A stretch of DNA of 64,000 nucleotides, taken from the NCBI GenBank assembly GCA_051362555.1, contig CM120645.1, positions 2,046,001-2,110,000 on the forward strand. The letters run 5' to 3'. Position 1 is the stretch's first letter, and each line of letters opens with the position of its first letter. Shown here piece by piece: positions 1 through 64,000 of the stretch. The stretch comes from Lingula anatina. Taxonomy: Eukaryota > Animalia > Brachiopoda. The notes under the pieces are model-generated. The model searched no databases and was not told where the DNA came from. It saw only the letters and a program-made list of their open reading frames with translations. The position numbers and the translations under genes were made by a program.

Positions 1-377
1 AAAATATTACGTTTCACACCGGACAATGGGTGTCACTGATGTTGCTGATTAAAAATTAAATTCAGAGTTCTGCTTAGTTTGAATTCATGGAGGTATTTCC
101 ATGTGTCTGTTTGTCCATCTGTTTGTCTACTGCAGAGCAGTGGATAAAAAGATTTATCAAGGCACATCAATGCACCAGGATATACCAAAATTCATTAGTA
201 AGACATGTCATGAACCAGGCAGGAAATTTATAGAGTTCATTGATCATGCTGAAGTGAAAGAATTTTCAGGTTCTGTTTACCATAATGCCATTGTATGATA
301 AACACAGATCCTATACTGATAGCGTCAGGTTATCATGTATAAATATCACAGCATGGTCTCCCCATGTTTTATGACAG

Positions 378-3300
378 GCGGCGACTGAGGGTCGACTGCA
401 TGTAGATATGGCAGCAGCACAGCAGTTTCAACAACAACAACAGCAACATTTACAACAACAACAACTGCCACAACAACAACAAGAAACACAGCCAGAGGTT
501 GAGGGTTCTGAACAGGTTCTACAGCATCATCTTCTGAACCTTGACGGAGAATCCACGTCAACTCCTGTACAAAGGTAGGCAGGACCCCAGTATTTTTTGT
601 TAATTTGGTCATCAATGATTTATCAACTTGCTTTCGAGATGCATGTTTCTAATTTAATTTTTGACATTTTTTTGCTCTGATAGGGTTGGACTAATCTGTT
701 GTACTAACATTTGGATGAGATATGTGGGAAAACTTCTAAGAAGTATAAGGCTTATAATGTATTTAAAAAAAACAACGTTTTGTAAAGGGTAGAATAATTA
801 TTAGCATAGTTGGGGCATAATTGTTGCTCAGATTCAAAAACCTGTTTTCTTTTCCTTTTCCTTCTGTCAAATGTTTATATGAAAATGGCAAAATCTATTC
901 TAGAAAAATGGAGTATACACATTTGTTAACATCAAACATGGTCTTGTTTACCTTGTTACCTTCCATATTTCTGTTTGCGTGGTGTATAACTTTATATAAT
1001 ACTAATGCTCAAATGATTGGTTTTCCCCCTGAGGTTTTCCTTGACCAAAATGATATGACGTCCTAGCTGTTTCTTTGTGATAAACTAGACAAATTTTAGT
1101 TTTTCTTTTCAGTTTTTTTGTTTTCATCTTTAATTTCAGCAACTCTTGAGATTCTCACCAAAACTAGTTTTGGAATAATATTTCACAGACATGAATGATT
1201 GGTTGCAGTATTTTTGATATGATAAGATCAAACACAGTAAAAATATTTAATTGATTCTTGTAGTAAATCTGATCTGCATGGGGTGTGGTAGTGGTGATAA
1301 GGGTGTGGAGAAGGTCAATTTACTGGCACAATCAAATTTGATTTATTTTCTGATTGTTTGAAAATATTATAATTTTGTGTGCAAGAAGAATAAAGTAAGC
1401 ATGAAAAGTATACCTGGTTTATTTATCTTTCTGAGAACATGGACAATGTTTTGACTTGTGCTACCGTGGTTGCCGCCATAGTATCTCTCTGCCCTTAAGA
1501 TGTTTGCTATTATTTTAAAAGTGTCAGAAAATAGATTATTCTTATGCAGTGCAATATTGCTGAGCAAAGCGGTTTTATGTTTCATAAAATTAATTTAGAT
1601 CACTTGTTGAAAAATTTGGAAACCTTCATTAGTCTTTTTTTCCTCTGGAGACACATGCACTTATGAGCTTATATGCAGGAAGACACTTACTTGAAAACTT
1701 GTAAAAAGATTTTAGAAGATTGACAAGGAAACACTTTAACTCATCCCAAAATAGTATAAGAAGTGGTCCTTTTGCTATGGCAGCAACCCAAAGCATGGCG
1801 TGTTTCTGTCATAATGCTGTCGATCCATTTACAGAATGCATGTTGGCAATGAGCAACAGCAACGACGTCCCTCTCTAGTCAGGTAAGTCCACGTACGATG
1901 CCTTACGTCACACACCACCGTCATCCTCATCAGCATCGTCATCATCTTCCTCATCATCATCATCTCTTCCCTGATCACTTCATACCGCCACACCCACTGC
2001 CACTGTGGCTTCCAGTTCCCATTCACTGGTGATTTGCATGCTGTGTGGATTTCCTCTCTCATATTCTTGCTTGTGCCTCTGTCCATTCCACAACCAAAAT
2101 CTGTCATACTGACCTGTGTTTTTTCTCACGGTTGCCATTTTGCAGTGATATCGAAGGTGGTCAAGCAGGGGAGAAGTCCGTGAAGAAGAAGTCAAGGACG
2201 AAGCGTAGGAAGACGCAGGATCGGCTGGTGCGGGTGACCATCCTGAACATCGAGGAGCAGGAGGAAGGCAACCTGGTGGAATGTCTGCTGGAAGTGGCCA
2301 AGGAGAAGCAGGTCACCTTTAAGTTTGATATCAGTGAGGATGGACCTGGGGACATTGCTGAGAACTTGGTAAGGTGGTTTTTATACAGGGTACTGACACT
2401 GTCTGTGAGCTTGACGCTTTGGTTTTGTTGCAAGGTGGAAAAATAAGCAAGATCTTAAAAGATTTCCCTTTAGATTAGTTAGGGGCGGATCCAGAGATAT
2501 TTTCTGACAGTCTTTCAAATTATCTTTGTTGATCCAACCTCTATTTTTGACCGTCTTCTGACAGAAAAAATAAGATTCCTGCCAATGTAAACTCAAAAAT
2601 TCTGACCATCTGCCAGAAGACGTTGTTTTGTCTGCCCCTGCATGTTAAAAAAATTTTTTGTAACTTTCATGTTTTAAATTTTCACATAACTTCCCTGTTT
2701 TAATTATTAATAAAACTCCTCCCACCCCCCTCTTCAGATGATCCGCCAGCTTCTCCAGGCCCAGCACAAGGAGTTGTTTCAGGACCAGATGGGGGAGGTG
2801 ATAGCCCTGGTCAAGGCCAATCCCAAACTGCTGGAGCTGGGTGGTCATGTCTGTGTCCCCCATACCACGGATAACACTCCTGTGACCAGCCCCAGGAGCT
2901 CTAGGAAACAGATGGCACCCCAGGAACAACAGGCATTGCAGAGAGAGGGAGAGTCCAATAGAGTGAGTACAGCCGTGTGATAAAACCTGGTTTGTTTGTA
3001 CACTTGAGGTTAATTTCTATAATCCTTTTTTTTCCATATAATAAACTGTTGTTCTGTAACTTGCCAGACTAAGTTATCGTTAAGAATAATATGAAATTCT
3101 GCCTTTTGCGAGTACATTTTCTCCTTTATCAAAAATTCAAGTGGTTGGAATCTCTGAATAATAGGCTAATGAATCGTGACAATTGATTTCTGATTTCCAG
3201 AAACTGATGTTTGACAACATGTCGGAGGCTCCCATGCAGCCAGGGACATCAGTGGACTATGATGAGCCGCGTTTCTTTCTTCCCAGAACACCCTCTGGCT

Positions 3301-4574
3301 CTTCCTTGGCCTCTGGTGCCAACACTCCTGCTCTGAATGTTACAGGGAAGGGGAATGGGCCTTCAGGTAGGTATTATAAAGATGAGGTTTGCAACTTTAA
3401 GGTATAAAGTATGGTTTGTAAGATTTGAATGGAAAATATATGATGGTAACATTTTTCTGGTGGTTTTGACAGTTTGTTATGTTTAGCAATGGCTGCTTCC
3501 AAACAGATGCCTGTAGACATCAGTTGGGTTTAATTCCAATTTCAGTAGATTGTGGCTCCATTTTTTTAAGAATGTTCAGATTTTTGCCTGGATTCTGATG
3601 ACAACGACTGAATAAGTCTCTTTTACGCCTTGTCCCAAAGTCATTATCATCCCAGTAGATTCAGTGCCCAGTAGTATATCCCTAATGTCTGTATATTTTA
3701 GGTGGAGTAGTGGCAGGTGGAACCACGGTTTTTGCAGGCACCAAATCTGTTGCTGCTAGTGCTCCTGTACTCGTTGGCACTGGTCAGCAGGCCACAGCAG
3801 TCAGTGGTTTGACCACTGGTGACCAGGCCAGCTCAACAGCGAGTGTTCCTGCTGCGATGGTAAGTACTGGTCAGCCAGCAGGTGGAGCCACTGCCGTCCA
3901 GGCTGGCGGTGGTAAGGTACAAACTGGAGGGCAACCAATGGCGGCAGCAATGACGACATCCACAGAGGACGGGATTCCCAAGAGCGAGGATCCTCTCACA
4001 AAGAGTTGGCCTACTGATCAGTTACAAGAGGCTACCAGACAAACGTACAGTAGAATGGTATCAGCCCCTGGAGAGGACTTGACTGCCGCTGCTCAGCCGA
4101 CTGCCTCTGTCCCCCTGCATCTGAATGATCTCAAGGAACAGTTAGACAAGCTGAATCAGAAACAAAAGCCAGTGCCAGCAGAACAGCAGGGAGAGGTGAG
4201 AATTTCATTGATTTTATGCAAAGTTTTGTCATGTCTTAACAGTTAAATGATTTGAATCTGCAAAACTCAAAACTAGGTTCTTTTTGACAGAGTTATGTTT
4301 ATGGCGTTTCTTGTTGTTACAGATCTTATGGGTAAATGTTAATGGTAAGCTGAAATCAGTAGATACACCCCAGGTAGCACCTTTTAGAATGACAGTATCT
4401 AAGGCAAATTATGTTACTTTCTCTAAAATTGACATCATAAACTGTGTAAGGAATATGTGTTGTGTTTTGCCAAGTGATAATTATGCTGTATGTTGTTATG
4501 ATAGAGCCAAGCCAAAGTGGACAGTGATGCCTCCCTGGCCGCAGTATCTGAGGACAAGATCACAGCAAGGTGAG

Positions 4575-4627
<53 letters not shown>

Positions 4628-7600
4628 TGGTCCTTATTTTGAAATTACTACCCAAAAGTTGATGACCATGTCTTGTTACTTGTGTGACTTGATATTAAAA
4701 TAAAAAAAGATATTTTGAAACATCACACTTCTAAGATAGGTCCTAGATGTGTCCTTTTCACTGTGCATAGTTATGTCAAATATAAAATAATTACATATTC
4801 TGGAATATCTTTGATACTGAAGCTAAGAAAATTTGTATGGAAAAAAATGCAGCAGTATCCAACTTTTGATTTATATTAAGTTATTAAAGAAATTTCAAGT
4901 GCAACATCAGCAGTGAAATATTATTTGTGACGTACATACTTTCTCCTTCCAGCAGTGACAGTGAGAGTCCAGCCCTCACGGGGGACAAAGGCCCCAGTCG
5001 CCAGCTGTCCAAAACCAAGCGGAAGAGGACACAGGACCGACTGCCAGTGTTGACCGTCCTCACGTATCAGTCCACTGACCAGGGACGGGTGGTGGAGTGT
5101 CAGCTGGACGGGGCAAAGTCCAGGATGGTCACTTTCACTTTCGATATCGACGTGGACAAGCCTGAAGATATTGTTGAGAATATGGTAGGTGTCAGTGTGT
5201 GTGTGCGCCTGCAGAAGTGTCATAGCTGGTCTACTTTATTATGAAACTGCTTCTGTGCTGTTAGACATGTGTAGGCAGTAGTTTTGATTTATTTTTAAGA
5301 CCAGTTTACTTAAAGAAGCTGGAGTCTTCACACTTAATCACAAATAAAATGATTTTTGTTTCCATCTCTGACCCATTTATGAATCATAAACCATGGTGTT
5401 ACCTATTTCCAGTGTTCAGGCAGCTTTCTCTTGCCTATTCACAAAGACTACTTTATGGAGCAGCTGGAGGAAGTGATCAAGATCATGACCACCAACCCGC
5501 AGGCCCTGGATGCCGGCTCCTTCACCGTGCCTCAGCTTAAAGAGACCACGCCTGCCACCAGTCCCAGCCTCTCCAGGAAGGGGTCTGCTGCCGCTGACAG
5601 TGATGTGGAGGCTAGAAAGGTAGGGCTTATGGTTAGCATTTTCAAATGTACAAACATTTTGTTTCTCTGAACCCCAATTTTCAAGCATTTTCTTCTTCTC
5701 CTACAATAGTGATGGGCCATATGCAATGGTTTTTGATGTATAGGTGAAATACTGAACAACATATCTTGATTATGGAGAAAAATATTAGCAGATAATAATT
5801 CAAAGTGATTGATTCTCCAGAGATCAGATACATCAGAGGTCCACAGGGCAGCCCCTTGCTCAGCAACTGAACCAGTTACCGTGCCAACAGATTATGAAGC
5901 CTCTGGGGTGATGACCCGATCAGCTACTGCCAATGGGTTGTCCCAGGCCGACACCGTGCAGGCCCCCCCTGCTGGTGGGAAGGAAGACCCAGAGACAGGG
6001 ACGGGGTTCCAGAGAACCTCCTCTGCTCCTGGGGAGCCTGCCGCCTTTGTGCCCGAGGGTTTGCACAAGCTGAACCAGCAGCTGACCCAGCTTTCACAGA
6101 GGAAGACTCCTGCAAAGGTGCAAGAGCAACAACCAGAAGGTCAAGGTCAGGCAGCAGGCCAGGGTCAAGGTCAGATAGAAGGTCAAGGTCAAGCAGCACA
6201 GACTCAGCAACCAGGCATGGCAATGGTACAGAATGCGCAGTATTTTCAACAGCAGCCGGCTTTGGTTCAACAACAACAGACACAGCAACAACAACAACAA
6301 CTACAACAGCAGCAACAACAGCAACAGACAGCTCCAAAGCAAGTGCAACATCCACCGCAAGGTCAGCCACAACAACCTGTACAAACACAACAGGCCCAGC
6401 AAGCCAAGCAGCCAGCACCAGCTCAACAACCAAAGGTGGCAGCACCAACACAAACAGCCCCAGGAGGAGCTCATCCCCAGTTTCTCCCCCCCTACGTGTA
6501 CCCTCTGGCGCCCCAGCAGCAGCAGCAGTGGCTGCAGTACCAGCAGATGATGAACCAACAGGGGTATCCTATGCAGCAGTACTATGGCCCACCTTTCTAC
6601 CCACCTTGGTATCCACCTCTACAGGTAACACTACACCTGGTTATATTGTATACATATATAATCTAGCTCTATTTAAATCATGATAATTTTATGAAGTATT
6701 TTGTAATTGTTGAAATTATCTTTTGATGTTTTAAATATTGTTTAAAAGTAAGTTTTGCTTGGTAGCAGAGTTCATAAAGTTTAGTATACATTTTAAAAAA
6801 TTCTACAAGATTTTTTTTTCATTAATAAGATAATCACAGCAAATTGGATTGTTGGAATTGATTCTTCATTAAACATATTTATTTCTCTATGTTTTAACTG
6901 CTTATTTTACTCTGCAGTTTTGCATGAAGTGCTCTGTGTTAGCTTTTTTCTCTTGAAAAATTGTATGCTTCTATCTTGTTTCTGAATTATATATATTTTT
7001 ATTTAAAAAAATATAAAGAGCTGGTAAAAACTTTTTTAAATGTAACCATATGTTGTTCAGTTATAATATGTTATTTATTTTATTTTTATTTTTCATTTGC
7101 ATGAATTCATGATACTTAAAAACTTCTCTTTCCATCTTAATATCATATTTAATACTGTGTCTTTAAAAAAATGTCTCTGTACTTTGTCAAGTCTTTTTAT
7201 TTGTAATTTCAAGTTTTGTTTTGTTTTGGTCTTTCCTGTTTGTGATGTGTACATTTTCAGGGTCAGAAATCATATTCTTCAGTGCTTATTAATGCGTTGC
7301 AATTATACTGATCCCAAAAAGGGCCTTGATTGTTCTTCAATATGTGAGACCAGTTTGAATTCAAATTTAATGTTAAAACTGAAGAAGATGATTTGTGCTA
7401 TTGTGCCTCTTTTTAAAGCGCCTTGTGATATTCTCTAATTGTGTCTAATTGTACTCTTCTATTTCAGTATTTCCTGTTCTCTTTTGATTGCCTAACGTGA
7501 CTCTTTTACTCTTTCAGTGTTGTTGACTAACTTTTAACTGTGCTTTCTCTTTTTTCTTCTTTTTTATGTTTTTCCTACCTGTAAAGGGCCAACCTCAACA

Positions 7601-10600
7601 ATACTTGTACCAGAATGCATATGTTGCCAATTATCTTCAGCAGATGATGCCATTCATGCAGATGCAGGGACAGATGCCTCAGCAACAGCAGATGGCAGCC
7701 CTGCCATACCAGCAACAAATGGGTCAAGGTCAGGTGCAAGGTCAAGGTTCACACCCTCAGTCTCCTGTAGGAACCCCAAGGAAGAACACCGGTGGTGCGG
7801 ATGAAGGTGTCATCACCACTCAACCCCAGGGACTTGATTCTGCAGTGGTGGATCTGCTCCCCTTGACTCCCTCCAGACAGCGCAGGATGATAGGCCTACA
7901 GCAGCTGGAGCAACAGTTGATAGAGAAACTCTACCCTGGAACCAAAGTGGCCCATGGGTTCCAGACCTCCCCTCCACCAGCAGGAGCTGTGAATGCGCCA
8001 CCAGGGCACTTGCTCCTCACACAGCCGTTGTTCCCTCCCCCGCTGCTGCCTGGGTCGCTGGAAGCCTCTGCGGGTGCTGTTGTGCCCTCTGCCACCTCCT
8101 CTGGTGCTGGTGTTGGAGGAGAAATGGGAGCACTTCCTCTTCCTTTGTCTTCAATAACCAGAGAGAAGAGTCCGGATGTTTCTGGTCAGGATGACAAACC
8201 AGCAGAAGGTTCCTTGCCAGGGGAAGTGCCCACAACAGTTCCCAGCAGTAAACAAGGAGAGACAGAGCAACCTGCGTCCACAGAGGCTCCTACAACAGAG
8301 GCACCAGTTCCTGCAGCAAGAGAGAAAGTTGCTGCTCCTCCAAAGAGGAAGCTGTCTAGGTTTTCAGTGAAGAAGGTGGACAACGATCCACTGAAGGCAA
8401 TACAGAGAACAGAAAGTGAGCCAGCAATGCCAGCCCGTCCCATGGATAGTCCAGCAGATGCCAAGCCAGCGACCGAGACAGTGCCCTCTACTGGTGGGAA
8501 AGGTCATCAACAAAGTACACAGCAAGCCCGGAGAAAGGGGCGTTTCAGTGTGACGACAACCAAGGACGCTGTGGCCCAGTCTGCGGCCCCTTCACATACT
8601 CCACCGCCGTCTCCCAGTCCAGTGACAGAGACACTGCCCACTACCACTACTAAATCTATAGACAGTTCTGCTTCTACTACCACTGTTATTACTACTAAAC
8701 CTGCTGAAGGGGCATTGGTAGATAATAGTAACACAGCAACTTCTGATGTAGAACTGAGTGTGAAGACAGATGTTGGTGATAAACCCCCACCACCAACAAC
8801 AACAGCAACAACAGCCCCAGCAGCTGGTGGTGGATTGAGAGATGTAAGTAGCACAGAGCACCTGCAGACTGTTAGTAACACTGTCACCAGTATAGGGCAG
8901 GAGAGTGGTTTGGGAAGTAGCGGGGCCTCCTCTCCCGTGGGAGACTTTCTTGAACACGAACATGAACATGACAGGCATTATGACACCTTGCCGCCAGTGG
9001 TGGCAAACTTGATCGCTGCCGACCTACGGCGCCATTCTCTGCCCGAGGTGCTCTCTAACAGCATGTCTTCTTTACCTGGTAGTGGTAGCACTGTTTTGAG
9101 TTCCACTAGTTCTAGTAGTCATCACATCTCCCCTCACAGACCCCCTCTCCATCCTAAAGTCAGCCACCTCCGAGCTCAGAGTGCTGGCAATGTGGCTTTC
9201 CCCCTGAAACCTTCACAACAACAACAGCAACAAATACAACAATTTCTACAACAACAACAGCAATTACAGCAGCAGCAGGGTCCTGTAACCTCCTCTGTGA
9301 GTGGCTTTGGTGTTGTGCCCGGTGGTGTGAAGCATGCTTATGTTCTGAGTGACGGTCAGTACCAGAGTGACCACCCTGACCCGACCACAGCTGGACTAAA
9401 GAAGACTCCCGTAACAGCTGACCCTGGCTTGAAGGTACCAACTGTTCTCTTGAGCACTACTAGTGACACTTGTTCCACTGCTACCATTGTTGTATCACCT
9501 CATTGTAACATTGCTGCTGCTGCTGCTACTACTAGTGTCATTAACCCTGATCACCAAATTCAGATCCATGAAGCCACCTCGCCTGAGGAACTAGCCAAAG
9601 GGTTGCACGTGGATGATGCTCTTATTAATACATTGTCACCCCAGCTTAACTACATATTTCATCATGACCATGACCATGCTAACCAACCTAACCAGCTACT
9701 AACTGTCAGTGAATCGTCAGGGCGCAGACGCTCTTTGTCTGTTAACTGCTGCATGGAGACATGCAGTCCACCCTCTCCACCTACACTAACACGCAGGGAG
9801 TACGCCGGGTCTTCCCCTTCACTTTACGATGAAACAGACTCTTATCCTTCATTTATAAACTACAAAACCAGGTCCACGCCCCAGTCCCCGACACCAACCC
9901 GTTACGGACATAGCTCTTTCCAGTTTCCACCAAACTTGCCCTTGGAATATGACCAGACTGCCTCTAAATTATACCCTCAGCGATCCCCAAGTCCGAATCC
10001 TCGGCTGAGTCCCAAACCATCCTCCGCCTTCACTCATAACTGGCCTAAACTCGGAAACCCTCCCAGTCGCCCCCAAGATTTCAGTGAACAGCAGTCGGTG
10101 TATAGACCTCGGAGAGGGTCTGTCCCAGAGCCGAGTAGTCCTTTAGTCCACAGGGACCACAGTCGTCCCTCTGACTGCAGGGACACCTTTCACTCCAGTC
10201 CTGTGGACTCCAGAGACAGCCGTAGTCATTATGACTATGGGTTCACTTCCTCCTCCTCCTCCTCTTCCTGGCAGGACTACTCCACTACCAAGCCTTTCCT
10301 TGAGGTAGTGCCTGGCTTACAAGGGTTTGGGAATGCGGCCTCTAACTTTGTTGAATTTGGCCATGATGTGGTAAGAGCGACCTAGGAATCCTGCAAAGGT
10401 TGAGGGATGAAGGCTTTGGGTGGGTGGATGTAGGTCTGTCTTCACTGGGATTGTTTGGGACTGGATATTGGTCCAATGTGTTTCATTGAGAATGTGTTTG
10501 ATTAACCAGGGATTTGGTATTTGAGGCACTGTAAGGTGGTTGTACCCCATCCCCCATGCCCCTCCCCTAGGAAAGCCCTTTGGGTCTAAGATATTTCAAT

Positions 10601-13600
10601 TCCTGGTTAATCAACCTGGTTATCAATAACACAAGCTTATTCTACTCTCAATCCAACATAATCTTGCTATAAACAAGCTTTTTTGTGATGTGGGAGCCTT
10701 TGAAGGATAGGACCAGTGGAGATATTAATGTAAAATCAGGATTATCAGTTTTCACAAGTTGTTTTTCACAATCCGAAAGTAGTCTTATATTGAACTAAAA
10801 ATCTTGGCATTTTCTGTTTGTAAGTGTTTCTAAGTAGTACTTTCACAATTCACCTGCAAAAATACTTAAGAATAGTATATATAATATTGCCCAGATATTT
10901 TCATTGTCTTGTGGTCTGGATATGGTCAAGTCCCACGTAGGTACCTTGGCTGCAATATGTTCATTTTGGAAGCCATTGTTTCTTTATTACGCACCATGTT
11001 CATAACTAAAAAGCCAAGTTCCTTAGTTCAAAGTTAACTTTGGCCTTAGTGTTCATTCAGAATTAGCTTGCCCTAAAAGGTCTGTACTAACTTATGAATA
11101 CAACATTGACCATGGACCATTTCTTTGCTGAAATATGGAAACCCATGAAACTCTTCATCCATTTTGCACAGACAACATTTCACCATTTTCAACTTTTGGT
11201 CTACTTTTGAATGCAGTTGATGCAGAACGTGGTAGCATTTTTATCAAATGGTTTATAAGAAGGGAGGGAAGGTAATAAGTAGAATAAACTGATTCTTGAC
11301 AGGATTAGGGTTGATGTTATTTTACCCCCACATCATAGGTAGACATATGTCCGATGATTGCCATTGTGAAATCCTTGCATTCCTCCTGGCAGTAGCTCAG
11401 ATAGATAGAACCCACCACCCCTCTCTGTCGTTTCCCTCAGCCTTGCAGTTGTTCTGTATGATTATTTCATTATTTTATTACTCTTTATTATTTTTGGCTG
11501 TGCTTCTGTGATTTATTTATTAATTATTATCAATTTTGAGCAAAGTTTTGATAGTGTAGATGATTTTGTCTGCATCCAAGCTTTTTTTGATTTTGTCTGC
11601 TGTTATAATGCCTGTGTGATATGAATGTTAAAAGTGCAACAGCCTCTTTAAAAGTGGAAAATAACCAATTGTTGTCACCTGCCTGCTTGTTTGATCAATG
11701 TTGTCTCACAACAAATGCCATATAGAATGTACACACTGAAGGTAACTTAAAAACTAAAATTGAATAACAGTAACCTAGTGTAGATGATCCATGTATTCAC
11801 ATGAAGACGTCGACTATGAAAACGACACTTTCAGAGGACACTTATTGACACAAGGAATTAAATTTGTCAAATTTCATCACATAAACTCTGCATAATTTGT
11901 ATTTTGGTAATTCATCTGTACATGACATATTATTCATGAAAGTTCATACATTGGAAAGTAACTCTGAAAAGCATTTGGTCCATTTACTAGCTAGTGTCTG
12001 TGGCTAATGAATACACCAAAAGCTTGACATGCTTTCATAAGATTATACAGTATGATTAAGTTTAGATTTTCTACCCATCATGACCTGCTATGATTAGCCA
12101 AAAGATATTTATGATGCAAAGCTTTTATTAAAGCCAGTGCTTATTTTAACTGCTAATTATTGTGTATTAAGTAATGAGTGGTAGAGTGGAGCAGGATTAT
12201 TTCTTAGCTGATCAGCATTTGTGTATGATTGTATGGAATATGGGAATAGCTTTAATGAATTGATTTGATTGATTTGATTTTCATAAACAGTCAACTTAAC
12301 AGTACATATGTAATCATTATCTATAACTTAATTGCAGCCTGTGAATATAATTGCATTTTAAAGAAATTTAAAAAATGTAAATGGGCTTGCACTGGTACAG
12401 AATATAAAAATTTGACTTTCGACATAAGCATTTACCTATAACTTAACTGCAGCAAGTGAAAGAAATTGCTTTTCTTGCATTTTAAGGAAATTTAAAAATA
12501 TTCTAATGCTTCACTTAATCCAATTTTTATCAAGCCAATAACGTTAGAAGAACAATTTTAATCTGCCTTAAAAATACTTCCGAAGTGGCCAGTGTTGTGT
12601 GTGTGAGTAGTGCGGGTCCAGACACCTGCCATGGTTTTTCTTAGTAGTCATTAGCAGTTATTTTCAGTAGTCGATGATCAGTTGTGCTAACCATGTGTGT
12701 GTGATTGTCTCCTTTGTCAGGTCCCAGAAAACCCTGGCCAGATCATGAATATGTTGTACCAAGTCCAGTACACCATGGATCCTGAATATCAGCAAATACT
12801 CTCCAGGTGAGACATTACTAAATGTTGTGTTGTTTGGAAAAAAAAAGATGGGATGACCTCTTTGCTTTGGTTTATATGAGAAGGACTCTGCCTTGTTAAA
12901 CAATATATGCAGTTTCTTTTTCTGCTCCTGCTCCTGCTCAACTTTGTTGAAATATCCTGAAAAGATGTGTTTGATTCACAAAGAATGTCATATCATGTAA
13001 TTGTAAAAATATGCAGTTAACTTAAAAATGAATGAAATATTGACAGTGAAAAATGCATTTAGAAATAAACATTAACTGTAAGCTGTAAAAGTGAATGTCC
13101 TCCAGTGAACAGGATTTCTTTATTTGTTACAGACACAAAGCAGAGAGGGACGACCTGATACAGAAACAGACGGGAGAACTGCACGAGTACCACAAACACA
13201 AGATGCAGCTTTTCAAGCTCCAACATCACCAACAGCAGCAGCAGCTTCTCCATCAACAACAACAACAGCAACAGCAGCATCAGGTGGGAGGGGGTGGCAG
13301 GACATCAGACACCCAACAACAACAACAACAAGCACCTGCTGGTACAGTGCCCCAGGCTGCAGAGGGGGCAGAAGTGGAGAGAAGGTCAATAGATATGCCA
13401 GACACCAAAACAGGGGCTTTGTCCCAGCAACAACAACAACAACAACAACAACAGGCTCAACACTTCAATGTTCCTGCAGCCAGTCTTTCCTACCCCCAGC
13501 TCTACCATCCAGCAATGTTCGTCCCACAGCAAGCTTCACTTCACCACCAGATGGAGACACTGATGGAGGGCAAAACCCAGAACGTCGCAGATGACTTTCT

Positions 13601-14522
13601 GCATTATACAGACTTTTCCCGCGCTGGCCAACAGCAGCAGCTGATGATGGAGCAGCCCAAGCCATCTCAGAGCCAGCTGAAGCAGATGCAGCAGCAGTTT
13701 GACAACATGCACGTTGGGGTGCCTGTGAAGAGGACTCAGAGTCTGAAGGGAGAGACTTGTACACAGGTTCAGCAGGTGCTTGATATTGGTCACCCCCACT
13801 CCCACCACAGTGGGTCAGCGGGCACCACACCCCAGTCCACTCCCCCTCTGACCAGAAAGTGGTCCACGGAGAGCTTGCCGCAGATGGCCACAGCTTCTAC
13901 CCACCAGCCGAGTGTGGACAGCAACAGTAACAACAGCATGCCCCCTTCTGGTACCAGTATGAACTATTCCAATGTTTCCCTCCCTGAGCAGCAGTATTAC
14001 ACATACCACGGACATGGATCCATTAGTGGGCATTATATGGGTGCAGGTGGGGGTCAGGGGATGCCACAGCACCCACCTCCACACCCACATGGCATGCACC
14101 CAGTTCACCATGGACAGCAGATGTATGGGGCTGGGGTCCCCATGTACAGCCAGCCACTGCAACACTATGTGCATGGACAAGGTCAAATTGCAGCCCAAGG
14201 TCAAATGCATGGGCAAGGTCAAATTGCAGCCCAAGGTCAAATGCATGGCCAAGGTCAAATTGCACCCCAAGGTCAAATGCATGGACAAGGTCAAATTCCC
14301 AGTCAGGGTCAGATGCATGGGCAAGGTCAAATTGCAGCCCAAGGTCAAATGCAGGGGCAAGGTCAGATGCATGGCCAAGGTCATATTCCTGGTCAGGGTC
14401 AAATGCATGGCCAAGGTCAAATGCTGGGTCAAGGTCAAATGTCAGATGTCTGGCCAACCAGTCAAGTGACTACTTATCCTGCTCATACGATACAGGCACC
14501 ATCAGCATCGCACCCAAGTTGA
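378..14522 (+). CDS. WNK: WNK-family serine/threonine kinase, C-terminal ~2306 aa (5'-partial; kinase domain upstream of window)
   Basis: Exons with GT-AG and consistent phases: 378-574, 1835-1882, 2146-2368, 2738-2962, 3201-3366, 3702-4195, 4505-4569, 4953-5184, 5413-5619, 5821-6624, 7587-10370, 12721-12806, 13133-14522 (TGA); sum 6921 nt, divisible by 3. Two CCT/PF2-like domains (VECLLEVAKEKQVTFKFD; VVECQLDGAKSRMVTFTFD) resemble WNK CCT2; RFSV motifs at 8358-8369 and 8541-8552; C-terminal coiled coil LSRHKAERDDLIQKQTGELHEY; long Q/S/P-rich disordered regions. Confidence 0.88.
2146..2962 (+). other. WNK CCT-like domain copy A (exons 2146-2368 + 2738-2962)
   Basis: RVTILNIEEQEEGNLVECLLEVAKEKQVTFKFDISEDGPGDIAENL|MIRQLLQAQHKELFQDQMGEVI matches the WNK CCT2 pattern (ILNV..VVECQL..KMVTFKFD..D.P.EIA). 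Confidence 0.8.
2481..2640 (+). mobile_element. MITE-like element in WNK intron, same family as 48081-48252
   Basis: Ends AGGGGCGGAT ... GTCTGCCCCTG are near-inverted; the body aligns by eye to the reverse complement of 48081-48252. Confidence 0.7.
4577..4623. repeat. (AAT)n microsatellite
   Basis: Direct reading; immediately after the 4569 donor site. Confidence 0.95.
4953..5619 (+). other. WNK CCT-like domain copy B (exons 4953-5184 + 5413-5619)
   Basis: VLTVLTYQSTDQGRVVECQLDGAKSRMVTFTFDIDVDKPEDIVENM|CSGSFLLPIHKDYFMEQLEEVI; same pattern and intron positions as copy A. Confidence 0.8.
14172..14441 (+). repeat. Coding minisatellite, 36-bp unit (18-bp subunit), encoding HGQGQIAAQGQM-type repeats in the WNK last exon
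   Basis: Repeated CATGG(A/G/C)CAAGGTCAAATTGCAGCCCAAGGTCAAATG; about 7 degenerate units. Confidence 0.9.
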
Positions 14523-17500
14523 TCCTTTCTTAGAAATGAGATGTATATATATATGAATGATTATCATTACTATGTAATCAACATCATCATGGAAATGAAA
14601 AGCTTCATGCTTCGCAAAGTGCATGCGGTGTGCATGACTTGAATTGCCAAATGTCTTTCAATGCACTGTATATGCCTTACCAGTACATGTAACTGCTTTT
14701 GTATCAAAAGGACAGTTCTTGTTTATGATGTTTGATTGTAAAAAGATTGAAGAAAAAAAAAGCATTATAGTGTGATGCAGACAAGGTGCTGAGAACATAG
14801 AGAGAGCTGTAGTAGTTCGGAGAGCACAGTGGAGAAAGGTTTATCCCAGCACACTAAGCCATGTGCAATTATCTAGTAGAGAGACGTAGGCCTAGAGCAC
14901 AGTGAAGATAGGGATAACTATAGTTTTCTCAACTGAACTGAGGCTAGAATTTAGGAATAGATGGAAAATGTTTGATATATTTGGAAAAAGTGTGCATTGA
15001 ACAAAGCAGATGTGAGTTCTGGAACCTGCCTCAATATGCTCTTCTAATGTTCTGCACTGATTGGATCCTGAAAACTCTCCTCCAAGGTGGCTTTAAAACT
15101 GCAGCAGTACTAGTGGTATTATTGCCATGTTTTCACATCTAGAAAACTGCACCCAAACTTGAAGATGTAGTGGGGAGATTTCCTACTCCTGAGACAATAC
15201 TGTAGCTGATTGGAATAGGCAAAGTTGCTAGTTTTATCATTCAATACTATATGTCAAAATATAAGCTTGAGCAGTGTAATATCTATGACTCCATAATGCC
15301 ATTTTTCTGCCATGTATCTGCCATGTATTATGACATTGCTTATAATATTTAAGGATACTGTTAACTACACTTTCAAATAGTACTGTGGATATTAAGCTTT
15401 TTGTAACACAGTTGTTATATTAGACTTCATAAATATTTAACCTTCCTACTACAATTTGCAGTGTTGACAACAAGTTACAGTCAGACTTAAAAAACTGTAT
15501 TGATGCTTGTGCTGAACTATATCCCCTTGAACACGTACAGTGTAGCAAAGTTATTTAAGCATTACACAGTTTTCTTTCTGGATTGCGATGTAGAGCTACA
15601 GTGATACACATGCTGTGTTGTAGTGTACACATCACAGTGTTGACAATATTGTATACCATTGTTTACCCCCATGTACCAATACTGTTGCCAACTCGTACCC
15701 GTTTTTATGCATATTTTGCATATTGTATGGGGCAAAGCCAAGTAGGTCTTTTGGTCCTAGGTAAAATCTTCTTCTGACATTTTACAAGTCCATGCCTTTT
15801 TTGCCCTAGATTCTATTAAATCTGGATCTAAAGGTTATTTCAAGCGTAAATTAGGATTGTTTTCATTTTTGAATTTGTTGATGATAACTTATTGCTATGA
15901 AAATTAGTTCTGTATATATGACGATGCTCTCTCCAGGATAAACCAAGTTCACCCAGTGTACGTATCTCCTCCAAAATGTTACATAATTTACTTTCCTATA
16001 TTTACCTTTGGTTCTCGACCTGATTTTGATTTGACATCTGCCTTGTAGCATTTTTGGCTGGAAGTACTGTTATCCTGTAGTGAGCTTAGTATGGTTGCTG
16101 ATTATCAGAGGCTTCTGGCCTTTTGTCAAGTTTATTCCTCGGCATGGAGATATGAAGTCGTAATTCCGTAAATGGTATTTATGGCTGTATTGAGCAATTT
16201 CTTTCCTTATTTATTATTTCCTTATTTATTTTATTAATTAAAAAAATTAACTTGAGGCTCCTGATATATTATGGTTTTCTGATATTGTAAGGACAATATT
16301 TCAAAGGTGTTTTGTTTCTCAAGCCTGAAGAACAAATAATCGATGGTATTTTTACTTAAAGAACAGTGAATGCATCCAAGCACAGATTACTTATGATGTG
16401 TGTTTCTTGTAACTTGGATTTTCCTATATTTGACAGTGGCACGGCAGTGTATAAATTGTCACACATACTCGCAGTAGTCGCTAGTATATCGATAGCTTAT
16501 TGATAAGACTCCCAAGTTGAGGCTGAGTCCCAACCTAATTGTATCACGTCTATATCTGCTAGGGGCAACACAATTGGCATTTAAATATATCTTAATAGTT
16601 GGTTTCTCTGTAGTTATATGATTTTAGGTGATGTCTGCATAAAATGCATAATCTTGGGAGTTAAAGAAAAGAGATATTAAGGAAATACACTTAATTGTGA
16701 CGTAGCAGTGTAACATTTTGTCTCTAGACTGGTAGAGTATAGTTTATGAAGAAGAGGGGTCTTCTAGGGTAGAGTAGGCGGGCGCAGTTTGTACATCTTT
16801 GTATAATGTTATACATTGCCTCATTTTTGTACAGTCGAATATCATGTGATAATTTTTTTGTCATTTTTCATTTTGTATAATATTCATGATTTCCAATGCT
16901 GCTCACTTGGTGTGGCAAGCCAGCGTGTTGTATGAAGAGAATATGGTGCAAACGGTATGAAGATGGGTTATATTGATTGCTGAATTTTCATTATTTAAGT
17001 ATTTGAATTTATTGAAAGGGATTAACTAGTTCTATGATATTGATGTTATAAGTTTGGTTTAAGCTGACGGCTTTTTGTACAGAATTGCGATCCTGTCGGT
17101 GAAGAAAAAATGTTATTTATCAAGAAATACGTTGTTTTGTTTTTCTTTAATTCCTTAAAATCAGAGGTATATTGCTTATAATAATATAATTATTGATTTC
17201 TTTTGAGAAAGGGGTGTGTTACTCTTATCCAAATCTATTCTTGAAATCTATTTTCACCCACCAGGAATCGGGGGGCGGGGGGGGGGGACTTAAATTTAGT
17301 TTTTGCTTCAATTTTTTTCAGTGTAACACGAGGGAAATGACCAACAGGCTTTTCTTTAATGAACTATTTAAAAGTTTTTAAAAATTTAATTGGGTGACTA
17401 TTACCTTACACTCGTGATCAATAATTGCCGCTGAAGTTCTTAAAAATCGGACAAGAATGGCTTTCTGCTTCTTGATTGTGTTAGCTGCTGTAACTAAAAC

Positions 17501-17995
17501 ACTGAGGGCTCCAGATCCCGCTCTGATATTAAGGGCCTGTTAAATGTATAGACAGTGCAATTATTTAGTAACCGACTACTAGCGCATCCTGCAAACAGAT
17601 AGTAGCAGCGTGCGACCAGGCGGCTTTTTTGTTTGGAGGTGATGCTTGTACGTGAACACCTAATCCCCAAAGTATTACGTGTCTATTTGTTACCCTCTAC
17701 CAGGGCGACTGATAGATTTTTCACAGATATTCACAGGTATGTCTCTAGATAGATGGTCATTTTGGTTCAAACTCAGTTTGGTTCAAACTCAAAAACTGAA
17801 AAGCATGCATTGAACCATGTTGGAAGAAAGACCACATTGGATTTTTTAAACCTACAATTGAACAATGTTTTCAGTTTTTATTCTCTAAACTTGAAAAGCG
17901 GATATGGTAAATGCCAGTGCATTTGTCTTACTGAGCACAAAAATGAAAATGGGATTTAGTTTTTTTCGGTTTCAGCACATGTAACTGACTTCTTT

Positions 17996-18038
17996 CTAGG
18001 ACTCAATATTCAGTCCTATATTGGATATTGAGTCCTAG
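17996..18038. repeat. Short hairpin, 14-bp perfect arms
   Basis: CTAGGACTCAATAT (17996-18009) ... ATATTGAGTCCTAG (18025-18038). Confidence 0.85.
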
Positions 18039-18310
18039 TTTCTATCAATATCTACATCAAAACTGAAATATTCAACCTGATAAGAAGTAGTGAAGTACAC
18101 ATTTAATTTCCCGTAACACAAATAAGTATATTTTTGGCCAAGTAAGGTAGTGGTTCAGATTTAAACTGTTCGATTCAAAGATATAATATTTACCGTTGCC
18201 TTCGCAACTCTGCTTCCTGACTGACGTGGCTAAAAACGTAAAGCCGCACCTAGAGGCGTCTACAGTTAACTCCGGCCAAATCCGGATACGGTCATGTCTG
18301 TGAAGGCTCT

Positions 18311-18318
18311 TGACGTCA
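18311..18318. promoter_or_regulatory. Possible CRE site upstream of the SUSD2-like gene
   Basis: Palindromic TGACGTCA ~220 bp upstream of ATG 18536 in a CpG-richer stretch; function not demonstrable from sequence. Confidence 0.35.
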
Positions 18319-18535
18319 TCACAGCGGAAGGACAGTCCCACCTCGCTATCAGTACCGAACACCCGACCTAAACCGCGTCTGTCACAATGAGATTATCTTC
18401 TTTTTAAAGTGAAAACCCGCATACCTTTAGATCTAAACGAACGAGTCATCTATACACCCATCTTGAAAGGAATTAGAAGTTTTAGTTTTTATTTTGGATG
18501 GATGTAACCGGGCCCTGAAGTTTTGGACATAAAAA

Positions 18536-27268
<8,733 letters not shown>

Positions 27269-27699
27269 ACTATGGGATATCACGTTTCTATAGTAACAGG
27301 GTATGCAGCACGGAGCAGTGTGACGTTCGTTCGAGTGCGGAAATGTGGCGAACATTAAACTTGAATAAAAGCATGACGATCATTTGTTACATTCTACAGT
27401 TATTGATACAAAGCTTGTAAAAAAACACGCAGTTTTAATATTTATTATCAAAATAAAATAATCACTACGCTATCTTATGTTGTCTTTCTTTTACAAACCA
27501 TTTCTCTTTACCGCTGTGAACGTACTCTCACTTTTAGCGAATTGAACGGGACGCAGGTTGGGCGGGGTATCATATGGGGTAAAGGTGGGGTCTCATCTAA
27601 TTATTTTCTCATTTTACTTTGACCAAGTTTTCTTTAACAAATACATATAGAGTTTTTAAAAATTCAGGTATGACGTTCCTGCCCGAGCGCTTAGGAATA

Positions 27700-28490
27700 C
27701 AGCTCTAAATGCCGCATGCGCAGCACAACTATTATTGTATCACTACAAAGTTATAGCTTCCTGCGCAAGCAGTTCCCAGCCAGGATAAATTAATTCAACT
27801 CTAATTCATTAAATTCAAATTCGCTAAAAAAGAGTTGTTTTCAGTTGCTCAGTTTTTCACACTCACGCACCCCACGCCTTGGTTTCTCACGTGGAGCACG
27901 TAGCCTACACAGAACATGTCCCAGTGTCGAGTACAGCAGCAACCACACAAAGGTGCATATTGTCAAAGCGCGTAATGTCAATGCCGCTGCATACCTTTCA
28001 TTCAAGCGATTCAATTGATTTAGTTCACTTTGGGTCAACCTAGCAAAACCGAGTTATTATAAGGCAAATATCGCTCGAAATCACGAAAGGTTGATAACTG
28101 AAATGTTAGTAATGAACAGATAAGTGTATATGACATAAGAGCCTGATGCTAAGATAGAGATAGCGCATATTACTGGATCAAAGGAATCGCCTTTGGAAAT
28201 ATACACGGAGGGTGCGAAACTGAAAATATTTTATGACGCAGCTCTATTTATGTCAACAACATCACCTGACATTTTTCGATGGGCGCCATTTTATTCACCT
28301 TCCCTGGGCAAATTTTGTCGGAATTCAAGACTTAACGTAAAATATGACTTGACTTTAGCATGTGAACTGTACTTGGCAACCTGCAAACGTTGGTTTTATC
28401 TGCGGAGTAGAGACGATCTTACCTTGATGAAGTTTTTTCGAGAATTAGGTGTGAAACCGGCCGCTGAACGTTCGAAGTTTTAAAGGTACA
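27700..28490 (+). promoter_or_regulatory. Probable promoter / non-coding first exon region of the NLR gene
   Basis: CpG-richer stretch with NRF1-like GCATGCGC near 27714; candidate donor AAAG|GTACAG near 28485; the NLR ATG exon starts at an acceptor (30535/30536), so an upstream exon is expected. Confidence 0.4.
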
Positions 28491-28699
28491 GTATGAGGCT
28501 TATACCTTATATCAAGGATGAGGCTTACTACTACACGCACAATCAACTTTTCCTATACCACTACTACTGACACTAATAAAGCAATAATAAAAAATAATAA
28601 TACACGAAAGATCTGTTTTTAGTCCATCATTTAAAAACACCAATGACAAAGCATAAAGTTATTTGTCTTCAGTCAGTAGCTTATAATGACAAGTGATGT

Positions 28700-29095
28700 T
28701 ACCTGCAATATTTCGATATCTTGAGCATTCTCATTAGGCAATGGGGCCTGCAGGTGAATAACCTTATCCAAGAGTCTCTTATACCCCACCTACTGTCTTA
28801 ATAAAAGGCTAGTATAGGTCTGGGAGGATGGCCACATCATTTCTGTTGAGTGTGGTCCCTGTCTTCTTGTTGTGTATGGCTTCCAGGCTTTCTGTAGTGG
28901 TTTCACTGTAAATACCTTGATTTTGTCAATAATTTGATTTTTTCAGATTATTTCCGATTTTGGTTCATCGTTAACTTGTCTCGTTTGTCGGTTGATTTTT
29001 GGTGTTCTGCTATCTCTCAGCCTCTGAGTTTCACAAACACGTATGTTTATCTCACCACATCCTTCACATTCCACGTAATAGACTACCCCATCCTG
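28700..29095 (-). mobile_element. Degenerate Penelope-like retroelement 3' fragment (GIY-YIG endonuclease)
   Basis: Minus-strand frameshifted translation gives VVYYVECEGCGE...ETQR...IAEHQKS and SLEAIHNKKTGTTLNRNDVAILPDLY*, typical of Penelope GIY-YIG C-termini. Confidence 0.7.
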
Positions 29096-30569
29096 TAAAA
29101 TGAAGAATATTTTACTTTATTCTCATAATATAACACAACTGATTAATTTCTTCTTTGATAAAGAACAATTTATTAACACGATCGAGATGCATTAAGTTTC
29201 CTATTTTTTTCCTGACAACAAATGCTACTTTTACAATAATTTAGATAACGTTCTTTAGACTTGATTCCTTGGTCTGTTATACCAGATACAACTGTCGGTT
29301 AAACATATTACCACTTGTTGTGGTTGAGAACTTTTCTGAGTATTCTATAATTGCTCCATTTTATACAAAAAAAAAAAAAAAAAAAGAAAAAAATTAATCC
29401 AATTTGTAGAAACTCGTTCAGATGGTGACCTTTGTTATCAGTCGTTTCTAAAACGCAATATTGAATTTGATGAAGATGTCACAAATCACTGTACCCGAAT
29501 TTATCGAATTTTGTCGTACTGTTGGGCGATATATTCTTACTATTAAGCCATAATTCCAAGTACGTGTTAGATTGGCACCTGAAATAATCTGAAATAAAGC
29601 TTGATTAGGTGCAAAAAGGGGACCATTTTGCACTTAAACGCAAAACAATCAACCACTGTACGTTCCCATGCAGCGTTTTGTTTTCTCTCCTGAATCGCGT
29701 GCACAAAACATCAGTCTGTGTTGAGCACAATAGCAACGACACAAAAGTTCTTTCAAAGCGCATAATGTCAATACCGCTGTATGCTTTTCAGTCAGTTGGG
29801 TCAATAGAGCAAGTTGGCATTGGGTCACCTAATAATACAATGCCATTGTTCTGTGAATTATAAATTATAAATCTTAAATGATACCAATGGTCTGGTCATA
29901 TGAACGATATAAAAAGTTGATAGCAAGACTCTGGTACCTCATGCATATCAATCACAGGGAGCAATTTTGAGAATATTAGATGGAAATTTAACACTGAAAA
30001 TATTTTATGACACAATGTCAACAACATCACCTGGCAGCCTTTGACATAAAAGTACCTTGGCATGAATGATCGATGCATTAAAGTGTCTCAGGACAAAAAA
30101 AAAGATTTTCCCTAGATCTGGACCTCCCACTGATGTTAGAGCATTAAGGTCCAATAATGCATAAAAATGGAAGATCCTTTTGGAGTAATTATTTCCCAAC
30201 TTCTGCACTATTTCTATGCCATTTTTTGATCAAGTGTATACGAAGTGTAGAAATGCACATGCTAATAAGAACCACATCACTCTTTGTCATCATCATCATA
30301 ATGCGCCCTGCCCCTTAACGTTTACATCCAGCGTTTATTCTGCCCCAGCATTCAGCAAGCCTATGATTTTGTCACATTTATTTAGGATTTAGGATTTTGT
30401 TTCTCCTGGCTGTTTCCATTTGCTGTATTCAATCTCTTCACATTGAAATATTATTAATTAACTTTGTTTAAAAAGCTGATGATATAATCGGACCAACACT
30501 GACTGGTAAAGTTTACATCTCCAATTACATTCCAGGGGGGTAGGTAAGGACGTAGAAGTGACAGGAACC

Positions 30570-31260
30570 ATGGCAACAGCAATAGAGTCATACACCGGCT
30601 CTGGCCAGGAGAATTATTTCCGTTTGTGCATTTTAATTGTTGATCGTGCCCTGGCGGTCTTGCAACATGTTCTTCAGGAAGAGCTTACGAAAAAGTACCC
30701 CAGTTTGTTTGACCTCAACACCAGTTTGTTATGTGGGGTGCTTGGTGATGGAACTGTCAGGAAAACACTGTTTAGATTACCACGAGGAGTATTTAATAAG
30801 CAGCAAAAAGACCAACTGTATCCTGCTGGAAATCCCTCCACATCAGTAACTGTTGGTGATTTAGACATCACACTGACTGTTCTCTTGCTGAGGAACATCA
30901 CAACATTGAATACTAAGACCAAAGCATGGGACAACCCCTCTGACAGCGATAAATCAACAGAAGCCGAGATTGGGCGAGTTAAAAGATATCGGAATGTTGA
31001 GTATGCTCATATAAAAGAGGCAGCAATCAGCTTGGATGTATTCCGAGAAAAATTCTCCGGTCTCAAGTCCAGTCTCCTGGCTCTCTCTGGCAGGTACAGT
31101 GGTGAGGAATACGACGCCATTTTGCACAGACCTCTTGACACTGGTTTATTTAAGGATTACCAAGATGTTATGAACAAACTGTACAATTATGACAAAGAGG
31201 TGAAAGAGTGGATGATGGAGAATCATGATATGCTCAAGGAAATCGGATTAATTACAAAAG
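30570..31260 (+). other. HEPN (DZIP3/hRUL138-like) domain exon of the NLR
   Basis: Rx5H motif RNVEYAH at 30990-31010 preceded by the DITL..LLRN signature. Confidence 0.8.
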
Positions 31261-34200
31261 GTACATACTTTGTTCTTTTAGATGCTTTCCTCACATAAAA
31301 CTCATTGATACACATACACTGTACATGTATGTGTTCGTAATTTACATTTTGTTTGGGAGCATCTTTACTTCAAACATTTTCTTGGGTGTGAATGAGGTCA
31401 ATATATTGATTGTGGCAGCAGCATCAGGCCTTCAAATGGAAAACAATATCTTTTCTTAGAATTCTCTTTTGAACATTCATACCTAAATATGTGATATATT
31501 TGTATTTTCTTTACCAAACCTTTTGAGAGAATTAGTAGATTGAAAGTAGTGGTAGTGTTAACAGCATACTAGTAATTCAGATGAAATGCGATCGTCACTC
31601 TTAAAGTCTTCAATTGGATTTTAATACATGTTTTTTGAGAACTGCATATACAGTGAAGTTGTGTTTGTTTACAGACATTCAGGAAAAAGTTCAGGTGCTT
31701 TATGACAGGAATCAAGATGCACCAGCACGTCGGATAAGTACAGGTAATATAGTACAGTAAATGTCAGGTTCAAAAATGGATGTATAAATGTATGGAATTA
31801 TATCATGTCTACTGCTCTTTGGCATGAATATGGCATGTAATACCATATAATTTGCAAGTGACATTAATAGAGTGACTTTATTTTAAAGATATATCAGTAG
31901 CATTTATATTTTAATACAATTGTATGTGAGGAACCGTTTTGATTAGCGGTTGAAGCAGGGTCCTGGTCAGGCAGAGAACGATATTGTAGGTTTGATAGCA
32001 CTCAGCGCCTCATACGGCAGCGGGGCTGTATCCTCCCCAGTGAGGTGAGATCGTTTACACAGAATGTAATGACCAGTTGCCTGACTATTTGTTATGAATA
32101 GTTGTGAAAAAACATCGATAGCTCTTCAGGTGAGGTATATATGTTTTAAACCGAAAACAATTTCAAAACAAACATGTCATCATCTCGAATGAACAAATTC
32201 TCCCCGATGCATTTTCTTATGTGACAGCATTATCTCACAACATTATAACGTTTAATTCTGCACTTTCTAAATGGATCAGGGAAATAAAATAGATCCTAGC
32301 TTACGCATCAGTCTACCTTAAATCGCCCTTTCATCAGTCAAAACACACAAGCCACTGAGTAAAGTGCATGCATGTTACCTATAAAACTGAGCTGACTTAT
32401 TATACCTAAAGGATGAGTTAACAAACTCCCAATAACAACCCATACCCATTAACTTTTCTTTCTTGAGTTGTTTAACTCCTAGTGGAGCCATGTGAAGCAA
32501 ATTTCGGTTTTATTCTTTAACCGGCATTTTATATATCTCCATTTGTATAAAAAGAGATTCCCAATATATAGATCCATTTGAAGAAAACAGAAAAATGAAG
32601 TTGAAATGACATTTTGTTCTCAACTTTCAATAATATTTTCATGATGCCAGGTAACGAAGGTTTTGCAAATTAATTTCTAAGAGAATGCAATTTTGCCGTG
32701 TTTTGTGTGACATGGAAATATTGGACATAATTGAATATAACTGTTATTGCAAAAATACTACAAAAAACATCAAACAACTAAAAATAATGACCTCCGACAA
32801 TAGATATCACAGAGTTTTTTTAAATTTTTAAATGCCGAAGGACACTACGGAAATAGCCACAATATATTATTATGTTATTGCCAAAAGGACGCACTTGTAA
32901 AGCTCGATATTTACAAAATAAACTTCCTCTTTGATAAAAAAAAAACACTAGCTGAGCATGTTTTCTGAAGGCAATGCTCCGTTTACGCCATTTTGATGGT
33001 CTGTCCGAAAACTTGCATTTAATTTACACATGGGCTTTTCAAGTATCTGACTTTGAATTTCTACTGGTCTGAGGCCATTTTCTTTAATTAAAATTTCGAA
33101 ATCTATACATTAGAGGTGCATACTCAAAAACCCATACATTGTATTTTAAGCTACATGTACTACATTATAATTTAAATGATAACATATATTCTGTTCACTT
33201 TAAAAGTTAATTGGAGTTTCACTGTATGTGTTAAGTTATGTCACTGCTTCAATCAGTTTTGTAATTTATATTCTGTCCATATGACACCTTGGCTGCTGTG
33301 ATTTTTATGACCATGTCAATCATTTATATATTTCATGACTTATTGATCATCACCCATTTAACTTAATCTGTTCCAGGAAGCAGTTACTTGTACTTGCTTG
33401 AAAACCACTTTTCAATTCAGATAGACCATCTATCCAAGTAATATTACTGTAGATATGCACATGTATAAACCATTTATATTTCCCTCCAAATCAGGTTCTC
33501 GAAGCAGATCATCATCTGACAGTGACGATTCTCCAGCACCCTCAACTTCCACAAGTAGCCAAAAACCTGGACGTCACCACAGGAAGAGTGCTCAAGGAAG
33601 TAAGATTGAGAAAATTGAAAATAAATATTGTATGCTCATTGTATCTGTGCCAGATTGTTTATCAAAACATGGTTTCTGTAATAGTGATACCGATATACAG
33701 ATATGCAGACGTAAGTTGCTAACAATATTTCCCTCCAAACCAGGATCTCGAAGTAGATCTTCCACTGTGTCTGACAAGGAATCTCCAGCACCCGCAAATT
33801 CCGCAACTGGCCAAAGATCTGGAGACCCAGAACAGAGCCATAGACGTGGTAAGACCCGGGAAATTAGAAATATTCAAATTTTGTGTGCTTATTTTTTTAC
33901 GTTACGATAAATTATCCACAAACCTTAACGTTTGTATAAAATTTTAATAGCAATCAAGAGAAGATGGGATTTAGTATGGTGTTCTTTTCACATGGCCCTA
34001 AGTCTACGTATGTTATAATATTATTATTCAGCGTTTTATTTATTTGTTAGTAAAGGGTGGGGGAAGTTCAGTGGAAGTTGGAAAAATATATTTAAATATT
34101 GTACAACATGTGTATTTAAATATCATTCATTTGTGTTTTACATATAGAATTTGAGTGTTTGCACAATATATTCACCAAGAAAACAAACTTAAATGCATTT

Positions 34201-37200
34201 CTGTGTGTGTGTTTTGTGTGTGTGTGTCTGCACATTTTTGCGTGAATGTGTATGTGTGCCTGTGTGAACGGGCGTGTGTCCGTATGTTTGTGCATGTAAA
34301 CGTGTGTTTTTGTGAATACACACGCGTTTGTGTGTGATCACATCAGGATATATCATGACTATTACATATTTGCCATCATAATGGGCCACATAATTTTGCA
34401 TTGGGTGCAAAACTGAAAGTAAGATGTATAAAAGTATTGTCCCCTTTCAATATGGCTGTGATAATGCTTCAAATTACCACAGTAACGGTACACGAGTCCT
34501 TTTACACTGTATATTCTACGGCACTAGAAACCAACGTGAAGTTTATGTTCTATGCACCTTTTCTCACTATCTTTAAATATGTTTGTATTTTACAGTGCAA
34601 ATATTGTAAAGAAAAAAATATGTATATGAATAAATCTAATACATTTCATGTATTGTGAGTACTAAATCGGTGAAACCTTTTACTGCAGCATTCCTCGACG
34701 CCCTTTAGTTTATGGTAGCTAGGTCGTTTTGGTTTAGTGAAGTGAGCCTAGAATGTTTTATAATTGCATGGAGGAGTATTACTGTGAAATACATTGTTAA
34801 CAGTAATCATGCAGTTATTGTTTTTAAAATTTATATTATAAGTTGTAAAGGCTGGAAAATATTTTCTTATAACATTGACGATACTGTTTCTTTCTATAGA
34901 ATATGTTTCTTTTTAGGCGCCAAACTTAAAACAACGAAGCCAGATACCTGCTATCAGGTAATGTACATTTAGAACCTGTCGCTCTACATTGCGATCAACA
35001 TCTTGTTATAATCACTTAACAATTTCATGAATATTTGAATAAAAAGATTTCAAACTTTCCTATTCTTCCATACTCACGTAATATCTAAATGCAGAGACTG
35101 TTAGTAGTGTGAGGGACTGTACTAGTATGTCTGCAGACCCTGCGTGACTATTGTAACACTACACGCACTAAATACTTTCAGCCAGATTATACGAATAGTG
35201 GACGTCATATATAAGGCAATAAAATCATTGGTTATACCACGTTTTAATATTTTATATTATCTAGATGAGCTTTGAAATTATTTTCCATTTTTCAGGCACC
35301 TGTAATGAGTCCAACACACAAAAATCTGTTGGTGAAAATGAGGCCAATGCTTGTAGAAAATCTCCGAGTTGAGGATATAATTCGGGACATGGTAGCCACG
35401 AACATTTTCAGTAAAGACAATGCAGAAAAGGTAATGGCTAAAGAAACAGAAAATGATCAAGCTTTTGAATTTCTTCGTATTCTACCAAAATGTGGTCCTG
35501 GTGCATTTGAAACATTTGTTGAAGTGTTGAGAAATCACAATAAGATAGAACTTGCAGATAAGTTAGCAGACAAAGCGACTGCATACAGTAGTAAAAACCA
35601 AATAGCAAACTTCTACATCAATTACATGAGCCAGATACAGCGTCTTCCTTGGGACCCCGACGACACAATGCACTTAGATGAAGCCTATGTTAACCTGCAG
35701 TGGGTACAAGAAGAAAGGAAACCAGCAGGTACCTGTTCTGATCCAATCCAGAGTTATACATCAATATTTAAAGATACCAAACAAGGTACGAGACCAAAAA
35801 GAATATTGGTCAGAGGAAAAGCAGGCATCGGCAAAACCACATTTACACAGAAGATGGCAACAGACTGGGCAAATGCCACACTGGGTTTAGGAGAATGTGA
35901 TGAAGTCCTTTTAAGATATGAACATGTTTTAATAATAAATCTACGCAGCATTCAGCCTGGTCAAACATTGAAGGAAGCAATGGAAACACAAATTACTTAT
36001 CCTTCAGAAAATAGGAAAGCAGTGACAGATGAAGTCATGCAAGCTGTAGACTATGATAGTGACCATGTTCTCTTGGCCTTTGATGGTTATGATGAATATG
36101 ATATCAACACTTCCACAGAAATCACAGACATAATTTACCGAAGACGATACCAGGATGTGTGCACCGTCGTCACAACACGTCCGTGGAAGGCAGAAGAACT
36201 GATGAACAGACGAATAACGGACGGTGCGTATGAAATCACTGGGCTAACAGAGGACAACATAGCTGAATATGTTGCTAAATTCTTTGATGATCAAGAGACA
36301 TATGATAAGTACCTGGCATTTTCGAAATACTGTTTCGAAAGTACGGATGTATTGGATTCAATAGGGAAGGGTCTAGTGGGTTACCTAGGCGAAAAAAAGC
36401 TGATGTCTTTGGTGAAGATCCCAATACTTCTACTGTTCATTTGTCTTATGTGGCAAGAAGATCAAGAGAGTGATGCCCAGACAGATTCACTCCCAGCTTC
36501 ATACACACTGCTATACAAGAAACTAATACAGTTGCTTTTAAGACGAAGATACGGCATCAGGACACAGGTTGAAATGGAACAGTCTGCATTCGTTAAAAAT
36601 CTTGAAGAACAAACATTTATCAGCCTTGGCAAGCTGGCTTACGATGGACTGGTGAAACCAGATGGGGGTCTCATATATGATGAAAAGGACCTGCAGACGA
36701 TTCCAGATGTTAACGAATTGTACAGTTTAGGTCTACTTAGCAAGTGTAAGGTTCACAGTAACCTTGATGTTAAACACGAGGTAACTTTTCCACACAAAAC
36801 CATCCAGGAGTTTTTTGCGGCAAAATACCTGGTGGGGACATTAGACGAAAATGACAGTAATATTTTAGATCTTTTTTTGGAAAACATAGACACCCTTGAA
36901 GAACTCTATGACATGGACGTTGTGTTACGCTTTTTGTGTGGGTTTTCAAGGAAAGCAACTACCAAAGTGCTACGTAGAGGTAAAGGTCTTTACGACGAAG
37001 TTAAGAAACAAAGTGATAATAAAAGTGCGTATATGGCATATACTACGAGGTGCAGCGAGTTCTGTAATAATCTCCTCCTAGAAAACTGGTATGCCTACTG
37101 TCCCCAGGCAACAGTGCTGCCTCCTGATCTTTTCTTCTGGCTCACAGAGCTTTACATACCTGAATCACTTAAGCACTCTAATCCCAGATTCCAGCAGGTC

Positions 37201-38610
37201 TTGCGGGACAGTATGTGCAGTCCCCAGGTATGTTCTGGTTTGAATGCCATCACCGTTGATTTGGGGCCACGCACTCATTGGCGTGAAACACATCAGAAAA
37301 CATCTTTACTCAGTGAGTGTGACATGTTATGTAAACTAGAAGTGGTAGTGTGTCAGAATGTATGTGACATTTGTGATGACTGCAGATGTACCTTAAAGCA
37401 TGTTTTATCTAAAGCTCCTAATCTTCAAAGACTTGACATAGCTGGAAATTGTAGTGGAGCACTATCATCAATACCAAACCCTGGAAAACTGCTACATCTG
37501 GATGTCAGTGACATAAATGTTCAAGACTGCCAGGTGATCCAACAGATGCGGCACTTGAAGTACATTGATGTAACTGGGAAAATAGATGTAGGATCAATAA
37601 TGCCAAGAGAGCCACTTCCTCAACTGGGGGCAATACCTAATATCAGTCATGATTTGACTCATATCGATATTAGATTTACCCCTCTTAGTGCCGTGGGTGT
37701 ACAACTTCTGGGGAGGAACCTTCACCATGTGCCAGGGCTGGAACATCTGACACTGGTCTGTGTATTCATGTGGGGATCCAAATGTGGGCCTGACAGGTGT
37801 ACATGTCCTAGGGGTGAAGATACAACAGACTATGACAGGTGTAAATGTCCTAGGGGTGAAGATACAACAGACTATGACAGGTGTACATGTCCTAGGGATG
37901 AAGATACAACAGACTATGACAGGTGTACATGTCCTAGGGGTGAAGATACAACAGACTATGACAGGTGTACATGTCCTAGGGGTGAAGATACAACAGACTA
38001 TGACAGGTGTACATGTCCTAGGGGTGAAGATACAACAGACTATGACAGGTGTACATGTCCTAGGGGTGAAGATACAACAGACTATGACAGGTGTACATGT
38101 CCTAGGGGTGAAGATAACACAGACTATGACAGGTGTACATGTCCTAGGGGTGAAGATACAACAGACTATGACAGGTGTACATGTCCTAGGGGTGAAGATA
38201 CAACAGACTATGACAGGTGTACATGTCCTAGGGGTGAAGTTACAACAGACTATGACAGATGCCAGGATGTCTGTGAAGCCGTGCTTGAACTGAGCCAAGG
38301 TGTGATACACACCACTAAGCTGAAGTACTTCTCATTCAGTTTCAATTACTTGTCTACGTACCACGGTATCACCAGTCCACTGATAGCATTGATACAATCT
38401 CTCAGTACAGTGTCAGAGCAGACTGGAATGGAGATTGACATGTCCAATAATGGCCTGGACAGAGTTGACCGCCTCAGTGAGCTGATAGTAGCCATTGTTC
38501 ACTCTTACCAGCATGTATCAACTTGGGAGTTTTGGCATAATAACCTTAAAATGGTTCTCCCAAAGCCAGACGACAGTCTTAATTGTCAAGTGTCACATAC
38601 ATGGCCATAA
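30570..38610 (+). CDS. NLR-type protein: HEPN (DZIP3-like)-linker-CARD-NACHT-LRR, ~1441 aa
   Basis: Exons 30570-31260, 31675-31743, 33495-33599, 33744-33848, 34917-34957, 35296-38610 (TAA); phases 1,1,1,1,0 consistent; sum 4326 nt. HEPN: NYFRL..QQKDQLYP..DLDITLTVLLLRNI..W..RVKRYRNVEYAH. CARD: HKNLLVKMRPMLVENL..FLRILPKCGPGAFETFVEVL. Walker A GKAGIGKT (35815-35838), Walker B LLAFDGYDE, sensor-1 VVTTRP, WHD FPHKTIQEFFAAKYL, LRRs such as NLQRLDIAGN and KLLHLDVSD. Confidence 0.88.
31930..32140 (+). mobile_element. SINE-like fragment (Nin/Deu-domain-like core) in NLR intron 2
   Basis: Core AGCGCCTCATACGGCAGCGGGGCTGTATCCTCCCCAGTGAGGTGAGAT resembles the conserved central domain of invertebrate Nin-type SINEs; recognised from memory only. 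Confidence 0.4.
37792..38253 (+). repeat. Coding minisatellite, 11 x 42 bp, encoding DRCTCPRGEDTTDY inside the NLR LRR region
   Basis: Unit GACAGGTGTACATGTCCTAGGGGTGAAGATACAACAGACTAT; single-base variants in units 2, 3, 8 and 11 only; in frame. Confidence 0.97.
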
Positions 38611-39754
38611 ATGTGCAGCATTCACGCGATACGCGAGGGCGCAACAGTAGGGCTTCACGGACTCAGCTAACCAATCACAGCACAAGAATGGCATCGCACA
38701 CAGACTCTGTGATAAGTGCTCAGCCCATTGTCAAGTAGTGTTAGTTCATGGTAACAGGCGTCTGATATGTGCAGAGAAGTTTATTATTATTATATATATT
38801 GTTCTTATTGTTACATTATTAAATCTAACTCTGTATCCAAGTAGTAACTATACTGTACCAAGTCAGGTACTGATGATGTACAGAGGTCATATATTCCAGA
38901 ATAAGCCATTACCACTGACTTTAATTTTTGTTTGATATGTTATTCATGAAAGAGTTAATGAAAGATTATTTTAATTTGTTAAATCGTGATCTTATTCTTT
39001 TTATATTCAAATAATTGAATAATGTGGGTACAATTGGTCTTCCACTTCTTATTTGCATTTTTTCCTTTACTACAAGATTATTTTGGAACAGTTGCAGCAT
39101 TAAAAATTAAAATAAATAGCAATCTGAAAGAAGAATTTTGCATAATTATTAAATGATGATAGGAATTTTGGATCAAGAGATTAGTTAAATACTGAGTAGT
39201 GATATTGTCAGTCAATTTATGTAGAATCTGATAATATGATTAAAAATCTTGATTGAATTCTTGGCCTTGCACTGGGCAGTTTTACATTTGTGCCAAGTGC
39301 TTTTTTGGACTCCATTGTACAATGGTAAAAGTTATTCAATTGCCATGAAAGTTTTTAATCAGACTCTATATGGTGCTGCTATCTGCTGGTGCTATCGGTA
39401 ACGAATTAATTTGCCTTTGTTTCTGAGTGAATCTACCGTCTAAACTCACTATTACTGAAAATATTTGCGTTTTGCTGAGGGTAGGCTAGGCAATACACGG
39501 CGAACTTCTCAGTATGTACAACAGAATTTTTTTAAAAACCCTATCGATATTTGGTCAGGAGTTGCTTGAAGCATAGCACAACGTTGTTGTCTATGGGCAT
39601 CAGGCCGTTAGTTTGTCATAATCTCACGAATTACCCACGAATCGCGAACCCATTCATTTTCCTATGGCAATCTAGCAACTCATTAAAAATGCACGCATGC
39701 GCAGTGGGCTAGGCGTGACGTCATGCAGTCCATTTCTGATGGATGAATATTTTT

Positions 39755-40475
39755 CAGTAGGACACATACTGTCGATGCGGAGTGATATAACGTCGTTTTC
39801 TCGCGCCAGGACGTAACGTCGGGCTCAAATTTTGTAAAAATTTAAACTTGGTCGAAGAATAGCTATATACTCTAAATAAATGCATTCTTAACAAGTCTAA
39901 TACGATATTATGATTGTTGGGTATGTAGACTTCATATTCATGTACACTTCTATTGAAATTATGTAGTTTAGAGCGAGCTTGCGTTCGTCAAAGTCGCACT
40001 GAGCGGTAAAATTTGACCTTGGCAACATCGTAACTTTGGTCACTATTCCTCAACCAGAGAGTGTGCGGGAAATTCCCTTCAAAATCGAAAACCTGGATAT
40101 ATATTCGACCATTTTATTAATTTTAAGCCAATTTCGTATTTGGAAACAATTTCCTCGCAATATAGTCCCTCGCTATACAAAAGCATTTTCGGACACGTAA
40201 AATTTTCAGTTTTCTGGATTCGGAGAAAAATAACTGTAACTCTGTACAGTGCATTGACAAAAGCTTACAGTTTTTCAATAGACGGATAACTCGTCGTTTA
40301 GTCTCTAAAATATGGAAAGTCAATTCACTGTAGTTTTTTCGCAAAGTTTATTTATTTCAGACGTACGCATTTTTCATCGCGCCGCTTTTTTTGGCGCTAT
40401 TTCGTGACGCGGATGTACCAAAAAATCCATGACGTTTCAAATCACACCTAAATCCTGACAGTATGTGTCCTACTG
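39755..40475. mobile_element. Non-autonomous TIR DNA transposon, short form (721 bp)
   Basis: Perfect 19-bp TIRs CAGTAGGACACATACTGTC / GACAGTATGTGTCCTACTG; flanks TTTT / TTTA. Confidence 0.9.
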
Positions 40476-40597
40476 TTTAAGCATAAAGCTTCTAAGTGGA
40501 AACCTGAACATACATGTATGTGTTAAGTCTCGTTCACATATGAAAAATGAAGTTTATTTCTATAGATGTGACTGCTGTAGTACAGTTCTGATATTTG

Positions 40598-43500
40598 CAG
40601 TAGGACACATACTGTCGATGCGGAGTGATATAACGTCGTTTTCTCGCGCCAGGACGTAACGTCGGGCTCAAATTTTGTAAAAATTTAAACTTGGTCGAAG
40701 AATAGCTATATACTCTAAATAAATGCACACTTAGCAAGTCTAATACGATATTATGATTGTTGGGTATATGGACTTCATATTCACGTACACTTCTATTGAA
40801 ATTATGTAGTTTAGAGCGAGCTTGCGTTCGTCAAAGTCGCACTGAGCGGTAAAATTTGACCTTGGCAACATCGTAACTTTGGCCACTATTCCTCAACTAG
40901 AGAGTGTGCGGGAAATTCCGGATAAGAGATAACGTATCTTTTAATCAATGTTGTATGTATAAAGAATTATTAAAATCCATCTTTGGAAAATGTTGCAGAA
41001 TTTTTTTGTACCAAAAATCGTGCAAAATCCAGGTTTTTGCGTCATCCATGACCCAAGACGGGCCTAACTCGGCGTTTGTTTACATTTGCAGATGTACTTT
41101 ATTTTGGCGATTATCACCGGTTATTTTGGATATTATTACAGTTTTCAATTGATAGTCAAACAATGCGTGTCAGTTTTATATCTAACTTGTAAATTTAATA
41201 TTGTTGCACCTTCTTTTTCTATGCCCTACTACCTTGCATATGTTTCAATGTTACTTATGAAATTATGTAGGTAATTGAACATTTCTGAATCAAAAACTTA
41301 AGTTTAAAATAAAACAAAGTTGTTTTTCTTTATTTTGCTCAGACAAATTCATCGTTTCTTAAATGAATATTTTAAAGGGTTAACAACTGTTTGTAGATTC
41401 ACATTTAAGAATAAATAGTGTAAAGAACCCATAGGAATACAATATATATTCCATTTTACCACCAAAATGGTAGTTTTCACAATTATTTTGGAAACTGTTC
41501 TTGCCATCCAATCACATTGTGGCTGTACTCTGTAATAATCTTTTGAAATATTAAAATTAATTAAAAAATTACAGTACAGACTAATTTTGAATGTCAAAAC
41601 CGATTGGTAACTATTGGTAAGAAGGGGGAAATTGTCATTTACTCCAAGAGAATCCATTTTGGGCTGATATGAACAGTTACCTCTTTTATAGTCAATAAAA
41701 AACAGAGGGTAAAAAAACAACAGGATATAATTTTATTTTCAAAACAATGGTACAAGTATACATGCACAGGAAGTCCATATGCATGGGCGCTAGTAAGAAT
41801 TCACAAAGTGTGTAAAAATGTAAAAAATACATAAATTAAAACAAAAAATATTTCCAAAATTAATAAAATTTTCACTTTCATTGCACTAGGTTGAACTTAA
41901 TGATTTTCCTATTTTTTTTTTTTTCTGAAGAAATTTTTATACATGTTCCGTCTTCAAATGCATTATCTCAAAATACATTAGCTATCCTTTTAAGACTTAA
42001 AATAAGAGAAAAATATGATGATCACCAAGGACAATTATGTCTTTATTCAAAACAGTTCCATATGCTTGTATTTGATATCTGATATTAAAATATGGGAATA
42101 TGTAACTTGCTTCCTAAAAGGGCTCTACCTGTATCTGTGAACACCAGGCATTATATACTGGATATAAATGGATGTGGACTGTAAATATATTCAAAATACC
42201 TCTTTTACTATTCTGTCATTTTTTTTTCTTTTTAAATTCTTGTTTGAATGTGAAAAGCAGTCTGGCTCCTGGGAGTCCAATTAGAAAAAATGTGTCCATA
42301 ATAACACTTGTTTGCAACACTGCCATCCAATTATCTTAAAGAAATACCACCAAACTCCTATTTCTTTTTAAAAATTCAATTTTTATGTTTCAAAAAATGT
42401 AAGTGCTGCCAAAGAATACTTTGATAACCAATTTTCACTAGGGCTTGGTGACAGTTTTTTTAATATGACTAATAGGAATGCATGATAATGATGCAGCATA
42501 TCATCGTGATCACTTTTCAGGGCACTTCAAAGCCTGGCAGAGATTCTGTAATATCTGAAAAAACTGTTCTTCTTTTATCTGGAAAAGAAAATCAGAATAA
42601 ATTCAGAATTTACAATATCCATGCAACTAAAAGTAAAAACAATCTGTTTACACCCATTTTCAATATATAGGTCCATTTAACATAAAAAAAAAAATTGACT
42701 AACAATGAGCGAGGGACAGAAGATATGTCCAAGTTAGTGGTACTTCACTAACACAAGTCTAGGAACTCACATAATAAAATAATAATTACTGGCTATATCT
42801 TTTTTCATACAGAAAACGTAAATGGATTATATTTTAAACCTTTATTACTGTTGATCTTAGAACCATATAACATTCTCCAATAGATCTACTTCATTTTAAC
42901 TTTAGTAAAAAATCTACAACTTTCATTTTCATACCTGTACTAGCTAGTCATGGATTTTAAAATTTTCAATGATTTATAAAATAAACCCTACACTTTCAAA
43001 TGGACCTTTATACTGAAAATGAGTGTTAACTGATCATGAAAAAAGCTCATATTACATAAATACTTCTACCATTCTACATGTATATCCAAACATCTTTTTC
43101 CTTACATCAATGTTAGAAAGTTTTTAAAATTTTATCAGCCTGAAAAAAAGACAAGGGAAATGTTAAATCTTGCCAAATACTCCCCTGACCTATTGCTAAT
43201 TATTACAAATAAAAGGCGATGTATTCATAATACAATCAATATATACAACTGTCAAGCACATTATCTATACTTCACATGACAGGTGCTTGCAATGCTACGT
43301 TATACAGCTACAGTACACGTACGTACTAAGGCATATGTCGTTATGTAATATTAGTATTCTAAATAACACTAGATCAAAAGTTAATCTTAAACTGAACTGT
43401 AGTCGGAGTTAGATTACTCTGAATGAGCCTGCGTCGGTCACACGGTGCACATTTTAACAACAAATCTACAAGATACAATGTATAACAAATGTGTTTGATT

Positions 43501-44561
43501 ATGTACAGTATGTAGTGGAGCGAAACTAGCACATTTCTCGTAATAAAAAGCATTTATATATATTTTACAATCTAAATAATTTGCATACGTACCTGATAAT
43601 GAGTCTCTGACATGCTATAAATATGTGGGTTCCATATTTCAGCAAGGATAAAAATCATAACTTGCCGCACAACCTACTTCACCTGTCCCTGCCTCGTGGT
43701 AAATTGCGGGGTTTCGTTGGAAAGCACCTCAGTTCACCTCTCGTTTAGTGGGCGGGATTTCGGTAAATTTACTAAATTTGTATTAAGTTTTTGGTCTTTG
43801 ATAAAAGAAATGTTTATTCTGTTTCTTAAACTTATATTTGACTTAATATGGGTCTATAAAGGTGCATTTTAGCACCCAAATCTGCGCGTCACATGATTTG
43901 TATCACATGACTTTTTTGAACTTCCACAGTTCAAGGTAAAAAAAATACTGTCGTAGCAAGTTATGGAACATCATTGCTTTGTGTGAAAATTGAGGTTAGT
44001 CACTAACTTTTTTGGATGAATAAACGTAATTTTAAGTTCGGGAAATGAATGAGATGTGCACTCTTATTGGAGGTGCCTCAGGGGAGAAATTTTGCTCTGT
44101 TTTTTCACAACTTTTCTGATTTTCTGTCGAGACTTCTTAACCAGAGAGTGTGCGGGAAATTCCCTTCAAAATCGAAAACCTGGATATATATTCGACCATT
44201 TTATTAATTTTAAGCCAATTTCATACTTGGAAACAATTTCCTCGCAATATAGTCCCTCGCTATACAAAAGCATTTTTGGACACGTAAAATTTTCAGTTTT
44301 CTGGATTCGGAGAGAAATAACTGTAACTCTGTACAGTGCTTTGACGAAAGTTTACAGTTTTTCAATAGACGGATAACTCCTCGTTTAGTCTCTAAAATAT
44401 GGAAAGTCAATTCACTGTAGTTTTTTCGCACGGTTTATTTATTTCAGACGTACGCATTTTTCATCGCGCCGCTTTTTTGGCGCTATTTCGTGACGCGGAC
44501 GTACCAAAAAATCCATGACGTTTCAAATCACACCTAAATCCTGACAGTATGTGTCCTACTG
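40598..44561. mobile_element. Non-autonomous TIR DNA transposon, long form (3964 bp), same family
   Basis: Same perfect 19-bp TIRs; TTTG on both sides (4-bp TSD); ends near-identical to the short form; ~3.2-kb AT-rich interior with no transposase ORF. Confidence 0.9.
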
Positions 44562-45688
44562 TTTGCATCACCGAGCAATGCTAAAGCATGCCTTGGTCTA
44601 ACAGTGTTTCAGTATTCAATATTTATGCATCTTACCCAGACATACCCTAGGTTCTAGATTCCGGTATTGCCAGCTCGATCTTGATTTCATATGTAACCCA
44701 TGTCGTAAAAGCGACTCCACCACGAGGTATATTTAGCAAGCTAGCTTTTACGTTGCTCTGACACTCAGGGTACCCAGACACTGATAGTGTAGAAATATTA
44801 GGAGTATTCAGCTGTTACATTATATCTGTTACATTGTATCTTATTGTCAGCCTTCAACATCTACTGGCATAGTGCATTCCAAATCATTGTGTAAATAAAA
44901 CTTGATACAATTGTAAATAATCGTTACATTGTTTTTCTGGTCAATAACGATCTGTACATATTACTATGGATCATAACATGTTAAGACACATGTTGGTTAT
45001 GATAAATGTTTTGACTCATTTATACATGTATAAACATAAAGCCTTATTTGGATATGAAATGGTGTGCTGATTGTACTACTGTACATTTTTTTTTATCTAA
45101 TATTGTTTTCATTACACATATATTTACATTATACACACACGTGCAGTGTCTAAGTGTATGTGGAAATATTATGTACTAAAATGTACATGTATATCAATGA
45201 ATAAGATGGGTTTTTATTAAGGAATTAGATGGCTTATTTATTTATGTATTATTTTGTTTGTTGACTTGACATACAGCTGTTCATGAAATTTTAGTGTCTT
45301 TGTGAACAATAAAGTGTAAATGTGTATATCACGATGTGTGTACAAGTTGGATGGGTGGAATGTATGGTTGTTAATTTACCTGCTTTTTATACATTTAGAA
45401 TAAAACGTCATGTGTTTGACATATTATATAGGTTCATTATGTTGAAACTATACACGTAATTAGCTGTTGACACACAATAAAATGTAGGATTCAAATTAAG
45501 CGTACTTATGGGTTTTTATCTGTACATAATGCCGATTATACAGGTATCAAACTTGAAGGTAATTATAGTTTGTTTAGATAATTTTTGAAAGTCGAAGTTT
45601 TATGGGACAATATCTAGTTATGGATTAACATAAAAAGTCTTATAACAATTTCCTATTTTTTTCATGAAAGAACATCTGATTGACACCT

Positions 45689-45720
<32 letters not shown>

Positions 45721-46686
45721 GTTGTTCCTTTATTAATCCTTACCCATTTATCTTTTTTGTTGTTTCGTCTAAGTTTTGGACAACCAAAGGGTCCCACCTT
45801 TTGTATAAGTGCTTTGAAGAAAAATAAATTGAGTTATTTACATTTTTAAAAAAGTAAATTTTGGTATGGAGTAAACGCATTTTTAAATTGATGTAAAATG
45901 TACATATTGACAAAAATTTTTCTTGGTAATATTTTCTTGGTAAATACTTGAATTCAGTTTTAAAACAAACAGCAACTGCAGTATGGTGTGGTTTTAATAT
46001 GTAATTCTATGACCGTCAATCAATATCATTTGGAGTATGTACAACTAAAGAAAAAGTGATTTAATAAGTAACCTAGTGCAGACCGAACAGGGAGTAATAA
46101 AATTATTTAACCCTCAATCACCTTTCAGGGGCCTCGCGGGCCCGGACCCATGTATCTTTTGCTCTCTCTTCGTTCGCATGAGGTTTTGAGCCTGTTCCTT
46201 TCATGTAATCCTCAAGCAACTTATACCCCATCAATGGATAAATAATTAGTTTTGAAATAATTTACAACATATGTAGAAATTAACTTTTCCAAAAGTTAGT
46301 CCCATTTCCTGGAAACCGGGCCTCTTAGGCCCGGTCGCTTGATAATTTTACTTCCACATGGGATAAATAAGTCCATGTTACCTCAAATAGCTTTGCTATA
46401 AAATGTTTTATACAAGCAATATCATGTGTGCTATGACTATCAGTATGGTCAATGAAATCTGCCTGTGAAAGATTCAAGACCTGGAGAAATTATTATTTAT
46501 GAGTAATCGGTCACCTTGGTCACCTGATATGCAGATATCAGTTTAAATCTATCATTATTACATACCTGATAGACTGCGCTACCTTTGCGAAACTTTCCAT
46601 TTTGAGAAAAAAAAAACGTTTTTCTGCATTTTCCATACACAGTGTATACCCATGCATCCAGGTGGAGGTAAAGGGAGCAAGGGACT

Positions 46687-47546
46687 GGTGTAACATGAAA
46701 ATCTGACTCCCCATGAAAATTTGACTCCCCCACCATAAATGTTCATAAATCTTATTTTATTTGAGTATATGACTGTGATATTGTAGTATGTAAAATGGAG
46801 GATACTTTGGCACTTTTTTTTTTTAAGTTTGCAGGTGAATATTTTCATGAAAAAAATATGAAAATTAAAAATGTGCACTTAACCGCCCATTGTCTCCCCT
46901 TTGAAAAAGCTATTTATTTGATATTGGATGATCATTTCTACATCTTTCCTTTAAATTTACTTTATGAAGATTATATTGGAAATATTTGAAAGTTTGATGG
47001 TAAGCTATTGGGTGAAAAAACTAAAAAAAACATGAAAAATAGAAAATTAAAAATGTGCATTTTATCACCCAATAACTCCCCTATGAAAAAGCTATTTATT
47101 TGATATTTGATCATTCTGACATCTTTTCTATTAGGATACTTTATGAAAAATATATTGGAAATGTTTAAAAGTTTGATGATAAAATAGTGAGTGAAAGAAT
47201 GAAAAATAAATCATGAAAATCTTCATTTTTATACCCATGAGATTTGGATTCCCATAAAGAAAAGGACCTATTTTATATTCAGTCACCATACCATTGTTTT
47301 CTACATAGTTTGTACAGAGATGTACATTTTGTTATTATTTGAAAGTTTGGTGGTGAAAATTTTGGTGAATATTTTTAAAACAAGTATTCATCTTACTACC
47401 TGTAGGTTTTGCACTTCCATGTCAAAATGCTAAATTTTTAACTCAAGAAATTGGCCCCATCGCCTTTTTACTGAATTCTTCTTATATAGCATACCCAGTA
47501 TTTTACCATTCAAACTTTCAAATATTTCCAATATATTCTTCATAAA
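46687..47546. repeat. Internally repetitive element (~175-bp degenerate units, last copy inverted), cut off by the Kolobok-like insertion
   Basis: TATATTGGAAATATTTGAAAGTTTGATGG-like block at ~46972, ~47151, ~47335 and inverted at ~47507-47546; start GGTGTAACATGAAAATCTGACTCCCC. Confidence 0.55.
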
Positions 47547-50500
47547 AGGATGTCTTTCCGCTGTAGACGCTTAAATAGGCTTTTCTCTGAAACTTTGCCT
47601 GTTTGATCCTGAACCCCAAAGCATGTCTCACACGAAACCGTTGAGAAAATAAAGGTCGAGGTATAGGTTTTTAAGATCACTTAAAGAAAAAAAAAGCGCA
47701 GCATTTTTTTTTTCGTCTAAACTTCTCGCCATTACTCCCCTACGCATGGAATTCTGGGACTTGCCTCAATTTGCATATGACTGAATACTACTGTTTACTA
47801 CGCTCTGGAGAAGACCCGGATGTCACTGCAAACCAAGATGGAGGGTAGTCCGAGTACACGTGAGTTGAAAGAGAGAAGAATAACTCTACGGGACAATGAA
47901 AAAGGAAATAAAACGGGAATGCAGAAGCAGAGGATGTTATTTTCATTGGCAGGCCGGTGAGGTAGACAAAGCAGAAGTAGGAAATAAAACTGACAAGCGA
48001 GAAACTGACAAAATTCTGCCGGATACGGGTAGGTTATTTCGATCTCTTATCACGTCCGACTCTTTCATTGAGAACATATTCAGGAGGCGGATTTAGGGCG
48101 TCTTCTGGTTCTTCCGGAAGACTGTTAGATTTTCAAGTTTTCATTGGCGGGTATATGTAATATTTCTGTCGAAAGGCGGTCAAAAATGGAGGATGGATCA
48201 ACATTACTCGGAAGACTGTCAGAATAGACCTATATCTCTGGATCCGCCCCTGTTATCCCTGCTGTACGCAGAAAGGTTTATTATTCTTTAGAGCAGTCAG
48301 TACAAACAAGGATTGAGCTAAATAGTCTTCTATTAAAGACTGGTTTTTGTCGGCTTACTTAACGTCGTTATATACTCAAGTCCAAAAAAAAAAAAAAAAG
48401 AGAGAAAAAACAACCTTTCACTATTTACCTTATTCGAATTTAATTTAAATTAAAAGATTTAAAGCGAGCACATTAATTGCAGCATCTGATGGTAGTAAAT
48501 GTTTATTCTCTGTTTATGTTTTTAAAGTTGACTTCATGGGGAATCTCTGGAGAATGAGGATAATACACTGGTATATATATTTTTTTATCCAGGTAATATG
48601 CATGTGGTAACATCTACCCCTACATCAGGTTCAAGGCCAACATAGAGCCAGAGCCAAAGTAAGTACCTGACACCCAGAATCCAAACACACAATAGCTGTT
48701 TATTTTACCATGTTCAGTACACCTTGCCATCAATATCAATCTAATGCATGTAAGTACTTGGAACAATGCCATTTTATTATAAAGTTTAACACTGCCATGG
48801 CAGCTAGTCCTAGAATTGTGACAAGCACAGGAAATCAGTACTTATTGTGGGGAACATTATATAATAAATTGGATTTTGAAACAAATAATTTTGATAACCA
48901 TGCTCTATTCAGTGCTCTTATGTCTGGCGTAGACATTACAGATAGTGGGTGCTATTAATTTCACAAAAAAATGCATTGAAGTCTTTCCAATAGTCAGTGT
49001 TTTGTTTTTAGGTATACTAAGCAGCAAAGCAAGCACTCAAAATCATGGATGACAGTAAGACCTCAAGCTGTTACATAAACAATTAGCTCAAATAAAGGTA
49101 CATTCCAGTCTTACAAACCAGGAATTTGACATGGGAATTACAAGTACACATTTCTAAGCAGCCATGGTGCAGATGGAACCAAGAGACTCAAGGCACCGTG
49201 GTCCTTATATGTATATAAGAATTTTTTTATCAAAATGATGATTACCTCACATAAACTTTTCTTTTATAAATCCATCCAGACATACATTATTTCCTTGTAT
49301 GACATTTTAAAATGATTGATTTTATGAACAGATTGTGTACAGAGTTGCATTTTACTTTTGATATGAGAAAGGGATAAATGAAAGCACCTTGTTTTTCTAT
49401 GCCTTTATTTTTTATGTTCACTGAATGGTTGCACAAATTACAGTAGAATGAAAAGAATCCTTCTACTCAGTGACTTGCATATTACAGGTCTTATGAATGT
49501 TTGGTCAGTAAACTGATACTCATGGTAATAGTTATTCTGTGATTTTCTTCAAAGTGAAGTAATCCAGCAAATTCAACGGCAGTCAAAATGTAGGGGACAT
49601 TACAGTGAGTGGGAGATGGGCCAGTCCCATCTCCACTGATGCTGAGTCATTGCTTGGTAAATTCTCTAGCAAAAGCATCTTTATATCCAGTGCAAGGCCA
49701 GGATTTCCATCACACTTGTCACAATGTATTCAGCACTTTCCTTGGCAACACCATCATTTTCTTGGCAACACCATCATGTATGCTCTGATAATGAAAAAAT
49801 ATATATTCACTTTTATATCTGTCATTTCTGCTTTGATATGTACAATAGCTTACTTCAAAAATAAAATATTTGAAAATGTATGAACACTAAAACAACCATA
49901 AGGACTGCATTTCACACCACCAAATTTTATCGAATAAATTTACTTTGAAAATAAGAAGGAATATGAATGGTGTTTGTGTATTGTGAGAAACTTAGAATTT
50001 ATCTTTTCAATAAAGATTTAATGAGTTTTATACCTCTTCTGTGAGTTACTGAATTCTCCTTTCATGTTCTTGAGTCAATCCTCCTGATCTCACACCTCTT
50101 CCAAGCCTTGTACTACTGGACCTAGAAGTGCTATGTATCACTGCCAACTCTACTAAACCTTTATACAGGGCTTTTTTTCTGATGAGGCTGACATCACAAG
50201 ATAGTATGCTGTAAAATAATAATAAAACTAATAATAATAATAATTGGCACTGATTTAATTGCATGCTAATAATAATGCTAATAATAATATTGTGAACTGT
50301 TCAAAATGGGTTTCACTTCAATTAATCATTGTCCTGCACTCAAGCGTATCAATTGTTATCCCTAAACTATAAGTTTTTTGTATGTGTGGATTATTACATG
50401 TGAATATAGGTGAGGGTAAGGTGGGTCCTACTATCAAAACTAAGGAATATGCCAGATTAAGTAAAAGGCCTGTATTATTTAAAAATAACAGAAAACTCTT

Positions 50501-51389
50501 TACCTCAGGGAGCTCTTTACCCTCTAGTTCTGGACTGCTCTGACTACTTGCCTCATCAACAATAGGCCTACTCTCGATCTGAAAAGTATAAAAACAGATC
50601 GACTAGAAAAGCAAGATAAGATACGTGTGTGCGTAGCACAAAATTCAGGCACTCCTATTGACGATTTTGACATCTGCACGATGCTCACCACTACTGCCAG
50701 TAAGTATCAAAATCGTCTGGAACGCATTTGTAGTCCGTGCTACGCTGTGCGTGCAAATCGCGATGTCAAAATTGCGGCTCAGAAAGCATAGCAAACAACA
50801 AAAAAAGTAACAGTCGTTCATAAATATCCAACCGAAAAGGGCTGGTTCAGTTGACCCGAAAAATATCACTGTCTCTAATCATGTCACCGGTATATTTCCT
50901 GATACAAGTCACTCATTCGGTGAATCGGCATTGAGAATTACGGCATCAAGCACTGTTGACATAATAGGCTACACTCCGTCGTAAATATTTCCAAGCCATT
51001 CGTTGATTTTTGGACTATTTTAACCGACGAGAAGTTAAATGAATTCTTTAAATGTTTAAGTGCACAAACCTGTTCACGAACAATGAAGGGAGAGAGTTTT
51101 AACTAACGTGCATCAAACGACTTACTTCGAACTCCACCGCGCCATATTTGTTTCTCTTAGTGTACGAGTGCTATTTTAGGCAACGCACTCTGATTGGCTA
51201 AAACCTTGCGGTAGTCGTCTTCTCTTTTTTGGGGAGAGGACGTTCTCCAATACAGACTCGAATGAGAAATAATTAATTATTTTGATTGCCGTCTACCTCA
51301 AAGGCGAATTTTGGTTTAGATCGTGACCTTCATATATAAGAAAAAGTTTGGGATATGTTTTATTTTCCCTCATATCGGAAAGACCCCCT
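47547..51389. mobile_element. Kolobok-like non-autonomous DNA transposon (~3.8 kb)
   Basis: Termini AGGATGTCTTTCCG ... CGGAAAGACCCCCT (12/14 inverted); flanks TAAA / TTAA, consistent with AGG...CCT ends and a TTAA target; no transposase ORF. Confidence 0.6.
48081..48252 (-). mobile_element. MITE nested in the Kolobok-like element; same family as 2481-2640
   Basis: CAGGAGGCGGAT ... GGATCCGCCCCTG termini; reverse complement aligns to 2481-2640. Confidence 0.7.
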
Positions 51390-52194
51390 TTAAAGATTCA
51401 ATATAAGCTTATCATTGCCATGCATTTCTAACTACACAGGTGATATTTATTTATCTCCCAAAGTACTTATTATCTGTACACTGCCCATTTTCTTATTTTG
51501 CCTGAGTGTTGACTGGCTATGCAACCCCCTGACAAGAGTCACCAAGTTGGCTGGCATGATGTACCAAGCTACAACCGTGTCCCCTGGGTCGGTCCTGTCT
51601 TAATACTCGACGTAAACATCTCTCACACATTACTCCCTGATAATTAAACTCAAAATACACCTCACATGCATGCTCCTATAATCCATATCCATCTCCATGG
51701 AATATATCCACTGACCACTTTAGGTCCCAAACATTTGTCTCCTACCTCTAAGGAGAACACAACACCGTCTTTCTCCAGCCAAACATCTCCAACTCCAGGA
51801 GATTATTTACTGACAATTACCTGTCAATTATTTCTCTCAAATACGCACCGTCCTTTCTTGTCCGTAGTGAAGCCAAAAAGTTAACAAGCCACCGATCCCA
51901 CCATGTCAAAGAACCCACAGATTGTCTGAAACGAATGAGCACCCTTCGCCCAGACCAACCGAAACTGCCCTGGCCAAAGCTGGCACGGTTGCCTGAAAAT
52001 CCCTTAACCCACGGAAAAGGTTGAGACTTTTCGTTATCCATTATGGTCACTAGAACTCTGCTTTGAAGATAATTATGCCTCCACATATACAACTCAGAAT
52101 AATACTCAGAAAAATATTTTAAACCGCAGGGTAATTCAACTTCTCCACCCCTGTGAGAAGGAAAACCTAAGAGATTATTTACACCCACTCTTCT

Positions 52195-52570
52195 CAGACT
52201 GAAACTAACCTTCGTCCACACACGACCTCTCTCCAATGCAGAGACAATTAATTCGTCTGATCAATCATGTTCTTATGGTTATGACTTTAGCGACCCCAAA
52301 AACTCAGAATGAATTCTACATCAACAAGAAACCATGACTGGAAAAAAATATTAATTTCTGCTCTTTTACTGATACACACAGCACCACACACACAAAAACG
52401 TCAGTCTGAAACTAACACTTCATCCACACAAGACTTCTCCCTAATGCAGTGCCAATTCCTTCGTCAGATCCATCATGTTCTTATGGTTATGACTTAAAAG
52501 ATCCCAATATCTCAGAATGACTTCTACAACAACAAGAAACCCCGACTGAAGAAAAAGATAAGTTTCTGCC
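52195..52570. repeat. Tandem duplication of ~208 bp, two diverged copies
   Basis: Shared blocks CTGAAACTAAC, ATCATGTTCTTATGGTTATGACTT and CTCAGAATGA..TCTACA..AACAAGAAACC at ~208-bp spacing. Confidence 0.8.
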
Positions 52571-54020
52571 CACCATTACTACCACACAACAAAAAACACA
52601 TCCCCATCCTGGCACCGTGTTCATTAATTGAATATATCTTATATATATCAGACAAAATTATAATCGTAATAATATTAAATAACTACATATTTCTACAGAT
52701 AAATACATTTTTTAACCTGTTTCGCTTTTTTTTTATACATATATCACTTTCTTATATGTGCATATAAAATTTATAGTATGCCATTTTCCTTCTATAACTG
52801 CAACAACTTCAATAACACTTTTCCACTTACCTTGGAACGATACAGTGTTATTTACCTTTCCTCCAGTTTTCATCTTGTTTTCCTTTCCTACCTGTTCCTG
52901 CGTTTTCTTCAAAATTCGCCGCGAAACTGTTGAATGCTGTTACAACCTGGAATCCTTACATTTCTGTCCATGCTGATAATTTTAAGACCAAGGCGAGCTA
53001 CGCCACTTGTGGGGAACCCCTTTAAACCATCCCGGGCCTCCACATTACATAAAATACCCTTTTAATATTAAAACCCCAGGGGTTGGGTTCAATGGGCTCA
53101 CATCTTTGGATAACGCTATCTGTAATACTGCTACGGAGATTCCCAGGTTCCTTGTCTTAAATTCTGCACACGGAAAAGAATGAAACGACTCCATGTTGTA
53201 ACTTCAGCAGAATATACATTTGTATTTTGCTACACTAAAAGTTACATGATGCAAGTATCACCTCTCTCCTCCACTCTCTAGCTATCTTTCCTCTAGATTT
53301 AAGTTTACAGTTTTTTATACAAAACTTTATCAGTTAAACTGTCCATCACATAACTTAAAAACTGATTGGTTACTTCATACACAAGGCCACCTCTTCCTGG
53401 TGGGCACTCCTAATAACACCCTGTAATTAGGTTCTAACACATTACTCGCTTGAGAACAAAGGACATTAAAATTTGAACTGCAAGGTGTGAAGCATTATCT
53501 GAACAACTTGTACAACTTGGCTTCCTATGTCTGAATTTTATCAAACAATGGCTTCCTCTGATTGAGTTAATACAACATTATGTATGAAAGTTTTAAAATT
53601 ACTAATTACACTTTTTTCCATACTTTGGTTCCTGGCATGGTGCAAATCAAGCTCTATAAGGCAACACCACGTGTTACTTACCCACCTGTAAATGATTTAT
53701 TATAATTTTGCTCTAACTGCAATGTGAATATCAACCGCACGTGGAGTTTAAGGAAGAACAATACGACTCCTAAAATGAAAAGGGAATGGTTCCAAATGTG
53801 TGTGCAATACACTATATTTACAAGGCTTAATCCTATTCAGGATATCCGTTAAGACTTGTATTATGAGTAAGAGGTTCCACGTGATGATTTTTATGTGATC
53901 ATGTTACTAGGAGTAGAGTGACGGTCCATGTGATTTGTATAGAAAAAAGTCAATTCACTGGGATCCACCGTAGACTTGTACGGCTCCAAATCTCGACACA
54001 GGGACTAGTTTTTGTTTTAC

Positions 54021-54226
54021 CTCAAAGTACTAGTACCGCGGACTGAGAACGTTGCATCTGTCTTGCCAGTATTGAACACAATTTTTGTAATACTACCCCT
54101 GTTGGTGTCTGGTCCCACTGTGAACGCCCTCTGCCAGTGAAACAGCTCCTCTAGACCGCTGTAGGTCTTGTTCAGAGTAGGTTCCCTCAAAGGTAGTGCC
54201 CTGAACTGAATGATATCTGCACTGTT
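54021..54226 (-). other. Candidate exon of an unidentified minus-strand gene or pseudogene
   Basis: Acceptor TTCTAATTCAG, donor AG|GTAAAA, GC-richer than its flanks, open frame NSADIIQFRALPLREPTLNKTYSGLEELFHWQRAFTVGPD...; no family recognised. Confidence 0.35.
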
Positions 54227-55199
54227 CTGAATTAGAATAGAATAGAATAGAATAGAATAGAATATGGAAGTTGTGGTAATAATATTAAATAAGATGTCCT
54301 CTTGCAAAATTCTGAATGCAATGTTTGACGTTCTAACATTTATCTTCAATACTAAATCAAGGACAGAAATGTGAGCAACCGATTTTGCAATTTCATTCAT
54401 GTACCTGTGAATTGAAATTATTGCAATTATTACATCATTGGTAACATAGCATTTGTGCTAATGAAAAGGAACATAGTCAGTGAACACTGAATGTTCTTCT
54501 TCTATCCAAAATACGTTCATAAAAACAGTGATTTTAAAATCATCATATTATTTAGTGAGACAATTAAACAATGTTTTGAAGCATTAATTCTGTTTTATCT
54601 TATCAATACGATTAACAATATGCATTGTTATGAAGGACTTTGTTTTATCTTATCAATGTTATTATCAATGTGTTCGATACAATGATTTTCGAGTCTTGGC
54701 AAGTTCAACTTCGTGTCGTCGTCCATACTAACAATGATTTTGTTTGTGGTATTACCAGGGGTTGAATTATTGATTCCAGAATTTTATAAGTATCGTCAAT
54801 ATAATTTTCAGTGGTCCCCTGACGACACACTTATGTCAGTCATTTGAGAATAAAAAGTGATAAATCTATCTTACGCGTAAAAATAAATAAAGAAATAACC
54901 CACAAAAATTTTAATAGATCTACTGTGCACTGATCATGCTATATACCAACAAATCACATGAGAACTGGCCACGTTCACAACGCATTGACCGGTCACAGGT
55001 GCCTTCTATTTGTTGGACCGTTAGAGTAATGATCAACTTCCCTCTAGCGAACGCAAGTGTCTTGCTAAATAATAGATCACTTGTCCGATATAAATGTCTT
55101 AAACTTGACATATTTTAAAAAATAAAATCTCACTTTCTGCGCTCTTCTCTTTATATCACACATAAAAAAAAAACAAAACAAACATACCCCACAGTTTAA

Positions 55200-56056
55200 A
55201 CCCTAAGGCTGCTAAGGTTAGACAGACGCCAGCATACAGGCGCAGATATTATACGGTGCAAACCTTTCGTCATACATGTAACGCTGTAATACGCATAAAA
55301 ATCTATATTTTAATTGGTGATTTAATGAACAACGTGGGAATTAAATAGATAACACCCGGCTTCAGTCCGTTCAATCTGATTCATAGTCAATGCGTCATCC
55401 GTATATAAAGCAATATTTATTCAGATAAGAGCCTGTGTTTGAGGTCGGCACCCATGTGATCATTCACCATAATATAAGGAGCTTCTGTGCGCAGTCTCAT
55501 CATTTGAAGGTGAAGTCGAGATGCTGTACACATACAGAACATTGCTTGAAGTCATCGAACTTTGATGATTGAAAAGTTTGAAAAAGAACAGATCAAAGTG
55601 AACATAACTTGTTGCAAAGGTAATGGTAGCGACTATTTTGCGATAAAAGCAATGTTTTTTTTTTTTTTTTAGAAATAAGGAGCTCCAGTACCAGATGACC
55701 ACGTGACACGAAAAATATTTTTAGGACTCGTTATGTCAACATCACCTGACAACATTTGAGGGACGTCATTTGTTTCTCCATTAAAATAATATCTTATCGC
55801 AGCTTAATGAATGTCACTTTCGAAGACTTAAAACGAAAAATGTCTTCATGATGGAAAAATCTGACAAAAAGTCTTTGTGCAAAAGCTCTCTGGGCATGGA
55901 ATACCAATGATGTATTATATCTGCTGAGTGTAGAAGACTTCCTTAATGACATTTTTGAAGAAATACCAGTAACAGACGGCAGATAGATTGATGTTTTAGA
56001 GGTACAGTTTGAGGCTTACTAAGTGCAAACTCTCTCTCTCTCTCTCTTTCTCTCTC

Positions 56057-56110
<54 letters not shown>

Positions 56111-57300
56111 TAGGTGCTTCCTCCCTCGTCCCCTTCTCTCGCCTTTTTTGATATTTTATAGAAATAGCATGAGTCTGTCCCCTAACTTCTGTCCCCAAAA
56201 CCCACTCTCTTTTTCAACACACATTACATTTCGCTAGTACCTTAATTGGCATGTATTTCAATATACACTGCATATAAAAGGGTTCAAAGAAAAAAGGACG
56301 GGGTTCTTTTCAAGATGGAGAAAAGTGGACACACTACACACATATGCATATGTCTCTTTAAATGAAACGATGTTTTGTGTTATATCCCTAAAATCTATTT
56401 GATATCAAGTGCTTAGGGTGGTATATTTTTTTCTTATCTTTTGTATGTTTAGTTTGAAGACAAATTAAGAAAAAAAAAATAACACTTACAGCCGACACGT
56501 AGCTTACACCTACATATGAATTACATTTTATTACTGATATACATGTATTACATGCCCTTGTTAGTACAGCCTTGATATGCGTTCTGATTATTGACAACAT
56601 CACCTGATTCTGCTGCGTGACAATATTGAAGTAATAGATTACTTATTAAACTATGTGCCACTGTGTACAACAGCGTTGATACCAGAAGTTGAGTGTGGCA
56701 GTCAGCGAGTTGGGGGGGGGGGGGGGGGGGGGCGTTTTACCCACTTAGCTCGTTAAAATCAGCCAGATCCTGTGGTACATGTATATGGGATTTCAACCAA
56801 ACCAAAAATAAATGATAAAAAGTGTTCTGTTAGGGCATTTTAGCTTTCTGTCATATACCTCAATTCTCCCTTACTCCTCTTAGAATGTTGACCTTTAAGC
56901 CTACACTGCTGAATCAAACAGTCTGCAGTCCAGGGGCGTATCTATAATCATGAGTAAATTATTACATGTAAAACCGTGTTTGTTATTTAATATAGTATAT
57001 CATGCACACTATAATGAAATGTGTTTTATATTACAAACAATGGATTTAAAACACGTTTATCAATCGTGCACGTTCAAAGATAATCTCAGTGAGGTCAGCA
57101 GACAAATCAACGTGATATCAAAATTAATACCTGGATCAAAGCGTTATCCTGAAGCGTTCATGAGATGCCACTGTATAGGCAAAGTATTATCCTGGGTAAA
57201 TACGATACGATGACCGATGTTAGTCACCAAAAATACATCTCTTTACACATAGTATGGTCAGGTGCACCAACTGAACAACATTTCCTCATTCACTTTCTTC
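55200..57300 (+). repeat. Segmental duplicate unit A; 5' part homologous to the NLR upstream region 27900-28500
   Basis: Shared blocks ATGTCAAC(AAC)ATCACCTGAC, GACTTAA, TATCTGC.GAGT, TTT.AGAGGTACAGT.TGAGGCTTA; 3' part homologous to 59540-61870. Confidence 0.7.
56030..56107. repeat. (CT)n(TA)n compound microsatellite
   Basis: Direct reading. Confidence 0.95.
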
Positions 57301-57850
57301 TGTTTACCACACCCGGTACAAGCAAACCATGTGCGACATTTAACAACTAAATTCACATTTTCTACTTTTGTTTTCCATTATAAGCCTAAACTTTAATAGA
57401 AAACGGTTATCATTTAATTGTCTTGATTTTGTTTGTTTGCTTGTTTGTTTTGATATGTATGACAGACATCCGTTTGTCCGCATGTAATTATCAAGGTTAA
57501 TAATTGTTTCGCTATTGTCTTCCCCTCCAGCTTGATTCAATGTAAAATTTTCCATATCATTATATCAATAAAGCGGACACCGCACTACTGTTATCAATGC
57601 AATTGTGCACAGCTGTACTTAGTTTTATAAGTTACCTATTACCGATACTTCACAACTGTCAGTCAGCAAAATCAGGTGATGTTTTCGATATTCAGGACCT
57701 AAGTCCGCATGTAAATAGCAAGGTTAAAAACTGTTTCGCTACTGTCATTCAACGTCCTCTTGTGAAACAGTCCTATTCAGCTTGATCCACTATAAAGTTT
57801 ACCATGTCATTAAATCAGTTACAACAGAATAACACTATTTTTTGTTTTAT

Positions 57851-57921
57851 AAATGATATTAAGTTCTAACCCTAAAATGATATTAAGTTTTAACCCTAAA
57901 ATGATATTAAGTTCTAACCCT
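57851..57921. repeat. Short tandem repeat, 3 x 24 bp
   Basis: AAATGATATTAAGTT(C/T)TAACCCT(A) three times. Confidence 0.9.
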
Positions 57922-58439
57922 TAGCCTAATTTTGCTGCCTCGATCAGTTGACAATTTCGAAGAACTTGAGATAACCTACATTAAACAAGTACAACCTAGA
58001 CTTTAGATCCGTCCTGGTTATTGACGACATCACCTGATTTTGCTGTGTCCATCGGTGACAATTTTGAAGTCATACATAACTTATTAAACTCTAGTGTGCG
58101 AAACTGCCTTTATAGTACCAGTAGCTGGTGGAGTGTGTCAGCCCCGGCGAGATGGGGGGGGGGGGGGGGGGGGGGGCGCTGAGCCTTCCTCTGGTTGTAA
58201 AATCATTTAGGTCCCTTGTTACGAAAATTCGGTATTTCATTCAATTAAAAGATAAATGATAAAGTACTGTATATTCTGTGGGCAGCGCTTCAGCTAGCTG
58301 CCATACGCCCCCTATCTTCCTTTTGAATATACAACATTGGTCAAAAAATTTGTCCCACCCCCATTTCCATGTACTTTTATTTACAAATGATCACCTCACA
58401 GCTGTGAACTGTTAGAAATAGTGCTTTTTATTACGGATA

Positions 58440-59290
58440 CAGTGGCTGACATGATTAGTGGTTTTAAAAATACAAAATAGTGGTGAAAATATACACATTT
58501 TATACTATTTAGTAAAATTTATAAGAGGTACCCCCTCAAATCGACTGTTTCACTGTGACTTCGACAGATATAAAGAAATGTCTATAAAATTGAAAAGACG
58601 CCATCAAATGTCACCAAATTCACACACAATTAGTATTAGGATGTGCTCGTTAAAGATCACGTGCCTAACAGCGTGTGCGTCTACCGCGTACTGCAATTAT
58701 CTCCGGTAGACGGCGCGACAAGCCTTCAACACGGGTAACAATTCTGTTACGTGGGATATTGTCCCATCCATCCTAAAGAGCGTGGCGGAATTGGTCAAGA
58801 TTATTTGGGAATTGGTTCTCCTCTGTAATGCACATTACAATTAATACCACTGGTGCTCAGTAGGATTAGTATCAGGTCTCAAAGACGGTTGTCCCGTCCT
58901 CAGAGCTCTGTGTTTCTGCAACAATTCGCTTGCCAGACGAGAGCTGTGAGCAAGTGCGTTGTCACAATGAAGCCAGTAGCATCCCTGAAGTCACCTCTTG
59001 CAAATGGAGTGAGATTTCTGTTGATAATGTTACATTAAAATGCCCCTGTTACGTTTTGTTCCGAAAGGAACAATGTACTAATACCATGGGCTTGGAATGT
59101 TCTCCAAATGTGGACTGATCTAACACCTCAAGCGATATTATCCTTCACACACCCTTTCAAGAGGCATTTTTAACATGTCTACGGACCTTCATTTGACCAT
59201 CGATGGGATACAAGAAATAATTTGATTCTGCATCAAAACCGACTTCCTTCCAGTGATTGATGGCCAGGTTCAGGTGCCTGTGGGATCACT
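58440..59290 (-). mobile_element. Degenerate Tc1/mariner transposon (pseudogenised DDE transposase)
   Basis: TA|CAGTGG terminus at 58438-58445; minus-strand pieces HWKEVGFDAESKLFL..DGQMKVRR, RSVHIWRTF, CDNALAHSSR..PSLRPDTNPTEHQW, WDNIPRNRIVTRVEGLSRRLPEIIAVRG follow the Tc1 motif order with stops and frameshifts. Confidence 0.8.
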
Positions 59291-59470
59291 GAACGTAGCA
59301 TTCTCAGCTGATATCTCATTCCATCTTCAAGAACTGACTTTGGGGTTAACTCCAGGTTTCATCATGACTGCACACTTGCTCATACCTTTCGCCAGGAAAG
59401 TGTTTTTTGAAGAAACGCAATGCTCTTAGGATGGAACCACCATCTTTGAGCCCTAATATTAAACTTGTGA
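59291..59470 (+). mobile_element. Second Tc1-like transposase fragment in the opposite orientation
   Basis: + strand DFGVNSRFHHDCTLAHTFRQESVFLKKRNALRMEPPSLSPNIK parallels the QDNAPAH...WPS.SPDLN region; inverted homolog of ~58870-59040. Confidence 0.65.
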
Positions 59471-59539
59471 CATGAATTAGAGTGTGACATGAATTAGAGT
59501 GTGCAATGCAAAGGAGAACCAACCCCGACTTCATCGTGG

Positions 59540-59710
59540 AAAAAATCTAACAAAATTTTTTTGTGCAAGAGCTCACTGCGCTTGGAAAACCAATGATGTA
59601 TTTTTATTTGCTGAGTGTGGAAGACTTCTCTAATGAACTTTTTTGAAGAAATATTCGTAAAAGACCGCAGAAAGATTGAATCTTAGAGGTACAGTATGGG
59701 GCTTACTATT

Positions 59711-59753
<43 letters not shown>

Positions 59754-61870
59754 TTCCTATCCTGCTTCCTCCAGTCTCTCTCTCTCCATTCCTTCTGTCC
59801 TATCCTGACTCCTCCAGTCTCTCTCTTTTCCATTCCTCCTCTCCTATCCTGTTTCCTCTAGTCTCTCTCTCTCTCTCTCTCTCTCCATTCCTCCTCTCCT
59901 ATCCTGTTCCCTCCAGTCTCTCTCTCTCTCCATTCCTCCTCTCCTATCCTGTTTCCTCTAGTCTCTCTCTCTCTCTCTCCATTCCTCCTCTCCTATCCTG
60001 TTTCCTCCAGTCTCTCTCTCTCTCCATTCCTCCTCTCTTATCCTGTTTCCTCCAGTCTATCTCTCTCCACTTCTTTTAATGAAAATGCATGAATATTATT
60101 AGTGACTACTATCACAAAGACTTCTACTCTTTTTCGACAACATAAAAATTGGTTAGCAGCCTGACATGTATTTAAATATCCGCCATCTTTAAGAGGATTC
60201 TTTTCGAGAAAAATGGACTCAGGCACTGTACATGCATATACATTTAAATGAACGACCTGTTTCGTGTATACCCCTATATCTACTTTGATATCTCAAATGC
60301 TAGGAGTGTTATTTTACAATGTAGTTCTAGTTCATGTATGCTTATTTTGAAGGAAAAGTCAGACAAAACTATTTAGGCTAAAAATTGTCACATAGAAGAA
60401 GTCTAAAAGGAGGCTGAAACAGATACAGGGATGGGAACAATAATGGGAAGGTAGTTTTTACACGTTCAAAGCTAAGGATGGTCTTAATGCATGATGATGA
60501 TTGCGAATTAAGGGTTAATTTGCTCTCTTTCTCACTCTCTCTCTCGGCCCAGAAAACGAGATTTATGAATGTACCAATTTTCAGAAAGATTAGTATTTAA
60601 AACTATAATGCTTATGTGTACTTTGTCAGTGAAACTGAGGGCTGTTCAATAATCAGTTAAACTGGTTTCCTTCCAAGGTGACCTTGAGGTTCCCATATCT
60701 GGTTGAAACTGGTTCTTTTATCTCTGTAACCTAACTGGCGTTGAATATTGCTTGCACAAGCAGTCTCTAGAGAAAAATATTGAATCATTCTCCTGTGCGT
60801 TTCTTATAATATTTCAAGTATTTTTTTAGCTATTTGACCGATCTCATCTACAACCGAACGTGGGTAGAATATCAACTACATGAATAACAGTCTGGTTACT
60901 GAGATTACATGCCCCTGTTTGTACAGCCTTGACTTACATGAAGGTCTTGTTTATTGACAACATCACCTGATTTTGCTGCTTGAAAATTTTTAAGTAATAT
61001 ATAACCTATTACACTAACTGTGACTGTGCACAACTGCAAGATAGCAGACGTACTTGTAGAGTGTGGCAGTCAGCGAGAGTACTAGTATGTGTGTGTGTGT
61101 GGGGGGGGGGGGGGGGTCGTTAAAAGCAGCTTCTGGTAGCTCCCCTCGTATGTGTATATGAGATTTCAACCAACCCAAAGAGAAATGAAAGAAATGTTCT
61201 GACAGCAGCATTTTAGCTAGCTGACATATAATTATTTTACCTCCTTCCCTCAATTTTCTGTTAGCAGCATTTTAGTTAGCTGCCACATGTCTCCCCCCTT
61301 TCTCCTCTGTGCCCAGTTCTGTCCCTAAAATCAGCCCCTGGTACATCTATATAGGGTTTCAAACAATGCAAAAATAAATGGTGAAAATGTTCTGTTAGCA
61401 GAATTTTAGCTAGCTGTCACATATCTCCACCTTTCTTTTTCTTTGAATATAGACATTTAAGGCTACACTCCTGAATCAGACAGTCTGCGGTCCAACAGCG
61501 TATCTATAATTTTATGTAATCAATTACACGTGAAACCACGTTTTTAAGATTGTCAAATAACTACATTACATCATGCACAATCTAATGGAATATTTTTAGT
61601 TACGAGCCATGAATTTAAAACACATTTATCAGACCTGCACGTTCAAAGACCTCAGTGAGGTCAGGAGACAAATCACCGTGATATCAACATCAGTACATGG
61701 GTTCACATGTTTGCCTGAAACGTTCATGAAATGCCGCAATACATTATAAGATTTCAGATTGCCATGGGTATAAATACAACAAGATGGCCGATGTTAGTTA
61801 CCACCCACACGTATTTTTACACAGAGTATGGTCAGATGCATCCACCAAACGATATTACTTCATTCATCGG
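59540..61870 (+). repeat. Segmental duplicate unit B, diverged direct copy of 55850-57300
   Basis: Collinear blocks, e.g. ATTACATGCCC.TGTT.GTACAGCCTTGA (56547/60904) and CTCAGTGAGGTCAG.AGACAAATCA.CGTGATATCAA (57085/61651). Confidence 0.75.
59717..60070. repeat. CT-rich minisatellite (~40-bp unit built on (CT)n)
   Basis: Repeated (CT)n-CCATTCCTCCTCTCCTATCCTGTTTCCTCCAGT. Confidence 0.92.
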
Positions 61871-63703
61871 GAGAGCAAAAATTGATCTGTTTTAATCAAT
61901 ATTTCATTATTTAACTATGACTAAGTTACAAAAAACTGCTGATGGAACACTTGAAACATTGAAAAACTAAAATTGAATTTTAATAAGTTAGTAACTTGCC
62001 GATTTTTCTATATACTTTTGTGTAGTCAAAGTATTTACATGTAGTCTTGTTAACGATAAATTCTGAACTAAAACTTTTAAGATAAATTGCTGGCATGTAT
62101 TGAAACTACTCAATGTATGCATGGTGCCATTAAATTGGCGTGGAAACGGTGTTCGTGGGTAATCAGTTACAGGACAGATTTGAGAGACCTATTTTAAAAT
62201 GTCTACCTCCAAACTGCAGTTATAACACATTTGGTAAAGTGACATGCGTGTAAATGCAAAGGAGTTTGTCAGTAAAAACACTGAAAATTTAGATATAATC
62301 CTATACATGTGCGTAAAGATAGTAATTTAGGTGTATTTGTCTAACCTGCCCGTTACCTTAATGAAGAACAAGTATAAAAGTGGCGCAGCCAACTACGTGA
62401 ATGTGACATCAAACACCATAACTTATAGGCATACCGGGGTATCCGCATTTAAAATTTGAAATTTAGAAAATTTGATTTTGCAGGAAAATACCAAATAGAA
62501 AACGCTTAGATATTAACAGAGGTTCATCTTAGAACCCAATTTGCTTTAGTTGAGTTTTGAGTCTTGTGGGATATTTCAAGGTCTCCAAGGTAAGAGCTCC
62601 GGGGGTTGTTCTTAGTCCTCGTTAATCTGAACATTTCTGCTTCGTGAAATCTTATAATGCGCGTTTGAAGAATTACAAGGATTCAATGTCCGGACGAAAA
62701 ATCCCAAGTGGGGAACTAGGGTGATTGACGTTAAAACTTTGAACGTACCCTAAATTGTACGACAACCCTCACAAAATAAAGAAAAAAGAGATTAACATAG
62801 ATTTGTAGTCCACCTCCCTCTGCAAATACAGGCTAGACTTTTGAGCCGTCCTGGTTGTTTACAACATAACCTAATTTTGCTGTCTCGATAGGGTGACAAT
62901 TTCGAAGAACTTATGATAACCTGTATTGAACTTTGTGTGTACACAACAGCATAGATAGCAGCAGGTAGCGTGGGAGCCATCGACTAAGGAGAGGTGGTGC
63001 GCTGTGCCTACTATTGCCGGTAAAATCAGTTAGGTTAATTGGTATAAAAATTTGGCATATCATTCAATTAGAAGATAAAAGATTTTTTTTTTCTGTTTGC
63101 ATCATTCAGCTAGCATTGGTCAAATGCTGTATATTCAAAGAAAAAAAAGGTGGAGATATGTGACAGCTAGCTAAAATTCTGCTAACAGAACATTTTCACC
63201 ATTTATTTTTGCATTGTTTGAAACCCTATATAGATGTACCAGGGGCTGATTTTAGGGACAGAACTGGGCACAGAGGAGAAAGGGGGGAGACATGTGGCAG
63301 CTAACTAAAATGCTGCTAACAGAAAATTAAGGAAAGGAGGTAAAATAATTATATGTCAGCTAGCTAAAATGCTGCTGTCAGAACATTTCTTTCATTTCTC
63401 TTTGGGTTGGTTGAAATTCCATATACACATACGAGGGGAGCTACCAGAAGCTGCTTTTAACGACCCCCCCCCCCCCACACACACACACATACTCTCTCTG
63501 GCTGCCACACTCTACAGGTACGTCTGCTATCTTGCAGTTGTGCACAGTCACAGTTAGTTTAATAAGTTATATATTACTTTAAACTTGTCAAGCAGCAAAA
63601 TGAGGTGATGTTGTCAATAAACAGGACCTTTATGTAAGTCAAGGCTGTACTAACAGGGGCATGTAATCTCAGTAATCAGACTGTTATTCATGTTGTTGAT
63701 ATT
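60868..63703. repeat. Long inverted duplication, arms ~60868-61451 and ~63126-63703
   Basis: Arms are near-identical reverse complements; ORFs 61014-61253(-) and 63369-63557(+) give the same peptide. Confidence 0.9.
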
Positions 63704-63980
63704 ACTTTTTCATAAATTGACCGGGGGGGGGGGGGGAGGGCACTTACCCCGGGGTCCAACTAGCCCCGGTCTCCCCTATACTTAATTATGTCTGTACGCT
63801 GACGGACTGCTGACTGCGGACTGTATAATTTAGCCGTAAAGGCTTACATGTCTATATTCAAAGAGAAGAAAGAGGAGGGGTATATCGGACATAATTAAGT
63901 ATAGGGGAGATCGGGACTACATTGTAGTTGGACCCCGGGGTAAGTGCCCCCCCCCCCCCGGTCAATTTATGAAAAAGTAA
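63702..63980. mobile_element. Foldback/MITE-like palindrome with ~90-bp arms
   Basis: TTACTTTTTCATAAATTGACCGn..GCACTTACCCCGGGGTCCAACTA..TCTCCCCTATACTTAATTATGTC is mirrored at ~63888-63980. Confidence 0.85.
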
Positions 63981-64000
63981 CTACAAGGTAAAAAATTGGC

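Follow-up and report, generated by a model that had tools for sequence, protein, structure and literature searches.

A HEPN-headed CARD-NACHT-LRR gene of the brachiopod Lingula anatina and its proposed two-output switch

Introduction

Does a HEPN domain encoded upstream of a CARD-NACHT-LRR exon in Lingula anatina belong to the same protein, and might a single immune receptor then carry two outputs? The question is raised by a locus on the forward strand of contig CM120645.1 (assembly GCA_051362555.1, positions 2,046,001 to 2,110,000), a stretch of 64,000 nt hereafter called the window, in whose own numbering all features are given. A preliminary description had joined two open reading frames of 246 and 1112 aa through four small exons, and had proposed that ligand-driven oligomerisation of the product could switch on RNA cleavage and CARD signalling together.

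Among invertebrate NLRs, proteins with a HEPN at the head of the NACHT rank with the commonest types, and our literature search found none that had been tested, nor any paper testing a DZIP3-type HEPN for RNase activity. HEPN-NLRs have been described in PMC8662601 and PMC9646362, with 17-83 HEPN-headed NACHT proteins per anthozoan genome (PMC8260672), more than 50 in the pearl oyster (PMC9646362), and 10 HEPN-NACHT beside 11 CARD-NACHT proteins in L. anatina (PMC13012124 Dataset S5). PMC3710099 lists the DZIP3 HEPN as fused to CARD, NACHT, DEATH and LRR, proposes an RNase L-like action for HEPN fusions that is tied to NACHT/DEATH modules, and regards HEPNs without the catalytic motif as RNA binders; section 7 of PMC8662601 suggests that HEPN-NLRs may be RNA sensors. 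Bacterial NACHT proteins with HEPN effectors exist as well (10.1101/2022.07.19.500537).

Gene structure and expression

Six coding exons, all separated by introns with GT-AG ends, join in frame into 4,326 nt and read through without interruption for 1,441 aa. Exon 1, delimited by reads (30536..31260; coding part 30570-31260, with the ATG at 30570), encodes the HEPN and then the first part of a predicted coiled coil, which ends in exon 2 (31675-31743, 69 nt; joints and a tblastn match of the RefSeq relative P0001, XP_013379433.1). Exons 3 (33495-33599) and 4 (33744-33848), 105 nt each and supported by joints, encode a Ser/Arg-rich linker; pairwise alignment identifies them as tandem duplicates, flanks included, and exon 3 is also present in the RefSeq model P0126. 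Exon 5 (34917-34957, 41 nt; joints) is the sole small exon required for the frame: the four small exons can be combined in 16 ways, and the 8 combinations that include exon 5 stay in frame, the other three exons being phase-symmetric. Exon 6 (35296-38610; Pfam, AF2 and Foldseek) runs from the CARD through NACHT, HD1, WHD, HD2 and LRR to the stop codon. Scored with an approximate matrix, the donors of the five introns take ranks 5, 7, 9, 14 and 19 among 301 GT sites and the acceptors ranks 1, 3, 7, 15 and 30 among 211 AG sites; splice-site strength by itself would not suffice to pick these exons.

RNA evidence came from seven raw-read runs chosen by species label (X1-X4 and X7-X9). Exact GT-AG joints were seen in X7, X8 and X9 at 31260/31675 (6, 5 and 9 reads, respectively), 31743/33495 (7, 15 and 22), 33599/33744 (0, 8 and 0, with variant joints landing at 33744-33746 in a further 10, 1 and 14), 33848/34917 (8, 14 and 20) and 34957/35296 (9, 7 and 28), and several intron bins had zero read depth in these runs. 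Because almost no reads are at least 99% alike to the locus (0 of 677 in X7, 1 of 738 in X8, 2 of 822 in X9), they represent diverged alleles or paralogues (85-99% similar) rather than the exact copy. The remaining four of the seven runs (X1, X2, X4 and X3) showed almost no expression of the gene, with no joints and little exon cover; X1 and X2, the source of the bulk of reads with 99% identity or above, barely cover the exons.

Frame and read joints thus agree with the proposed junction of the two reading frames, and the three junctions singled out beforehand for RNA-seq (31260/31675, 33848/34917 and 34957/35296) are all present in X7-X9, in copies of 85-99% similarity. That HEPN and NACHT lie on one transcript is backed by the chained five junctions, from close alleles or paralogues, together with fused RefSeq paralogues. 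We regard as very improbable that the HEPN exons and the CARD-NACHT exon are separate genes, as they are modelled in the RefSeq pairs P0126 with P0009 and P0128 with P0014. RefSeq does split the likely orthologue into a HEPN and a CARD-NACHT model on equally long contigs (183,217), and no single 150-nt read reaches from HEPN to CARD; the five joints, which reads from three runs support one after another without a gap, and the two fused RefSeq paralogues nevertheless speak against it. The analysis confirms a spliced, expressed gene encoding HEPN, CARD and NACHT-LRR in one protein.

At the 5' end, the loose ends that 11 X7 reads show at 30535 correspond to 28460-28477 apart from 2 mismatches (chance mean 0.01). 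This places the 3' end of a non-coding exon (5' UTR) further upstream, at 28460..28485 on the same strand, with the donor AAG/GTACAG. It contains an in-frame TAA 13 codons ahead of the ATG. An N-terminal membrane anchor as in P0001 and P0128 was ruled out by this stop and by the lack of a tblastn match. The window holds no further HEPN or NLR piece.

The HEPN domain and its catalytic motif

The DZIP3/hRUL138-like HEPN (aa 53-195, exon 1) matches Pfam PF18738 (HEPN_DZIP3) at E 9.6e-39, with 132.9 bits against a gathering score of 27; CARD and NACHT also exceed their Pfam cut-offs in this HMM search, which had been suggested beforehand. Its AF2 model reaches a pLDDT of 92.3 and has a helix at 191-224, and in the predicted coiled coil two heptad frames stand out with an a/d hydrophobicity of 0.65-0.71, the remaining five lying at 0.11-0.39. 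Among 48,161 chains, the top two structural matches of the HEPN model (VIA) are both HEPN proteins, Csm6 at Z 7.6 (rmsd 3.5, 116 positions aligned) and AbiF at Z 5.6; these matches agree with a HEPN fold but lie under the VIA trust line. Foldseek with the same model gave no match at E 0.001 or better, the best being AbiF at E 0.31, and when solved structures were searched by sequence, neither the HEPN exon nor its profile brought up a HEPN relative, the matches being coiled coils only. A homodimer prediction, in which the alignment was not used, scored 0.29 (mark 0.32) and is taken neither for nor against pairing.

The Rx5H motif RNVEYAH, described earlier as intact, is present at 30990..31010 (R141-N142...H147). 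In an alignment of 83 sequences, R141, N142 and H147 are each at least 90% conserved and belong to the 16 near-invariant columns of the family, in which R[NDH]x3-5H occurs in 76 of 83 members; RNx4H is retained by 9 of 11 HEPNs in the close Lingula set, and none of the differences listed between reads and locus falls at R141 or H147. The motif is lost in two of the four NLR-linked RefSeq HEPNs, P0004 (R to Q) and P0128 (RD...N), the latter tied to an NLR only through adjacent locus numbers and equally long contigs, and catalysis would therefore be dispensable in part of the family.

This loss invites another reading, in which the HEPN has no catalytic role and serves as an RNA-binding or decoy (integrated sensor) domain, leaving the CARD as the sole output, as in an NLRC4/NOD1-like receptor. 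Lower conservation of the HEPN against the likely orthologue (82%, compared with 92-93% for CARD/NACHT) points the same way, as do the suggestion of RNA-sensor HEPN-NLRs in PMC8662601 and the treatment of motif-less HEPNs as RNA binders in PMC3710099. Both the gene and its likely orthologue nonetheless keep R-N-x4-H, as does most of the family, and sensor-like divergence is already found in the LRR/HD2 region. We judge this reading unlikely, although it is the rival to be taken most seriously.

The CARD-NACHT-LRR exon and its repeat array

A death-fold effector stands N-terminal to the NACHT in the form of a CARD (35323..35571; Pfam PF00619, E 4.1e-13, 49.6 bits against a cut-off of 23.9), whose nearest natural solved chains are CED-3, RAIDD and the NOD1 CARD. 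The NACHT NTPase (35800..36291; PF05729, E 1.1e-18) has Walker A GKAGIGKTT (35815-35841), Walker B LLAFDGYDE (36070-36096) and a sensor-1 Arg, all invariant in 46 sequences, and motif reading and alignment place the winged-helix motif FPHKTIQEFFAA, with the WHD His, at 36787..36822; each is as previously described. A divergent LRR solenoid of about 10 predicted strand-helix repeats follows at 37240..38538 (AF2 secondary structure), seen mainly in the predicted fold, Pfam LRR_4 being below its cut-off (E 0.0029). Foldseek with the whole exon-6 model gave NLRC4 as best match (E 1.5e-23), and NOD2 and NLRP3 as well. By these models the protein fits an animal NLR (NACHT-LRR), predicted LRR solenoid included.

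The LRR is interrupted by an in-frame minisatellite (37791..38258; TRF, 42-bp x 11.1, 97% matches), which encodes 11 Cys-x-Cys units of 14 aa. Residues 838-983 have a pLDDT under 50 in AF2, so the array is modelled without confidence in an LRR loop, and this 146-aa repeat insertion may impair the LRR of the copy analysed. X7 reads skip the array; one unit was found in P0004, P0008 and P0011, and none in four other relatives. Could this copy be a decaying or silent allele within an otherwise working family? The array that breaks the LRR, set against one unit or none in relatives, and the scant exon cover in X1 and X2, where the closest reads are concentrated, would fit. We consider this improbable, however: no stop breaks the frame of 1,441 codons, the array keeps to that frame and falls in a loop, and splice sites and motifs are all intact.

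Relatives in Lingula and in other invertebrates

The gene product is most closely related to proteins of Lingula anatina, and the order HEPN-CARD-NACHT already occurs in two RefSeq models named "uncharacterized", P0001 and P0004 (XP_013408965.1), which are 61-62% identical to the gene in the HEPN and 70-74% in CARD-NACHT. Both are without the 11-unit array; the altered motif of P0004 and the truncation of P0001 after the WHD are not shared by the gene here. Its likely orthologue is represented by P0126 (a 293-aa HEPN protein) and P0009 (CARD-NACHT). Since RefSeq splits this orthologue, as the reads indicate, such architectures are probably undercounted. Against the two nearest relatives, CARD and NACHT are 90-94% identical, HD2 53-56%, and the N-terminal LRR part 65% (P0008 only); divergent HD2 and LRR beside conserved CARD and NACHT are what a diversifying sensor would be expected to show. 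Other Lingula proteins that begin with a HEPN of the same clade are a RIG-I-like helicase, a GTPase of the interferon-inducible type and a helicase of the DEAD/DEAH type, a distribution consistent with a portable effector.

In the architecture search (alignment A4, 33 proteins, by an insensitive word-index search), HEPN+CARD+NACHT was confined to the two Lingula models. In the ESM Atlas, residues 1-700 of P0004 matched HEPN-STAND/NACHT clusters (best score 0.84), none shown with a CARD, a result that serves as no more than a lead. Corals, anemones, pearl oyster, amphioxus and Lingula have HEPN-NACHT-LRR/TPR/WD40 proteins (PMC8260672, PMC9646362, PMC8662601, PMC13012124) that share the DZIP3/hRUL138-like HEPN, Rx4-6H and its N-terminal position, and for which an RNase or RNA-sensing role has likewise been proposed; the gene here differs by a CARD inserted between HEPN and NACHT. 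None of 54 long representatives scanned showed a CARD, some TPR/WD40/ubiquitin proteins being judged on their best 5 families, and at least 24 combine HEPN with NACHT. In Supplementary Table 5 of PMC8260672, which gives no domain order, Actinia tenebrosa XP_031549033-5.1 (HEPN+NACHT+Death+COR) and XP_031557716-7.1 (HEPN+NACHT+LRR+caspase+ZU5) likewise combine NACHT with both a HEPN and a death-signalling module, here Death or caspase instead of CARD. "CARD" appears nowhere in that cnidarian table, and the TIAMMAt supplement has no HEPN text.

The claim that HEPN+CARD is undescribed holds in so far as we found no paper naming the order HEPN+CARD+NACHT, in a search that did not cover the 2018 Lingula immunome study (PubMed 29278680), which possibly describes such proteins. 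It fails in that the triple is already public in the two RefSeq models and that PMC3710099 lists the DZIP3 HEPN as fused to CARD. The gene is a HEPN+CARD variant of catalogued invertebrate HEPN-NLRs.

Discussion

HEPN RNases are activated by pairing. The explanation that we favour, at about even chance, is a switch with two outputs: when a ligand makes the NACHT oligomerise, the CARDs would be brought together and the tethered HEPNs paired into an RNase. By analogy with NLR biology, LRR/HD2 would hold the protein autoinhibited at rest, a ligand would trigger an ATP-driven NACHT oligomer, and clustered CARDs would recruit a caspase or adaptor by CARD-CARD contact; a homology survey credits Lingula with CARD caspases and GSDME (PMC11508797). 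As in other HEPN proteins, the tethered HEPNs would form a composite active site and might cut RNA, either shutting off host translation or destroying viral RNA, while the coiled coil and the 84-aa linker between it and the CARD would let them pair without blocking the CARD. The continuous frame, the read joints, the domains above Pfam cut-offs and the intact catalytic and nucleotide-binding motifs support this proposal; motif loss in relatives, the modest structural match, the non-allelic reads, the near absence of expression in four of the seven runs and the LRR repeat insertion weigh against it. Oligomerisation that pairs a HEPN RNase beside CARD signalling is plausible, but as an idea not new.

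DxxD-S is a caspase-preferred site, and one such site, DSDD-S, lies in exon 3 (33518-33532). Oligomerisation might thus act indirectly, a CARD-recruited caspase cutting the Ser-rich linker there to free a HEPN-coiled-coil RNase. The site is retained in P0126, and the fragment, once free, could dimerise through its coiled coil; the site is missing, on the other hand, from the P0001 and P0004 linkers, and DxxD is frequent by chance in Ser/Asp-rich linkers. We give such a sequential scheme little credence beside the two-output switch.

Vertebrate NLRC4 and NOD1 share the CARD-NACHT-HD1-WHD-HD2-LRR fold and motifs of this protein, at about 17% identity in structural alignment, and are without an enzymatic effector. 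With Csm6, AbiF, Cas13 and RNase L/Ire1 KEN it has Rx4-6H and, by prediction, the HEPN fold in common, a likeness that is structural only (Z 7.6 at best), whereas their activators are a cyclic oligonucleotide, 2-5A or guide RNA and an LRR ligand is proposed here. A broader suggestion, which we hold more tentatively than the switch itself, is that the lamp-shell NLR family merges RNase L-like and inflammasome-like CARD steps in one ligand-driven oligomer, which would degrade RNA as well as recruit a caspase; the HEPN-coiled-coil cassette is also found on the RIG-I-like helicase and the IRG-type GTPase, and motif-dead NLR paralogues could be decoys or brakes.

Its intact motif, read-supported splicing, natural motif-dead paralogues and CARD as second output make the gene a good test case. 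If both outputs work, animal NLRs would be able to serve as nucleases in their own right, like bacterial STAND proteins, and this would be the first animal NLR shown to have a nuclease output, a counterpart of bacterial STAND-nuclease defence.

Gene structure and transcript evidence

An ORF scan of the window returned a 242-codon frame from the ATG at 30570 and a separate long ORF ending at 38610. Splice reconstruction on the forward strand joins them through coding exons at 30570-31260, 31675-31743, 33495-33599, 33744-33848, 34917-34957 and 35296-38610, giving 4,326 nt (1,441 aa) without an internal stop, exactly the six-exon join proposed in the preliminary description. Exons 3 and 4 form a tandem duplicate (33495-33848), and the 41-nt exon is the only small exon required for frame, 8 of 16 small-exon subsets staying open. 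All splice sites are GT-AG with unremarkable scores under an approximate splice matrix, and RNA evidence was therefore needed for the gene model. Loose read ends also locate a non-coding exon further 5', with its donor end at 28485 (+); joined to exon 1 it brings an in-frame stop 13 codons upstream of the ATG. Elsewhere in the window lie the 3' part of a WNK-kinase-like gene (2033-14522; two CCTL2_WNK matches, Gln-rich exons, an 18/36-bp repeat at 14170-14441) and a SUSD2/MUC4-like NIDO-AMOP-C8-Sushi gene (19010-26369).

RNA evidence came from seven (X1, X2, X3, X4, X7, X8 and X9) of nine runs carrying the species label. The junctions suggested for checking, and indeed all five, are crossed by reads in X7, X8 and X9, with several intron bins empty. 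Exact joints number 6/5/9 (X7/X8/X9) at exon 1/2, 7/15/22 at exon 2/3, 8/14/20 at exon 4/5 and 9/7/28 at exon 5/6; at exon 3/4 the exact count is 0/8/0, and a further 10/1/14 joints enter exon 4 in variant form. These reads derive from diverged alleles or paralogues sharing the exon plan, because almost none is 99% alike to the window gene (0/677, 1/738 and 2/822 at ≥99%). No single read in X7-X9 links HEPN to CARD; even so, two genes rather than one is a very improbable reading. X1-X4, of which about 6% each was sampled, gave no joints and little exon cover. Eight X8 reads jump back from 33762 to 33527 within the duplicate, which suggests a third exon 3/4 copy in some allele or paralogue and hence a variable linker length. 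Three short intervals (31948-32060, 32763-32793, 38600-39500), at which reads from several runs align and break off loosely at either edge, are probably dispersed repeats, and over 38518-39500 X1 and X2 reads run mostly opposite to exon reads.

Domains and motifs

Pfam matched HEPN_DZIP3 (E 9.6e-39), CARD (E 4.1e-13) and NACHT (E 1.1e-18) in the product, while HD2 and LRR scores fall below cut-offs. The exon 6 model comprises CARD, NACHT, HD1, WHD, HD2 and about 10 LRR strand-helix units, and matches NLRC4 in structure search (E 1.5e-23). The HEPN motif, described beforehand as intact, keeps R141, N142 and H147, each at least 90% conserved across 83 family members, 76 of which carry R[NDH]x3-5H. 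Among 48,161 chains, the AF2 HEPN model (pLDDT 92.3) ranks Csm6 (Z 7.6) and then AbiF (Z 5.6) highest, a modest match consistent with a HEPN fold. After it come a heptad-patterned helix and then a linker of 84 aa (21 Ser, 10 Arg).

An in-frame 42-bp minisatellite (37791-38258, +; 11.1 copies, 97% identity) encodes 11 Cys-x-Cys units and, in the predicted structure, adds about 146 low-confidence residues to one LRR loop. The unit occurs once in three of seven relatives and was not detected in four, and X7 reads cross the site without the array, which is a very recent expansion. That the window copy, array included and frame open, is a decaying allele seems unlikely.

Lingula relatives and HEPN fusions

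All close matches to the product are Lingula anatina proteins, which makes Lingula the most likely source of the window; two of them, P0001 (XP_013379433.1) and P0004 (XP_013408965.1), are likewise HEPN-CARD-NACHT. In trees the HEPN clusters with P0126 (100/99) and the NACHT with P0009 and P0008 (100/99). From equally long contigs (P0126/P0009) and consecutive locus numbers (P0128/P0014), we infer that each pair is probably a further gene of this type that RefSeq has divided into two models. Identity to the nearest relatives is 90-94% in CARD and NACHT, 82% in HEPN, 65% in the N-terminal LRR part and 53-56% in HD2. Of 147 further matches, 54 long representatives were scanned: at least 24 combine HEPN with NACHT, and none shows a CARD among its listed families, which for some TPR/WD40/ubiquitin proteins were the five best.

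The motif is kept in 9 of 11 close HEPNs. The two lacking it, P0004 (R to Q) and P0128 (RD...N), are both NLR-linked and, lying on or beside NLR paralogues, possibly act as decoys or inhibitors. For the window gene itself, a HEPN serving as an RNA-binding or decoy domain is a weaker though appreciable alternative to an RNase.

HEPNs of this clade also stand at the head of other L. anatina proteins: with intact RNx4H on a RIG-I-like helicase (P0003, LOC106165417; complete with DEAD, Helicase_C, RIG-I_C and CTD), an IIGP GTPase (P0002) and a DEAD-type helicase (P0006), and also on a CARD protein whose middle part is long and hydrophobic. The RIG-I-like fusion would be a candidate self-contained dsRNA-triggered RNase; brachiopod HEPN and RLR fusions with TRADD-N are mentioned in PMC8195603. 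The matches also include P0254 (HEPN_DZIP3, kinase and RNase L/Ire1 KEN domain) and further HEPN_DZIP3 fusions, P0133 and P0274, the latter a Lingula HEPN-caspase.

Proposed mechanism and standing

HEPN RNases act through paired HEPN domains, and NLRs oligomerise. The variable HD2/LRR region may sense ligand, upon which NACHT would oligomerise. The clustered CARDs would then bring in a caspase or adaptor, while the HEPNs, carried on coiled coil and flexible linker, would pair into an RNase; we give this two-output account an even chance. Release of the HEPN by caspase is improbable.

DZIP3 HEPN fusions to CARD, NACHT, DEATH and LRR are listed, with RNase L-like or antiviral action proposed for those linked to NACHT or DEATH (PMC3710099). 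In 9 of 15 cnidarians NACHT is joined to HEPN more often than to any other domain (PMC8260672), and a table in that study (Table 5) includes NACHT proteins with HEPN+Death and HEPN+caspase; HEPN-NLRs of nine invertebrates are reported, as untested (PMC8662601), and pearl oyster has more than 50 with Rx4-6H (PMC9646362). Dataset S5 of PMC13012124 counts Lingula HEPN-NACHT and CARD-NACHT apart, with no triple column, and an NLRC-caspase-GSDME path is predicted for Lingula (PMC11508797). Our search of largely open-access literature, to which neither the 2018 Lingula immunome study nor every supplement belonged, turned up no description of a single protein combining HEPN-CARD-NACHT and no functional test of a DZIP3 HEPN. 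The combination had been said to look undescribed, which holds for the literature searched but not for the databases, where P0001 and P0004 carry it, nor for the mechanism, a proposal of 2013. The gene as first observed, with its frame, domains, motifs and joints, is confirmed, and its interpretation is supported in part. It is a real variant, apparently Lingula-restricted, of the catalogued HEPN-NLR class, for which an RNase mechanism was already proposed in 2013.
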